Shown here: positions 1 through 64,000 of the stretch, one piece after another | Layout of the letters: every line of letters begins with the position of its first letter | Numbering within the stretch: position 1 is the first letter of the stretch | Origin: Shigella phage ESh25 | Sequence record: ON528735 | Direction: 5' to 3' (one strand) | DNA length: 64,000 nt | The notes under the pieces: model-generated | What the model was told of the DNA's origin: nothing | What the model saw: only the letters and a program-made list of their open reading frames with translations | The model's database searches: none | Position numbers and translations under genes: made by a program

Positions 1-1
1 T

Positions 2-1090
2 AAATCTTTAATTCAGGCTCTGCTCGCTCGGTATTATTTGGAAAATTACGAAGGTAAAATTCTTATCATTGTTCCAACAACTGCTCTAACAACTCAGATG
101 GCTGATGACTTCGTTGACTATCGTTTATTCAGTCATGCAATGATAAAGAAAATTGGTGGCGGAGCATCAAAAGATGATAAATATAAAAATGATGCACCAG
201 TCGTTGTTGGTACATGGCAAACTGTAGTTAAACAACCAAAAGAATGGTTCTCACAGTTTGGAATGATGATGAATGATGAATGTCATCTTGCTACAGGAAA
301 AAGTATTTCATCTATCATATCAGGTTTAAATAACTGCATGTTCAAATTTGGTCTATCTGGTTCATTACGTGATGGCAAAGCCAATATCATGCAGTATGTT
401 GGAATGTTTGGTGAAATATTTAAGCCAGTAACGACTTCTAAATTAATGGAAGATGGACAAGTAACTGAGCTAAAAATTAATAGTATTTTTCTTCGCTATC
501 CCGATGAATTCACTACTAAATTAAAGGGAAAAACTTATCAAGAAGAAATAAAAATTATTACTGGGCTTAGTAAAAGAAATAAATGGATCGCTAAATTAGC
601 TATTAAGCTTGCGCAAAAAGATGAAAACGCTTTTGTCATGTTTAAACATGTATCACATGGTAAAGCTATTTTCGATTTAATTAAAAATGAATACGATAAA
701 GTTTATTACGTATCAGGGGAAGTTGATACCGAAACCCGCAATATAATGAAAACCTTAGCTGAAAATGGTAAAGGAATAATTATAGTAGCTAGTTATGGTG
801 TATTTTCTACTGGTATTTCAGTTAAAAATCTGCATCACGTTGTTTTAGCGCACGGTGTTAAATCAAAAATCATTGTATTACAAACAATCGGTCGTGTATT
901 ACGTAAGCATGGTTCTAAGACAATAGCAACAGTCTGGGACCTCATAGATGATTGTGGTGTTAAGCCAAAATCTGCTAATACGAAAAAGAAATATGTTCAT
1001 TTGAACTATCTTTTAAAACACGGCATTGATCGTATTCAGCGCTACGCAGATGAAAAATTTAATTACGTAATGAAAACAGTTAATTTATAA
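2..1090 (+). CDS. uvsW: UvsW SF2 DNA helicase, 5'-truncated at window edge (C-terminal ~360 aa)
   Basis: Frame open to window start; DExH box (NDECH) and motif VI-like QTIGRVLR; sits upstream of uvsW.1/uvsY as in T4. Confidence 0.8.
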   Translation, partial: KSLIQALLARYYLENYEGKILIIVPTTALTTQMADDFVDYRLFSHAMIKKIGGGASKDDKYKNDAPVVVGTWQTVVKQPKEWFSQFGMMMNDECHLATGKSISSIISGLNNCMFKFGLSGSLRDGKANIMQYVGMFGEIFKPVTTSKLMEDGQVTELKINSIFLRYPDEFTTKLKGKTYQEEIKIITGLSKRNKWIAKLAIKLAQKDENAFVMFKHVSHGKAIFDLIKNEYDKVYYVSGEVDTETRNIMKTLAENGKGIIIVASYGVFSTGISVKNLHHVVLAHGVKSKIIVLQTIGRVLRKHGSKTIATVWDLIDDCGVKPKSANTKKKYVHLNYLLKHGIDRIQRYADEKFNYVMKTVNL

Positions 1091-1115
1091 GGGCTTCGGC
1101 CCTTTGGAGAAAAAG

Positions 1116-1349
1116 ATGTTACTAGAATTTAAACAATTTCTTTATGAAGCTTCTATTGATGAATTTATGGGTAAAATTGCCTCTTGTCAAACATTAGAAG
1201 GTTTAGAAGAACTTGAAGCTTATTATAAGAAAAGAGTTAAAGAAACTGAATTAAAAGATACTGATGACATCTCTGTGAGAGATGCTTTGGCAGGAAAAAG
1301 AGCTGAATTAGAAGATTCAGACGATGATGAAGTAGAAGAAAGCTTTTAA
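1116..1349 (+). CDS. uvsW.1: small acidic protein, UvsW.1-like (77 aa from the ATG)
   Basis: ORF directly after uvsW; GGAG Shine-Dalgarno before ATG at 1116; track start at 1104 is a TTG. Confidence 0.6.
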   Translation: MLLEFKQFLYEASIDEFMGKIASCQTLEGLEELEAYYKKRVKETELKDTDDISVRDALAGKRAELEDSDDDEVEESF

Positions 1350-1404
1350 ATTAAAAAAGGCCCAACCAAAAAGGAAGGGCCAAAACTATAGACTAAAGGT
1401 CACA

Positions 1405-1572
1405 CTATAGCAAAAGTTGTGTTTCATTTAGTTGTTCTTCCGAACTTTCTGAAACTGATAGTTCTTTAATGTAATTATAACAAGGCCCAGGATGTACAGG
1501 ACCTTTGTCTGTTTCAACAACCAATGCAGAATCGATTGGAGTTTTACAGACAACGCAAATCTTATCTGACAT
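1405..1572 (-). CDS. small hypothetical protein (55 aa) with CxxC...HPGPC motif
   Basis: ORF below the track cutoff found by eye; GGAG 6 nt upstream of ATG; position matches T4 uvsY.-2. Confidence 0.4.
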   Translation of the reverse strand: MSDKICVVCKTPIDSALVVETDKGPVHPGPCYNYIKELSVSESSEEQLNETQLLL

Positions 1573-1600
1573 GATTGTCTCCTCTAAATTATATATCTAT

Positions 1601-1825
1601 TTATATAACTCTCATATGCATATCAATGCCCATATCTTTGGAATAAAAATATTCATCAAGATATCCAGCAAATTTTCCTTTAACATAAAGTACATCTTCA
1701 CCGCATGGGTGGTCGGCCAGGATACGAATATCCTGACGCTTGAGATTATACTTTTTCATTAAGAATTGAATTTCCGTTTCGAATTCTTCTTCATAATTAA
1801 AAGCATCATCAATGCTATATTTCAT
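1601..1825 (-). CDS. hypothetical protein (74 aa), uvsY.-1 position
   Basis: Start overlaps the uvsY stop (translational coupling). Confidence 0.6.
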   Translation of the reverse strand: MKYSIDDAFNYEEEFETEIQFLMKKYNLKRQDIRILADHPCGEDVLYVKGKFAGYLDEYFYSKDMGIDMHMRVI

Positions 1826-2238
1826 TATTTTCCAGCCTCAAATGCTCGCATGTCTTGAATATGCTTAATAGCAAATCCGCGTGATTTAATAGCATCAAGA
1901 GCTCCGCTACAGAAATCCAATAAAATTCCCCAATATTGTAATGAAGTATCAACTTTTAAAACATCCTTATCAGCTGATAGAACTGTCTTCATTTCTGATT
2001 TCTCATAACGGTCCATACTAAATTCATCACCATCTCCTCGTCCCGAGTAGTAGTCTAATTTAGCTTTAAGAGCAACTTTTTTCTGTGCTTCAATTCTAAG
2101 CATTTCCTTTTTAATACTTGAATGCTTATTGAGCCATTTACTATATAACATCACATTATTAGCTGCTTCATACTGCAATTTAGTCGAATCTATAAACACA
2201 TCTTTCTTCAATTCTTCTTGAAGATCTTCTAATCTCAT
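1825..2238 (-). CDS. uvsY: UvsY recombination mediator protein
   Basis: 137 aa, same length and position as T4 UvsY; middle-promoter-like element upstream. Confidence 0.9.
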   Translation of the reverse strand: MRLEDLQEELKKDVFIDSTKLQYEAANNVMLYSKWLNKHSSIKKEMLRIEAQKKVALKAKLDYYSGRGDGDEFSMDRYEKSEMKTVLSADKDVLKVDTSLQYWGILLDFCSGALDAIKSRGFAIKHIQDMRAFEAGK

Positions 2239-2278
2239 ATTGTTCTCTATTCAATTGTTATTGGATGGACTTAGATTC

Positions 2279-2306
2279 ATTATACCACGTATAAACGTGA
2301 AGCATT
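2279..2306 (-). promoter_or_regulatory. middle-promoter-like element for uvsY (MotA box plus -10)
   Basis: Minus strand reads AATGCTTCA, 13 nt, TATAAT; matches MotA-box consensus (a/t)(a/t)TGCTT(t/c)A at about -30. Confidence 0.5.
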
Positions 2307-2703
2307 ATACTCTATTACTGGAAGCCAGTTGTAGTTTTATCTGCTCAATATCATCAGGGTTATCGATGACTGAAAAGCGTATTTCTACTATCAAAGTATA
2401 ATCATCATAAACCGGTATTACATTAACTGCTAATTTATCAATACGTGGCTCATAGTTTCTTACTGCGCTTTCGATGTTACGCTCAACTGTGTCAGCAGTA
2501 AGAGGAGTCATATTTTCAAAAAGCTGGTCTGATAAATCACATCCAAATTCAGGGTCAAACGGTCTTGAACCTTTTCTTGTTGTAATAATTCCCAAAAGAC
2601 TGTTTTTAATTGACCTTAATCCAAGCGATCTGGAAACGTCTTTGTCCCAGTCCATTTTCATTTCTGGGTCGATGTCAGAATAAAGCTTATTAATATTTGC
2701 CAT
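2305..2703 (-). CDS. 25: baseplate wedge protein gp25
   Basis: 132 aa; same length, position and recalled sequence as T4 gp25. Confidence 0.9.
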   Translation of the reverse strand: MANINKLYSDIDPEMKMDWDKDVSRSLGLRSIKNSLLGIITTRKGSRPFDPEFGCDLSDQLFENMTPLTADTVERNIESAVRNYEPRIDKLAVNVIPVYDDYTLIVEIRFSVIDNPDDIEQIKLQLASSNRV

Positions 2704-3329
2704 TATAGTAACTCAAAGAACTCTTTGAGGCCTCTTATTACATGAGCATGGGTTTTTCCACACTCTGGACATTTAATTGGAACAGCCAAATAAACGGTAG
2801 GCTTTAAAAGCATATCTTTTATAGCTACAATATCTGACTCTGTGATGATAGAATATAAATCTTCTAGTTCCTTTTCATTTAAGTCTTCAACTGGAATGCT
2901 TTCCCCGTTAGCATGAATCGTTTCTATGCATGATACTATCATGTGGGCTATATTTTTATCATCAAAAATTTTAGGGTATCGGAATTTAATTTTAATGTCA
3001 CCCAGTGTATACCAGAGGTCTTCTGGTGCATCTATTTGTGTATGTAATAGATTTATATGGGTTGGTATTTCAGTTCCACAGGTGCACTTCCAGGAGTTTT
3101 CGTGATTAACTTCACCAAGAGAATGTGCCCATAAATGAATCAACAGTAGTTCTGATTCTTGGCGGTTTAAATCTTTTGCATTTGTGCAGTCTTTGATTAG
3201 CTTTTTAACAATTACTTCTACAGAACCATTATTTTTGGCAGTAATAAGTTCTAGATATTCTTTAAGCGTGAATGCGCGACAGTTGATTATTTTAGAACCA
3301 ACTCTCACATCAAATTTGTATTCATACAT
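2703..3329 (-). CDS. 26: baseplate hub protein gp26
   Basis: 208 aa; T4 order 25-26 divergent from 51; 1-nt TAATG overlap with gene 25. Confidence 0.85.
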
Positions 3330-3350
3330 ATTTAGCTCCTTTATTTATCA

Positions 3351-3362
3351 TATTTATAAATA
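3351..3362. promoter_or_regulatory. divergent late promoters (TATAAATA on both strands) for genes 26 and 51
   Basis: Palindrome TATTTATAAATA gives TATAAATA at 3355-3362 (+) and 3351-3358 (-), about 20-25 nt before each start codon. Confidence 0.6.
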
Positions 3363-3379
3363 GAATAAAAGGAGCATCT

Positions 3380-4132
3380 ATGGCAAACATTATTCGTTGT
3401 AAATTACCAGATGGTGTTCATCGTTTTAAACCATTTACGGTAGAAGATTATCGAGATTTTTTGTTAGTTCGAAACGATATAGAACATCGGTCACCACAAG
3501 AACAAAAAGAAGTAATTGCTGATTTAATTGCTGATTATTTTGGAGACTATCCAAAGACTTGGCAACCATTTATATTTTTGCAGGTATTTGTAGGGTCAAT
3601 AGGTAAAACTAAAGTACCAGTCACATTTGTATGTCCAAAATGTAAAAAAGAAAAGACAGTTCCATTTGAAATATACCAAAAAGAATTAAAGGAGCCTGTT
3701 TTTGATATAGCTAATGTTAAAATTAAATTAAAGTTTCCTTCTGAGTTTTATGAAAATAAAGCAAAGATGATTACTGAAAATATTCATTCTGTTCAAGTAG
3801 ATGAAATATGGTATGATTGGAAGGAAATTAGCGAATCAAGTCAAATAGAACTTGTTGATGCCATCGAGATAGAAACATTAGAAAAAATTCTCGATGCAAT
3901 GAATCCTATTAATTTAACATTGCACATGTCGTGTTGTGATAAGTACATTAAAAAATACACTGATATAGTAGATGTGTTTAAGCTATTAGTTAATCCAGAT
4001 GAGATATTTACTTTTTATCAAATTAATCACACACTCGTAAAAAGTAATTATAGCTTAAATTCAATAATGAAAATGATTCCTGCCGAGCGCGGATTCGTAT
4101 TAAAACTGATTGAGAAGGATAAACAACAATGA
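3380..4132 (+). CDS. 51: baseplate hub assembly protein gp51
   Basis: 250 aa, position after gene 26; AAGGAG before ATG. Confidence 0.85.
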
Positions 4133-5301
4133 GTATGTTGCAACGCCCCGGATATCCAAATCTCAGCGTTAAATTATTTGAGAGTTATGACGCTTGGAGT
4201 AATAATAGATTTGTTGAATTAGCTGCTACTATTACCACATTAACTATGCGTGACTCTCTTTATGGTCGAAATGAAGGAATGCTACAATTTTATGATTCTA
4301 AAAACATTCATACAAAAATGGATGGAAATGAAATAATTCAGATTTCTGTAGCTAATGCAAACGATATTAATAATGTTAAAACACGAATTTATGGATGCAA
4401 GCATTTTTCCGTGTCAGTAGATTCAAAAGGCGATAACATCATTGCTATTGAATTGGGAACTATTCATTCTATAGAAAATCTTAAATTTGGTAGACCGTTT
4501 TTCCCTGATGCAGGTGAATCTATAAAAGAAATGCTTGGCGTCATTTATCAAGACCGTACATTATTAACTCCAGCTATAAATGCTATAAATGCTTATGTTC
4601 CTGATATTCCGTGGACTAGCACATTTGAAAACTATTTGTCATATGTAAGAGAAGTTGCTCTAGCTGTAGGAAGTGACAAATTTGTATTTGTGTGGCAAGA
4701 CATCATGGGAGTTAACATGATGGACTATGATATGATGATAAATCAAGAACCATATCCAATGATTGTAGGTGAGCCAACTTTAATAGGTCAATTCATCCAA
4801 GAATTGAAATATCCATTAGCATATGATTTTGTTTGGTTGACTAAATCAAACCCGCATAAACGTGATCCAATGAAAAATGCTACTATCTATGCGCATTCGT
4901 TTTTGGATTCTTCATTGCCAATGATTACTACAGGAAAGGGTGAAAACTCTATTGTAGTGTCAAGGTCAGGTGCTTATTCTGAAATGACTTATAGGAATGG
5001 CTATGAAGAAGCTATTCGTCTTCAAACTATGGCGCAATATGATGGCTATGCTAAATGTTCTACTGTCGGTAATTTTAACTTGACTCCTGGTGTTAAAATT
5101 ATTTTTAATGATAGTAAAAACCAATTTAAAACAGAATTTTACGTTGATGAAGTTATCCATGAATTATCAAATAATAATTCAGTAACTCATCTATATATGT
5201 TCACTAATGCAACGAAACTGGAAACAATAGACCCAGTTAAGGTTAAAAATGAATTTAAATCTGATACTACCACTGAAGAAAGTAGTTCTTCCAATAAGTA
5301 A
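4129..5301 (+). CDS. 27: baseplate hub protein gp27
   Basis: 390 aa; T4 order 51-27-28-29. Confidence 0.85.
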
Positions 5302-5782
5302 TAAAGAAGTTTCTATTCCTAAGATGGGTCTTAAACATTATAACATTTTAAAAGATGTTAAAGGTCCTGATGAAAATTTAAAACTTCTTATTGATTCTAT
5401 TTGTCCGAATTTATCACCGGCAGAAGTTGATTTCGTTTCTATTCATTTATTGGAATTTAATGGAAAGATTAAATCTCGTAAAGAAATAGATGGTTATACT
5501 TATGATATTAATGACGTTTATGTATGTCAAAGATTGGAATTTCAATACCAAGGAAATACATTTTATTTTAGACCTCCTGGAAAATTTGAACAATTTTTAA
5601 CTGTAAGCGATATGTTATCCAAATGCTTGCTTAAGGTCAATGATGAAGTTAAAGAAATTAATTTTCTTGAGATGCCAGCATTTGTTTTAAAATGGGCAAA
5701 TGATATTTCTACAACTTTAGCAATTCCTGGCCCTAATGGTCCAATAACCGGAATTGGCAATATTATTGGATTATTTGAATGA
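5249..5782 (+). CDS. 28: baseplate hub distal protein gp28
   Basis: 177 aa, same as T4 gp28; overlaps the 3' end of gene 27. Confidence 0.75.
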
Positions 5783-7551
5783 AAAAGCCACAAGAAATGC
5801 AAACGATGCGTAGAAAAGTTATTTCAGATAATAAACCAACACAGGAAGCGGCTAAATCCGCTTCTAATACTTTATCTGGTCTTAATGACATTTCTACAAA
5901 ATTAGATGATGCTCAAGCTGCCTCTGAATTAATAGCTCAGACTGTTGAAGAAAAATCAAATGAAATAGTTGGAGCAATTGATAACGTTGAAAGCGCAGTA
6001 AGTGATACTACTGCCGGTTCTGAGTTAATTGCCGAGACTGTTGAAATTGGCAATAATATCAATAAAGAAATAGGCGAATCACTCGGAAGCAAATTAGATA
6101 AATTAACGAGTTTATTAGAACAAAAAATTCAAACAGCTGGAATTCAACAGACTGGAACGAGTTTAGCAGTAGTCGAAAATGCTATTCCTGTTAAAGTCGT
6201 CGAGGATGATACAGCTGAATCTGTGGGTCCTTTATTACCGGCTCCTGAAGCAGTTAATAATGATCCTGATGCTGATTTTTTCCCTACTCCTAAGCCAATT
6301 GAACCAAAACAAGAGTCTCCAGAAGAGAAGCAAAAAAGAGACGCATTTAACTTAAAATTATCTCAAGCTTTAGATAAATTAACAAAGACAGTTGATTTCG
6401 GATTTAAGAAATCTATTTCAATTACTGATAAAATATCTAGCATGCTATTTAAGTATACCGTCAGTGCTGCTATTGAAGCTGCTAAAATGGTTGCATTGAT
6501 AATGGCTGTTGTTATTGGAATAGACCTGCTGATGGTTCATTTTAAATACTGGTCAGATAAATTTTCAAAAGCCTGGGATTTATTTAGCACTGATTTTAAA
6601 ACTTTCTCAAGCGAAACAGGAACTTGGGGCCCTTTATTACAAAGCATCTTTGAATCTATTGATGAAATTAAAAAGTTCTGGGAAGCTGGAGATTGGGGCG
6701 GATTAACAGTAGCTATTGTTGAAGGGCTTGGAAGTGTTCTTTATAATTTAGGAGAGCTTATTCAACTTGGAATGGCTAAATTATCTGCGGCAATTCTTCG
6801 AGTTATTCCTGGTATGAAGGATACTGCTGATGAAGTAGAAGGAAGAGCACTAGAAAATTTCCAAAATACTACAAATGCTTCTCTTAGCAAAGAAGACCAA
6901 GAAAAAGTTGCAAATTATCAATATAAAAGAATGAATGGCGATCTTGGTCCAATAGCAAAAGGGCTAGACAAAATTGCGAACTGGAAAACTCGTGCATCTA
7001 ACTGGATTCGTGGTGTTGATAATAAAGAAGCACTAACGACTGATGAAGAGAGAGCAGAGGAAGAAGAAAAATTAAAGCAACTTTCTCCGGAGGAAGCTAA
7101 AATTGCTTTAATGAAAGCTAATGAAGCTCGTGCTGCTATGAATCGTTTTGATGAATACGCTAATTCAGCTGATATGAGTAAAGACTCAACGGTTAAATCA
7201 GTTGAATCTGCCTATGAAGACCTTAAAAAACGGATGGATGACCCGGATTTAAATAATTCACCGGCAGTTAAAAAAGAACTTGCTTCTAGATTTGCTAAAA
7301 TTGATGCTACTTATCAAGAGCTCAAGAAAAATCAGCCTAATGCCAAACCTGAAACTTCTGCTAAATCACCAGAAGCGAAACAGGTCCAGGTTATTGAAAA
7401 GAACAAAGCACAGCAAGCTCCTGTTCAACAAGCATCTCCTTCGATCAATAATACTAATAATGTTATTAAGAAAAATACTGTCGTTCATAATATGACACCC
7501 GTAACGAGCACGACTGCTCCTGGTGTATTTGATGCGACTGGAGTTAATTAA
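5779..7551 (+). CDS. 29: baseplate hub / tail-length determining protein gp29
   Basis: 590 aa, same as T4 gp29; coiled-coil-rich N-terminal half. Confidence 0.85.
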   Translation: MKKPQEMQTMRRKVISDNKPTQEAAKSASNTLSGLNDISTKLDDAQAASELIAQTVEEKSNEIVGAIDNVESAVSDTTAGSELIAETVEIGNNINKEIGESLGSKLDKLTSLLEQKIQTAGIQQTGTSLAVVENAIPVKVVEDDTAESVGPLLPAPEAVNNDPDADFFPTPKPIEPKQESPEEKQKRDAFNLKLSQALDKLTKTVDFGFKKSISITDKISSMLFKYTVSAAIEAAKMVALIMAVVIGIDLLMVHFKYWSDKFSKAWDLFSTDFKTFSSETGTWGPLLQSIFESIDEIKKFWEAGDWGGLTVAIVEGLGSVLYNLGELIQLGMAKLSAAILRVIPGMKDTADEVEGRALENFQNTTNASLSKEDQEKVANYQYKRMNGDLGPIAKGLDKIANWKTRASNWIRGVDNKEALTTDEERAEEEEKLKQLSPEEAKIALMKANEARAAMNRFDEYANSADMSKDSTVKSVESAYEDLKKRMDDPDLNNSPAVKKELASRFAKIDATYQELKKNQPNAKPETSAKSPEAKQVQVIEKNKAQQAPVQQASPSINNTNNVIKKNTVVHNMTPVTSTTAPGVFDATGVN

Positions 7552-7559
7552 GGAATAAT

Positions 7560-8654
7560 ATGGCAATTGTTAAAGAAATAACTGCTGATTTAATTAAAAA
7601 GTCCGGTGAGAAAATTTCAGCCGGACAGAGTACTAAATCAGAAGTAGGAACTAAAACATACACAGCCCAGTTTCCAACTGGGCGTGCTAGTGGTAATGAC
7701 ACTACAGGGGACTTCCAGGTAACAGATCTATATAAGAATGGATTATTATTTACTGCATACAATATGTCATCTAGGGATTCTGGAAGTCTTAGAACGATGA
7801 GATCTAACTACTCTTCTTCATCTTCGAGTATTTTACGTACAGCCAGAAACACTATCAGTAATACAGTATCAAAACTATCAAATGGACTAATATCAGATAA
7901 TAATTCAGGAACAATAAGTAAAGTTCCTGTTGCAAATATTCTTTTACCTAGATCTAAATCTGACGTCGATACGTCATCACATAGATTTAATGATGTTCAA
8001 GATAGTCTTATTACAAAAGGTGGAGGTACTGCTACTGGCGTGTTAAGCAATATGGCTTCAACTGCAGTATTTGGAGCACTGGAAAGTATAACACAAGGTA
8101 TAATGGCTGATAATAATGAACAGATTTATACGACAGCCAGAAGTATGTATGGTGGTGCTGAGAATAGAACTAAAGTGTTCACTTGGGATTTGACTCCGCG
8201 TTCCACAGAAGATTTAATGGCTATTATTAATATCTATCAATATTTTAACTATTTTTCTTATGGTGAAACGGGTAAATCTCAATATGCTGCTGAAATAAAA
8301 GGATATCTAGATGAGTGGTATCGCTCTACTTTTATTGAGCCATTAACTCCAGAAGATGCAGTTAAAAATAAGACGTTATTTGAGAAAATGACATCGAGTT
8401 TAACTAACGTTCTTGTAGTTTCAAACCCGACAATTTGGATGGTGAAAAACTTTGGTGCAACATCTAAGTTTGATGGAAAAACGGAAATATTCGGTCCATG
8501 TCAAATCCAGAGTATCAGATTTGATAAAACACCTAATGGTAACTTTAACGGATTAGCTATTGCTCCAAATCTCCCTAGTACATTTACTCTCGAGATTACT
8601 ATGAGAGAAATTATCACGTTAAACCGTGCTTCTTTATATGCGGGGACTTTTTAA
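7560..8654 (+). CDS. 48: baseplate tail-tube junction protein gp48
   Basis: 364 aa, same as T4 gp48. Confidence 0.85.
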   Translation: MAIVKEITADLIKKSGEKISAGQSTKSEVGTKTYTAQFPTGRASGNDTTGDFQVTDLYKNGLLFTAYNMSSRDSGSLRTMRSNYSSSSSSILRTARNTISNTVSKLSNGLISDNNSGTISKVPVANILLPRSKSDVDTSSHRFNDVQDSLITKGGGTATGVLSNMASTAVFGALESITQGIMADNNEQIYTTARSMYGGAENRTKVFTWDLTPRSTEDLMAIINIYQYFNYFSYGETGKSQYAAEIKGYLDEWYRSTFIEPLTPEDAVKNKTLFEKMTSSLTNVLVVSNPTIWMVKNFGATSKFDGKTEIFGPCQIQSIRFDKTPNGNFNGLAIAPNLPSTFTLEITMREIITLNRASLYAGTF

Positions 8655-9619
8655 TGTATTCTTTAGAGGAATTTAATAATCAAGCAATAAACGCAGATTT
8701 CCAACGTAATAATATGTTCAGCTGTGTTTTTGCTACAACTCCATCAACTAAAAGCTCTTCGTTGATAAGTTCAATTAGCAACTTTTCTTATAATAACTTG
8801 GGCCTAAATTCAGATTGGTTAGGATTAACTCAAGGCGATATTAATCAGGGAATTACTACGCTAATTACAGCTGGCACACAAAAACTGATAAGAAAATCAG
8901 GGGTTAGTAAATATCTTATTGGTGCCATGAGTCAACGTACAGTTCAAAGTTTATTAGGCTCATTTACAGTTGGTACATATTTAATTGACTTCTTTAACAT
9001 GGCATATAACTCATCTGGATTGATGATATACTCTGTAAAAATGCCAGAGAATAGATTATCCTATGAAACTGACTGGAACTATAATTCTCCTAATATTCGT
9101 ATAACTGGGAGAGAATTAGATCCTTTGGTTATTTCATTTAGAATGGATTCAGAAGCTTGTAACTATCGTGCAATGCAAGACTGGGTTAACGCTGTTCAAG
9201 ACCCAGTAACTGGATTGCGTGCTTTGCCGCAAGATGTCGAGGCAGATATTCAGGTTAATCTTCATTCTCGCAATGGATTACCACATACTGCGGTGATGTT
9301 CACTGGATGCATTCCAGTGTCCGTAAGCGCTCCTGAGTTATCATATGATGGAGATAACCAAATAACTACATTTGATGTTACTTTTGCGTATAGAGTGATG
9401 CAGGCTGGAGCAGTTGATAGACAAGCTGCCCTTGAATGGCTTGAATCTGCTACTATAAATGGTATTCAAAGCGTTCTCGGAAATAGTGGAGGTGTTACTG
9501 GACTATCTAATTCGCTTTCACGACTTAGTAGATTAGGGGGAACTGCAGGAAGCATTTCAAATATTAATACTATGACAGGAATTGTCAATTCGCAAAGTAA
9601 AATATTAGGAGCAATATAA
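8654..9619 (+). CDS. 54: baseplate tail-tube initiator gp54
   Basis: 321 aa; ATGA-type overlap with gene 48; terminator follows. Confidence 0.85.
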   Translation: MYSLEEFNNQAINADFQRNNMFSCVFATTPSTKSSSLISSISNFSYNNLGLNSDWLGLTQGDINQGITTLITAGTQKLIRKSGVSKYLIGAMSQRTVQSLLGSFTVGTYLIDFFNMAYNSSGLMIYSVKMPENRLSYETDWNYNSPNIRITGRELDPLVISFRMDSEACNYRAMQDWVNAVQDPVTGLRALPQDVEADIQVNLHSRNGLPHTAVMFTGCIPVSVSAPELSYDGDNQITTFDVTFAYRVMQAGAVDRQAALEWLESATINGIQSVLGNSGGVTGLSNSLSRLSRLGGTAGSISNINTMTGIVNSQSKILGAI

Positions 9620-9623
9620 CAAT

Positions 9624-9653
9624 GGGGACCTTTCGGTCCCCATATTTTTATTT
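9624..9653 (+). terminator. rho-independent terminator after gene 54
   Basis: 7-bp stem GGGGACC/GGTCCCC with 4-nt loop, followed by ATATTTTTATTT. Confidence 0.7.
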
Positions 9654-9938
9654 ACGGAATGAAATAAAAGCAGCAACTGAAGCAACAGAGGTTTCTTCAA
9701 TATAAACCTCAATTTTTACCGGAGCTTCTGACTCAAATTTACCTGTTACTACACCTTGGAAAATACTTTCAGTCTGTTCTGGCTTTGAAAAATTTTCAGA
9801 AGGAAAAATTCCGAACTTTTTATCGGTTCCGAAAATTTTAATAAATTCATCATAAACTGCTTCATTGAAAGCGTTATCAGCAGGAATAACGCCTTCAACT
9901 ACAAGTTCTTGACCTAAAAAGCGTAAAGAAGATTTCAT
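9648..9938 (-). CDS. hypothetical protein (96 aa) downstream of the alt genes
   Basis: ORF with GAGGA Shine-Dalgarno; early promoter cassette directly upstream. Confidence 0.6.
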   Translation of the reverse strand: MKSSLRFLGQELVVEGVIPADNAFNEAVYDEFIKIFGTDKKFGIFPSENFSKPEQTESIFQGVVTGKFESEAPVKIEVYIEETSVASVAAFISFRK

Positions 9939-9969
9939 TTTGTGTTCCTCATGTTATGTCAGTAAGATT

Positions 9970-9999
9970 ACTATAACACAACACGAGGGACTTGTAAAC
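9970..9999 (-). promoter_or_regulatory. sigma70-type early promoter (-35 GTTTAC, -10 TATAGT); part of a duplicated 54-bp cassette
   Basis: Minus strand GTTTAC, 17-18 nt, TATAG(T); 53/54 identical to 25270-25323. Confidence 0.55.
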
Positions 10000-12056
10000 T
10001 ACATTTTGAACTTTTTAGACATTCCGTTGATGTTAACCAAAGAAGCTAAGATTTGAGAAACTTCGCTTTCCTCTTCTTTTGATTCTTCTACAAGGAATTG
10101 ATTAAATCCAGCCATTGGACGAAATTCACCAGTTTCCATTAGATGGTCGCCATCATATACTGATTCTTCTAATTGTTCAGAAGGAGGAACGATTGTACCT
10201 TCGATTAGATACTTATTATAAGCAGTTTCTTTCATAAAGTAAGTACTTACTTTATTAATCTTCAGTAAAATTCCACGTGGTAGAATAACTTCAGCTTCTG
10301 ATGGAAATCCTGACAAATGACCTGGAACGATAACTTTAACTCGTTCAGCTCCTTTAATTACCATACCCACGCTAGTTTCTGCATCTTCATTAGCATATGT
10401 AGAATGACTACCCATATGCATCAAATCTTCTGCATCAACGGAACCTTCTCCTTCACCAGAAAATACTGCGCCGGAATCATCTAGAGCCATATAGTTTTTA
10501 CCATGCTCACCGAAGATATTTGGTTTAAGCGATGTGGATACGAAGTTCTTGAAATAGAACATTTTGTTTTCAATGTTATGACGCAAAGTTTTAAATGTAA
10601 CTTCTTGTCCACGGTAAAGTGTAGTTCCTGGAGGAAGAACTGAACCTTTAGCGAATGCAGAATCAAGCGTCTCGATGTGCTTAATAGCACGTTCCATATA
10701 TTCTTCACGGGTAGAATCCGGTTTACCTAAAAGGAACGAGTTCATTTCAACATATGAATCTGCGCAATAATCTTCAATTACATCAGACTCAGCCTGAGTC
10801 AATCCTTTTGGAGTTACTTCAGTGCTTGCATATTCATACGCCTGAGCAGCGGATTCATCAATTAATTTATAAATTCCATTCATTACAAATTGAATAATAG
10901 CTGTCTTTTCATCTGGCGTAGCTTTAGAACCTTTAACTAAATCATTGATAATTTTCTTAATAACATCAAAACTATTAGAAATATTAATATCAGCAAGATC
11001 GCTTAAAATTTTATCAGTTTTATAATCAAAGAATTCTTTATTCTTTAAATATTCTTGAGAACCTTGATATGTTATATCGCTCTGCAACTTGATAGATGGA
11101 TCACGTAAACGTGCATGGGCTAATGCAATATGATTTCGGAAGCTTTCTAGTTCATAATCGTTAGATTTAAAACGAGAAGCACTTCTCATACCACCGATAG
11201 CTCCTTTGCTGAAGTTTGAACCAATCTGAATAACGCCAGAGTTCATTGGTCCTTCTGCTTTATATACCGGAACTTTAGATTCAAACTCTTGATATTTCTT
11301 AGCAGCGAAGCTATCACCCTGAAGTGAAGCATCAACAGTAGAATATTGAGCTTGTGCTGCTAATCGACGACTAATTTTAGTTTTCTGAATAACAGCTTGA
11401 TCCGTACGCTTATCATTTTCTAAAGCAATAGAAGCAGCAACTGCGACAGCTTTAGGAACAGCATTACCTGTTTTAACGTCTACATAAACATCACCGACTT
11501 TCGATTCAACTTTTGTGAATAACTCAGTTGAAATAGGAGGTACACCTGGAATGTCTTCTAAATTGGCATTTTTACGGTAAACCATAATATATGCATATTT
11601 CTTATCATAGTCCCAGATTTCCTTTAAAAGAACATATCGACCTGCTCCTTTAGTACGTACTAAACGGTCAGCAATAACTTGCATTTGACGAGCAGCGCCG
11701 TTTGTTTTACTTTTTAGTACGCGGAATAGGCATGCATCAATTTTATACTGTTTCATTGTTTGAAGAGCAGTATCAAAAACCGCATTAATGACACCAATTG
11801 GATTTCCACCCAAGTTTTTAAGCTTAACTAACGATAATTTCTCGTTGACGCCTATCATTACGATATGCATCATTTTGTCGCCTGGCTTAACGTTTTTATT
11901 CGTATCACCGCCAGAGGTGTATGTACAAAATCGAAATCCAGGAAGAACGCTTTCTTCACCGGCTTGAATAGCAAAAATTTGAGGTATTTTATGCTTAGGA
12001 TTTAAGTTAACAACCGGCGCCGAAGCGCCGTCAAATAATTCTGTAATAAGTTCCAT
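9999..12056 (-). CDS. Alt-family ADP-ribosyltransferase paralogue (685 aa)
   Basis: C-terminal R-S-E ART triad (YRGQ, FVSTS, EAEVILPRG); N-terminal ~230 aa similar to the adjacent alt; divergent middle. Confidence 0.8.
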   Translation of the reverse strand: MELITELFDGASAPVVNLNPKHKIPQIFAIQAGEESVLPGFRFCTYTSGGDTNKNVKPGDKMMHIVMIGVNEKLSLVKLKNLGGNPIGVINAVFDTALQTMKQYKIDACLFRVLKSKTNGAARQMQVIADRLVRTKGAGRYVLLKEIWDYDKKYAYIMVYRKNANLEDIPGVPPISTELFTKVESKVGDVYVDVKTGNAVPKAVAVAASIALENDKRTDQAVIQKTKISRRLAAQAQYSTVDASLQGDSFAAKKYQEFESKVPVYKAEGPMNSGVIQIGSNFSKGAIGGMRSASRFKSNDYELESFRNHIALAHARLRDPSIKLQSDITYQGSQEYLKNKEFFDYKTDKILSDLADINISNSFDVIKKIINDLVKGSKATPDEKTAIIQFVMNGIYKLIDESAAQAYEYASTEVTPKGLTQAESDVIEDYCADSYVEMNSFLLGKPDSTREEYMERAIKHIETLDSAFAKGSVLPPGTTLYRGQEVTFKTLRHNIENKMFYFKNFVSTSLKPNIFGEHGKNYMALDDSGAVFSGEGEGSVDAEDLMHMGSHSTYANEDAETSVGMVIKGAERVKVIVPGHLSGFPSEAEVILPRGILLKINKVSTYFMKETAYNKYLIEGTIVPPSEQLEESVYDGDHLMETGEFRPMAGFNQFLVEESKEEESEVSQILASLVNINGMSKKFKM

Positions 12057-12059
12057 GAT

Positions 12060-14156
12060 TTATCCTTGAACGAACTTGTAAGGCATGTTTGTAATATCTA
12101 TGCAAGACGCAATAATTCCAAGAGATGATTCTACTTTCTGTTTAACGTTTGATGAAACAAATGATGCAAAGTCAACTCTGTCTTCTATTTCAATATCACC
12201 TGTCATTGCAACTACTTCACCGGTTTCCATTAAATGGTCTCCGTCATAGATTACCGATTCGGTGAGCTCTTCCGTGGTCATAACTTCAGCTTGAATGAGT
12301 TTTGTATTATTAGATGTTGTTCCGTCATTATTAGAAGCATCAGTTATTTTATTAACTTTGACCATCAATCCACGCGGTAGAATAACTTCAGCTTCTGTTG
12401 CTATTCCGAGACTTCCTGGATATACAACATTAACTTTATGAGCTCCATCAATTGCCCATCCTATTTGAACTTTAACGTATTCAGGATTTTCTTTATACGC
12501 TCTTATTTCGTTTGGATTAATAGTTATTCCTTCTTCATTTTTATCAACTGTTAATTCATTGCGAGCTTCTGGTTCTAAAAGACCAATACCAGCATGTGTG
12601 ATTCCAAAACGTCCAAAAATGATAGGAGTTAAAGAAGTAGATACAAAATTTCTGAAGTAGAACACTTTATTTTTAACTAACGCTTCATATATAGGAGCAG
12701 TCATACTTTGAGCACGATAAACTGTAATGCCTTCTGGTATACGGTCACCATTTTCAAAAGCTGAATCTAAGTTATTTATAGCAGATTCAATTTCTTTTTC
12801 ACTCATTACATCATATCGTTCTGGATTGTAGCGGCCTAAAAGAAGATTATTGATGTCAGTATATCCTGAACCGCAATATTCTCTAATGCCACGCTTTTGC
12901 GATGGAGTATATTTAGAACCATCACGGGCAATAGTAATATCAATCATTGGACCTGCACCAATTCCGGAAAAGCTATAAATCATTCGTTTGAGGAATTTAG
13001 TTTTTGCTGCGTTCCAAGAATTTTTAGTTATTTCTTCCCAGACTTCATCTGGCTGCCCTTTACGAGTTTTATTATGTTTATCAAGCCAATTATCTTTATA
13101 TTCTTCAAAGAATTGATTAACAGCTGCTGCGTATTTCTCTAAACATTTTATTGAAGTAGTTGGTTCATTTTTAATCGCATTAAGAATTACATCTTTAATT
13201 TTTTCAGAAACTTCATTAACCTCACTTTTTGAAAAGAATTTATAGTCATAGTGAAGTTCATCTGCAGTTCCTTCGGCAATAATTTTTGCTGCCTTAGTTT
13301 TAGAAGCTAATGAATTAATTCCAAGCTTCATTTCTTCTGCTTCGGGAATTAAAGGAGCGGTAGCAGGTTTATTAAAATTAGCTGCTGTAGATTCATACTT
13401 CTGGAATAATTCACTTTCAAATCTAGAAGATTCCAATGATTGACTTTGCGCAATTGCTCTACGGGAAATTTTAACTTTAACGATTACAGCTTGGTCAGAA
13501 CGTTTATCATTTTCTTGTGCAATAGATGCTGCAATTGCCTCATTTTTAGTTACTTGAGCTCCAGTATCTTTATTGATATAAACATCACCAACCTTCGATT
13601 CAACTTTAGTAAAGAGCTCGGTACTAATTTCAGGAACTCCTGGAATGTCTTCTAATGATACGTTTTTGCGATGTATAAGAATATATGCATACTTTTTATC
13701 GTAATCCCAGAGTTCCTTAAGAAGGACGTATCTGCCACCTGAACGACTACGGATAAGTCTATCAGCAATAACTTGAATTTGTCGAGCTTGGCCAGCAGTT
13801 TTAGACTTAAGAATACGAAGCATACAAGCATCAATTTTATATTGACGCATTGTTTGCATTGCAACAGTAAAAACTGAATTGATATAATTAATTGGGCTTG
13901 GACCAAGACCTTTTAATTTAGCAATTGAACCTTTAGCAGTTAATGTAAAAGGAACAATATGCATCATTTTATCGCCCATCTTTAAATCACGATTAGTATC
14001 ACCTCCAGATGTATAGGTACATAAACGAAAGCCTGGTTGTTCAATTGCATCATCAACATGAACTGAAAAAATTTGCGGTATTTTCTTCTTTGGATTTAAG
14101 TTTGTAATCGGAAGAGTAGTATCTTCGTCAAATAATTCTGTAATAAGTTCCATCAT
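12060..14156 (-). CDS. alt: Alt ADP-ribosyltransferase (injected internal head protein that modifies host RNA polymerase)
   Basis: 698 aa; R-S-E motifs YRAQ, FVSTS, EAEVILPRG; late promoter upstream; T4 position between 54 and 30. Confidence 0.85.
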   Translation of the reverse strand: MMELITELFDEDTTLPITNLNPKKKIPQIFSVHVDDAIEQPGFRLCTYTSGGDTNRDLKMGDKMMHIVPFTLTAKGSIAKLKGLGPSPINYINSVFTVAMQTMRQYKIDACMLRILKSKTAGQARQIQVIADRLIRSRSGGRYVLLKELWDYDKKYAYILIHRKNVSLEDIPGVPEISTELFTKVESKVGDVYINKDTGAQVTKNEAIAASIAQENDKRSDQAVIVKVKISRRAIAQSQSLESSRFESELFQKYESTAANFNKPATAPLIPEAEEMKLGINSLASKTKAAKIIAEGTADELHYDYKFFSKSEVNEVSEKIKDVILNAIKNEPTTSIKCLEKYAAAVNQFFEEYKDNWLDKHNKTRKGQPDEVWEEITKNSWNAAKTKFLKRMIYSFSGIGAGPMIDITIARDGSKYTPSQKRGIREYCGSGYTDINNLLLGRYNPERYDVMSEKEIESAINNLDSAFENGDRIPEGITVYRAQSMTAPIYEALVKNKVFYFRNFVSTSLTPIIFGRFGITHAGIGLLEPEARNELTVDKNEEGITINPNEIRAYKENPEYVKVQIGWAIDGAHKVNVVYPGSLGIATEAEVILPRGLMVKVNKITDASNNDGTTSNNTKLIQAEVMTTEELTESVIYDGDHLMETGEVVAMTGDIEIEDRVDFASFVSSNVKQKVESSLGIIASCIDITNMPYKFVQG

Positions 14157-14176
14157 AGCCTCTCTAGTGTTTATTC

Positions 14177-14184
14177 TATTTATA
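14177..14184 (-). promoter_or_regulatory. late promoter TATAAATA upstream of alt
   Basis: Minus strand TATAAATAG about 20 nt before the alt ATG; Alt is a late, packaged protein. Confidence 0.55.
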
Positions 14185-14189
14185 AAATT

Positions 14190-14206
14190 AAAGGCCCGAA
14201 GGCCTT
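14190..14206 (-). terminator. hairpin terminator (GGCC-UUCG-GGCC plus U-rich tail)
   Basis: Directly after the stop of the 62-aa ORF; followed on minus strand by TTTAATTTTAT. Confidence 0.5.
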
Positions 14207-14394
14207 TAGTAATCTAGTGGTAAGAGAGTACGATATATTTCAAACTTTGGTCCTTTTTCATAGGCATCAAATGTTTCTGTAAATTTATTATAAGCGTATG
14301 CATCTACAAATTCGAGAATGACTTGTGATACAGAAGTAGAAACATCTCCACCTTCTTTTTGAGCAATGACAATTGTTTCTAAGTAAGCTTTCAT
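14206..14394 (-). CDS. hypothetical protein (62 aa), alt.1 position
   Basis: Start overlaps the ligase stop. Confidence 0.55.
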   Translation of the reverse strand: MKAYLETIVIAQKEGGDVSTSVSQVILEFVDAYAYNKFTETFDAYEKGPKFEIYRTLLPLDY

Positions 14395-15854
14395 AAACCA
14401 GTTACCTCATGAAAATCACCAAATACATCCTCGAATGTATTAGCTTTAGTTTTATCTTCACGTAAACGAATCGCAATCGGAAGAAATAATTTAACGTAAT
14501 CAGTGCGGCCATCAGATTTTAACCAACCGTTGCATTCGCACTCTAGAATTTTTCCAATATAATAATTTTGGTTTTCCATAATGCGAGTACGGTCAAGTTC
14601 ATGTGATTTTACGCCGGCTTTGTCTTTTAAGCCTGAACCAGCATTTACCTTAATTTTTCCACACTCTGACTCAAGAATAAATCCACCCGCTTTAGTAGGG
14701 TCTTTACGGTGAGGATAAATTCCTACAATTTTTAAATCAACATCAATTACTTCTTTAAATTTATAAAGATTTTTTGAACGAGCATTTTCCCATAATCCAT
14801 CGATATTTTTGAGAATAATACCTTCAAGACCTTGGTCAATATACTTTTTATAAATTACCTTAGCTTCATCTAGGTTATTTACTACCTGGTTTTCAATTAA
14901 AATTACTTTATCATAACCTGATGTCATTTGTTCTAGTTTAGAAAAACGTACATCATATTTCAAACGAAATGCAGGAAGACCGTATATTTCTACCAACGGG
15001 ACATAATCCCAAACCTGAAACTTCATGCATTGAGCTTCTTTTTCAGAAATGGTTCCTTTTAAGGATTTATTGGCGATTCCATTAGAAGTAGTACGAGATT
15101 CCGCTACTTCGGCGAATTCTTTAGCTTTACTAATTTCAGGATAAGCATTAAAAAGAAAATCTAGGCCTTCTGGTTCCTTTTTAACTTGCTCATGGTATAC
15201 CAATTCGCCATCAATTAACACACCTTCTGGATGAATCTGGCGGGCTTCAGCAGTCATTTTGATTAACTCTTCCTTAAGAAGATCTAATCCTAGATATTCA
15301 TTACCAGCTCGTGATAAAAGACGAACATCATCTAATTCATCGCCTCGGACTTCAGCAAAACACCGGGCTCCATCTGCTTTTAACTGCGCAAAGGCTGGAA
15401 ACTTGATATTCTTACTAATGCCCTTTTCATCATAAGAACTTGCCAGCATTTGAGGTTGTTCAGGAATTAAACCTGGCCAAACTTTGTTTGCAATAGATAC
15501 TGAAGCACCGCATTCAAGGTCTCGCATCATCACTCGACGCAAAACTTCAACATCATCCTTTTTACCATCAGTGATATATCCAGTTAATTCCTCAATTGCA
15601 GCATTTCCAGTCAATTTCCGAGTAGCTAACGTGAATTCAATGAAATCAAGCATATCGGTAATGGTCAGCATTCCAAAACTCTGGGTAGCAATACCAGGTT
15701 TAGGCCATTTCTTGATATAATACTGTAACCCACGAGAATAAGTCAGACGATATACTCGTTTAAGCAATTCATTATCTTTATTCTTTTCAAGAATTGCTTG
15801 CTTCTGCTTAGTTGATCCAATAGATGCTATTTCATTCAGAATTTTAAGAATCAT
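14391..15854 (-). CDS. 30: ATP-dependent DNA ligase gp30
   Basis: 487 aa, same as T4 ligase; KADGAR adenylation motif. Confidence 0.95.
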   Translation of the reverse strand: MILKILNEIASIGSTKQKQAILEKNKDNELLKRVYRLTYSRGLQYYIKKWPKPGIATQSFGMLTITDMLDFIEFTLATRKLTGNAAIEELTGYITDGKKDDVEVLRRVMMRDLECGASVSIANKVWPGLIPEQPQMLASSYDEKGISKNIKFPAFAQLKADGARCFAEVRGDELDDVRLLSRAGNEYLGLDLLKEELIKMTAEARQIHPEGVLIDGELVYHEQVKKEPEGLDFLFNAYPEISKAKEFAEVAESRTTSNGIANKSLKGTISEKEAQCMKFQVWDYVPLVEIYGLPAFRLKYDVRFSKLEQMTSGYDKVILIENQVVNNLDEAKVIYKKYIDQGLEGIILKNIDGLWENARSKNLYKFKEVIDVDLKIVGIYPHRKDPTKAGGFILESECGKIKVNAGSGLKDKAGVKSHELDRTRIMENQNYYIGKILECECNGWLKSDGRTDYVKLFLPIAIRLREDKTKANTFEDVFGDFHEVTGL

Positions 15855-16120
15855 TGTTCATCCTTCAGAGTTTGATTTACAGCTCTATTATAAATCAATT
15901 CATCATTAAGCTCAGTTAAAGACCTATGATATGTAGTTCTAACTTTATTTCCTTGCATCCAGTGCTTGATATAAATGAAACCTTGCTCTACACATTTTTT
16001 AAAAATTCGTTCGTCTTTTTGAGCTCGGAATTCTGGATTGCATCTAAAGAATTGATTTACGTGACCGTAATCACGCGTAGTATTACCTTCATTTTCATAA
16101 ATAGTGTGAACGACAAACAT
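15851..16120 (-). CDS. hypothetical protein (89 aa), 30.1 position
   Basis: Overlapping start/stop with neighbours. Confidence 0.6.
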   Translation of the reverse strand: MFVVHTIYENEGNTTRDYGHVNQFFRCNPEFRAQKDERIFKKCVEQGFIYIKHWMQGNKVRTTYHRSLTELNDELIYNRAVNQTLKDEQ

Positions 16121-16959
16121 TAGAATGCTCCTTGGAAAATATTATCACCACAAGTAGGTCTATTATACAAATACTCTATGCCACCAGGTTTAATATAGTT
16201 CCATGTCTGAAACGGATGTGTCTGATATGGATGATATAGATGATTATAAGGATTAAACCCAGGAGTTCTCCAGGTAGTGTTCCAAGGAAAAGAATCATTT
16301 TTAATCATCTTTTCAATTACATCTTTTATAGCTTTTTCACTATCAAAACTTTCTTTATTTTCCTTCGGTGAAAAAAGTTTATTTTCTACATCATTCCATG
16401 TATAAACTCGCTGCGCAGTTTTTGGAATATTGTCACGCTCTCCTCGAGCCATCCAATAAACAGGAACATTTAATATTTCACTCGCATGATCGCAATGATG
16501 CGCGAGATCGTCAATATAACAAATTACGTTATATTTCTCTTTTGCCTTTTTGAACAACTCTTCTTTTGAAGAATCATGACCACACATCAATACTTCTGAG
16601 AAGGCACCAGGAAAAAGAGCATTCAAATTAAATTGACGATTTAGCAGAGCGTCAATAGAATCACCCAATGCTGTAACAGCTACAAAATTATAATCTTCTT
16701 TTAATTTGTTAATTACACACAGGGCATCTTTATACGGAGACAAATAGCGAATAAAATCTGAACGATTATACTTTTCGATTAATTTAACACCAAGTTCTTC
16801 ATCGCAATTAAAGAGCTTACCAGGAGAAATAAATTTTTCGTCCTGAATCATTTTTAAAATATGTTCCAACGGAAGATTATATTTTTGGGCAAAATAAGGA
16901 AGACCTGATTGCCAGCTTAAACATACACCATCAATATCAGTCAAAATAGTAGGCTTCAT
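16120..16959 (-). CDS. HAD-superfamily hydrolase-like protein (279 aa), 30.2 position
   Basis: N-terminal ILTDIDGV (HAD motif I) and later YIDDLAHH (motif IV-like). Confidence 0.6.
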   Translation of the reverse strand: MKPTILTDIDGVCLSWQSGLPYFAQKYNLPLEHILKMIQDEKFISPGKLFNCDEELGVKLIEKYNRSDFIRYLSPYKDALCVINKLKEDYNFVAVTALGDSIDALLNRQFNLNALFPGAFSEVLMCGHDSSKEELFKKAKEKYNVICYIDDLAHHCDHASEILNVPVYWMARGERDNIPKTAQRVYTWNDVENKLFSPKENKESFDSEKAIKDVIEKMIKNDSFPWNTTWRTPGFNPYNHLYHPYQTHPFQTWNYIKPGGIEYLYNRPTCGDNIFQGAF

Positions 16960-17420
16960 AGAGAGTCTCTTAATAGGTTTAACACATCAATAAATTCAGC
17001 TTCGGTTAGTATTGTATCATCTTTTGTTAGACTACTAGCCATGCTGTGCTTCAAAACTTTTCCTTTCGAGGCTTGTAATGCATCACGAAAGCCCTTGTTT
17101 TGAATCGCTGCCTCAAAATACGCATTTGTGTATAATTCTTTCCACGCTGTAGAGTATCTTGAAAACGGAACTCCGAGCCAGAAGAGGGTCCCACGGTCCT
17201 GAGCTCTAGCATAAGACCTTCCAGCTTGTTGGGCGGCAAGCCCGGATAACCCAAATACACGACGCTGCTGTTCAACATTTTTCACCTTACATCCTTGGAG
17301 GAATCCTTCGAGACCTCCAAATTGGATACCATCCATAACAAAAGGCCATTGGGCGAAATTACTTAATGCGCATGATGGCCATTTAAAATTGCTTCTAATC
17401 TCTAACTCAGACATTTTCAA
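16956..17420 (-). CDS. NADAR/YbiA-like domain protein (154 aa), 30.3 position
   Basis: ALSNFAQWPFVMDGIQF...LEGFLQGCK resembles the E. coli YbiA core DFSNFAAWPIKVDGKTW...SEHYFQAQK. Confidence 0.5.
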   Translation of the reverse strand: MKMSELEIRSNFKWPSCALSNFAQWPFVMDGIQFGGLEGFLQGCKVKNVEQQRRVFGLSGLAAQQAGRSYARAQDRGTLFWLGVPFSRYSTAWKELYTNAYFEAAIQNKGFRDALQASKGKVLKHSMASSLTKDDTILTEAEFIDVLNLLRDSL

Positions 17421-17613
17421 TACTTATAATTTCAACATCAGCCCAATGACCATAGCAAGGAAGACGAAATTCAACTGGCCAGTTAGGGTCCTTTTCTAAT
17501 ATAATAGACTGAACTTGTGGCTCTTCATATTCATCGGTATACGGACCTTTATACGTTACTTTATATGTGACCTTAATATACTGAATTCCAAAAATCTTAT
17601 TAATTATATTCAT
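17407..17613 (-). CDS. hypothetical protein (68 aa)
   Basis: ORF in operon-like array with overlapping ends. Confidence 0.5.
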   Translation of the reverse strand: MNIINKIFGIQYIKVTYKVTYKGPYTDEYEEPQVQSIILEKDPNWPVEFRLPCYGHWADVEIISIENV

Positions 17614-17807
17614 ACTAATTCCTTTAATCCGTAAATAGGAGATAATTCATCGCCCATACGAAGGTCTTCATTTCCATCTACCCAGGAAACAATATAAGCC
17701 TCTTTTATTTGAATACCACTCCATTTAAATGGAGGTAGAACCTTAGAAATTAATCCAGGTATACCAACTCCCTTTAATTCAACAGTTTGACCTAAAAAGA
17801 ATTTCAT
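17610..17807 (-). CDS. hypothetical protein (65 aa)
   Basis: ATGA-type overlap with neighbours. Confidence 0.5.
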   Translation of the reverse strand: MKFFLGQTVELKGVGIPGLISKVLPPFKWSGIQIKEAYIVSWVDGNEDLRMGDELSPIYGLKELV

Positions 17808-18145
17808 TAGAACCTCATCTGAAAACCGTGCGATTTAACATTACCGCCACCAATATCAGAGATATTAATTTCGCGCGCAATTGAAGGGTCAATGTCAATT
17901 TCACGATTGAGTTTAGTGATAGCTAAAGTATCGCGCCCATTTACAGTACGGAACTCTAAAGGGCAGACTACATTAACGTAGTTTTTAATCGATTCACTGG
18001 TAGGTTGCAAATGAGCAGGAAGGTCTTTAGGCGCCTTTGAGAAAACAACTTCACAGAAATTTTTGCGGGTATCAAAATAAGTAGTCATAAACATAATATT
18101 TTCCTCAGTAAGGGGCCGAAGCCCCTGTTTTATTTTAAATATCAA
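17807..18145 (-). CDS. hypothetical protein (112 aa; possibly starts at internal Met, 18094)
   Basis: GC-rich UUCG hairpin at 18107-18122 lies inside the track N-terminus, suggesting the later start with GAGGAAAA Shine-Dalgarno. Confidence 0.5.
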   Translation of the reverse strand: MIFKIKQGLRPLTEENIMFMTTYFDTRKNFCEVVFSKAPKDLPAHLQPTSESIKNYVNVVCPLEFRTVNGRDTLAITKLNREIDIDPSIAREINISDIGGGNVKSHGFQMRF

Positions 18146-18500
18146 ATTCGTTAAGAACTACATCAAAGATTGCTTCAAGATGCTCAGGTTTAGCTCTGTT
18201 ACTCAGAATATGACGAATCCAAGTTTTAACCAAAAGCTTGCGATTATCACCATTCCAGCAAGGATGAGTCCCTAAATCGCGTTGACGAAAATCATCATCC
18301 AGAGCGATTTTGAAGTTTGAACCTTCCATTGTGATTGAAACCGTGATGCCATTTTCAAATCGCATATAAACGTAGTTAGGAGTCATATACTGTTCAATTT
18401 CGCATACTGATCCATTTTGATGTTTCCAAAGGCAGATAGTATCAATAGAACCTGCAATACCATTAGAAACATATTTACGTTCAAAGTTGATGTAGTTCAT
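18135..18500 (-). CDS. hypothetical protein (121 aa)
   Basis: GGAGAA Shine-Dalgarno; early promoter upstream. Confidence 0.55.
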   Translation of the reverse strand: MNYINFERKYVSNGIAGSIDTICLWKHQNGSVCEIEQYMTPNYVYMRFENGITVSITMEGSNFKIALDDDFRQRDLGTHPCWNGDNRKLLVKTWIRHILSNRAKPEHLEAIFDVVLNEFDI

Positions 18501-18537
18501 TTTTATTCTCCGAGATGTTTAATTGCGGTACAGGTAT

Positions 18538-18566
18538 ATAATATCATATCCTGTACCAAAGTAAAC
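18538..18566 (-). promoter_or_regulatory. early promoter with embedded inverted repeat
   Basis: GTTTAC, 17 nt, TATTAT; inverted repeat GGTACAGG/CCTGTACC brackets the -10. Confidence 0.5.
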
Positions 18567-18568
18567 AA

Positions 18569-18901
18569 TTATTTTACTACTTTCCAGTGCTTCATGTCAA
18601 GTTTACCAACTTTTTTCATCTTCTCAATTAAGCGTTCGGCACGTTGGCGAGCTGTAACATAATACCATTCGCCTAATTCATTTTGTTCAATTTTTCCAAC
18701 GATTACTGTATTCAATTCATAAATCCAACCAGTAAAGAAATTATGAACTTGAATTGTAAAGGTGAAATCTGTTCCCATACCTTCTGTTGTTTCTACTTCA
18801 ATAATATCACCTTCAACTGCCATTAAGAACCACATAGTTTCATCATATTTACCATTGAAGCATTTAGTTTTAACTGTAGCGTTCAGATTAATCGTTTTCA
18901 T
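18569..18901 (-). CDS. hypothetical protein (110 aa)
   Basis: AAGGAG Shine-Dalgarno; own promoter. Confidence 0.55.
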   Translation of the reverse strand: MKTINLNATVKTKCFNGKYDETMWFLMAVEGDIIEVETTEGMGTDFTFTIQVHNFFTGWIYELNTVIVGKIEQNELGEWYYVTARQRAERLIEKMKKVGKLDMKHWKVVK

Positions 18902-18926
18902 TTTATTCTCCTTTGTTTGTGTAAGA

Positions 18927-18956
18927 TAATACTATCACAAAGGAACCATACTGTAA
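18927..18956 (-). promoter_or_regulatory. early promoter with inverted repeat that overlaps the downstream Shine-Dalgarno
   Basis: GTTTAC, 18 nt, TAGTAT; inverted repeat CCTTTGT/ACAAAGG, the 3' arm overlapping AAGGAG. Confidence 0.5.
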
Positions 18957-18977
18957 ACAACTTTATGCAATCTTTGG

Positions 18978-19006
18978 AAAATAAAAAAGGACTCCCGAAG
19001 GAGTCC
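18978..19006 (-). terminator. rho-independent terminator
   Basis: Perfect 7-bp stem GGACTCC with UUCG loop, followed on minus strand by TTTTTTATTTT. Confidence 0.75.
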
Positions 19007-19011
19007 TCAAC

Positions 19012-19188
19012 TTATGCTTTCTGCTTACCAAAACGAGAAGCATCATCTCGAAGAACCGCACGTGCTCGGCGCATGATCTTCTCAACAGTTTGATTGATAC
19101 GAGAGTTCGACCCACGCTTGTAGCCAGCGCGTTTAGAATCACCAACTTTCTTTTCAACTGCTTTCTTTGCTTTAGCTTGTTTTGCCAT
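19012..19188 (-). CDS. small lysine/arginine-rich basic protein (58 aa from MAKQ; track gives a 72-aa extension)
   Basis: Highly basic composition; start ambiguous between 19188 and 19230. Confidence 0.5.
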   Translation of the reverse strand: MAKQAKAKKAVEKKVGDSKRAGYKRGSNSRINQTVEKIMRRARAVLRDDASRFGKQKA

Positions 19189-19478
19189 TATAAATTCTCT
19201 TTTAAATGAAAATGCAGGACTTATTGGCATTGCCTGCGCAAGCCCTCAAGGGGAACATAGGTTTTTGGATATTTAACGACCAGGATAACCATAAACCTCG
19301 TCAACATACCACCAAGACTTACACAGATAACACTTTTCTGACGCATGATAGTAACATTCAAGAGGTACACCGTAAAACTGCCGGGGTCTTAAAACTATAA
19401 TGATTCGCAAATCATTAATCAGACAGTTCGACGGCTCCTCGATTTTAGCTCACACTAAGGCAGTGAATCTCCAATAAA

Positions 19479-19727
19479 TTACTTCAGTGTTACCACAAAG
19501 TGACGAACTGCTTTTCGTGCAGCAGAAGCCAGAGGCTTAGCATACTTAAGTTCATCTTTTTCCTGAAGCTCAGCAGCTAATGCAGTTTGAGCAGGATTCA
19601 GATGTTTGAAATAACGCAGAATTTCAAGAGCTTCGGCTTCAACATCAATAGATGCGCCATAGTTTTCGTGACCATTATTCCATGCGTTTCGTTGCAGTTC
19701 AAGAGCGTGTTGTAATTGTTTAATCAT
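19479..19727 (-). CDS. rIII: rIII lysis-inhibition accessory protein
   Basis: 82 aa, same as T4 rIII; position between genes 31 and 30. Confidence 0.8.
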   Translation of the reverse strand: MIKQLQHALELQRNAWNNGHENYGASIDVEAEALEILRYFKHLNPAQTALAAELQEKDELKYAKPLASAARKAVRHFVVTLK

Positions 19728-19874
19728 TTAAAAATTCTCGTTAGAGATTAAAACTCGGTAGTCACGTTCTTCTGAATTTCATCTTCTTTCGACAGATCTC
19801 TCAGTTGTAGACTACCACATAGAATTGTTCGGTTAACTTATTATTCCGACACCCAATTCATATTATTATTTATA

Positions 19875-20210
19875 TCACTTATAAAGACACGGAATAGCTT
19901 TATAGTGACAGGTAACGAATTTTTGTTTAATTTCTTTTGGCTGCTTAAGACCCAGAGCTACAAAAGGATGCGGAACATTTCGAATTTGACCAACTGGAAG
20001 AGAAGTCAAATCACCAACTTCGCAGAAACCTTCAGGAACATCAGGACCGACAGAGTGAACTACACACAGTTCAGGAACTTCACCTTGAACACGTTTACCG
20101 ATAATAAGTCCTGATTCTGTAACTTCTTCATCACCGGCTTGTGCGGGTTCAGAAACTAAAATAACATATTCACCGACAGCACGAATTGGTAGCTGTTGTA
20201 CTTCAGACAT
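19875..20210 (-). CDS. 31: gp31 co-chaperonin (GroES analogue for capsid folding)
   Basis: 111 aa, same as T4 gp31; middle-promoter-like element upstream. Confidence 0.85.
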
Positions 20211-20240
20211 CGTTTTTCCTTTTTGTTAACAGATGAATTA

Positions 20241-20267
20241 ATAATAACAAATAATTCTTAAAGCATT
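20241..20267 (-). promoter_or_regulatory. middle-promoter-like element for gene 31
   Basis: Minus strand AATGCTTTA (perfect MotA box), 12 nt, TATTAT. Confidence 0.5.
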
Positions 20268-20575
20268 TATTTACCAATAAATTGGAGTAAATGCTCAACT
20301 TTCATACCATTAACAGAAATCAATTTGTTAATAGAAAAACCTCGCCACTCGCCAAGCTCAACATCAAATACTGGAATCATATCAGTAGATTCTTTCCGAG
20401 TAGATTCAGTCAATTTACCGGTTTGCATTGTTGGCATAAAGTCTGCATCACGAGTACCTTTCATGGTACGAATAGTACCATCAGACTTTTCAAAAACCAC
20501 GTTTGAAATACCCATGGACAATTTAGTTTTCAAAATTTCACGAATTGCTACTTTCTGCTCAGTTGTCAGTTTCAT
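20267..20575 (-). CDS. hypothetical protein (102 aa), 31.1 position
   Basis: ORF contiguous with neighbours. Confidence 0.55.
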   Translation of the reverse strand: MKLTTEQKVAIREILKTKLSMGISNVVFEKSDGTIRTMKGTRDADFMPTMQTGKLTESTRKESTDMIPVFDVELGEWRGFSINKLISVNGMKVEHLLQFIGK

Positions 20576-20812
20576 TTATTTACCTATTACAGTTTTAATA
20601 TGGGTTGTTCCACGTTCTTTAAGAGTGGAAAGCAATTTTTGGCATTTTTCTAAATCAGATTTCCAACTATATGGTCTATCAATACTAGTCCAATCAGTTT
20701 TATAATACTGTTTCCATTTAGAGAAAAAATATTTCTTATACTCTACAGCAAACGAGATGTTCTCATTAGAATAAGAACTAATTGCTGTGAGTTGTACCAA
20801 ACGAAATTTCAT
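20576..20812 (-). CDS. hypothetical protein (78 aa), 31.2 position
   Basis: Start overlaps the cd stop. Confidence 0.55.
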   Translation of the reverse strand: MKFRLVQLTAISSYSNENISFAVEYKKYFFSKWKQYYKTDWTSIDRPYSWKSDLEKCQKLLSTLKERGTTHIKTVIGK

Positions 20813-21393
20813 TATTCACCACAGAATTCGTTGATATTTTCCCAGTTTAACTTATTCAAGTTTTTCTTAGGAACATTAAACACTTCAATACCTGCATTTC
20901 GCAGAATATCATCCCAGCCAGGTTTATTTTTATCATATGTTTCGCAATAAACCAGCTTTTTAATACCAGATTGAGCTATCGCTTTTGCACAATCTGGACA
21001 AGGAGAAAGTGTTACATACATAGTAGCACCTTCAATAGAAGAGCCATTTCGTGCAGCAAACAAAATCGCATTTAGTTCAGCATGAATTTCATTTTTAGAC
21101 GACCATTCAGAGTGAGCGCTCCGGTGTTCTTTTGCCAAGACAAAGCGATCAGTTGAACCAAATGATACGCATTCAGGCTTATGGCCTTGAATGATAGTAT
21201 GTTTAGGCTTATTCAACAACCAACCTTGCTCAGCAGCATAATCACAACAGTTCACACCACCAGCAGGTGAACCATTATATCCGGTAGAAATAATACGTCC
21301 ATTCTTTTCAATTACTGCTCCTACCTTCCAGGAGCAACATTTTGATTCCTGGGATACTAAATATGCAATTTGAAGTACTGTACTCGCTTTCAT
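20812..21393 (-). CDS. cd: dCMP deaminase
   Basis: 193 aa, same as T4 Cd; zinc-binding HAE and PCPDC motifs. Confidence 0.9.
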   Translation of the reverse strand: MKASTVLQIAYLVSQESKCCSWKVGAVIEKNGRIISTGYNGSPAGGVNCCDYAAEQGWLLNKPKHTIIQGHKPECVSFGSTDRFVLAKEHRSAHSEWSSKNEIHAELNAILFAARNGSSIEGATMYVTLSPCPDCAKAIAQSGIKKLVYCETYDKNKPGWDDILRNAGIEVFNVPKKNLNKLNWENINEFCGE

Positions 21394-21728
21394 TTCATAA
21401 TCACCAGATAAGCAGATTTAGCAGTTTCAACACGATAAATTTCGTGACGAAGTTTAGTTATACTTTTAATAACAGAACTAATTATATTCTGCCCATCTTT
21501 AAAGCGGTTTTTCTTATCAATAAAAATTGCACCAGCCATCTTTTTGTGAAGCTCAACTGGATACTTCGTCACAATAATAGCATCATACACAGAAGGATGA
21601 ATACTATTTACTAGAGTGTCATTCATTAAAGTTATTCTAATGAACTGTGCTGTTTCAGAGTCAAGCGCTCTATGATCGCCAGTATCATTTTCAAGACAAT
21701 TATCAATTATATCAGTTAAATTCATCAT
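21390..21728 (-). CDS. hypothetical protein (112 aa), cd.1 position
   Basis: ATGA overlap. Confidence 0.5.
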   Translation of the reverse strand: MMNLTDIIDNCLENDTGDHRALDSETAQFIRITLMNDTLVNSIHPSVYDAIIVTKYPVELHKKMAGAIFIDKKNRFKDGQNIISSVIKSITKLRHEIYRVETAKSAYLVIMK

Positions 21729-21964
21729 AGTACGCCATACACCCTTTGTGCTTCAACTAATCCATCAAAATCCAGTTTAAGATGCGATATTTGATCGCCA
21801 TCACCTGGATTCACAATTACTAATACTGAACGAGGAGTTTCGGTAATAACACGAACCGATGTTTCAGGAAATCGTTCAGAAACCTTATTTACCAATTCCT
21901 GTGCAAATAGCTTAACTTTTTCTTGGAATTCTTTAACAGTAATCGGTTTTTCACTTAGCAGCAT
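21725..21964 (-). CDS. hypothetical protein (79 aa), cd.2 position
   Basis: GAGGAAAA Shine-Dalgarno; own promoter. Confidence 0.5.
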   Translation of the reverse strand: MLLSEKPITVKEFQEKVKLFAQELVNKVSERFPETSVRVITETPRSVLVIVNPGDGDQISHLKLDFDGLVEAQRVYGVL

Positions 21965-21993
21965 TTTGTTTTCCTCATTTGTTTGGTAGAGCT

Positions 21994-22023
21994 ATAATAT
22001 CACAACTCTACCGTAAAGTAAAC
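21994..22023 (-). promoter_or_regulatory. early promoter with inverted repeat
   Basis: GTTTAC, 18 nt, TATTAT; inverted repeat GGTAGAG/CTCTACC brackets the -10. Confidence 0.5.
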
Positions 22024-22025
22024 TA

Positions 22026-22331
22026 TTAAATTGCTTTGAATTCTGCTGTCTGCGATTCAAAGCGAATGTCGCCTTTGATAACTAACTCAGCATCAAGACC
22101 GAATACGACAATGATATGCGCGGAACCTGGATACAGCGTAATGGCAACAGAATCCACTTGGTCTGGAAGCAAAGTGTTCAATACATGAGTCACTTGAGCA
22201 TGGATTCGAAGTTCGGCTGCGTTATCAAGCTTTTCAAACATGTTATTAGCGATAATTTGACTAAACACTACTTCTACGATTTTAGAATAAGTCGGAAACA
22301 TATTTACCTCACATAATTTTCTTCGAGCCAA
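22026..22331 (-). CDS. hypothetical protein (101 aa; likely starts at internal Met, about 22301)
   Basis: ORF in the cd-pseT array. Confidence 0.5.
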   Translation of the reverse strand: MARRKLCEVNMFPTYSKIVEVVFSQIIANNMFEKLDNAAELRIHAQVTHVLNTLLPDQVDSVAITLYPGSAHIIVVFGLDAELVIKGDIRFESQTAEFKAI

Positions 22332-22504
22332 TCAATAACATCCAACGCATTATCAAAAGTTGAACCATCTACTTTGTCTTCTGTTTCATAATCAAGAACA
22401 TCTAAACCTACTCTTCCATCAACAATAGGCCATAAACAAAATAGATATTTCTTTTCTTTTTCAATTTTATCACAAAGACGATAAATCTTTTCTATGTTAT
22501 TCAT
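22304..22504 (-). CDS. hypothetical protein (66 aa)
   Basis: ORF in the cd-pseT array. Confidence 0.45.
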   Translation of the reverse strand: MNNIEKIYRLCDKIEKEKKYLFCLWPIVDGRVGLDVLDYETEDKVDGSTFDNALDVIDWLEENYVR

Positions 22505-22690
22505 AAGTTTTCCATGGTAAAGGCAGTTTAGTTTTCTTTACTGTTAGTTCAACATCAGGATTCTTTTCTCTTAATTTAAGGCATTCCTCCCAAGCTCTGA
22601 TTTCACTAGTGAATACACAAAATTGCCCATTACTAGTACCGACTAAACCACTATTTACAATAATAGCCCAAGTTTCATGATGCCATGCCA

Positions 22691-22691
<1 letters not shown>
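22497..22691 (-). CDS. hypothetical protein (64 aa)
   Basis: Start overlaps the pseT stop. Confidence 0.45.
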
Positions 22692-23891
<1,200 letters not shown>

Positions 23892-23895
<4 letters not shown>

Positions 23896-24122
23896 TTATT
23901 TTTCTCAACTAATGATTGAATATAATCATGCAGGTCTTTAGATGCTTTACCCCACTTATTTTGATATTCATTTTTGAGATTAGCACGGGATTGAGCTAAT
24001 AAAACATCATTAGTTGGAGGTAAAGATTCTAACCGCTGAATCTGGCGTCCATAAATCATTGCAGCCATCTCGGATTCATAAATCAATCCTTTGAGATGTT
24101 CAAATTGATGCCATGAAATCAT
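23892..24122 (-). CDS. hypothetical protein (76 aa)
   Basis: Overlapping ends with neighbours. Confidence 0.5.
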
Positions 24123-24418
24123 TTACATTTATCCTCTTTTAACTCTTGACGATAATAACATATCATAGTTTTTTGGTCATGTACATATCGTTTTACATCA
24201 TTAAGCCAAATACGAAATTCCTGGGAATCTTCAAATGGCATACCGACCCAAGCTTTACCATCAATAACTTTAACTTGCCAAGATAGTTTAGCTTCATCAT
24301 ATGACTTTATCTGTACAGGCCAATTAGGATGAACTGTTTCTTTCTTTACTTCTAGAGGCTTTGTCGAACAACCAGCTAGAAGACCGATAGATAATATTAC
24401 TGCTGATAGTCTAATCAT
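24119..24418 (-). CDS. outer-membrane lipoprotein, o-spanin (Rz1 equivalent)
   Basis: Signal peptide with lipobox LAGC; immediately follows and overlaps the i-spanin candidate. Confidence 0.65.
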   Translation of the reverse strand: MIRLSAVILSIGLLAGCSTKPLEVKKETVHPNWPVQIKSYDEAKLSWQVKVIDGKAWVGMPFEDSQEFRIWLNDVKRYVHDQKTMICYYRQELKEDKCK

Positions 24419-24768
24419 TTAGAAAGGTCCTGGATGTCTTCTGCGAACTTGTTGAAGGAGTTGTTGATTTGTTTTTCAACCAATCCTGGCTTACGAGCCA
24501 CCACATCCGCCTTCTTTGCATCTTTGCGCAGTTTTTCATTTTCACGCTCAATATCAGCAATCGCCTCACGATTTTTATTATTCATCGCATCAATATAATT
24601 ATACTGAATTCGCAAATTATTTAATGCTAAGGCGTTTTCATTGGCCGTTTTTGTAATTTCTACAACAGACGTTTCTAATCTTTCTACCTTATTTTTTAAA
24701 ATAATAGATGTTCCGCCAAATGCTATTACAAGTAATAGCAATCCAGCTGTAAAATTACTTACATGCAT
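24415..24768 (-). CDS. inner-membrane i-spanin (Rz equivalent)
   Basis: N-terminal transmembrane helix (GLLLLVIAFGG) followed by charged coiled-coil; T4 pseT.3/pseT.2 are the known spanins at this position. Confidence 0.65.
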   Translation of the reverse strand: MHVSNFTAGLLLLVIAFGGTSIILKNKVERLETSVVEITKTANENALALNNLRIQYNYIDAMNNKNREAIADIERENEKLRKDAKKADVVARKPGLVEKQINNSFNKFAEDIQDLSK

Positions 24769-25265
24769 AAAGTTTTAATAACCTCTATAATATCGTCTTG
24801 AGAAAGACCGTTAATTAAAATATGATGTTCAGCCGGAGATTTAGAAATTTTAAAGCACGCCGCAACATCTTCTGCCATATCCGATGCGCTACGATTTGGA
24901 TTACTAATTCCAAGACGATGCTTTCCTGTCAAAGGATTAACGATGATATAGCATTTGCAGCTATTGATATGAACATTAGGTTGAGTCTGATTAATAAACA
25001 CTTCACAATCATACTTAGCGAGTTGATTTTCTAAAAAGACTTTCATCTCCTCAACCGCATCAGGAAGCATATCACGGGCTTGCTCAAGATGACGATTTCG
25101 ATATTCTTTAATGGTCGTTTTCCGCTTGACTTGCTTAGCTAAATCTTTCTTAAGATCGGTGATATATCCAACTCGACGATTTCCTTTGAATACAGAAATC
25201 CCATCTGTAGTATCACCGTATGCTTCAACGACCATTTCAGTAGTAATAAGCTGCAAATCCATCAT
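24759..25265 (-). CDS. alc: Alc, terminator of host (cytosine-DNA) transcription
   Basis: 168 aa (T4 Alc about 167 aa); position between pseT and rnlA. Confidence 0.8.
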   Translation of the reverse strand: MMDLQLITTEMVVEAYGDTTDGISVFKGNRRVGYITDLKKDLAKQVKRKTTIKEYRNRHLEQARDMLPDAVEEMKVFLENQLAKYDCEVFINQTQPNVHINSCKCYIIVNPLTGKHRLGISNPNRSASDMAEDVAACFKISKSPAEHHILINGLSQDDIIEVIKTLCM

Positions 25266-25293
25266 AAAGTCCTCATGTTATGTCAGTAAGACT

Positions 25294-25323
25294 ACTATAA
25301 CACAACACGAGGGACTTGTAAAC
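25294..25323 (-). promoter_or_regulatory. early promoter for alc; second copy of the duplicated 54-bp cassette
   Basis: GTTTAC, 18 nt, TATAGT; 53/54 identical to 9946-9999. Confidence 0.55.
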
Positions 25324-25326
25324 AGC

Positions 25327-26914
<1,588 letters not shown>

Positions 26915-26922
26915 AATAAAAT

Positions 26923-26936
26923 GGGCCTTGCGGCCC
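26923..26936 (-). terminator. hairpin (GGGCC-GCAA-GGCCC) between nrdB and denA, terminator-like
   Basis: Stem-loop followed on minus strand by ATTTTATT, then the denA ATG. Confidence 0.45.
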
Positions 26937-26941
26937 ACTCC

Positions 26942-28120
26942 TTAAAAATATTTTTTAAAACTCATCATAACTTTATCATCAACATCATTATCAATCTGTG
27001 CAACAAGATAAGATGACAGTTCTACTTCTTGCGGCGCGGATTGAACATTATCAGAATTAAGGTATTCACGAATCCAAGGATATGGATGTTTAACCGGAGC
27101 ATCGGTAATCGGGCATGGAAGACCACACTGTTTCATACGAGATACAGTTAAGTAATCAATAAAGCTCCACATGCTATTTGTATTTAATCCAGGAACATCG
27201 CCATCTTTAAATAAATGAACTGCCCAATCTTTTTCTTGGCGGTTAACTTCCATGAAAATATCAACTGCTTCTTGTTCACACTCTTTGGCAATTTTAACCC
27301 ATTCATCACCATCAGTACCGGATTGAAGTTGACGAATAATATATTGTGTACCTTTAAGATGAAGCTGCTCATCACGTGCAATAAATTTCATAATCTTCGC
27401 ATTACCTTCCATGATTTCCATGTTCTTATGGAAGTTGAAAGTACATGCAAAGGATACATAAAAACGAATAGCTTCCAGAGCATTGATAACGTGCAGACAG
27501 AGATAAAGCGACTTCATCAGGTCTCGTTTACATTCTTCCAAATGAGTGAGACTGTTTGAATATGCTTCTAAATCATATTCATTTTCAGCAAAATAACTAA
27601 AGTTTTCTTTGGCGTTTTCCCAAATACGTGTCTTGTCCAGAACATCATCATAATAACGACCAATAGATTCAGCACGTTTCATGATAGCTTTATCTAATAC
27701 AATCTCATCAAATACCTTTGACGGATCAGTATAAAGATTTCGCATAATATGAGTGTATGAACGACTGTGAATGGTTTCACTAAAAGTCCATGTAGCAACC
27801 CATGTATCAAGGCTTGGGTCTGAAATCAATGACATAAGTACAGCAGACGGTGCACGACCCTGAATGCTATCTAGAAGTGATTGATACTTCAGATTATTAG
27901 TAAAAATATTCTGCTGATATTGAGGAAGCTTATTAAACTGTGCAGCATCCATCATTAAGTTTACTTCTTCAGGACGCCAGAAAAATGACAACTGCTTTTC
28001 GGTTAAATCTTCAAAAACTTTATGACGTTGAATATCATAACGCGCAATACCAAGACCTGAACCAAAAAACATAGGTTCTTTTAAAACATCAACTGGATTT
28101 GTATTAAAAACTGTGCTCAT
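26942..28120 (-). CDS. nrdB: ribonucleotide reductase small subunit, uninterrupted
   Basis: 392 aa continuous ORF; no intron or homing-endonuclease ORF. Confidence 0.9.
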   Translation of the reverse strand: MSTVFNTNPVDVLKEPMFFGSGLGIARYDIQRHKVFEDLTEKQLSFFWRPEEVNLMMDAAQFNKLPQYQQNIFTNNLKYQSLLDSIQGRAPSAVLMSLISDPSLDTWVATWTFSETIHSRSYTHIMRNLYTDPSKVFDEIVLDKAIMKRAESIGRYYDDVLDKTRIWENAKENFSYFAENEYDLEAYSNSLTHLEECKRDLMKSLYLCLHVINALEAIRFYVSFACTFNFHKNMEIMEGNAKIMKFIARDEQLHLKGTQYIIRQLQSGTDGDEWVKIAKECEQEAVDIFMEVNRQEKDWAVHLFKDGDVPGLNTNSMWSFIDYLTVSRMKQCGLPCPITDAPVKHPYPWIREYLNSDNVQSAPQEVELSSYLVAQIDNDVDDKVMMSFKKYF

Positions 28121-28171
28121 AAATTTTCCACTTAGTTAATAGTTGGTGACTCGTCCGTGAGTCAAATTATA

Positions 28172-30436
28172 TCATAATTTACAGGATGAACAATCTTCAG
28201 CTTTTGGAGTTTCTATTTCATAATCATCAGTACCAGAACCATCACGGGTATTATGATAATAGAAATTTTTTCCGCCAAAATACCAAAAATACAAAAGGTC
28301 ATCAATCATTATTGACATTGGAACCTTTCCTTTTGGAAAAATCTGCGGGTCATAATATGTATTCGCTGAAGCTGATTGACATACCCATTTCAGCATAATA
28401 GCTACCTGCGTAAGATAAGGTTTATTACCTTTCTTAGCTAATTTCCATGTATAATCATATAGGTCTATGTTATGTTCAATATTGGGCACGACTTGATTAA
28501 AGGAACCCTCTTTTGATTCTTTAACAGAGACTGGTCCACGTGGAGGCTCGATACCGTTTGTACTGTTAGAAACTTGGGAAGATGACTCACATGGCATAAG
28601 TGCTGATAATGTGCTATTACGGATGCCAAAGAGCTTAAGGTCTTCCCGCAGCGACGACCAGTCACAAACGTATTTTGGAGCTGCGATTTGGTCAATCTTT
28701 TTATTGTACCAGTCGATAGGTAATTCGCCTCGAGACCAACGAGTGTCTGAATAATATTCACAAGGTCCTTTTTCTTTGGCGAGTTTAATGGATGCTTTAA
28801 TGAGTCCATACTGTAATCTCTCAAATAGTTCATGTGTTAAATCGTTAGCATCTTCATAAGAAGCAAAGTTACTTGCCAACCAAGCTGCATAGTTAGTAAC
28901 ACCTACACCGAGGTTACGACGCTTTTTAGCTTTTTCTGCTTCAGGAACTGGATATCCTTGGTAATCCAAAAGATTATCAAGAGCACGAACCTGGACTTCT
29001 GCCAATTCATTAATTTTATCTTGGTCTTGCCAGTCAAAATTATCCAGTACGAATGCAGAGAGAGTACACAATCCAATTTCAGCATCAGGACTATTCACAT
29101 CATTTGTTGGAATAGCAATTTCACAGCACAAGTTACTCTGACGAATAGGTGCCTTTTCACGAATAAACGGAGTATAGTTATTCGTATTATCAATGAACTG
29201 TACATAAATCCTTGCTGTTCCTGAGCGTTCAGTCATGAGCAATTCAAATAGTTCACGGGCTTTAATACGCTTTTTACGAATATTAGGGTCTTTTTCTGCT
29301 GCTTCGTATAATTCACGGAAACGGTCTTGGTCTTTAAAATAAGAATAATAAAGCTCTCCGCCCATTTCATGGGGACTGAACAAAGTAATGTAATCGTTCT
29401 TTCCAAAACGTTCCATCATCAAATCATTCAGTTGAACACCATAATCCATATGACGAATGCGGTTTTCTTCTACGCCTTTGTTATTTTTCAAAACAAGAAG
29501 ATTTTCAACTTCCAAATGCCAAATAGGATAATAAGCAGTAGCAGCGCCGCCACGAATTCCACCCTGTGAGCATGATTTAACAGCAGTCTGAAAATGTTTC
29601 CAAAAAGGAATAACACCAGTATGGCGTACTTCACCCATGCCAATCTTAGAACCTTCAGCACGAATCATACCAACGTTAATACCAATTCCAGCGCGTTTAG
29701 AGATATATTCAACAATTGAAGCGGAAGCCTTATTGATAGACTTTAATGAATCACCTGCCTCAATAACAACGCATGAACTAAACTGCCGGGTTGGAGTACG
29801 GCAACCAGCCATAATAGGAGTTGGCAATGAAATCTGTCGAGTAGATACTGCTTCATAAAAACGAATAACGTGTTTTAATCTATCAACAGGTTCATCTTGA
29901 TGCAGTGCCATTCCAATAGTCATAAATGCAAACTGCGGAGTTTCATAAATTTGACCAGTGGTTTTATCTTTAACTAGATATTTTTCTTTTAATTGCATCG
30001 CCCCGGAATAAGTAAATTCCATATCCCGCTCGTGCTTAATTTTTGATTCTAAAAATGTAATTTCTTCTGCTGAATATTTTGACAATAATTCAGGGTCATA
30101 TTTACCTTCATTTACACAGTAAGAAATATGGTCAATAAATGAACGCGGTTCATACTGCCCATAAACATGCTTACGAAGAGCAAACATTAAACAACGTGCA
30201 GCTACATATTGATAATCAGGCTCTTCAACCGAAATAGAATTCGCAGCAGCCTTAATGACAATAGTCTGAATATCATCAGTTGTCATTCCATCACGGAGAT
30301 AAGATTTAATATTTTCATATAATTCATAAGGATCTACTGATGTTCCTTCAGCTGCCCAAGATAAAACTTTAATAATTTTTTGTGGGTCAAAGCTCTGAGA
30401 AACACCACTACTTTTGATAACATTAATTAATTGCAT
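28172..30436 (-). CDS. nrdA: ribonucleotide reductase large subunit
   Basis: 754 aa, same as T4 NrdA; C-terminal CSSCKL tail. Confidence 0.95.
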   Translation of the reverse strand: MQLINVIKSSGVSQSFDPQKIIKVLSWAAEGTSVDPYELYENIKSYLRDGMTTDDIQTIVIKAAANSISVEEPDYQYVAARCLMFALRKHVYGQYEPRSFIDHISYCVNEGKYDPELLSKYSAEEITFLESKIKHERDMEFTYSGAMQLKEKYLVKDKTTGQIYETPQFAFMTIGMALHQDEPVDRLKHVIRFYEAVSTRQISLPTPIMAGCRTPTRQFSSCVVIEAGDSLKSINKASASIVEYISKRAGIGINVGMIRAEGSKIGMGEVRHTGVIPFWKHFQTAVKSCSQGGIRGGAATAYYPIWHLEVENLLVLKNNKGVEENRIRHMDYGVQLNDLMMERFGKNDYITLFSPHEMGGELYYSYFKDQDRFRELYEAAEKDPNIRKKRIKARELFELLMTERSGTARIYVQFIDNTNNYTPFIREKAPIRQSNLCCEIAIPTNDVNSPDAEIGLCTLSAFVLDNFDWQDQDKINELAEVQVRALDNLLDYQGYPVPEAEKAKKRRNLGVGVTNYAAWLASNFASYEDANDLTHELFERLQYGLIKASIKLAKEKGPCEYYSDTRWSRGELPIDWYNKKIDQIAAPKYVCDWSSLREDLKLFGIRNSTLSALMPCESSSQVSNSTNGIEPPRGPVSVKESKEGSFNQVVPNIEHNIDLYDYTWKLAKKGNKPYLTQVAIMLKWVCQSASANTYYDPQIFPKGKVPMSIMIDDLLYFWYFGGKNFYYHNTRDGSGTDDYEIETPKAEDCSSCKL

Positions 30437-30753
30437 AAGTCCTCAACTTGAAAATCGTCTTTAAACAATCGGTTAACTATATGAGCTATTATATCACCAT
30501 GACACGGCTTTGGTTTACATGTGCATCCTAGCCTCATTCCACGTAAAGGCTCTAAATGTGCTTTAGTTATTTCTCCGGATTTAATTCGACGTATAAAATC
30601 TTTTTTGAATAATTCAATGGCAGCCTCCCGGCTGCCAGCATCTTTACCGACGTAATTTCCCCAAAATGTACCACGGTGAATATTAACATCAAAGTCGGAT
30701 TTATATTTATTCACTACCTGGCATAGACGGCCCGCGCGGTGATAATTCGTCAT
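30427..30753 (-). CDS. hypothetical protein (108 aa) with C-x-C-x-P-x-x-C-H motif (DUF4326-like), nrdA.1 position
   Basis: [14 protein letters not shown] motif. Confidence 0.5.
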
Positions 30754-30982
30754 ATTGTTTTTCCGTTAAAACAGTAATATCATAGTAACAATCTGAAGAA
30801 GTTTTAACTGTAGAAATTTTATTATCAAAATACTCACGAGTCATTTTATGAGTATAATATTTTTTGCCATAAATGATAATAGGCTGATTTGGTCCTGGAA
30901 CTTCTAACTCGCTTGGATTAGGAAGTGTAAAAAGAACTACACCAGAAGTATCTTTAAATCGTAAAATCATATATCCTCGCAA
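30707..30982 (-). CDS. hypothetical protein (91 aa), nrdA.2 position
   Basis: ORF between td and nrdA. Confidence 0.5.
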
Positions 30983-30993
30983 TTAAATTAAAA

Positions 30994-31854
30994 TTATACC
31001 GCCATTTTTCCTTTCAAGACACCGTGGGACTGATAATCTTTGAGAACGAAATCTTTAGGCCTGAGTTTAAGAACATATTCCAATTGTTCTTTAGTAGAAA
31101 GATAGCGGAATTTATAAGGCAATCCGCCTATTACCAGTTCACAAAGCTCTTTAGGTTCACGACGCAAAATTTCTTTACATTGTTCTACGTGATTCATATA
31201 GATATGAGTATTACCGCCAGAAAATATCAAATCTCCAGGAATAAGATTACACATCTTAGCTACAATATGAACTAACGCAGCATATGATGCAATATTAAAT
31301 GGAAGACCAAGAAAAACATCTACTGATCGTTGATACCACTGCAAATCCAAATAGCCATTACGCACATTAAACTGATAGAACATATGACAAGGCGGTAATG
31401 CCATATATTTAAGTTCAGCTGGATTCCACGCAGAAACAATTTGTCGCCTATCATTCGGCAGTTTTTTAATACGATCAATAACTTCTACAATTTGGTCTAC
31501 ACCGCCAAAATCACGCCATTGTTTTCCATAAATTGGACCAAGTTCACCGCTATGGTATCCTAAATCTTTTGCTTGATTTTCGTAATTTTCATCCCAGACT
31601 GTTTTGCCTTGAATTAATGAATCATGCTGAATTAATCGTAAATCATTGACATTTATGCTTCCTGATAAAAACCAAAGTAGCTCAGCAATGCAAGCTTTCC
31701 AGGCGAGCTTTTTAGTTGTTACTGCAGGAAAACCTTTACTTAAATCCCAGCGTAATTTAGTACCGAACAAAGCAATTGTTCCTGTGCCTGTTCGATCATC
31801 GGTTTCATAGCCATTTTCAAAAATGTCTTTAATTAAATCTTGGTATTGTTTCAT
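30994..31854 (-). CDS. td: thymidylate synthase, uninterrupted
   Basis: 286 aa continuous; catalytic LPPCH motif; no intron or I-TevI-like ORF. Confidence 0.95.
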   Translation of the reverse strand: MKQYQDLIKDIFENGYETDDRTGTGTIALFGTKLRWDLSKGFPAVTTKKLAWKACIAELLWFLSGSINVNDLRLIQHDSLIQGKTVWDENYENQAKDLGYHSGELGPIYGKQWRDFGGVDQIVEVIDRIKKLPNDRRQIVSAWNPAELKYMALPPCHMFYQFNVRNGYLDLQWYQRSVDVFLGLPFNIASYAALVHIVAKMCNLIPGDLIFSGGNTHIYMNHVEQCKEILRREPKELCELVIGGLPYKFRYLSTKEQLEYVLKLRPKDFVLKDYQSHGVLKGKMAV

Positions 31855-31899
31855 TTAGTACCTTATATAAATTATAATACATTTTATGAAGCTAAATAA

Positions 31900-32247
31900 T
31901 CAATACGGTTTAGCATCAAATTTTCTTTCGATTTCAGGAGTGAAATATAATTCTTTACCGCGTTTAGAAAAGCGACCAATAATATGATAATTATTCTCAT
32001 CAAACGTGATATTACCAATATCCATAGCTTTCAACCAAATATCGATATTTCTATCCAGCTTTATGTCAAAATTCCAATACGGAGAACTATTACCGAAAAT
32101 ACTGCAAGCGGATTCAGTAAAACAACTACTATAAATCTTATCTTTAGGAACTACTAATTGATAGACACCTTTAATAAACTGAGGACCCTGCCACTTTGGC
32201 TGTTTCGCGTCTTTTTCTAATAGAATAGGATAATAATTAAAGTTCAT
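31900..32247 (-). CDS. hypothetical protein (115 aa) between frd and td
   Basis: ORF with no recognisable motif; from memory T4 frd and td are adjacent, so this may be lineage-specific. Confidence 0.5.
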   Translation of the reverse strand: MNFNYYPILLEKDAKQPKWQGPQFIKGVYQLVVPKDKIYSSCFTESACSIFGNSSPYWNFDIKLDRNIDIWLKAMDIGNITFDENNYHIIGRFSKRGKELYFTPEIERKFDAKPY

Positions 32248-32266
32248 ATTTTCCGCCAGTGTTATT

Positions 32267-33078
<812 letters not shown>

Positions 33079-33087
33079 TATATTTCC

Positions 33088-33330
33088 TCAAACAGACTTT
33101 TTCACAATTTTCCAATCAGCTTTAAACTGTTCAACATCAGAATGGTAAATCCAAAACCCTGCGCTTTCTCCATCCTCATAAAGAGGGCATCCATCACATT
33201 CATCTTCCCATCCCATATCACGCAAAAGACGTTCAGCTTTTTCAACAAGTTCAGAATTTTTACCGATGATATTAAAATACCATTTACCTCTAACTTCTGA
33301 ATCTTTGATGCTCTGGCGTTGTAATCTCAT
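33088..33330 (-). CDS. hypothetical protein (81 aa from internal Met; CxxC-containing)
   Basis: Track N-terminus reads through the promoter at 33357-33386; GAGGAG Shine-Dalgarno precedes the ATG at 33330. Confidence 0.5.
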   Translation of the reverse strand: MRLQRQSIKDSEVRGKWYFNIIGKNSELVEKAERLLRDMGWEDECDGCPLYEDGESAGFWIYHSDVEQFKADWKIVKKSV

Positions 33331-33356
33331 TTTATTCTCCTCAAGTTGATAGGGTA

Positions 33357-33386
33357 ATAGTATCACACTACTACCCTGTTGTAAAC
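33357..33386 (-). promoter_or_regulatory. early promoter with inverted repeat
   Basis: GTTTAC, 18 nt, TACTAT; near-perfect 11-bp inverted repeat AGGGTAGTAGT/ACTATTACCCT spans spacer and -10. Confidence 0.5.
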
Positions 33387-33388
33387 AA

Positions 33389-33649
33389 TTATTTTTGAAT
33401 TTTATCGAGCCACTTACCAAGCTTAATCATTTCTTTAGTAGCCTTTTCCATACTTCTGAACTTAACCAATAGAGGATAGGTATCGACACCCATAACTAAA
33501 CTGGTTACAAGACTGTGTTCACCCACAAGCCATAACGAATACGTTTGAATATCGAGTCCGTAATTTCTGTCTTTATGGACCCGTACACCCATCACTTCAA
33601 ATTTCTCACTAGCTTTTTCTACCGCATCCAGGAAATCATCTTTAGTCAT
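33389..33649 (-). CDS. hypothetical protein (86 aa from Met at 33649)
   Basis: Stop of the upstream ORF lies 1 nt before this ATG. Confidence 0.45.
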   Translation of the reverse strand: MTKDDFLDAVEKASEKFEVMGVRVHKDRNYGLDIQTYSLWLVGEHSLVTSLVMGVDTYPLLVKFRSMEKATKEMIKLGKWLDKIQK

Positions 33650-33650
33650 A

Positions 33651-34037
33651 TTAGGCCTTAAAAGTTTTTCGCAAAAGTTCAATGATTTCATCTGCATTGT
33701 TTTCGTCAACAATGCAGTGAATTTTTGTTACGCCAGAAACTATACCTTCATTAGCGGATTGAGGCTTTTCTAAAGTTACCTCAGTAAAGTATTTGAATTC
33801 TTCAGAGTAAATCTCAAAATACGTCTCAAGTGGGCCACCCGCCATGTATTCAGTACCATCTTCCATAGTTACACGTACCACACATTCACCAGCACAATCA
33901 TCACTTTCCATTTCATCTACAACAAAACTAGGTCCGTGCTTCTCTATTAAATTTAGCATCATTACATTGCAACGGCACTCGTTAGCAAAGTCATTTTTAA
34001 ATAAAGGGTTAATGATATAAGTTTTTCCAACTTCCAC
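33651..34037 (-). CDS. hypothetical protein (128 aa, GTG start)
   Basis: GAGGAAA Shine-Dalgarno 5 nt before the GTG; 8-bp hairpin at 34058-34076 upstream. Confidence 0.5.
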   Translation of the reverse strand: MEVGKTYIINPLFKNDFANECRCNVMMLNLIEKHGPSFVVDEMESDDCAGECVVRVTMEDGTEYMAGGPLETYFEIYSEEFKYFTEVTLEKPQSANEGIVSGVTKIHCIVDENNADEIIELLRKTFKA

Positions 34038-34083
34038 TTTGATTTCCTCATTTTAACGGGGCTATCAAATAGCCCCTTGATAA

Positions 34084-34377
34084 TTATTGTTCAATCAGTC
34101 CCATGTAAAATTCTGCGTCTTCAGAATCCATGCCATCGCAATATTCATTAGCCATAAAGCGGGTAAGGTCTTCAAGAGGACCTTCAATGACAATAGAAAA
34201 ATTGCAATAATTGGGATCATCATGAATACTTGTGATACTAAGTTCAGGATAACGATTACGAATAATCTCTTCAATATATTCAAAATCAACGATGTCAATA
34301 TCAACTTTAGCCATATTATTTTCCTCTTTGATCATCAGCAGTATTGCCGATAGTTGTATAGTACCATGGAAGGACAA
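34084..34377 (-). CDS. hypothetical protein (97 aa), frd.3 position
   Basis: AGAGGAAAA Shine-Dalgarno; promoter upstream. Confidence 0.55.
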
Positions 34378-34387
34378 GGATGTAAAC
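34358..34387 (-). promoter_or_regulatory. early promoter; member of a repeated cassette family
   Basis: GTTTAC, 18 nt, TACTAT; the 38 bp at 34382-34420 is 37/38 identical to 51068-51106. Confidence 0.5.
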
Positions 34388-34408
34388 AGTTTTGTGAAAA
34401 AATTTTTG

Positions 34409-34437
34409 AAATAAAAAAGGGGACCTCTAGGGTCCCC
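34409..34437 (-). terminator. rho-independent terminator after gene 32
   Basis: Stem GGGGACC/GGTCCCC followed on minus strand by TTTTTTATTT. Confidence 0.7.
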
Positions 34438-34459
34438 AATTAATTAGTAATATAATCTA

Positions 34460-35365
34460 TTAAAGGTCATTCAAAAGGTCATCTAGGTCCGTGTCATCAG
34501 CACTAGATGAACTGCCAGAGCTTGAGCTCATAAAATCATCTTCAGTTTTTGTATTGAAGTCATCAACATTGAATGCATCCAAATCATCAGCAACTTTATC
34601 AGCTTTCTTAGCAGCAGTTGCAGCGGCACCGCCCATCACAGCAGTTCCCATAACTTGACCGAATTTAGTGCTCAGTTCTTCAAACGATTTGAATTTATCT
34701 TTAGAAGTCATTTCAGAAAGGTCAACCATTTGTTCGAACAGTTCTTTCTGGAAAGATTCATCGTCAATGTTTGGAATCGCAGATTGATTCAGGAATTTAG
34801 ATTCGTCGTAGTTACTAAATCCAGAAACCTGTTTAACTTTCAGTACAAAGTTAGCACCTTCCCACGGACAAGTTACATCAACCGGAGTTTCACCCATTTC
34901 AACATCAACCGCAATCATTGCATTGATTTTATCCCAGATTTTCTTACCGAAACGGTATTTAAATACTTTACCTTCATTTTCTGGAGCAGCTGGGTCTTTT
35001 ACAACAAGAATGTTAGCCCAGTAAGAAGTTTTGCGTTTAACAAGACTGTACTCTTTATTGTCAGTGTTGTACAGATCATTTTTACTGATGTACTGACATA
35101 CTGGGCAAGAATCGTAATCACCGTGGGTAGATGAACAGTTTTCAATATACCATTTACCATTTTTCTTGAAACCGTGATTTACAAGAATTGCGAATGGTGC
35201 TTGTTCATCATTTTTAGACGGAAGAAAACGAATTACTGCTTGACCGTTACCCGCATTGTCGAGTTTCAGTTTCCACTCGCCTTTATCTTCAGAAGAAAAA
35301 CCTTTATTGCCATTCAGTTTAGCCATTTGTGCAGCGAGTTCAGCAGTAGATTTACGTTTAAACAT
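34460..35365 (-). CDS. 32: single-stranded DNA-binding protein gp32
   Basis: 301 aa, same as T4 gp32; zinc-site [10 protein letters not shown]; acidic Ser/Asp-rich C-terminal tail. Confidence 0.95.
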
Positions 35366-35456
35366 TTTTATTTCCTTTTTAATTTAATTAACAGTTGGTG
35401 CTATGACGATGTATGACCTCATAGCTGGTCAGTGAGATAATTATAATCTATTTATA
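35366..35456 (-). promoter_or_regulatory. gene 32 leader: late promoter TATAAATA (35449-35456) plus A/U-rich translational operator
   Basis: TATAAATAG on minus strand; leader TTAAATTAAAAAGGAAATAAAAATG consistent with the T4 gp32 autoregulatory operator. Confidence 0.5.
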
Positions 35457-35464
35457 ATAAGCAA

Positions 35465-36118
35465 TTAATACTTACAAGATTTCACAGTTTCAATGAAAAC
35501 ACTTTTAGCTTTCTGTGAATCAATATTTAAAATTTTTCTATAAGCCTTTAATTTTATAGAATAATTATTCCAGACTAAATTATCAGTCTGTTCATCATGT
35601 TTATCAATTATATTTAAAAACGAATCAAGCAAGATAAACGTCTCAAACGAAATTATATTTGATTGAAGTAGTTTAAAAATATAACTTGATTGAACTTTTG
35701 GATTATACTCAAAAATTTCTTTAAAAGCAGAAACTTCAACTTTTTTACTAAAATAATAAATGTTGCGAATATCTTCTTCAAACTTAAATTTAATTTGCTT
35801 TAAACGTCCGATATATTCACGATAAAACACAAGTGCATCAGCGTCAGAGATGTCACCAATCCAAGCATCTTGGTTGGCAACCAAATTGCTTATAAAGATT
35901 AAAGCAAGTTCCTTTAATTTATATTTTTCTGATAACTTCTGGAAAAAATACTTATCCCTTCGCTTTTGATAAGCGGCATCAGACACCCGCATGCACCAAT
36001 TATACTTAATAACATCATACTTTCCATTCATATGTTGTTTTATCATTAAGTATAATTTATAAACTGATTTACCATCAATGTATCTTTCACCACCAGCAGG
36101 CATGCGGAGTTTAATCAT
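35465..36118 (-). CDS. 59: gp59 helicase loader
   Basis: 217 aa, same as T4 gp59; no segG-like ORF between 32 and 59. Confidence 0.8.
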   Translation of the reverse strand: MIKLRMPAGGERYIDGKSVYKLYLMIKQHMNGKYDVIKYNWCMRVSDAAYQKRRDKYFFQKLSEKYKLKELALIFISNLVANQDAWIGDISDADALVFYREYIGRLKQIKFKFEEDIRNIYYFSKKVEVSAFKEIFEYNPKVQSSYIFKLLQSNIISFETFILLDSFLNIIDKHDEQTDNLVWNNYSIKLKAYRKILNIDSQKAKSVFIETVKSCKY

Positions 36119-36453
36119 AGTAGAAAATCTAATGTATTAGTTTTTTCACAACGAACAACAGAAGGACGTAAAAGATTTTCGTCAATAGCTTCTGACTGAA
36201 TTTTTTCAATTATACCCAAAGGAATAAATTTAGCAAATTGAGTTTCAGGAATAGAATTTTCTTCTAAGAATGCTGTTGTAGCTTCGAGATAACTCATTCC
36301 AAACTCTTCTACCATTTTTTCAATAATAAATCCATTTTCTTGGCGGTCAAGAAGCTTTGCTATTTCATCCTTTTCTTTCTTAATTGAAAGTTCTTTTTCT
36401 GAAAGACCGGTCTCATCGACCGGACGAATATCATTTAGAGAAAACTGTGTCAT
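36115..36453 (-). CDS. 33: gp33 late-transcription co-activator
   Basis: 112 aa from MTQFSL (same as T4 gp33). Confidence 0.8.
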   Translation of the reverse strand: MTQFSLNDIRPVDETGLSEKELSIKKEKDEIAKLLDRQENGFIIEKMVEEFGMSYLEATTAFLEENSIPETQFAKFIPLGIIEKIQSEAIDENLLRPSVVRCEKTNTLDFLL

Positions 36454-36700
36454 AAAGTTCAACTACCTCTTCAGTTTCAGCTTCAAACACATCACGGTTA
36501 TCTTTATGATACAAAGCTAATAGACGATTAAACATCTTACCATCAACGCCAAGTTCATCTTTGGCACGAATTCGAATATCTTTAATCAGTTCATTATAAC
36601 CGGAAATTTTCAGTTTATGGTCAGATGCTTCTTTAATAAATTTAGCCAAGTCTTCGCCATGGATAGCTTCATCAAATTCAACCATTTCTTTTTTAGCCAT
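36431..36700 (-). CDS. dsbA: DsbA double-stranded DNA-binding protein
   Basis: 89 aa, same as T4 DsbA; between rnh and 33. Confidence 0.75.
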   Translation of the reverse strand: MAKKEMVEFDEAIHGEDLAKFIKEASDHKLKISGYNELIKDIRIRAKDELGVDGKMFNRLLALYHKDNRDVFEAETEEVVELYDTVFSK

Positions 36701-36708
36701 TATTCACC

Positions 36709-37626
36709 TCAAAATTCATTAATGCTATTAGTTAATTTAGAAAGACCTGCTTTTACAAAATATGAATAAATTTTGCCACGCGGTGGTAATTTATATGAAT
36801 TATAGTAATTCACAATGTTTGAAGCAATATTATCAGGAATATAATCAAAATCAATTAGAACTAAATTTTCTTTATAACGATTATATTCAGATTCTGTGAG
36901 AAGCACCTTAGCTTGCTCACGGTCATTAGCAATAGCTTCAACGATTGAAGTTTTCATTGAAGGAGTCCGTTCACCTTCAACTCTGGTAAACCAAAAGTCA
37001 GAACGTACTTTAACTGAAGCAACGTTATCCTTTTTGTCACCCTTAAGAATTTTAGTCATACAATCAATTTCAGCAGAACCGCTTTTAATTTTAACCCATT
37101 TCTTGTGCATCGGTGACCATTGCTTAACATTTGGATATTTGTGAAGTTGAGTAAAGTCACCATCCGACGAAATGATTAAAATCTTATGTCCTTCTAAAGA
37201 GAACTTTTTAACAAGAACAGCGATATGATCATCTGCTTCATACTTATCAATATCCATAACGATGTATGGCATATAAGCTTTCAATTCATCTATAACTTTA
37301 TGACTGGATTCAAAATAACCTTCCCAGTCCCAAGTAGATTCTTCTCGTGCTTTTCCACGGTTTTTCTTATAATAATAAGCGAAATCACGACGCCAGTATC
37401 CAGATTTCGCGTTATCAATACACAGTACAATTTTAGTGTATCCAAGCGTTTTTGCTTTTTTGACATTAAACTTAATTGAGTTCAATATCAAATGACGAAC
37501 CATTGATAAATTAATTTTTTCTTTATCTGGGAAGTTTACCAGAGCAGTTGAAAGAGCAATTTGACTAAAGTCAATAAAGCAAATTCCTTCTTTGTAATCT
37601 TCATCCAGCATCATTTCTAAATCCAT
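36709..37626 (-). CDS. rnh: RNase H (5'-3' exonuclease / flap endonuclease)
   Basis: 305 aa from MDLEMM (same as T4 RNase H). Confidence 0.9.
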   Translation of the reverse strand: MDLEMMLDEDYKEGICFIDFSQIALSTALVNFPDKEKINLSMVRHLILNSIKFNVKKAKTLGYTKIVLCIDNAKSGYWRRDFAYYYKKNRGKAREESTWDWEGYFESSHKVIDELKAYMPYIVMDIDKYEADDHIAVLVKKFSLEGHKILIISSDGDFTQLHKYPNVKQWSPMHKKWVKIKSGSAEIDCMTKILKGDKKDNVASVKVRSDFWFTRVEGERTPSMKTSIVEAIANDREQAKVLLTESEYNRYKENLVLIDFDYIPDNIASNIVNYYNSYKLPPRGKIYSYFVKAGLSKLTNSINEF

Positions 37627-37655
37627 ATGAACCTCGTTCAATTAGTGAGATTTCT

Positions 37656-37685
37656 ATTATATACTATCTAAATCTTAAAGTAAAC
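37656..37685 (-). promoter_or_regulatory. early promoter for rnh
   Basis: GTTTAC, 18 nt, TATAAT on minus strand. Confidence 0.55.
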
Positions 37686-37688
37686 AGG

Positions 37689-37696
37689 TATAAATA
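37689..37696 (+). promoter_or_regulatory. late promoter TATAAATA for gene 34
   Basis: TATAAATA 34 nt before the gene 34 ATG; divergent from the rnh early promoter. Confidence 0.6.
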
Positions 37697-37730
37697 CTTA
37701 TTATTGAAAACACAATAGGAGCCCGGGAGA

Positions 37731-40700
37731 ATGGCCGAGATTAAAAGAAAGTTCAGAGCAGAAGATGGTCTGGACGCAGGTGGCGATAAAATAATCAACG
37801 TAGCTTTAGCTGATCGTGCCGTAGGAACTGACGGTGTTAACGTTGATTACTTAATTCAAGAAAACACAGTTCAACAATACGATCCAACTCGTGGATATTT
37901 AAAAGATTTTGTAATCATTTATAATAATCGTTTTTGGGCAGCAACGGATAATATTCCAAAACCTGCTGGAAATTTTAATAGAATTCGTTGGAAAGCATTA
38001 CGTACTGATGCCGTATATACAACTGTATCATCTGGACCATATCAATTAAAATCCGGAGAAGCAATTTCAGTAGATACATCAGTTGGTAATGACATTGAGT
38101 TTACTTTACCACCTTCTCCGCTCGATGGAGAAACAGTAATAATTCAAGATATCGGTGGAAAACCTGGTATAAATCAGGTTAAAATAAGTTCTTCAAATCA
38201 GAGCATTGTTAATTTTAGAGGTGAACAAGTACGTTCAGTTTTAATGACTCATCCAAAGTCACAGATGATATTCATTTTTAATAATCGTTTGTGGCAAATG
38301 TATGTTGCTGATTATAGCAGAGAAGCTGCAATTGTTACTCCATCGACTGCATATCAAGCACAATCTAATGATTTTATCGTGCGTAGATTTACTTCCGCAG
38401 CGCCGATTAATATTAAACTTCCGAGATTTGCTAATCATGGCGATATTATTAATTTCGTTGATTTAGATAAATTAAATCCACTTTATCATACAATTGTCAC
38501 GACATATGATGAAACAACTTCAGTACAAGAAGTTGGAACTCATTCCATTGAAGGCCGTACATCGATTGACGGTTTCTTGATGTTTGATGATAGTGAAAAA
38601 TTATGGAGATTGTTTGACGGGGATAGTAAAGCACGTTTACACATTATAACGACTAATTCAAACATTCGTCCAAATGAAGAAGTTATGGTATTTGGTGCGA
38701 ATAATGGAACAACTCAAACGATTGAACTTCAGCTTCCAACTAATATTTCTGTTGGTGATACTGTTAAAATTTCCATGAATTACATGAGAAAAGGACAAAC
38801 AGTTAAAATCAAAGCTGCCGGTGAAGATAAAATTGCTTCTTCAGTTCAATTGCTGCAATTCCCAAAACGCTCAGAATATCCACCTGAAGCTGAATGGGTG
38901 ACTGTTCAAGAATTAGTTTTTAACGGTGAAACTAATTATGTTCCAGTTTTACAGCTTGCTTATATTGAAGATTCTGACGGAAAATACTGGGTAGTACAAC
39001 AAAACGTTCCAACAGTTGAAAGAGTCGATTCTTTAAATAATTCTACTAGAGCAAGATTAGGCGTAATTGCTTTAGCTACACAAGCCCAAGCTAACGTCGA
39101 TTTAGAAAATTCTCCACAAAAAGAATTAGCAATTACTCCAGAAACATTAGCTAACCGTACTGCTACAGAAACTCGTAGAGGTATCGCAAGAATAGCAACT
39201 ACTGCTCAAGTAAATCAGAACACTACATTCTCTTTTGCTGATGACCTTATCATCACTCCTAAAAAGCTGAATGAAAGAACTGCTACAGAAACTCGTAGAG
39301 GTGTTGCTGAAATTGCTACGCAGCAGGAAACTAATACAGGTATCGATGATACTACAATCATCACTCCTAAAAAGCTTCAAGCTCGTCAAGGTTCTGAATC
39401 ATTATCAGGTATTGTAACTTTTGTATCTACCGCAGGAGCTACCCCAGCTTCTAGTCGTGAATTAAATGGTACAAATGTTTACAATAAAAACACTAATAAT
39501 TTAGTTGTTTCGCCTAAAGCACTGGATCAGTATAAAGCTACTCCAACACAGCAAGGTGCAGTAATTTTAGCAGTTGAAAGTGAAGTAATTGCTGGACAAA
39601 GCCAAGAAGGATGGGCAAATGCGGTTGTAACGCCAGAAACGTTACATAAAAAGACATCAACTGATGGAAGAATTGGTTTAATTGAAATTGCTACGCAAAG
39701 TGAAGTTAATACAGGAACTGATTATACTCGCGCAGTCACTCCTAAAACTTTAAATGACCGTAGAGCAACTGAAAGTTTAAGTGGTATAGCTGAAATTGCT
39801 ACACAAGTTGAATTCGACGCAGGCGTCGACGATACTCGTATCTCTACACCATTAAAAATTAAAACTAGATTTAATAGTACTGATCGTACTTCTGTTGTTG
39901 CTCTATCTGGATTAGTTGAATCAGGAACTCTCTGGGACCATTATACCCTTAATATTCTTGAAGCAAATGAGACACAACGTGGTACACTTCGTGTAGCTAC
40001 ACAAGTTGAAGCTGCTGCAGGAAAATTAGATAATGTTTTAATAACTCCTAAAAAGCTTTTAGGTACTAAATCTACCGAATCGCAAGAAGGTGTTATTAAA
40101 GTTGCAACTCAGTCTGAAACCGTGACTGGAACGTCAGCAAATACTGCTGTATCTCCAAAAAATTTAAAATGGATTGTGCAGAGTGAACCTACTTGGGCAG
40201 CTACTACTGCGATAAGAGGTTTTGTTAAAACCTCATCTGGTTCAATTACGTTCGTTGGTAATGATACAGCTGGTTCTACGCAGGACTTAGAACTATATGA
40301 GAAAAATGGTTATGCAGTATCACCATATGAATTAAACCGTGTATTAGCAAATTATTTGCCGTTAAAAGCAAAAGCTGCTGACGCAAATTTATTAGATGGT
40401 CTAGATTCATCTCAGTTCATTCGTAGGGATATTGCCCAGACAGTTAATGGTTCACTAACCTTAACCAAACAAACGAACCTGAGTGCCCCTCTTGTATCAT
40501 CTAGTACTGCTACGTTTGGTGGATCAGTTTCAGCAAATAGTACACTAACTATTTCTAATACTGGAACGGCAACTCGTCTGATTTTTGAAAAAGGACCTCA
40601 AACTGGGACGAACCCAGCTCAAACGATGACAGTCAGAGTGTGGGGAAATCAATTTAGCGGGGAATCAGACACAACACGTTCTACCGTATTTGAAGTTAGT

Positions 40701-41600
40701 GATGAAACGTCTAGTCATTTTTATTCTCAGCGTAATAAAGCTGGAAATATAACATTTAATATCAACGGCACAGTAACACCGATAAATGTTAATGCTTCAG
40801 GAACATTGAATGCAAATGGTGTAGCAACATTTGGTAATTCAGTCACTGCAACTGGTGAAATTATTTCTCGAAGCGCAAATGCTTTCCGTGCTATTAACGG
40901 AAATTATGGTTTCATTGTTCGCAATGATGGATCAGTAACGAATTTTATGCTTACTGCATCGGGTGATCAGACTGGCGGATTTAATGGATTGCGTCCTTTA
41001 GCTATTAATAATGCATCTGGCCAAGTAACGATTGGTGAAAGCTTAATCATTGCAAAAGGTGCTACTATAAGTTCAGGCGGTTTAACTGTTAACTCGAGAA
41101 TTCGCTCTCAAGGTACTAAAACTTCTGATTTATACACTCGCGCACCAACATCTGATACAGTAGGATTCTGGTCAATTGATATTAACGATTCAGCCACTTA
41201 TAATCAATTCCCTGGTTATTTTAAAATGGTTGAAAAAACTAATGAAGTGACTGGACTTCCATACTTAGAACGTGGTGAAGAAGTTAAATCTCCTGGTACA
41301 TTGACTCAGTTTGGTAACACACTTGATTCACTTTACCAAGATTGGATTACTTATCCAACGACCCCAGAAGCACGTACCACTCGCTGGACACGTACATGGC
41401 AGAAAACTAAAAATTCTTGGTCAAGTTTTGTTCAGGTATTTGACGGAGGTAACCCTCCTCAACCTTCAGATATAGGAGCGATCCCATCTGATAATGGAAT
41501 AATAGGTAATCTTACTATTCGCGATTTCTTGCGAATTGGTAATGTTCGCATTATTCCTGACCCAGTGAATAAAACTGTTAAATTTGAGTGGATTGAATAA
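37731..41600 (+). CDS. 34: long tail fibre proximal subunit gp34
   Basis: 1289 aa, same as T4 gp34; internal repeats of a TPExL/TPKKL...ATE(T/S) motif. Confidence 0.9.
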   Translation: MAEIKRKFRAEDGLDAGGDKIINVALADRAVGTDGVNVDYLIQENTVQQYDPTRGYLKDFVIIYNNRFWAATDNIPKPAGNFNRIRWKALRTDAVYTTVSSGPYQLKSGEAISVDTSVGNDIEFTLPPSPLDGETVIIQDIGGKPGINQVKISSSNQSIVNFRGEQVRSVLMTHPKSQMIFIFNNRLWQMYVADYSREAAIVTPSTAYQAQSNDFIVRRFTSAAPINIKLPRFANHGDIINFVDLDKLNPLYHTIVTTYDETTSVQEVGTHSIEGRTSIDGFLMFDDSEKLWRLFDGDSKARLHIITTNSNIRPNEEVMVFGANNGTTQTIELQLPTNISVGDTVKISMNYMRKGQTVKIKAAGEDKIASSVQLLQFPKRSEYPPEAEWVTVQELVFNGETNYVPVLQLAYIEDSDGKYWVVQQNVPTVERVDSLNNSTRARLGVIALATQAQANVDLENSPQKELAITPETLANRTATETRRGIARIATTAQVNQNTTFSFADDLIITPKKLNERTATETRRGVAEIATQQETNTGIDDTTIITPKKLQARQGSESLSGIVTFVSTAGATPASSRELNGTNVYNKNTNNLVVSPKALDQYKATPTQQGAVILAVESEVIAGQSQEGWANAVVTPETLHKKTSTDGRIGLIEIATQSEVNTGTDYTRAVTPKTLNDRRATESLSGIAEIATQVEFDAGVDDTRISTPLKIKTRFNSTDRTSVVALSGLVESGTLWDHYTLNILEANETQRGTLRVATQVEAAAGKLDNVLITPKKLLGTKSTESQEGVIKVATQSETVTGTSANTAVSPKNLKWIVQSEPTWAATTAIRGFVKTSSGSITFVGNDTAGSTQDLELYEKNGYAVSPYELNRVLANYLPLKAKAADANLLDGLDSSQFIRRDIAQTVNGSLTLTKQTNLSAPLVSSSTATFGGSVSANSTLTISNTGTATRLIFEKGPQTGTNPAQTMTVRVWGNQFSGESDTTRSTVFEVSDETSSHFYSQRNKAGNITFNINGTVTPINVNASGTLNANGVATFGNSVTATGEIISRSANAFRAINGNYGFIVRNDGSVTNFMLTASGDQTGGFNGLRPLAINNASGQVTIGESLIIAKGATISSGGLTVNSRIRSQGTKTSDLYTRAPTSDTVGFWSIDINDSATYNQFPGYFKMVEKTNEVTGLPYLERGEEVKSPGTLTQFGNTLDSLYQDWITYPTTPEARTTRWTRTWQKTKNSWSSFVQVFDGGNPPQPSDIGAIPSDNGIIGNLTIRDFLRIGNVRIIPDPVNKTVKFEWIE

Positions 41601-41608
41601 GAGGTATT

Positions 41609-42724
41609 ATGGAAAAATTTATGGCAGAGTTTGGACAAGGATATGTCCAAACGCCATTTTTATCGGAAAGCAATTCAGTAAGATATAAAATAAGCATAGC
41701 GGGTTCTTGCCCGCTTTCTACTGCGGGACCATATGTTAAATTTCAGGATAATCCCGTTGGAAATCAAACATTTAGTGCAGGTCTTCATTTAAGAGTTTTT
41801 GACCCTTCTACGGGAGCATTAGTTGATAGCAAGTCATATGCTTTTTCTGCTTCAAACAATACAACATCTGCCGCTTTTGTCAGTTTCATGAATTCTTTGT
41901 CAAACAATAGACTTGTTGCTATATTAACTAGCGGAAAGGTTAATTTTCCTCCTGAAGTGGTATCTTGGTTAAGGGGAGCAGGAACTTCAGTTTTTCCATC
42001 AGATTCAGTATTGTCAAGATTTGACGTGTCATATGCTGCTTTTTACACTTCTTCTAAAAGAGCTATCGCATTAGAGCATGTTAAACTAAGTAATAGAAAA
42101 AGCACAGATGACTATCAAACTATGTTAGATGTTGTATTTGATAGTTTAGAAGACGTCGGAGCTACAGGATTTCCTAAAAGAACATACGAAAGCGTTGAGC
42201 AATTTATGTCTGCGGTTGGAGGAACTAATAATGAAATTGCGCGATTGCCAACTTCAGCTGCTATAAGTAAACTTTCTGACTACAATTTAATTCCTGGTGA
42301 TGTTCTTTATCTTAAAGCACAACTATATGCTGATGCTGATTTACTTGATCTTGGAACTACAAATATATCTATTCGTTTTTATGATGCATCAAATGGATAT
42401 ATTTCCTCGACCCAAGCTGAGTTTACTGGGCAAGCTGGGTCTTGGGAATTAAAAGAAGATTATGTAGTTGTTCCTGAAAATGCAGTAGGATTTACGATAT
42501 ATGCACAAAGAACTGCCCAAGCAGGTCAAGGCGGCATGAGAAATTTAAGCTTTTCTGAAGTATCAAGAAATGGCGGCATTTCAAAACCTGCCGAATTTGG
42601 CGTCAACGGTATTCGCGTTAATTATGTCTGCGAATCGGCTTCACCTCCAGATATAATGGTACTTCCTACACAAGCCTCTTCTAAAACTGGCAAAGTGTTT
42701 GGGCAAGAATTTAGAGAAGTTTAA
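41609..42724 (+). CDS. 35: long tail fibre hinge protein gp35
   Basis: 371 aa (T4 372 aa). Confidence 0.85.
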   Translation: MEKFMAEFGQGYVQTPFLSESNSVRYKISIAGSCPLSTAGPYVKFQDNPVGNQTFSAGLHLRVFDPSTGALVDSKSYAFSASNNTTSAAFVSFMNSLSNNRLVAILTSGKVNFPPEVVSWLRGAGTSVFPSDSVLSRFDVSYAAFYTSSKRAIALEHVKLSNRKSTDDYQTMLDVVFDSLEDVGATGFPKRTYESVEQFMSAVGGTNNEIARLPTSAAISKLSDYNLIPGDVLYLKAQLYADADLLDLGTTNISIRFYDASNGYISSTQAEFTGQAGSWELKEDYVVVPENAVGFTIYAQRTAQAGQGGMRNLSFSEVSRNGGISKPAEFGVNGIRVNYVCESASPPDIMVLPTQASSKTGKVFGQEFREV

Positions 42725-42729
42725 ACTGA

Positions 42730-42763
42730 GGGAGCCTTCGGGTTCCCTTTTTCTTTATAAATA
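42730..42763 (+). promoter_or_regulatory. hairpin terminator after gene 35 followed by late promoter TATAAATA (42756-42763) for genes 36-37
   Basis: Imperfect GGGAGCC-UUCG-GGUUCCC stem plus T-run, then TATAAATA 24 nt before the gene 36 ATG. Confidence 0.5.
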
Positions 42764-42786
42764 ATATTAAAATAAAGGGGCATATA

Positions 42787-43437
42787 ATGGCTGATTTAAA
42801 AGTAGGTTCAACTGTAGGTGGATCTGTCATTTGGCATCAAGGAAATTTTCCATTGAATTCAGCCGGTGACGATGTACTCTACAAATCATTTAAAATATAT
42901 TCAGAATATAATAAACCGCAGGCAGCTGATAACGATTTCGTTTCTAAAGCTAATGGTGGTACTTACACCGGTCCAATTACTATTAATTACGGGGTAAATA
43001 GTTATCTTCAATTAAGTAATAATGAAACCCCCATTCGAATTCGTTCTGGTGGCGGTACCGGTAATACTCTTGTAGTTGGTGGCTCTTCCGGCGGTATTAG
43101 TTTTAGACCTGCAGGTAGTGAAATCACTACTGGACAAATTACTATTACACCAGAAGGTTTGACAACATTTACCAGGGCTGTAACGGCTCCATCTGTAACT
43201 GTTACATCTACTCCTTCCGCAGCATCTGATGTTACTCGTAAAGATTATGTTGATGGAGCAATAAATACTGTTACAACAAATGCAAACTCTAGGGTATTAC
43301 GCTCTGGAGACACTATGACAGGAAATTTAACTGCGCCAAACCTTTTTTCACAGAATCCTGCATCTCAACCTTCACACGTTCCACGATTTGACCAAATCGT
43401 AATTAAGGATTCTGTTCAAGATTTCGGCTATTATTAA
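42787..43437 (+). CDS. 36: long tail fibre distal connector gp36
   Basis: 216 aa; position between 35 and 37. Confidence 0.85.
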
Positions 43438-43445
43438 GAGGACTT

Positions 43446-46412
43446 ATGGCTACTTTAAAACAAATACAATTTAAAAGAAGCAAAACTGCAGGTCAACGTC
43501 CTGCTGCTTCAGTATTAGCCGAAGGTGAATTGGCTATAAACTTAAAAGATAAAACAATTTTCACAAAAGATGACTCAGGTAGTGTTATAGAATTAGGTTT
43601 AAAATATGGAGGAACAATTGATGGTTCTTTAACTGTTAATGGAAATATAATTGGAAATTTAACAGGTAACGCTGCAACTGCAACGAAATTAAAAACAGCA
43701 CGAAAAATTAATGGTATATCCTTTGATGGGTCAAAGGATATCACGCTAACTCCATCTGACATAAATGTCAATAGCACAACATTTATAAAAAATAATGGCG
43801 AATTACCTGTTGATGCTAATTTAGATGAGTATGGGCCTGTTGAAGAATATCTTGGTGTTTGGTCGAAAGCAACTTCAACCAACGCTCAACCAGCAAATAA
43901 ATTTCCAGAAGAAAATGCTGTAGGTGTGCTAGAAGTATTTGTGGCCGGTCAATTTGCTGGTACTCAGAGATATACAACTAGATACGGAAATGTTTATATT
44001 CGTTCCTTGACTGCTACATGGAACGGAGTAAATGGTCCGTGGAGTGTGTGGCGAAATATTCAATCCGGTACTCGTCCACTGTCAACAACAATTGATCTTA
44101 ATGATCTAGGAGGCGCTGAACACTTTGGTTTGTGGCGAAATAGTTCAAATTCTATTGCTACCTTTGACAGAAATTTCCCAGAAGAGGGGTCGTCAGCTCA
44201 AGGACTTTTAGAAGTATATGAAGGTGGAAACTATTCTCGCACACAGAGATATACGACCAGATTTGGTGTTGTTTATACTCGCTGTCTTGCTGCTGCGTGG
44301 GATGCTTCTGCGCCTAAATGGGGACCGTGGCAACAAGTCGGTAATGTCACACCAGCGACTTTTTATGATGGAGATCTGAATGATTTTAAAACTCCTGGGT
44401 TATATAATATTTTAGGCACTGATGCCGTTATTAACTGTCCTACCGGTGAAGGTTTGCCGACTGTTATTGTTGGTTTGCTGGAAGTTAAACAGCGTGCTTC
44501 TGGCGGTGCTATTTTCCAAAAATTTACTACTGCCGGAACGGGTGCAACTACCCGCGATCGTATTTTTGAGCGCGCATATACCGGCGGTGTTTGGGGTGCA
44601 TGGAACGAAGTATATACATCTTATTCTCTGCCAATTACTTTGGGTATGGGTGGTATTAAAGCTCAATTAGCGGAGTTAGATTGGCAAACCTTTGATTTTG
44701 TCCCTGGTAGTATGTTTAGCGTTCCTTTGAATAAAATAAAGAACATGCCAGCAAATATGGATTGGGGGACGATTGATGGAAACTTGGTTATGTTTTCTGT
44801 CGGTCCTAGCGAACATACTAGCACAGGGCGCACTGTTCAGGTTTGGCGCGGTACTGTATCCCAGACAAACTACCGTTATTTTGTCGTTCGTGTATTCGGT
44901 AATTCAGGAAATAGAACTTGCACAGTTCGTCGTGTTGTTCTTGAAGATGGTCGCCACAAATGGACAGCGCAGCAAGATTTTAATGGCGCAGTTAACTTCG
45001 GTGCTGCAACCACGTTTAAATCAACTACAACTTTTAATACAGAAGTTAAATTTCGCGCATTGAATGCGTTCCGCCTGTATGGCGGAAAATTTGGTACATT
45101 TTTCCGTAATGATGGAGAGAGTCTTTATATTCTTTCCACCGACGAAGATGATCAAGATGGAAACTTTAATACAAATAGACCTTTCCGTTATGAATTGAGA
45201 ACTGGTGATGTTACTTTAGGTGGTACTAGTGGTGCTAACGTTTTAAAATTAAAACGTGATTCTCTCACCGCATTTTTTGGTGGTGATATTAATATAAAAG
45301 GCTTGATGACTTTTGACGCCGGACGTTTAGGATCACGAGATTATTTTAAATTTAACCATTGGGGTGATAGTAATAATGCGCGTGATAACATTATTCAGTT
45401 AGAAGACAGCAAAGGAGTTCATTTTTCTACTGAACGTACTTTAGCGACTGGTGCAATTAAAACTAAATTCTTTGGTGAAGTTGAATCCGATGGTAGATTG
45501 ATTATTAAACGTCCGGGTGATTCTATTGTATTATCAGCACCTGCTAGTAATTCTTTGCATATTCGTGGTGACGTAGACGGTACTAATAACTGGTATATTG
45601 GTAAGGGTGGTGATGATAATGGATTAGCGTTCTATAGTTATGCTACTAATGCTGGTGTATACATTACAAACGCAGGGGATATCACGCTAAGTCCAAAAGG
45701 CGTCGAAATGGCTCATGTTAATAACGTTCGATTATATGTTCATGGTGAACGTTGGACCGCTAGTCAACCAGGTGATTGGGGCAACCAATGGCGAGTAGAA
45801 GCGCCAATATTCGTCGATCATGGTTATGTTGGATCAGATAGCTATTATCCAATTATTAAAGGAAGAAGTGTAGTCACCAATCAAGGGTTTGTAACTGCCG
45901 TCGATCTTGGTATTCGTCGTATCCCTAATAATTGGGGACAAGCAATTATTCGTGTTGGATCTGCGGAGGCTTCTCCTGATGCTGGTCATCCTAACGCGAT
46001 ATTCGAGTTCCACTATGATGGGTTCTTTTACGCACCAGGAAATGGAAATTTTAATGATGTGTATATTCGTTCCGATGGTCGTCTTAAGATTAATAAAAAA
46101 GAGCTAGAAAACGGAGCGGTTGAAAAAGTTTGCCGACTGAAAGTTTATACTTACGATAAAGTTAAGTCTATTAAAGACCGTAGTGTTATTAAACATGAAG
46201 TTGGTATTATTGCGCAGGATCTTGAAAAGGAATTGCCGGAAGCTGTATCTAAAGTTGAAGTTGATGGATCTGATGTTTTGACAATTTCTAACTCTGCTGT
46301 GAATGCTCTTTTAATTAAGGCCATTCAGGAAATGAGCGAAGAAATTAAAGAATTGAAAACACCTTTCTTCACTAAAATTGCTCGTAAAATTAGCAATTAT
46401 TTTAAATTCTAA
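43446..46412 (+). CDS. 37: long tail fibre distal subunit gp37, T2/T6-type with C-terminal intramolecular-chaperone-like domain
   Basis: 988 aa; T4-like N-terminus [13 protein letters not shown]; C-terminus carries [15 protein letters not shown]...[11 protein letters not shown], which resembles the auto-cleaving chaperone domain of phage fibres; no His-rich tip. Confidence 0.9.
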
Positions 46413-46417
46413 CAACA

Positions 46418-46430
46418 AGGGGCTTTGCCC
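46418..46430 (+). other. GC hairpin GGGGC-UUU-GCCCC between genes 37 and 38, just upstream of the gene 38 Shine-Dalgarno
   Basis: Stem-loop followed by TTTGGAGAAAATTATG. Confidence 0.4.
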
Positions 46431-46444
46431 CTTTGGAGAAAATT

Positions 46445-47245
46445 ATGGCAGTAGTTGGTGTTCCTGGTTGGATTGGAAGTTCATCCGTAAATGAAACAGG
46501 ACAACGATGGATGAGTCAAGCGGCTGGTCAATTAAGATTGGGTATTCCTTGCTGGATGAGTCAATTTGCAGGTCGCTCAAGAGAAATTATTCACACGCTT
46601 GGAGCAGACCATAACTTCAATGGTCAATGGTTCCGAGATAGATGTTTTGAGGCAGGTAGTGCACCTATAGTGTTTAATATCACAGGAAATTTGGTATCAT
46701 ATTCTAGAGATGTTCCTTTATTCTTCATGTATGGAGATACACCAAATGAATATGTTCAGTTGAATATTAGCGGTGGAGCTCATATGTGGGGCAGAGGTGG
46801 ACAAGGTGGATGGACTCATTCTGGTGGAGATGGTAATGGTCAACAGGGTGGACATTGTATTCAAAATGACATTGGTGGTCGGTTAAGAATTAATAATGGT
46901 GGAGTAATTTGTGGCGGAGGAGGCGGTGGCGGCGGTATCGCTTATCGTCCTCACTCTGGTGCAAACTGGCAAGATATTGGTGGCGGTGGAGGAAGACCGT
47001 TTGGCCCAGGAGGTGGCGGTGGTTATTCAGGAGGTGCTGCTTCTTATGATGGCCCAGGAGGTGGTTATAATTATGGTATTGCTCACTCTGGTCAAGGTGG
47101 CGATGCTGGAGGAAATGGACAAAATGCCTGGCATGATGGTGGTAAAGTTCTAAAAGTTGGCGCTGGCGGGGCGGCAGGTTATGCTGTAATAGGGTCTGCT
47201 CCAACATGGCAAAATGTTGGAATAATATATGGTCCAAGAGTATAA
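46445..47245 (+). CDS. 38: gp38 receptor-recognising adhesin (T2-type, glycine-rich motifs flanking variable segments)
   Basis: 266 aa from MAVVGVPGW; polyglycine runs GGGGGGGG, GGGGG, GGGGG separated by short variable segments. Confidence 0.85.
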
Positions 47246-47276
47246 TTTTGAATAAATACCCTTAAAAGGAGGGTCT

Positions 47277-47933
47277 ATGACAGCACCTAGAATATCATTT
47301 TCGCCCTCTGGTATTCTGTTTGGTGTTCTAGATCGCTTGTTCAAAGATAACGCTACCGGGAAGGTTCTTGCTTCCCGGGTAGCTGTCGTAATTCTTTTGT
47401 TTATAATGGCGATTGTTTGGTATAGGGGAGATAGTTTCTTTGAGTACTATAAGCAATCAAAGTATGAAACATACAGTGAAATTATTGAAAAGGAAAGAAA
47501 TGCACGCTTTGAATCTGTCGCCCTGGAACAACTCCAGATAGTTCATATATCATCTGAGGCAGACTTTAGTGCGGTGTATTCTTTCCGCCCTAAAAACTTA
47601 AACTATTTTGTTGATATTATAGCATATGAAGGAAAATTACCTTCAACAATAAGTGAAAAATCACTTGGAGGATATCCTGTTGATAAAACTATGGATGAAT
47701 ATGCAGTTCATTTAAATGGACGTCATTATTATTCAAACTCAAAATTTGCTTTTTTACCAACTAAAAAGCCTACTCCCGAAATAAATTACATGTACAGTTG
47801 TCCATATTTTAATTTGGATAATATCTATGCTGGAACAATAACCATGTACTGGTATAGAAATGATCATATAAGTAATGACCGCCTTGAATCAATATGTGCT
47901 CAGGCGGCCAGAATATTAGGAAGGGCTAAATAA
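47277..47933 (+). CDS. t: holin
   Basis: 218 aa, same as T4 T holin; single N-terminal transmembrane helix and large periplasmic domain. Confidence 0.9.
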   Translation: MTAPRISFSPSGILFGVLDRLFKDNATGKVLASRVAVVILLFIMAIVWYRGDSFFEYYKQSKYETYSEIIEKERNARFESVALEQLQIVHISSEADFSAVYSFRPKNLNYFVDIIAYEGKLPSTISEKSLGGYPVDKTMDEYAVHLNGRHYYSNSKFAFLPTKKPTPEINYMYSCPYFNLDNIYAGTITMYWYRNDHISNDRLESICAQAARILGRAK

Positions 47934-48206
47934 TTATTTGTTTGTATACATCTCTAGATATCGATATACACCCTCAAAACCCTCGTTGAATTCGTCGATG
48001 AGGGTTTTCTTATCTTCTTGAGTTAATTCAGAAACAATTTTACGGAATGAATTCTGATTTAACTTTCTACCTTCATGCGTTACTCCAATCTCATTCAGAA
48101 ATGCAATAAAATTAGCACGATTCTCAACAATATCTTCTCTGGAAAATTTAATCAAAATAGACGCAACAGTAATAATTTCACGAACTGTATCAATATTTTT
48201 ATTCAT
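47934..48206 (-). CDS. asiA: AsiA anti-sigma70 factor
   Basis: 90 aa, same as T4 AsiA; recalled N-terminus MNKNIDTVREII. Confidence 0.9.
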   Translation of the reverse strand: MNKNIDTVREIITVASILIKFSREDIVENRANFIAFLNEIGVTHEGRKLNQNSFRKIVSELTQEDKKTLIDEFNEGFEGVYRYLEMYTNK

Positions 48207-48218
48207 TAACTATACCAC

Positions 48219-48371
48219 TCAATTAGTTGACTTTGCTATAATATCATCAGACGTTTGATTTGTAAACTGGTCTGTGGTATTTTCTTCAAAAATTTTTTCT
48301 ACGAATTCCTTGAACGACTTACGTTCCTGAGCTACATTATGCTCGATTACTTTTTCAAGATTATGACTCAT
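48219..48371 (-). CDS. possible small acidic ORF (50 aa) coupled to the arn stop (ATGA overlap)
   Basis: Found by eye; overlaps the asiA promoter, so may not be translated. Confidence 0.3.
   Translation of the reverse strand: MSHNLEKVIEHNVAQERKSFKEFVEKIFEENTTDQFTNQTSDDIIAKSTN
48238..48267 (-). promoter_or_regulatory. early promoter for asiA
   Basis: GTTTAC, 18 nt, TATTAT about 30 nt before the asiA ATG. Confidence 0.55.
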
Positions 48372-48646
48372 TCGAAATAATCTTCAATTTCATAATCAAG
48401 GACATAAATCATTATAGTTTTTAATACATCATCAATACTTTTTCCTGGAGCTGGAATTACGTAAAAATATCCTGCTTTTGAGTTATCTTTATAAGTTCCA
48501 ATCAAGAAATCATTATTCCCAAGATGTAGTTCTTCAACTAATTCATTAACAATTGAGTGATATAAATTTGGTAGAAACTTGTATAGCTTTTCTAGAATAT
48601 CAATTTTGATTGTGTATTGAACCACAGATTGAGAATCAATAATCAT
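48368..48646 (-). CDS. arn: Arn anti-restriction (McrBC inhibitor) protein
   Basis: 92 aa, same as T4 Arn; position adjacent to asiA. Confidence 0.7.
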   Translation of the reverse strand: MIIDSQSVVQYTIKIDILEKLYKFLPNLYHSIVNELVEELHLGNNDFLIGTYKDNSKAGYFYVIPAPGKSIDDVLKTIMIYVLDYEIEDYFE

Positions 48647-48729
48647 AGACCTTCCCCTTATGTTTCTGTTTGCGATTAGATTCTTTAAACGCTTTCTTCT
48701 TATCCTTATGGACAGAAGCTTTATTAAAA

Positions 48730-48948
48730 TTATGTTTTGCGACTAAATTGTTCATAGTGCTGAATTACCTCTCTTAAACAATTGCATGTGAATGAAAACT
48801 TTTTAGCTACACCACATTCAAATATATGTTCTCTTAAATCACGTGTGTCAGTATATCCCATCTCAACGATAAAATGTCTTATTAAATTTTTATCTTTATC
48901 ATTAAGAGAATTAAAATAATCAGATTTTGAATTAATTTCCCTGGCCAA
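48730..48948 (-). CDS. hypothetical protein (72 aa), Cys-containing
   Basis: ORF in the arn-motA array. Confidence 0.5.
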   Translation of the reverse strand: MAREINSKSDYFNSLNDKDKNLIRHFIVEMGYTDTRDLREHIFECGVAKKFSFTCNCLREVIQHYEQFSRKT

Positions 48949-49228
48949 ATTGAATCACCTTCAGTTGACGTTTTAATTCTTTTATCATTTCTTCGTTCAT
49001 CGCAATATAAAGATCGCGTAAAGCAGGTTTTAACATTCCATTTACTGGAGAACTAAATGGACACACATAATCTTTTCCTACGAGCTTTTTGGCGAATTCC
49101 ATATTACAGAACTTAAATCCCGGCTCATTGGTATAAATTCCCCAATTAGTTGACATCATTTTATTAGCATATTCCAGTGCCTGGATTTGATTCATAATTC
49201 CATCGATTTGAAACTTTTTAATATTCAT
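48932..49228 (-). CDS. hypothetical protein (98 aa)
   Basis: ORF in the arn-motA array. Confidence 0.5.
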   Translation of the reverse strand: MNIKKFQIDGIMNQIQALEYANKMMSTNWGIYTNEPGFKFCNMEFAKKLVGKDYVCPFSSPVNGMLKPALRDLYIAMNEEMIKELKRQLKVIQFGQGN

Positions 49229-49689
49229 TAGTAAAGGTCCTCAGAGTAAAGTTCTTTTTCACTACCACCACGTTCAATACGTACTTGTCCAGCGTAAGTT
49301 GCAATAATCATTGCTTCTTCGCGAGTCCAATAATTACTATATTGGTCAATAAACCCTTGGTCATCATCACAAACTTGTTGAGTAACTAATTGAGGTTTAA
49401 CTACATCTAAAACTTCTGCCATATCTTTAGAATAATGACGAGCACCTGGAATAATAAGAGTTCGTCCATCTTTTAATTTAAAACGGTTGGCTGCACAGAC
49501 AATTCGTCGTTGATACTTTTGGTTTTCATCCCAATATGCAGTCTGCCAACAGATTTCAGGAACTTCATCTAAAACATTTTGTTCTGTATATTCACCACCA
49601 TAAGAAGCTAATTTAGCAGCCAGACTTTCCGGAGTCTCACGAGATAAAGCTTTATCTAACAGAGCTAAACGTTCTTTAAAAGTTTTCAT
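49228..49689 (-). CDS. hypothetical protein (153 aa)
   Basis: ORF in the arn-motA array; ATGA-type overlaps. Confidence 0.55.
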
Positions 49690-50015
49690 TTAAACCATCC
49701 TTTAATACGCTGCCACAAAGTTTTCTGTTGAGCTTTGTTAACACCAATTGAACGAATAACCGGTTGAGATTCCTGGAATTCTTTATAATCGGCAAGGTAA
49801 ATTTCGTAAGCTGCATCTGTAAAGGAACTTATCGCTGCCATAAAATTATTGCGAATACCTACTGGAGCATCTTTACTTTCACGAATAATCATGTATTTAC
49901 CAGTCTTAATCTTTACAATAGTTCCAAGATAAGCTCCATGGTACCAAATATCCCAACCCTCTTGAGTAGGTTCTGCACAACGACGAAGTTCATTGACAAT
50001 TTCTAACTTGTTCAT
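49686..50015 (-). CDS. hypothetical protein (109 aa)
   Basis: ORF in the arn-motA array. Confidence 0.55.
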
Positions 50016-50025
50016 TATTTATTCC

Positions 50026-50661
50026 TCACAGTTCAGATGCTACAGTGATTACAGCTTCAATGATTTCTGCCGAGCGTTTAATGTCAAGATACACATTACC
50101 GTTTTTAGCGATTTTACATGACATTCCGATATCAGTAAATTTCTGAATATGATGTTCCATCATTTTGTATCCAAAAATTCGCATATTTCCATTGTTGTTA
50201 ATTTCAAAATTGCGAATTCCATGTGTACGTTTTTCTAAAATGGCAAGATAATTACTACGATAAGTTTCAACCTTTTTAAGAACAAATCCATTTTCATCTA
50301 GCAGTTTTAACATGAGATCTTTATCTTCTTCCATATCGGAAGTAATCTCGCGAGCTTTACGAGTAGCACGTTTTTTCAGAAGTTCTGGAGCATTTTCTTG
50401 CGCATATAAAGTTGCTGCGTTTGAAATAATATCTTGCGCTTCGCCTGTGATGATTAATCCATCACCTGATTTCTCCACCAGGCCTTTTTTAATCAATACC
50501 CCAATATTACTATTAACTACTGCGTTACCTAAATCTGGATTCACCTCACGAACTTCTGCAGCTGTAATGAAATCTTTCTTAGCAATAGTAATTAAAATCG
50601 CAGCAGTTTTTTCATTCAGAACATCGTTAGAAGCTTTGATGATGTAAGTTACTTTAGACAT
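50026..50661 (-). CDS. motA: MotA middle-transcription activator
   Basis: 211 aa, same as T4 MotA; between 52 and the arn cluster. Confidence 0.85.
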   Translation of the reverse strand: MSKVTYIIKASNDVLNEKTAAILITIAKKDFITAAEVREVNPDLGNAVVNSNIGVLIKKGLVEKSGDGLIITGEAQDIISNAATLYAQENAPELLKKRATRKAREITSDMEEDKDLMLKLLDENGFVLKKVETYRSNYLAILEKRTHGIRNFEINNNGNMRIFGYKMMEHHIQKFTDIGMSCKIAKNGNVYLDIKRSAEIIEAVITVASEL

Positions 50662-50698
50662 TTTAATCTCCGTTTCAGTTCATTTATTTGATAGGTCT

Positions 50699-50727
50699 AT
50701 AGTATCATGTTTAAAGCAGAAGTAAAC
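50699..50727 (-). promoter_or_regulatory. early promoter for motA
   Basis: GTTTAC, 17 nt, TACTAT; leader shares the 23-nt CTATCAAATAAATGAACTGAAAC with the neighbouring cassette at 51010-51035. Confidence 0.55.
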
Positions 50728-50766
50728 ACTTTTTTGCACTCTTTTTCAAGAGCTCTAATAAAGTAC

Positions 50767-50994
50767 TTACTTAATGTTCAGATTACGAACTTCGATTTCG
50801 TCTTCATGGGCAAAATCAAACTGTTTGAATTCTGTGTCACCTTTAAATTTAAAAATCATTGTGAAGAAAGTCAGAACACCAGGTTTTTCTTCACGAACTC
50901 CACAGATATTATATTCAATACCATCTACAACCAGTTTGTTAGCAGTCAGAGCATTTTTAGCTTTAACGATTTCGTTTTCGATTTTAAATTTCAT
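50767..50994 (-). CDS. hypothetical protein (75 aa)
   Basis: GGAGA Shine-Dalgarno; own promoter. Confidence 0.55.
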   Translation of the reverse strand: MKFKIENEIVKAKNALTANKLVVDGIEYNICGVREEKPGVLTFFTMIFKFKGDTEFKQFDFAHEDEIEVRNLNIK

Positions 50995-51043
50995 TTTTTG
51001 TATCTCCGGGTTGTTTGTTTCAGTTCATTTATTTGATAGTTGT

Positions 51044-51073
51044 ATAGTACCACAGTATGCTTTGGTTGTAAAC
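51044..51073 (-). promoter_or_regulatory. early promoter; repeated cassette (near-identical to 34358-34420)
   Basis: GTTTAC, 18 nt, TACTAT with conserved upstream AAAATTTTTTCACAAAAC. Confidence 0.5.
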
Positions 51074-51095
51074 CGTTTTGTGAAAAAATTTTTGA

Positions 51096-51124
51096 AATAA
51101 AAAAGGGAGAGCCGAGGCTCTCCC
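51096..51124 (-). terminator. rho-independent terminator
   Basis: Stem GGGAGAGCC/GGCTCTCCC followed on minus strand by TTTTTTATTT. Confidence 0.7.
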
Positions 51125-51129
51125 TAAAA

Positions 51130-51279
51130 TTACTGCATGACTGTGATAACCGTCATGATAACACGTTGAATTCCGAACGCAAGAAGACCTCCTGCTACGG
51201 CAGGAACAACACCTAAACCCGCCAGTAAAATGCCACCAGATACTAATGCAGCGCTTGTGATACCAATGAATGGACTCAT
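51130..51279 (-). CDS. small hydrophobic Gly/Ala-rich membrane peptide (49 aa)
   Basis: Found by eye; ATGA overlap with the gene 52 stop; single predicted transmembrane segment. Confidence 0.45.
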   Translation of the reverse strand: MSPFIGITSAALVSGGILLAGLGVVPAVAGGLLAFGIQRVIMTVITVMQ

Positions 51280-52604
51280 TTGATTTCCTCTAAATCTTTG
51301 GTGTATTCTGTAACTACATCAGTAGTTTTCCAATATTCGTTTTCTTCTTTTTTGGCTTTAGCTTCTTCAGCAAGTTTCTTTGCTTCGTCGGAAGTCATAT
51401 GAAAAATATTCATTCCGACTAGTTTATCAACATAAGAAGAATACATCTCAATTTTAGAAAGTTCTTCGGTCAGTTCTTTACGAGTTTTACCCTGCACAAC
51501 AATTTCACCTGAAATTACTTTCTTAATGAAATGTGCCTTGGCAAAAGCTAAACGAAATGCTAATTCAGTTTCTTTGATTTTGTTATCAATTCGTTTTTGG
51601 ACATAAGTTTTACGAACTTCAACGAAGTCTTTGATTAAATCAACTACATTATCGTAAACTTGTAGTTTTCCTTTCTCATTAATAACCGTAATATTCTGAG
51701 AACGACGCTCAATCAACCCGAAGTCTTTCATAATTTTTGCATGGCGTTCTTCTTCGTTATCGCTCAAAGAGTATTCTTTGCGGAATTTAACTTTGAAGCC
51801 AAAGCCATGCTCACCACAAGCATCATCCCATGTAATGAAGCCTTTATCTTCAAGCGGGTCTAAGATTTTACTCACATAAGTTTCACGATCATACTTATAT
51901 GGAATCTCAGTGATATGCATTTGAGTTCGTGAAGTAAACTTATATGTTCCACGAATTTCATATTGCCCATCAATTTCAACGACTTCACCACGAAATTCTG
52001 GGAATTCTACCTTCGGTTTAGTTACTTTCTTTCCTTGAAGAGCTTGCAGTACAGCTTTCTTGACAGAAGAAACACTATGAGGAAGAATGTAAGTTGCATA
52101 ACCAGTTGCAATACCGGAAACGCCATTAAGAAGAACAGTAGGAATAATAGGCAAATAGAAAGCAGGCGGAATGTGTTCTTTATCTTGATGTACCGGAGCA
52201 TATTCAGTATCTTTATATACGTTATAGAAATTTTTACTTACACGAGCAAAAATATAACGACTTGCTGCTGCCTTTTGGACAGTACGAGAACCAAAGTTTC
52301 CTTGACCGTCTAACAGAGGAAAGTTATTATTCCAAGTGTTAGCCATCAAAGCACCTGCGTCTTGTGCAGAGTTTTCGCCATGGTGATATCCAAGGTCCGC
52401 TACACCACCTGCAATAGAAGCGAGTTTGTGAAACTTATCTTTATTTCCTCGTGCCAAATCAAGAGCTCGAGCAATAACAAATCGTTGAACTGGCTTAAAT
52501 CCATCAATCATATTTGGGATAGCACGATTTTCAACCGTGTACATAGCATAAGCCAATGCTTCATTATCAATGATACTTTTTAAATCGCGATTATTCAGTT
52601 GCAT
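51276..52604 (-). CDS. 52: DNA topoisomerase II medium subunit gp52 (GyrA-like)
   Basis: 442 aa, same as T4 gp52. Confidence 0.9.
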   Translation of the reverse strand: MQLNNRDLKSIIDNEALAYAMYTVENRAIPNMIDGFKPVQRFVIARALDLARGNKDKFHKLASIAGGVADLGYHHGENSAQDAGALMANTWNNNFPLLDGQGNFGSRTVQKAAASRYIFARVSKNFYNVYKDTEYAPVHQDKEHIPPAFYLPIIPTVLLNGVSGIATGYATYILPHSVSSVKKAVLQALQGKKVTKPKVEFPEFRGEVVEIDGQYEIRGTYKFTSRTQMHITEIPYKYDRETYVSKILDPLEDKGFITWDDACGEHGFGFKVKFRKEYSLSDNEEERHAKIMKDFGLIERRSQNITVINEKGKLQVYDNVVDLIKDFVEVRKTYVQKRIDNKIKETELAFRLAFAKAHFIKKVISGEIVVQGKTRKELTEELSKIEMYSSYVDKLVGMNIFHMTSDEAKKLAEEAKAKKEENEYWKTTDVVTEYTKDLEEIK

Positions 52605-52741
52605 AAATTTACCATACTAGTGAATGTAGTGCCATAATAACATCAGAAATGAAAAGCACGACTTGAATTAATCCGAACATTATTCCGTAATATAACGCTA
52701 TCAATAAAATAGCAAGGGCTAATGAATAGCCCAAGATTTTC

Positions 52742-52897
52742 TTAATCATTAGATAACAACACAAATGTTAAATATGCACACATACCTTGGGCTAAAGCCT
52801 GCGAAAACACACTGCTGGCATCGATACAGATAGTTAAAACACATGCTACTATCCAACAAATAAATGAAATAACTCCTAATAATTTTGCGATATTCAT
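52742..52897 (-). CDS. ac: small membrane protein (51 aa), Ac-like
   Basis: Found by eye; 51 aa hydrophobic; GAGGAAAAT Shine-Dalgarno; T4 order 52-ac-stp-ndd. Confidence 0.5.
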   Translation of the reverse strand: MNIAKLLGVISFICWIVACVLTICIDASSVFSQALAQGMCAYLTFVLLSND

Positions 52898-52904
52898 ATT
52901 TTCC

Positions 52905-52985
52905 TCACTGGCGTCCGAAGACGCCTTTAGTTTTAAGATTATTACGATAGAACTGCATCACGTGTTCGTTGTGGAAATTACTCAT
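52905..52985 (-). CDS. stp: Stp peptide (26 aa), activator of the host PrrC anticodon nuclease
   Basis: Translation [26 protein letters not shown] matches recalled T4 Stp; 1-nt overlap with the ndd stop. Confidence 0.7.
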
Positions 52986-53443
52986 TAATATGCCTGCAAA
53001 ACGAATTTAAAATTATCAGCCAACATACGGTTCATTTCTTCAAGTGTTTGATACTCAGAATGATGATTACGAGTAAACGCTAAAGCTAACTGTCCTTTTC
53101 CAAATCCCGTCGTCAGAGGTTTCATCTTAGAAGCAGGCAGATAAAATACTGTGTATGGAACATTGTTATTTGCAATAGTACGTGCAAGCTGAGACCGACG
53201 TTGACGAATATGACTTAGAACTGCACTGAATCCTTGCTTAGAACGCTGATTACCTACATAAAATCGTGCAGACACACATGGATTACTAAATGGACGACCA
53301 TCTAATTTACTTACTAAAAAGTAAAATCCAGGTTTAGATAAAATGTCTTTATGCGGAGTTCCCAAAAACCATTCACCGCCCTTGATTGTGCCAATAACAG
53401 TAGCGCCTGCATTATTCAGATCAGTAACAGTCATGTATTTCAT
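52985..53443 (-). CDS. ndd: Ndd nucleoid disruption protein
   Basis: 152 aa from [13 protein letters not shown] (T4 Ndd about 151 aa); track start is an upstream extension. Confidence 0.85.
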
Positions 53444-53503
53444 ATTAATTTCCTCTAAATTATTTTCTACTCCAAGGCCGCATGAATACACACGGCCATT
53501 AAA

Positions 53504-53719
53504 TTACTCGTCGCAGTCGACGCTCAATTCCCAGAATTCTTCTACGGTATAAGTTTCAGTATCATTTTCAATACAGAAACGTTCATTACTGTTATTTGCT
53601 AAAGTAGCGTTAACTGTCATTTTCTCGCTGGTGCTCTTAAGAGGTGAAATACGAATTAACTGATCACCACTATTCAAGCAAAAAATTTCGCCAACTTTTA
53701 CATCTTTAAAAATTTTCAT
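53504..53719 (-). CDS. hypothetical protein (71 aa)
   Basis: ORF in the ndd-denB small-ORF array. Confidence 0.5.
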   Translation of the reverse strand: MKIFKDVKVGEIFCLNSGDQLIRISPLKSTSEKMTVNATLANNSNERFCIENDTETYTVEEFWELSVDCDE

Positions 53720-53834
53720 AATTCACCTCAGGGAGTATAAAACCCAAATGCAGTTGTTGACCATCCCATCCAATATGGAAAATTTGCACCAATGTAAAAC
53801 ATAAGAATATAAAACCAACCGCTCAGCAAATTCA

Positions 53835-54032
53835 TCATTTTACACCATTCCAAATTGTTTCAACTACGGATTTTAAACCATTTTGATGAATGTCCATTCC
53901 GACTACCGCCATCAAATAGATTCCAACTACAACTGAACCTAAGGCAAAAATCAGCATGAAAATGAATAAAGCCGGAAAAATATTATCGAAAAACCATTCA
54001 ATAAATGTAAAAGCACTGCGTTTACGCTTCAT
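53835..54032 (-). CDS. small membrane protein (65 aa from MKRKRS)
   Basis: GAGGAAAATATG start; one hydrophobic helix. Confidence 0.5.
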   Translation of the reverse strand: MKRKRSAFTFIEWFFDNIFPALFIFMLIFALGSVVVGIYLMAVVGMDIHQNGLKSVVETIWNGVK

Positions 54033-54039
54033 ATTTTCC

Positions 54040-54153
54040 TCACATAAATCCAAAATAAACGTTTAATACATCAATCATTAAAACGATTGGGAATATACTC
54101 AAAACTATTAGTATTATAACTACATTCCATATAGCTTTAATAATCTTTTTCAT
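54040..54153 (-). CDS. small hydrophobic peptide (37 aa)
   Basis: Track N-terminal extension reads through the promoter at 54182-54211; Shine-Dalgarno GGAGGAAC. Confidence 0.4.
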   Translation of the reverse strand: MKKIIKAIWNVVIILIVLSIFPIVLMIDVLNVYFGFM

Positions 54154-54181
54154 TTTCTGTTCCTCCGTAGTTGATAGGGTA

Positions 54182-54211
54182 ATAGTACCACGGAGGAACA
54201 GTCTTGTAAAC
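54182..54211 (-). promoter_or_regulatory. early promoter with inverted repeat that includes the downstream Shine-Dalgarno
   Basis: GTTTAC, 18 nt, TACTAT; inverted repeat TTCCTCCGT/ACGGAGGAA. Confidence 0.5.
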
Positions 54212-54395
54212 CACTTTTTAAAAATATTCGTAATAAATGTGAATACCAACTACTACCGCTGAAACTTGCGCAACCCACCACGCACAAGCAATAAGTACAG
54301 AATTCAAAATTTTCATAATAACCTCATTACAAAAGTAAATGTTAAACAAATTACTGGAATACTAATTAACCAAACAAAACACCACCACAGTGAAC

Positions 54396-54659
54396 TCATA
54401 GTTCAATCTCAGCGATTTTCATTTCATTACTATTAATAGCCGCTTTAAGACTATCTGAAAGAATTACATTCCAGTGGTCATTCATATGACCATTAACTAA
54501 GCGTGTAATTTCTTCAGGAGTTGAAAAATAAGGCTGATCAGACTCCCAGTGCGATAATCCTAAGCGAGTATAAATCATGCCTTCATCATCGCTAGAATAT
54601 TCAACTGACACAAACTCATCAGTTATTTTATGTTTAGCGTAATAAAATTTAAATTTCAT
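54396..54659 (-). CDS. hypothetical protein (87 aa from MKFKFYYAK)
   Basis: Track extension reads through the promoter; GGAGAATAAAATG start. Confidence 0.5.
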   Translation of the reverse strand: MKFKFYYAKHKITDEFVSVEYSSDDEGMIYTRLGLSHWESDQPYFSTPEEITRLVNGHMNDHWNVILSDSLKAAINSNEMKIAEIEL

Positions 54660-54693
54660 TTTATTCTCCAAATCCGTATCAGTTGATAGTTGT

Positions 54694-54723
54694 ATAGTAC
54701 CACGGTCCTTGTGGTATGTAAAC
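54694..54723 (-). promoter_or_regulatory. early promoter; cassette family member
   Basis: GTTTAC, 18 nt, TACTAT; shares GGTACTATACAACTATC with the 34358 and 51044 cassettes. Confidence 0.5.
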
Positions 54724-54739
54724 TGTTTTGTGAAATTTT

Positions 54740-55297
54740 TTAAATGGAAAGATACCATCCGTTGTAGTTGCTTTTTCTTACAACCTTACGAAGGTCTTCT
54801 CTGTCACCGATGAACTTCGGAGTGTACTGGATGACACCTGGATGAATTTCTTTAGTGTTGAATATAATTATACAGTCAGCGACTTGATGATTTAGAATGG
54901 GCCCTAGATTTATTCCAGAACCGTATGGATACTCTCCGCTGCATCCTGTTGTTACAGAAATCCAACGTGAGTCAGTTTGGTGTGTCTTAACTTCTACACG
55001 GAGCCCACAGTATTTTGGATGTGCCAAAACATCCCATGCATATGTGTACGGATCATCGACATCTTCTTGGCCTTTATTGACATATCCGCTTAGCCAATCT
55101 GCCACAAAAAACTCTGCGTACACAGCGATACGGCATCTTTCGATAACTTCTGCCTTATCCTGATTTGGATTTTGTTTTAAAGAGTATCTTGCAGTATCAG
55201 CAATTTTGGCCTTCATTTCACTAGTCAAGTCACTGTTAGATAGGGTAAATGACGGAATCTGAAATAGTCTCTGCAAACCCGGATTCGTTTTCTGCAT
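54740..55297 (-). CDS. denB: endonuclease IV
   Basis: 185 aa, same as T4 DenB; adjacent to rIIB. Confidence 0.8.
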   Translation of the reverse strand: MQKTNPGLQRLFQIPSFTLSNSDLTSEMKAKIADTARYSLKQNPNQDKAEVIERCRIAVYAEFFVADWLSGYVNKGQEDVDDPYTYAWDVLAHPKYCGLRVEVKTHQTDSRWISVTTGCSGEYPYGSGINLGPILNHQVADCIIIFNTKEIHPGVIQYTPKFIGDREDLRKVVRKSNYNGWYLSI

Positions 55298-55348
55298 TTA
55301 AACTTTCCTTTATGTCGGAATCATAATTTCTCTTAAAACAAAAGGGCC

Positions 55349-55360
55349 GAAGCCCTTATT
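55349..55360. terminator. hairpin GGGC-CGAA-GCCC, terminator-like on both strands
   Basis: Followed by TTATTTATTT on plus and TTTTGTTTTAAG on minus; same stem recurs at 55577-55588. Confidence 0.5.
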
Positions 55361-55554
55361 TATTTGAATTGTGCAATTCTTTTCTCTAAACATTCAGCAT
55401 AAGATTTCATTGAGATGAACTGTGAAAGTAGCAGTTCTTGCTCAACTGCACTAACTGTTAGAAACTTTGCGCTTTCTAAAAATTTACTCAGTGCATTAAT
55501 TTTGAGCATTAATTGATCGTATTCTTCTTTTACTCGTGCTTGATAACCTAACAT
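55360..55554 (-). CDS. hypothetical coiled-coil protein (64 aa)
   Basis: ORF between rIIB and denB. Confidence 0.5.
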   Translation of the reverse strand: MLGYQARVKEEYDQLMLKINALSKFLESAKFLTVSAVEQELLLSQFISMKSYAECLEKRIAQFK

Positions 55555-55582
55555 AATTTTCCTTAGTTAAGGGCCGAAGCCC

Positions 55583-56521
55583 TTATTTAAATTGTTCAGT
55601 AACGTCTTCAATTACTTCGTATTGGCAGGTACGCATTTTAGCGTCGTTGTAATCAATCGGAATTGATACTACATCACGAGGATGAACTTTAACTTTTACA
55701 ACTCGACTAGTTGAACCACCGAAGTGACGAATATAAGATTTAGAACACACATGCAGACCACGAGAACAAGTTTGTGTATCATCGTCATTCACACGAGTAC
55801 GCGGCATTTTAACTACTTTACCCGGGCTGTTATCAAAGGTGTTTGAATGACAGTCAAAGTAATTACTACGAACTACTTTCCAAGCATAGAAGTAACCATC
55901 TTCTGTAATTTCAATATCATTTGCTACCAAGAAATCAAAGAGTCGAGATACCGCTTTTTGGCTTGGGTTTTCCAGCAGATTTTCCAAGAACGGAAAATAA
56001 AATTCAAAGTTTTCGCCTTTTTCCATCGAATCAAGAATACGATCAACCAAACCAGACCGCAATTCAATATTTTGATAGAATAAGCTTCCACCTTCAATTC
56101 GAACATCGCCGGAAATATATTTTTCAACAGCGCGACGAACATTAATTTTTTGTGCCGCTTCTTCTAACTTATCTGCTACGAGCAGATTAAGAATTTCCTG
56201 GAAGTTTGAATGTGTATTAGGAGTTGCGTTATAAGTTACACCGTCAACAGTAATTGAAATGAATTTTTTAGATGCATTCCAAATAATGTCAGATTTAGCA
56301 ACTGGAGCAATAACTGCATCGCTATTAACTTTAACTGTAATATCACCGCTAATAGTAACTTTAGGGCGTTTAGCTTCTTCAGCATTTTTCAAAACACGAC
56401 GAATTGTGTCAACCGATACACCTTGCCAATCAGCCAATTCCTGTTGGGTGTAATTACCACTTGAATACAGCTTAACAATTTCAGCTTGTTCGTTTTTGGT
56501 CAGGCATTTAATATTGTACAT
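55583..56521 (-). CDS. rIIB: rIIB membrane-associated protein
   Basis: 312 aa, same as T4 rIIB. Confidence 0.9.
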   Translation of the reverse strand: MYNIKCLTKNEQAEIVKLYSSGNYTQQELADWQGVSVDTIRRVLKNAEEAKRPKVTISGDITVKVNSDAVIAPVAKSDIIWNASKKFISITVDGVTYNATPNTHSNFQEILNLLVADKLEEAAQKINVRRAVEKYISGDVRIEGGSLFYQNIELRSGLVDRILDSMEKGENFEFYFPFLENLLENPSQKAVSRLFDFLVANDIEITEDGYFYAWKVVRSNYFDCHSNTFDNSPGKVVKMPRTRVNDDDTQTCSRGLHVCSKSYIRHFGGSTSRVVKVKVHPRDVVSIPIDYNDAKMRTCQYEVIEDVTEQFK

Positions 56522-56532
56522 AATTTTCCTTA

Positions 56533-58710
56533 TTAGGCCGCAAGGGCCTTCATAGTTTTAGCGATTTGGGAAACTTCATCATCACTTAAAGAGTTGCGAT
56601 AACCGATGAAGTCGGAAACAATACGGAATTTCTTGGTAAACTCAGCAACCATTTTATCACTGTTTTTTGAAGCATTATTTGATAATTCATCAAAGAGATT
56701 AGTTACTGTCCAGATATCATGACCGATGGTATCTTTTCCACCATTGAAATATACACCGCGCAATGAACTAACTATATTAGCGAGTCGTGTATATTCTTCA
56801 GAAACTTCATCTGTACTGAAGTACTTCATCATAAAATCTAGCTCAGGATACTTGATAATTTTATCAATATATCGTTGAGCTGAACTTGAATAACCTACAT
56901 ACTTATCATAATCTACATCATCAAAAGCATCTACATATAAATCACGCAAAGCTTCAAAAATACATTGGCACTGACTGAGTTCTTTTACCTTTTTCTGTAA
57001 AAGCGGACGAATAACATAAAATTCATTAATGCCAATAAGATTAGCCATACGAATCAAAATATTCATAGATGGATGACAAAGTGATGTAGTACCATCCATA
57101 GAGAAAATATCAGAACGATGCATATACGCTACATAACCAGTAATTTCATCTGCTTCTGATGTGAGCGTAAATAATTCCTCTTTTTCCCAGCGCCCATCTT
57201 TAATTTCAAATTTAAATGCTGTAGCAGCTTTAGGACGAGGAGCTTTACTTTTAACTACCTTTGGAATATAGCTTTTAACTAAAGTTTCAATTTCTGACAG
57301 ATAATGAATGTTAACTTCATCACTTTCAAACATTGCCATAATATCAGGTAGTAAATCAATCTGCGATTCTACTTCCGGATTAATAAACAGAAGACGCTCA
57401 TTGTGATGAATATTCAAAGTGTTATTAAATTCACTATCATCTAGCGCATGTGCTAATCCACGGACAATATTAACACGATTTTTAATATTATCAATAACGA
57501 TATTAATTTTTGTTGTATTAATACCAAACAGACGATAACTTGATGCAACGGCTGAAGTTTCATGACTTTGCTTAATGCGTTTCAGTCGAGGGTCAAGATT
57601 TACTTCATACACCACGCCTGCATTACATAACTTACTGTCAGGTTCAAACATGCTCTGCATCTTTTTATATGACAGATTTTTAGTCGTGAATTTGACTGAA
57701 TTACTAATCATATAATCTCGAGCAGAATACCCCATCTTCATCAATTCACGATATGTGTGACGGGGAGATGTAGATTCTTTAAATCGTTTTACATCTTCAT
57801 TAAATGCTTTCTCACTAAGCTCTTTAACTCGTTCAATAATATTTTTACGAGTACGATCATCCAATGAAAGAGCTTCACGTGATGGAGCAATATCAAGTGA
57901 ACCCATTGGAAACTTAATGTAATTCACTTCATTGCGAATGCTTAGCCAGTTACGGTCTCTAATAACACCATCGATAGGATAAACAATACCGCCATAGATA
58001 GCATATAATCCACCACGATCAGGCCAGTATCTTTCTGGATTTACACCGTAATAATCATCAAAATCCGGAAAATAATCAATTTCGCGGTCAAGACCATTAA
58101 TAATAGCCAAATCTTTGAACGGTCGCATGATATAAGAAACTTCATAAGCAAAGTTTCTAAAGTCTTTTTCTTCAACTGGAACTACGATTTCAATACCAGT
58201 TTTATCATCTGGACCCATTTCTTTTACGAATGTAGGTTTAATCTGTGGGCCATCACCATCCATGTAAGCTACATAACCACGAATTTCACCTTTATGATAC
58301 GAAGTAATACTAAACGTATCAGTATAACTAAACGGAGATTTAGAACCTAAACCAAATCCGCCAATGAAATCGTTAGATTCAGCCTTAGATGAACTGAAGT
58401 ATGAATTATACAAACCAGGAGAATTATCATCACCCTGAATATCAAAATCACTCATACCCGGACCAAAATCTCGGCAAACAAATCGTGGATCTAAACGTCC
58501 AGGAACTTGAATGATAAATTTTTCAGGATTTCCATTGAGAGCATGGGCATCAATCATGTTGGTAATCAATTCACGAACAACTGCGCGAATTTTGTTTGTA
58601 TACAAATCAGATGACAGAATTTTAAATACTTTAGGAGATGCTGTGATGCTAAATGCTTTTGATTTAGAACCATTACCAAGAATTGTTTCTTTTTCAGTGG
58701 TGATAATCAT
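56533..58710 (-). CDS. rIIA: rIIA protein (GHKL-type ATPase fold)
   Basis: 725 aa, same as T4 rIIA; N-terminal [11 protein letters not shown] Bergerat-type motif. Confidence 0.9.
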
Positions 58711-58720
58711 AATTTCCTCA

Positions 58721-58924
58721 TTAATTCATATTACGCTTAATAACTTCAGCAACTTCTAGTAGTTCATCTTTAGTTGCGGTGTCGGATTGAATTTTATCTC
58801 TAATATCTTTAAAGCGGTTTTTAAATTCTTCGGCTTCTCCCATATCGAAAAAGCGTTGAATGATTCTATATTCTCGATGAACTGCTTTATCAAAAAGTTC
58901 TAAATTTACTTTATATGATTTCAT
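58721..58924 (-). CDS. hypothetical protein (67 aa), rIIA.1 position
   Basis: Own early promoter upstream. Confidence 0.55.
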
Positions 58925-58949
58925 TCCAATATCCTCATTTGCCCAATTA

Positions 58950-58979
58950 ATTATACCACATCCTTGTGGTAAAGTAAAC
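58950..58979 (-). promoter_or_regulatory. early promoter
   Basis: GTTTAC, 18 nt, TATAAT; spacer contains inverted repeat ACCACA/TGTGGT. Confidence 0.55.
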
Positions 58980-60796
58980 TACTGGCTCATCCATTCTTTA
59001 CGAAGGTCAGCATTATCTCCCATGAGCATTTCAAAAAGCTCTTTCCAGTTCTCAGGAAGTTTAACAACATCATATACTGGATTTTGAATCATCTCACGAT
59101 ATTCAGATTTTTCCAAAGAGCCAAGTCCCTTAATATAACGGATGCTATGTTTAGGTAGAGCATCTTTGGCACTCTCATATTCAGCGACTGTATAAAACCA
59201 TTCTTGTTTTTTACCGACCTGAGCGATGATTACAGGAGTTTTGACGAAGCGAATTCGTCCTTGCTCAAACAATTCTGGCCAATTACTAAAAAATCCGAGC
59301 AGAGAAGGATAAATGCTTCCTAGACCATCATGGTCAGCATCAGTCATAATAGCAATATTGCGATAATTCAAGTTTTCAGCTTTTTCACCAAGAACTAGAC
59401 CAGTGATTGCGCAAATATCAAATAGTTCTTTGTTTTTAAGCATATCGGCATATGACATACCCCAGCTATTAAGAACTTTACCGCGCAATGGATAACCACC
59501 ATGAAGTTCTTTATCGCGAACATCAATAAGATATCCGATAGCTGAATCACCCTCAGTCAAGAACAATGTAGTGTCAGCATCTTTACCGCAAAGATTCGCT
59601 TTAATATGTTTATGAACCTTAGCTTTAGAAGCCTTTTTAGCTGCTTTAGTTTCTGCTGCTTTTTCTGCCGCCAATTTACGAGCCAAAGCAGCTTCAATAA
59701 TCGGCATCAGAATTGCTTCATTATTTAGAATAGCGCGTGAAATCTTTTTAGCGTCAAGTTGAATATGACTACGAATTTCGCCAAATGGAGAAGTCAAACG
59801 CTCTTTAGTTTGAGAATCAAATCGCATGTTTTTCATATCACGAACAAACATAACGATAGTCAAACATTCTTTAACGCGTGCTTTAGTTACATCAATTTTG
59901 AATTTACGTTTGATTTGTGGAATAAGGTCTTCACAAATATCATCCATAACACAATCAATGTGATGACCACCATTCTTAGTGTGAATGTTATTCACATAAG
60001 TTAATTGACGAAAACCATCCGGTGAACGACCAACCGCAATAGAACAATTTTCTTGTTCTTGAACAATAGCGTGTTCATCATACTGTCGTGCATATTTCTT
60101 AAAATTGCCCTGAACCTTTTTACCATTAAAGGTAAATTGAATATCAGGATAAACAACAGCAAGTGTCTGGAGACGATCTAGTGTAATATCAAGATAAACT
60201 TGGGACAGCTCATTAGTTTCAAATGACATAAAATCAGGAATGAAAGTAACACGAGTTCCTTTCCATTTTCCAGGAATAGTTTCCCAGGATTTATTTTCCA
60301 TGCCGTTTGAACAACGAACTACAATATTATTTTGACCATCGCCAGTTTCACCGACAAACATCACAGAAAAAATGTTTGTCAAACTAGAACCAACACCATT
60401 CATACCACCGGTGACACGTTCTTTATCATCACCAAAGTTACCACCTGCTTTTGGAATAGTCCATGCAGCAACAGGACCAGGAATTTCTTCACCGGTAGGT
60501 GTTTTAACCATCGCCTGTGGAATACCGCGACCGTTATCTTCAACTGTTACTTGATTGTTTTTAATAGTAACATTAATTTTATTTGCGAATTTAAACTTAG
60601 TACGAATACCTTCATCTACTGAGTTATCGATAATTTCATCAATAAGCTTAACAAGACCAGGTACATACTGAACACTTTCCCATTTACCAAACAGAAAGCG
60701 CTCATGCATTTCATTAGCAGAAGAGCCAATGTACATGCCGCTACGCTTTTTGATATGTTCAATATCGCTCAGAATTTTAATTTCATTCTTAATCAT
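58979..60796 (-). CDS. 39: DNA topoisomerase II large subunit gp39 (GyrB-like ATPase), uninterrupted 605-aa form
   Basis: Continuous ORF covering what T4 splits into genes 39 and 60; no bypass element or mobA-like ORF. Confidence 0.9.
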   Translation of the reverse strand: MIKNEIKILSDIEHIKKRSGMYIGSSANEMHERFLFGKWESVQYVPGLVKLIDEIIDNSVDEGIRTKFKFANKINVTIKNNQVTVEDNGRGIPQAMVKTPTGEEIPGPVAAWTIPKAGGNFGDDKERVTGGMNGVGSSLTNIFSVMFVGETGDGQNNIVVRCSNGMENKSWETIPGKWKGTRVTFIPDFMSFETNELSQVYLDITLDRLQTLAVVYPDIQFTFNGKKVQGNFKKYARQYDEHAIVQEQENCSIAVGRSPDGFRQLTYVNNIHTKNGGHHIDCVMDDICEDLIPQIKRKFKIDVTKARVKECLTIVMFVRDMKNMRFDSQTKERLTSPFGEIRSHIQLDAKKISRAILNNEAILMPIIEAALARKLAAEKAAETKAAKKASKAKVHKHIKANLCGKDADTTLFLTEGDSAIGYLIDVRDKELHGGYPLRGKVLNSWGMSYADMLKNKELFDICAITGLVLGEKAENLNYRNIAIMTDADHDGLGSIYPSLLGFFSNWPELFEQGRIRFVKTPVIIAQVGKKQEWFYTVAEYESAKDALPKHSIRYIKGLGSLEKSEYREMIQNPVYDVVKLPENWKELFEMLMGDNADLRKEWMSQ

Positions 60797-60846
60797 CACT
60801 TATCCTCGTTTGGTTTCGGGAATATTATACTCCGGCAATCATAAAG

Positions 60847-60860
60847 CTAAAGGCCCGAAG
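60847..60860 (-). terminator. hairpin GGCC-UUCG-GGCC, terminator-like, followed by a MotA-box-like element before gene 39
   Basis: Minus strand AAAAGGCCTTCGGGCCTTTAGCTTTAT, then 12 nt, then TATAAT. Confidence 0.45.
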
Positions 60861-60865
60861 GCCTT

Positions 60866-61135
60866 TTATTTAAAACGAATAGTTGAATCCTTAAAGAACA
60901 GCCCAGAACATACTGTTCCTTCTACTTTCTGCCCGGTAGGTCCAATAGCACGAAATCCAGTATGTTGGAAATCATTTTCAGAGCAACCGAACCAGTTATA
61001 TCCAGTGATTTCAATATTCGTAAAACCACTTGATGATAAAATTTTAGTTGCATTATCAGCATCAGTACATCCTGCTAAAGACACTGCTAATACTAATGCC
61101 GCGATAGAACGATTAATATATTTCATAATTTTCAC
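60866..61135 (-). CDS. predicted lipoprotein (about 86-89 aa)
   Basis: Signal peptide with lipobox LAGC. Confidence 0.55.
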   Translation of the reverse strand: MKIMKYINRSIAALVLAVSLAGCTDADNATKILSSSGFTNIEITGYNWFGCSENDFQHTGFRAIGPTGQKVEGTVCSGLFFKDSTIRFK

Positions 61136-61503
61136 TCAAATTTAATGGCTTGAAGAAGACTAATAATTCTCAAGCGACTTCTTTCATCTTTAACTGTAAA
61201 AGAAAGAGGGTCACCAGATTTCATAGTAATAGTACATTCAAAATCAAAATCTTCGGAAACTTCTTTGAAGAAGTCAAATTCTTCATCATAAATTAGAACA
61301 TTACTCTGCATACTGTGAAGAATTTTTCCATCATTTCCAGATGCTGTACTAATCATCGTAACATTATGACCTTTCATATCTTCAACGATAAATTCGCTTG
61401 TAGATATTACAGCATTAATAGAACCATTCCTATAAATAGCAGACATTAGATATTTCTTTTCTTCGCCTTCGCGAATACGATATTTCTTACCGATTTTAAA
61501 CAT
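61132..61503 (-). CDS. hypothetical protein (123 aa from the ATG)
   Basis: Track start is a GTG; ATG at 61503. Confidence 0.5.
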   Translation of the reverse strand: MFKIGKKYRIREGEEKKYLMSAIYRNGSINAVISTSEFIVEDMKGHNVTMISTASGNDGKILHSMQSNVLIYDEEFDFFKEVSEDFDFECTITMKSGDPLSFTVKDERSRLRIISLLQAIKFE

Positions 61504-61505
61504 AA

Positions 61506-61682
61506 TCACCCTTTAAGTAAATCGTAAAATCCACCATTCACATGCTTAGGAGCAGAAGGCCGACGAGTAGACAAACGATGACATTTAGGGCAAACATCAT
61601 TTTCTCGTTCAGAAATCTTTTTAATTTTTTCATATTCATGCCCGCAATCTTCGGATTGGCATTTATAATCATACATTGGCAT
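61506..61682 (-). CDS. small zinc-ribbon protein (58 aa), FmdB-like CxxC...CxxC
   Basis: Found by eye; MPMYDYKCQSEDCGHEYE...CPKCH. Confidence 0.45.
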   Translation of the reverse strand: MPMYDYKCQSEDCGHEYEKIKKISERENDVCPKCHRLSTRRPSAPKHVNGGFYDLLKG

Positions 61683-61684
61683 AA

Positions 61685-62110
61685 TTATTCCTTAAAGTGT
61701 GCTTTCAGCATTTGATACAAGGACCATGCCTGTTCATTATTTTCAATAGTAACTTTCATGACAGGAAATTCTGTGAAATCTTCTATTTGTTCTTGCTCTT
61801 TCTCTTCCTGCTCTTGCTCTTCAGCTGCCTGATATGGATTTTCCACTTCATCAAAGAACTCGGCTTCGTTAGTAGAGAGCCAGATAAAGTTTTCGTCAAG
61901 AATATCACCATGTGTTGCATATCCAATTGTGCCAGTAAATGACATAATTTTAGTAGGACGACCAAGATGGTTAACATCTAAAATTTTAAAAGGATGCATA
62001 CCTAAACGGCGTGCATAGATTCCGTTATCAGTATGGTCTTTAATAAAATTTTCTTGAGCCTGTTTATTTTTAAATTGATACCATTTATTAACTTCAAATT
62101 TAATAGCCAT
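61685..62110 (-). CDS. goF: hypothetical acidic protein (141 aa), goF-like position and length
   Basis: 141 aa equals T4 GoF length; order 39-goF-cef-motB. Confidence 0.5.
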
Positions 62111-62325
62111 TAATAAATTTCCTTCCAGTAAGTTGTGCCATCTTCAGTAATTTCACGAAATACACCGTAAATTGGTTGTTTATCACCAACCTTTTCATAC
62201 ACATAAACCGAAGTCAAGTGAGTAAACTTGATGGTGTGTTCCTTTTGAACTACTACCAAATCTGGATCGAATAATACATCTTCAAATTCGTCATTAGTGC
62301 AGTTCTGAACAATTTTACGTTTCAT
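62110..62325 (-). CDS. cef: hypothetical protein (71 aa), cef-like position
   Basis: Length and position only. Confidence 0.4.
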
Positions 62326-62338
62326 TACAATTTCCTCA

Positions 62339-62608
62339 TTAATTGAACCGTGGAGCGATGCGTTTCAGAAGAGTAGCAGCACCTTTGGCAAATTTTACAT
62401 CATGAAAAACAGTTTCTTCTTCCGTTACAACACGAGCTTTAATGTTTTCACAATCCCAATTTTTGCGAACAATCTTCAAAAGCTGCAGTAAATCTTTACA
62501 TTCAGCAATATCGATAACACATCCACGAGAATCTTCCATTATCGCACGATAACCGTAAGCCATACCATAATCATTGAAAGATTGCTCGATGATAATTAAA
62601 TTTTCCAT
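62339..62608 (-). CDS. hypothetical protein (89 aa from MENLIII)
   Basis: GGAGAATAAAATG start; track extension runs through the promoter-like cassette at 62641-62670. Confidence 0.5.
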   Translation of the reverse strand: MENLIIIEQSFNDYGMAYGYRAIMEDSRGCVIDIAECKDLLQLLKIVRKNWDCENIKARVVTEEETVFHDVKFAKGAATLLKRIAPRFN

Positions 62609-62704
62609 TTTATTCTCCAAGTTTTTCTGTATCAGTAGTTGATATTGATATAGTACCATAATCAACTACTGATGTATATAGTTTTATGAAAAAAATTTTA
62701 AACT

Positions 62705-63196
62705 TTATGCATAGCGAGCTTTGCTGTAGTGTTTAATCCAACTTTCAGGAATGACTTTGTATGTTCCTAAAAATACCGCGTTGTATAACTTAACGCCATC
62801 TTCTACCCATTGATCAGTAATGTATGCACACATAGCGCGAGTACGGTTAACAACACCTTCCTCACCTTCAGTAAATTCAAACTCATAAGGAGCAACGAAC
62901 TTGATAGCTTGACCGAGTTTCCACTTAAAGTCTACACCTACATGCGAAGTATCAATCGTTTCAATTCCTTTAGCGGGAACAGCTTTTAAAAACGCAGACT
63001 CAAGAAATTTCGCACGAACATAGCCAAACTGGGGTTTAGACTTTCCATCTTTAGGAATGATACGCACTTTTACTTCAGAATCTTCATCTTTAACACCGTG
63101 TTTAAGCTGAATGCTTACAACTTCAACCAATTTTCCTGCTGCTTTAGAACGGGATTTATCAGATACACGAGCAATTTCACCGATATTAATAATCAT
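62705..63196 (-). CDS. motB: MotB-like protein (163 aa)
   Basis: Length matches T4 MotB (162 aa); paralogous to the next ORF (shared ITDQWVEDGV...VPESW / VTDQWIEDGV...VPRSA). Confidence 0.55.
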   Translation of the reverse strand: MIINIGEIARVSDKSRSKAAGKLVEVVSIQLKHGVKDEDSEVKVRIIPKDGKSKPQFGYVRAKFLESAFLKAVPAKGIETIDTSHVGVDFKWKLGQAIKFVAPYEFEFTEGEEGVVNRTRAMCAYITDQWVEDGVKLYNAVFLGTYKVIPESWIKHYSKARYA

Positions 63197-63240
63197 AGTT
63201 ATCTCTCACTTGTTAAAAAGATTTTATACTCCACGGGACC

Positions 63241-63270
63241 ATTATACTCTGGTCCCAAGAGTTTGTAAAC
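63241..63270 (-). promoter_or_regulatory. early promoter with -10 in the loop of an inverted repeat
   Basis: GTTTAC, 18 nt, TATAAT; inverted repeat GGGACCA/TGGTCCC flanks the -10. Confidence 0.55.
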
Positions 63271-63272
63271 TA

Positions 63273-63815
63273 TTAATTCAAAATAGCTACCACTGCACTA
63301 CGAGGTACTACGCTAAAATCACCTACATGAACAACGTTCAGAAGTTCAACACCATCTTCAATCCACTGGTCTGTTACCCAACCACAGACCGAAATAAATG
63401 GGGTCTTGATAGCTACTGCACGAGTCAAAAGGTCAGTAGGATCAACTTCTTGGAAGAGGATAATCTCTGCTTCAAAGACTATAGTTTTAATTACTTCATC
63501 ATTATCTAAGCGATGTGCTCGAATCACGTAAGCTTTATTCTTATCATGCCAATTACTTTTTGAAAAACTTTTAACCACAAACTCACCTTCACCAAAAACA
63601 CTGGTCAATGCTTTATAACCCAAATTTAGTTCAGTAGTTTTAATTTCAGTTTCAACCAGTTTGTAGGTTTTGCCAGTTTCGATGGTCCGAGCAGTCATAA
63701 ATGTTTCCTTAATTTCTAATGGTTTAACAAGAGTGCCGTACATGCTTGCTATATCCATATCAAACGGTTTATCTACAGGATTCGGTGTGTATTCAGGATT
63801 ATAATTAAATTTCAT
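63273..63815 (-). CDS. MotB-paralogous hypothetical protein (180 aa)
   Basis: Shares the C-terminal motif with the 163-aa MotB-like protein. Confidence 0.55.
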   Translation of the reverse strand: MKFNYNPEYTPNPVDKPFDMDIASMYGTLVKPLEIKETFMTARTIETGKTYKLVETEIKTTELNLGYKALTSVFGEGEFVVKSFSKSNWHDKNKAYVIRAHRLDNDEVIKTIVFEAEIILFQEVDPTDLLTRAVAIKTPFISVCGWVTDQWIEDGVELLNVVHVGDFSVVPRSAVVAILN

Positions 63816-63817
63816 AA

Positions 63818-64000
63818 TTATCTCATTTCAATAAAATCTACAAGTTCAGCATGGGATTTACGGAACATTACTTGATGCCCACCAATGATAACTTGGTCAT
63901 CTGGCACTTCATAAATCGCAATGTACATTCCACGTTCTTTTAAGTCTTCACGCTCTTCTCGAGTGAACCATCTCATCATATCATATTCACTAGCGAAAGC
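63818..64000 (-). CDS. hypothetical protein, 5'-truncated at window edge (C-terminal about 60 aa)
   Basis: Frame open to window end; stop at 63818-63820 just upstream of the next start. Confidence 0.4.
   Translation of the reverse strand, partial: AFASEYDMMRWFTREEREDLKERGMYIAIYEVPDDQVIIGGHQVMFRKSHAELVDFIEMR

Follow-up and report, generated by a model that had tools for sequence, protein, structure and literature searches.

Extra-stable hairpins built on the sequence CUUCGG were described in phage T4 in 1988 (Tuerk et al.), and according to the summary of that work in PMC8948821 they are abundant between genes and stop reverse transcriptase. In T4, hairpin formation by CUUCGG is confined to the sense strand, a bias that was published in PNAS in 2020 (PMC7165471). 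T4-like phages also contain terminator-promoter cassettes known as promoter-early stem-loops (PeSL; Arbiol 2010, PMC2839356; Comeau 2014, PMC4122927). Furthermore, T4 genes 38 and 25 have split Shine-Dalgarno sites (Nivinskas et al.; reviewed in PMC3014915), and RegB cuts in Shine-Dalgarno sequences, with 3' exonucleases entering at the new ends (PMC3014915).

Here, we analyzed the hairpins in a stretch of 64,000 nucleotides of Shigella phage ESh25 (sequence record ON528735), hereafter the window. It belongs to a T4-like phage (Tequatrovirus), is colinear with T4, is ~95-98% identical to Shfl2 and T4, and wholly lacks the gene 60 insertion. The hairpin set is real and clearly selected. Its members are very probably the C(UUCG)G and GNRA tetraloop hairpins long known from mRNAs of T4-type phages, and they most likely act within the mRNA rather than by halting antisense transcription. 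The hairpin system is already known and little here is new: the analysis has recovered, from raw sequence, the setting where UUCG tetraloops were first found. Against Rfam 15, neither strand of the window gave a match at the gathering score. The sites considered are the following, each strand being that of the sense transcript.

1089..1104, plus strand: uvsW-uvsW.1 hairpin AAGGGC-UUCG-GCCCUU, overlapping the uvsW stop codon, with a GGAG Shine-Dalgarno sequence 1-3 nt after it.
9622..9643, no single strand: hairpin with a 9-bp stem between genes 54 (plus) and alt.-3 (minus), which converge, and with a GAAA loop on the minus strand; T-rich tails on both sides (8 of 10 nt on plus, 6 of 10 on minus) give it the look of a bidirectional terminator.
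12015..12030, minus strand: CGGCGC-UUCG-GCGCCG, 29 nt past the alt stop codon and 26 nt into a second alt-paralog ORF, where it encodes DGASAP; in T4 it lies in alt.-1.
14189..14208, minus strand: alt.1-alt hairpin UAAAGGCC-UUCG-GGCCUUUA, with the stop codon within the stem, followed by AUUUUAUAAAUA, which includes the late-promoter consensus TATAAATA (14177-14184).
18111..18126, minus strand: 30.7-30.6 hairpin AGGGGC-UUCG-GCCCCU, 8 nt past the stop codon and 4-5 nt before a GAGGA Shine-Dalgarno sequence, without a U-tract; the T4 loop is UUCA, and RB69 has GGGAGC-UUCG-GCUUCC.
18988..19007, minus strand: 30.9-30.8 hairpin AGGACUCC-UUCG-GGAGUCCU followed by UUUUUAUUUU, in the PeSL arrangement, with an early-type promoter downstream (GTTTACA, 17 nt, TAGTAT); the same in T4, another stem in RB69.
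26922..26937, minus strand: nrdB-denA hairpin UGGGCC-GCAA-GGCCCA, between an AAGGAG Shine-Dalgarno sequence that overlaps the nrdB stop codon and the denA AUG.
30618..30637, minus strand: hairpin of 8 bp with loop GGGA, within the coding sequence of nrdA.1 and conserved in T4; an uncertain member of the set.
34058..34076, minus strand: frd.3-frd.2 hairpin GGGGCUAU-UUG-AUAGCCCC, 7 nt past the stop codon and 8 nt before a GAGGA Shine-Dalgarno sequence; a variant is present in T4.
51104..51125, minus strand: motA.1-motA 9-bp hairpin with loop CUCG, followed by UUUUUAUUU, in the PeSL arrangement, with an early-type promoter downstream (TTTACA, 17 nt, TACTAT with TG).
52910..52925, minus strand: hairpin at the 3' end of stp, GGCGUC-UUCG-GACGCC, 3 nt before the GAGGA Shine-Dalgarno sequence of ac, without a U-tract; identical in T4.
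55342..55357, minus strand: denB.1-denB hairpin AAGGGC-UUCG-GCCCUU, then UUGUUUU; terminator-like on the sense strand, with the denB start 44 nt downstream.
55568..55585, minus strand: rIIB-denB.1 hairpin UAAGGGC-UUCG-GCCCUUA, whose stem base is the rIIB stop codon UAA; without a U-tract (a single T among the following 10 nt), the denB.1 AAGGA Shine-Dalgarno sequence 4 nt past the stem and the AUG 13 nt past it.
56536..56548, minus strand: weak hairpin GGCC-CUUGC-GGCC formed by the last rIIA codons, 4 nt before the rIIB Shine-Dalgarno sequence.
60849..60866, minus strand: 39.1-39 hairpin AAAGGCC-UUCG-GGCCUUU, abutting the 39.1 stop codon; the same in T4, LF82-2, mobillu and EK29; downstream lie a MotA-box-like sequence and TATAAT (a promoter read by eye), with the gene 39 start 49-52 nt away.

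All ten hairpins listed in a preliminary description of this DNA exist. Five had been placed exactly (1091-1103, 14193-14204, 26923-26936, 34058-34076, and 52910-52925), while the true cores of the other five (18112-18125, 55344-55355, 55571-55582, 56536-56548, and 60852-60863) lie ~5-6 nt from where they had been put. Two of the ten are not tetraloop hairpins, namely 34058 (8-bp stem, 3-nt loop) and 56536 (4-bp stem, 5-nt loop). The sequence GGGCCGAAGCCC is indeed used twice, with the copies 227 bp apart (230 had been given), and a third sense-orientation copy occurs at 1091-1102. The stp coding sequence does contain a hairpin, and GGCGTCTTCGGACGCC there encodes the C-terminal GVFGRQ of Stp. 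An assignment of the hairpins to early genes proved too narrow: site 1089 lies between the plus-strand genes uvsW and uvsW.1, and T4 and its relatives have the same hairpins between late tail-fiber genes. Scanning the window added the members at 9622, 12015, 18988, 30618, and 51104. Seven of the nine UUCG sites in the window are intergenic, and the remaining two overlap the stp 3' end and the alt-paralog 5' end. The sites in coding sequence (12015, 30618, and 52910) fall outside a simple rule of placement after a stop codon. Perfect hairpins with a 4-nt loop and at least four G-C pairs numbered 17, against 2.9 ± 1.7 (maximum 9) expected from 300 dinucleotide shuffles of the window. In the same shuffles, 0.02 hairpins with UUCG or CGAA loops were expected, and 9 were observed.

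As to strand, the UUCG loop was on the mRNA-sense strand at all nine sites in the window, and CTTCGG hexamers formed hairpins in 9 of 15 sense occurrences versus 0 of 13 antisense ones. A query of IMG/VR with RIIB returned only 8 loci, and GenBank phage records were then used for comparison. The resulting set comprised eight phages of six genera (the window, T4, RB69, LF82-2, mobillu, EK29, KP1LMA, and avDM3). In this set, where orthologous sites are counted repeatedly and are thus non-independent, UUCG loops were sense in 55 cases and antisense in 2, late genes on the other strand included, and GNRA loops were sense in 12 and antisense in 4. The strand of the UUCG loop switches together with that of the genes. 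Given that UUCG is consistently on the sense strand, also for late genes of the opposite strand, selection acts on the sense RNA. The two antisense exceptions are sites of RB69 and LF82-2 at the 52-motA junction, and at the motA.1-motA junction the loop is inverted between T4 and ESh25; because of these cases, loop orientation is not strictly required at long-stem terminators. The closing pair was C-G in 57 of 57 UUCG hairpins that passed a G-C filter in the eight phages, and in 65 of 86 when the filter was lifted. Nearest-neighbor energies ranged from -8.8 to -13.6 kcal/mol, the sense form being better than the antisense form by only ~0.9 kcal/mol. As a guide to strand choice, folding energy was set aside, for the nearest-neighbor model cannot tell sense from antisense with confidence. 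With so small a gap, the strand argument rests on loop identity and published thermodynamics.

The hairpins belong with the 3' end of the preceding cistron and not with the Shine-Dalgarno sequence that follows, because the gap from the upstream stop codon is small (median 4 nt, IQR -2 to 6, in the eight phages) and the distance to the next start is variable (median 44 nt, range 9-244). A position just before a Shine-Dalgarno sequence, as given in the preliminary description, was found at 6 of the 10 sites (gaps of 1-8 nt). At 14189, 55342, and 60849 the Shine-Dalgarno sequence is 20-40 nt away, and at 26922 it precedes the hairpin. The presence of a U-tract follows spacer length (Spearman rho = 0.74, p = 1e-9), with at least five T in the next 10 nt at 83% of sites whose spacer exceeds 18 nt versus 14% where the spacer is 18 nt or shorter. 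The view that many hairpins have no U-tract on the coding strand holds for 55568, 52910, 18111, 1089, 34058, and 56536 (1-3 T in the next 10 nt). At 55342, 18988, 51104, and 9622, a G-C-rich stem is followed by a sense-strand U-tract, and a scan for terminator patterns made sense-strand calls at 55342 and 51104.

We propose that the hairpin would form in the sense transcript right after, or overlapping, the stop codon of its cistron, and that its role would be set by context. With a long spacer, the hairpin and U-tract together are probably a partial intrinsic terminator, often with a promoter directly after it as in PeSL. In the window, this putative terminator class would comprise 55342, 18988, and 51104, with the bidirectional-looking 9622; 14189 and 60849 have weaker U-tracts and apparent promoters after them. 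A literature search for a T4 Term-seq or 3'-end map found none. If the next gene begins within ~18 nt (55568, 52910, 18111, 1089, 34058, and 56536), the U-tract is absent and transcription would read through. A hairpin of this kind may cap the preceding cistron with a stable structure, blocking 3'-to-5' exonucleases after RegB or RNase E cuts in the adjacent translation-initiation region. For these hairpins, we infer the role from their context.

Covariation in relatives had been suggested as a check, with loss of stem pairing counting against the idea; pairing is kept there through compensatory changes, and the idea passes this check. Downstream of rIIB, five genera share the hairpin position and differ in the stem. 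In a loop-anchored alignment of five cores from four genera (four from downstream of rIIB and the L009 hairpin that follows a denB.1 homolog), 100% of cells pair and five of the six pairs show a compensatory change, a count that is partly circular in that the rIIB cores were chosen as hairpins beforehand. The Slopekvirus hairpin was left out of this count, as MAFFT misaligned it across the distant genera. After rIIB, the loop in L005 and L006 is UUUG. The hairpins at the rIIA and 30.7-30.6 junctions are conserved as well; for rIIA, hairpins in the stop-codon region are also found in LF82-2, EK29, and avDM3, though differing in sequence. The denB.1-denB junction of L009-L011 carries AGCCC-UUCG-GGGCU plus UUUUUCUUU. 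No promoter match was found between the hairpins 55568 and 55342 and the next starts, which are 13 and 44 nt away.

We give practically no credence to the view that the hairpins are chance palindromes of an AT-rich genome. A few candidates form only weak hairpins or fall within genes (56536, 39814, 41445, and 53509), but a chance origin of the whole set is refuted by the excess over shuffles (17 versus 2.9 ± 1.7, and 9 versus 0.02 for UUCG loops) and by the conservation of hairpin positions in several genera. The preliminary description had also raised the possibility that the hairpins terminate antisense late transcription. Plus-strand transcripts would then enter the early clusters, and the position before Shine-Dalgarno sequences would be incidental. 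This is very improbable. A pattern scan does find plus-strand terminator-like sequences at 52910, 55342, 55568, and 56535; moreover, 18111 is followed by 8 T in 10 nt on the plus strand, the denB.1-denB hairpin of phage GiZh is annotated as a terminator on both strands, and 9622 is plausibly bidirectional. However, the opposite strand beside the hairpins is no richer in T than it is at gene ends in general (mean 4.9 vs 4.4 A among the final 10 nt; p = 0.30 by Mann-Whitney test; 98 gene-end controls), and its T-richness results from TAA stop codons and A-rich last codons. On the plus strand the loop would be CGAA, which has no special stability, whereas the UUCG or GNRA loop tracks the sense strand (55 versus 2) and moves with the genes. 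The same hairpins also follow late genes that have no known opposing antisense transcription. Further, no plus-strand late-promoter consensus TATAAATA that could feed antisense RNA was found between 48 kb and 61.4 kb, and a plus-strand terminator-like hairpin follows gene t at 47976-48008. Antisense termination as the main role was rejected on loop orientation, gene-end T-richness, and late-promoter positions; the findings support a role at the RNA level.

Within the mRNA, the hairpins might instead serve the downstream gene, as 5' stabilizers of processed mRNAs, as elements that direct or hinder cleavage by RegB or RNase E, or as insulators by which the neighboring Shine-Dalgarno sequence stays single-stranded, a possibility that we regard as unlikely but worth keeping in view. 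Six sites lie 1-8 nt ahead of a Shine-Dalgarno sequence; a 5' CUUCGG hairpin is reported to stabilize T4 gene 32 mRNA (as cited from Gorski 1985 in PMC8948821); and RegB, which cuts in Shine-Dalgarno sequences, is blocked by secondary structure (PMC3014915). Nevertheless, the next start is 9-244 nt away and the upstream stop codon only a few, and most of the Shine-Dalgarno sequences are GAGG or AAGG, not the RegB target GGAG. An insulation test was mixed; for each site, it compared the partition-function unpaired probability of the Shine-Dalgarno sequence and AUG in the wild type with that in 60 mutants whose stem arms had been shuffled: 2 of 5 sites before a Shine-Dalgarno sequence were more open and 3 of 5 were not. 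With no consistent effect in this test, a role as Shine-Dalgarno insulator is unsupported. An action mainly as DNA, with the palindromes as short homologies or hairpin sites for recombination and cassette shuffling and with secondary RNA effects, is less probable still. For PeSL cassettes, a part in the shuffling of modules among T4-like phages has been proposed (PMC4122927). In agreement with such a role, a ~45-nt imperfect direct repeat surrounds both denB.1 hairpins; an extra ORF directly after the 55342-type hairpin is present in L005 and L006 and absent from ESh25 and T4, among the few genomes compared; loops are inverted between close relatives with the stem kept; and one 16-mer, AAGGGCTTCGGCCCTT, reappears unchanged at unrelated junctions as well as in other genera. 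A DNA-level function, however, predicts no strand preference of the loop, and the observed ratio is 55 to 2 in favor of sense, with C-G closure. In addition, stems turn over by compensatory change while their position is kept, which points to pairing and not sequence homology as the target of selection.

The hairpin before denA has a layout of its own, UAAGGAG-U-[16-nt hairpin]-UUUUAUU-AUG, in which the Shine-Dalgarno sequence is ~23 nt from the AUG in linear form and ~7 nt once folded. Folding is thus predicted to restore the 5-11 nt spacing of a split ribosome-binding site. Six genera keep the order of Shine-Dalgarno sequence, hairpin, and AUG; pairing among them is 100%, and two pairs are compensatory. 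By analogy with T4 genes 38 and 25, the folded hairpin would bring the Shine-Dalgarno sequence and AUG to a workable spacing for translation. No description of denA as a split ribosome-binding site was found in the literature searched, and the conserved arrangement may be a new observation. In the T4 record, the denA start is placed at a GTG inside the hairpin.

Returning to the hairpins that abut stop codons and have no U-tract, for which we favor a capping role, a broader joint reading would make them more than passive caps. We offer it as speculation and consider it rather doubtful as a whole. It would combine the split site at denA with two other putative functions. The hairpins with the stop codon in the stem, after rIIB, alt.1, uvsW, and stp, could place the stop codon beside the next start and so tune re-initiation, and the ~45-nt repeat may mark a hairpin-mediated insertion of the small gene denB.1.

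According to our analyses, strong strand-specific selection still acts on the motif, both in a present-day relative of T4 and across at least six genera. In annotation, the hairpins can mark gene ends well and help to correct start-codon calls (e.g., the GTG of T4 denA), and pipelines that annotate such hairpins as terminators on both strands overcall. Among known systems outside phages, the REP/BIME intercistronic palindromes of E. coli reportedly stabilize upstream mRNA against 3' exonucleases (Newbury et al. 1987). REP elements are bacterial, ~35 nt long, have a consensus of their own, and bind host proteins. Like them, the ESh25 hairpins without a U-tract would be non-terminating stem-loops inside operons that possibly protect the upstream cistron; there is no sequence relationship, and the analogy is one of mechanism only. 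The T4 gene 60 bypass hairpin (L003, 2837-2854) has a UUCG loop and a stop codon in its 5' arm, a geometry like that of 55568 and 14189, but ESh25 is without the gene 60 insertion, and nothing in its hairpins points to bypassing.

Closer parallels lie within T4 and its relatives. The hairpin of T4 gene 38 has the GGGC-UUCG-GCCC core also found in ESh25, and the resemblance to the split sites of T4 genes 38 and 25 extends to one listed ESh25 site, denA. Compared with intrinsic terminators, 55342, 18988, 51104, and 9622 have the A-tract, G-C-rich stem, and U-tract on the sense strand, whereas 55568, 52910, 18111, 1089, 34058, and 56536 are without the sense U-tract. The sites at 18988 and 51104 match PeSL, with a stem-loop and U-tract and an early-type promoter directly after. 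Among the few genomes compared, indels between relatives lie beside such hairpins. The hairpins flanking denB.1 share only the stem-loop half, without the promoter. Against the C(UUCG)G hairpins of T4, finally, nothing essential differs. Both come from the same phage group, with the CUUCGG motif, C-G closure, a mainly intercistronic position, and sense-only formation. The ESh25 stems are perfect, the arms of the T4 reference are one base shorter, and some loops differ between T4 or relatives and ESh25, as with UUCA in T4 for UUCG at the 30.7-30.6 junction.

The window was colinear throughout with T4 113,096-168,903 followed by T4 1-7,843, and 527 phage records matched the 2 kb surrounding the two identical hairpins that flank denB.1 (the focal pair), the best being Shigella phage Shfl2 (97.7%; T4, 95.7%). 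Early and middle genes (alt to rnh, asiA to rIIB, and rIIA to motB) are on the minus strand, and the late clusters 51-54 and 34-t plus uvsW are on the plus strand. The nrdB intron, the td intron and the gene 60/mobA/bypass insertion of T4 are missing here (27444-28176, 31305-31307, and 59314-59379), and gene 39 is one ORF of approximately 606 codons.

All ten GC-rich hairpins listed in the preliminary description were present, five at exactly the listed coordinates and five shifted by 5-6 nt. The same sequence does occur twice, as GGGCCGAAGCCC at 55344-55355 and 55571-55582 (55342-55357 and 55568-55585 with A/U extensions), with a spacing of 227 rather than 230 bp. One hairpin does lie within the stp coding sequence, where GGCGTCTTCGGACGCC encodes the last residues of Stp. 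The claim of tetraloops throughout failed for sites 34058 and 56536, which are hairpins of other kinds. A blind scan of the window, which required a perfect stem (≥4 bp, ≥4 G-C pairs) capped by a 4-nt loop, returned 17 sites, compared with 2.9 ± 1.7 (maximum 9) in 300 dinucleotide-preserving shuffles; UUCG or CGAA loops accounted for nine sites, with 0.02 expected. The hairpins are real and strongly non-random. The scan also found sites missing from the earlier list, namely 9622, 12015, 18988, 30618, and 51104. The genes of the focal region and the classes of site, named by start coordinate, are as follows.

55583-56521, minus strand: rIIB, whose end falls in the focal interval
55360-55554, minus strand: denB.1, 64 codons
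54740-55297, minus strand: denB, whose start falls in the focal interval
55342, minus strand: terminator-like on the sense strand, UUGUUUU tail (denB.1/denB junction)
18988, minus strand: terminator-like on the sense strand, then an early-type promoter (promoter-early stem-loop, or PeSL, arrangement)
51104, minus strand: terminator-like on the sense strand, then an early-type promoter (PeSL arrangement)
9622, both strands: hairpin between convergent genes, T-rich tails in both directions
14189, minus strand: grouped with the terminator-like sites, late-promoter consensus after it
60849, minus strand: grouped with the terminator-like sites, MotA-box-like sequence and TATAAT after it, by eye
55568 (rIIB/denB.1 junction), 52910, 18111, 1089, 34058, and 56536: adjoining a stop codon, without a U-tract, Shine-Dalgarno sequence 1-8 nt downstream
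26922, minus strand: the sole site between a Shine-Dalgarno sequence and its AUG (denA)

Site 12015 (12015-12030, minus strand) is a UUCG hairpin with six G-C pairs, 26 nt into the ORF of a second alt paralog, where it encodes DGASAP. The paralog is full-length (685 aa), and T4 also has the hairpin, in the fragment gene alt.-1. It lies 29 nt past the alt stop codon and so may serve to terminate alt, a start codon having been fitted in between the two. The nrdA.1 coding sequence contains a hairpin (30618-30637, minus strand; 8-bp stem, GGGA loop) that is identical in T4.

At all nine UUCG sites of the window, including site 1089 between the plus-strand genes uvsW and uvsW.1, the UUCG loop was on the same strand as the neighbouring genes. 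The scan was extended to T4 and to 33-50-kb stretches of RB69, LF82-2, mobillu, Klebsiella phages EK29 and KP1LMA, and Aeromonas phage avDM3. Across the window and these phages, UUCG was sense in 55 cases and antisense in 2, compared with 12 and 4 for GNRA loops. The orientation switches with gene direction, and in the tail-fibre clusters UUCG is on the late-gene strand. A C-G closing pair was present in 57/57 UUCG hairpins passing the G-C filter (65/86 without it), and in the window 9 of 15 sense CTTCGG hexamers fell inside hairpins, as against 0 of 13 antisense ones. For T4, the sense-only result has already been published (PMC7165471). The exceptional stability of C(UUCG)G RNA, which its complement lacks, is established, as papers citing Tuerk 1988 relate (PMC8948821, PMC7165471); taken with the loop orientation, it indicates that selection acts on the sense transcript. 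Two long-stem terminators show loop inversion with a kept stem between close relatives: the sense strand reads CUCG at 51104-51125 and CGAG in T4 (L001 23705-23726), and UUCG in mobillu (L014 24820-24833) and CGAA in RB69 (L012 45127-45144) and LF82-2 (L013 24810-24827). This pattern suggests that the hairpins mediate small inversions of the DNA.

The stems of the 57 UUCG hairpins lie close to the stop codon upstream (median gap from its end 4 nt, IQR -2 to 6), with UAA included in the stem in several of them, whereas the distance to the next start codon varies (median 44 nt, range 9-244). This assigns the hairpins to the 3' end of the cistron before them, and the location 5-12 nt before a Shine-Dalgarno sequence reported earlier arises because the spacer is short at those sites. 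The presence of a U-tract correlates with spacer length (rho = 0.74, p = 1e-9): at least five T in the 10 nt after the stem were found at 83% of sites with a spacer >18 nt and at 14% of those with a spacer ≤18 nt.

The most original part of the preliminary interpretation was that the hairpins may terminate antisense late transcription. A pattern scan did find 52910, 55342, 55568, and 56535 terminator-like on the plus strand, and the annotation of phage GiZh marks the denB.1/denB hairpin on both strands. Nevertheless, antisense T, counted as A over the 10 nt ahead of each hairpin, averaged 4.9, not significantly more than the 4.4 seen across 98 ordinary gene ends (p = 0.30); it reflects the stop codon TAA and last codons that are rich in A. 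Furthermore, the late-promoter consensus TATAAATA did not occur on the plus strand between 48 and 61.4 kb, and a plus-strand hairpin with a 14-bp stem and a T-rich tail (47976-48008), directly after gene t and within the asiA coding region, may terminate the late tail-fibre/holin transcript. As the special loop also sits on the sense strand, antisense termination is unlikely to be the selected role; the proposal of a role at the RNA level stands. Judging from their anatomy, hairpins with a U-tract would be intrinsic terminators of the sense transcript, probably partial because the downstream genes of these units must still be expressed. Efficient termination is impossible for those without a U-tract, yet they are kept; they would provide a stable 3' cap for the upstream cistron after RegB or RNase E cleavage in the neighbouring initiation region. 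RegB cleaves within Shine-Dalgarno sequences and is blocked by structure, and host 3' exonucleases enter at new 3' ends (PMC3014915). Downstream, a role as 5' stabiliser is possible; tests for an effect insulating the Shine-Dalgarno sequence were negative or mixed.

Pairing was conserved in relatives, contrary to the refuting outcome named in the preliminary description. The rIIB stop codon is followed by a hairpin in five genera with unrelated stems, namely GGGC/GCCC (Tequatrovirus), GGGGAC/GUCCCC (Mosigvirus and Marfavirus), AAGCCCUC/GAGGGCUU (Tulanevirus), and GCGCCUGGA/UCUGGGCGC with a GAGU loop (Slopekvirus). We aligned five cores from four genera on their loops, four following rIIB and the fifth being the hairpin after the denB.1 homolog in the relative L009. 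Every cell pairs, with changes on both sides in 5/6 pairs, a count that is partly circular because the cores were chosen as hairpins. In L009 and two further relatives (L010 and L011), rIIB overlaps the next gene, and the hairpin AGCCC-UUCG-GGGCU together with UUUUUCUUU follows the denB.1 homolog instead. LF82-2, EK29, and avDM3 also have hairpins around the stop codon of rIIA, and at the 30.7/30.6 junction RB69 keeps a UUCG hairpin with a different stem. Both denB.1 hairpins lie inside an imperfect direct repeat of approximately 45 nt (55300-55400 and 55535-55625, minus strand), which covers the last codons (QFK, stop) of rIIB and denB.1 and the initiation regions that follow. Relatives have a single hairpin, before or after the denB.1 slot; in close relatives an ORF beside the repeat is present or absent, and some have an extra ORF past the second hairpin. 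The stems are perfect in the window and in all four of the IMG/VR relatives (L004, L006-L008) whose loop at this position is UUCG. In T4 (L001 27650-27975; AF158101 167,650-167,975), both hairpins have one arm 1 base short (GGC..GCCC and GGGC..GCC), which may be artefacts of gel compression in the older sequencing.

At the nrdB/denA junction (26904-26945, minus strand), the nrdB stop overlaps an AAGGAG Shine-Dalgarno sequence, which is followed by a tetraloop hairpin and then the denA AUG. The order UAAGGAG, hairpin, 7-9 nt, AUG is kept in six genera or groups (Tequatrovirus, Mosigvirus, Dhakavirus, a Klebsiella phage, Kanagawavirus, and Gualtarvirus) and is absent from JSE and avDM3. The stems compared (T4 L002 29936-29951, RB69 L012 22083-22096, and four other relatives, L019-L022) covary, with a GCAA or UUCG loop. 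The T4 record AF158101 begins denA at a GTG within the hairpin (144 aa), not at the ATG (136 aa). Judged by its sequence layout, denA appears to have a split ribosome-binding site like those of genes 38 and 25, which would make it the third; our literature search found no paper that names it as one.

No Rfam family covers the hairpins. The phenomenon is already known, and is textbook T4 biology, since the UUCG tetraloop system, PeSLs, and split ribosome-binding sites have been described before. The UUCG tetraloop was itself discovered in T4-type mRNA hairpins, and the terminator-promoter cassettes at 18988 and 51104 are the published PeSLs (Arbiol, Comeau; PMC4122927). Split ribosome-binding sites are known from T4 genes 38 and 25 (PMC3014915), and the gene 38 hairpin is the identical GGGC-UUCG-GCCC.
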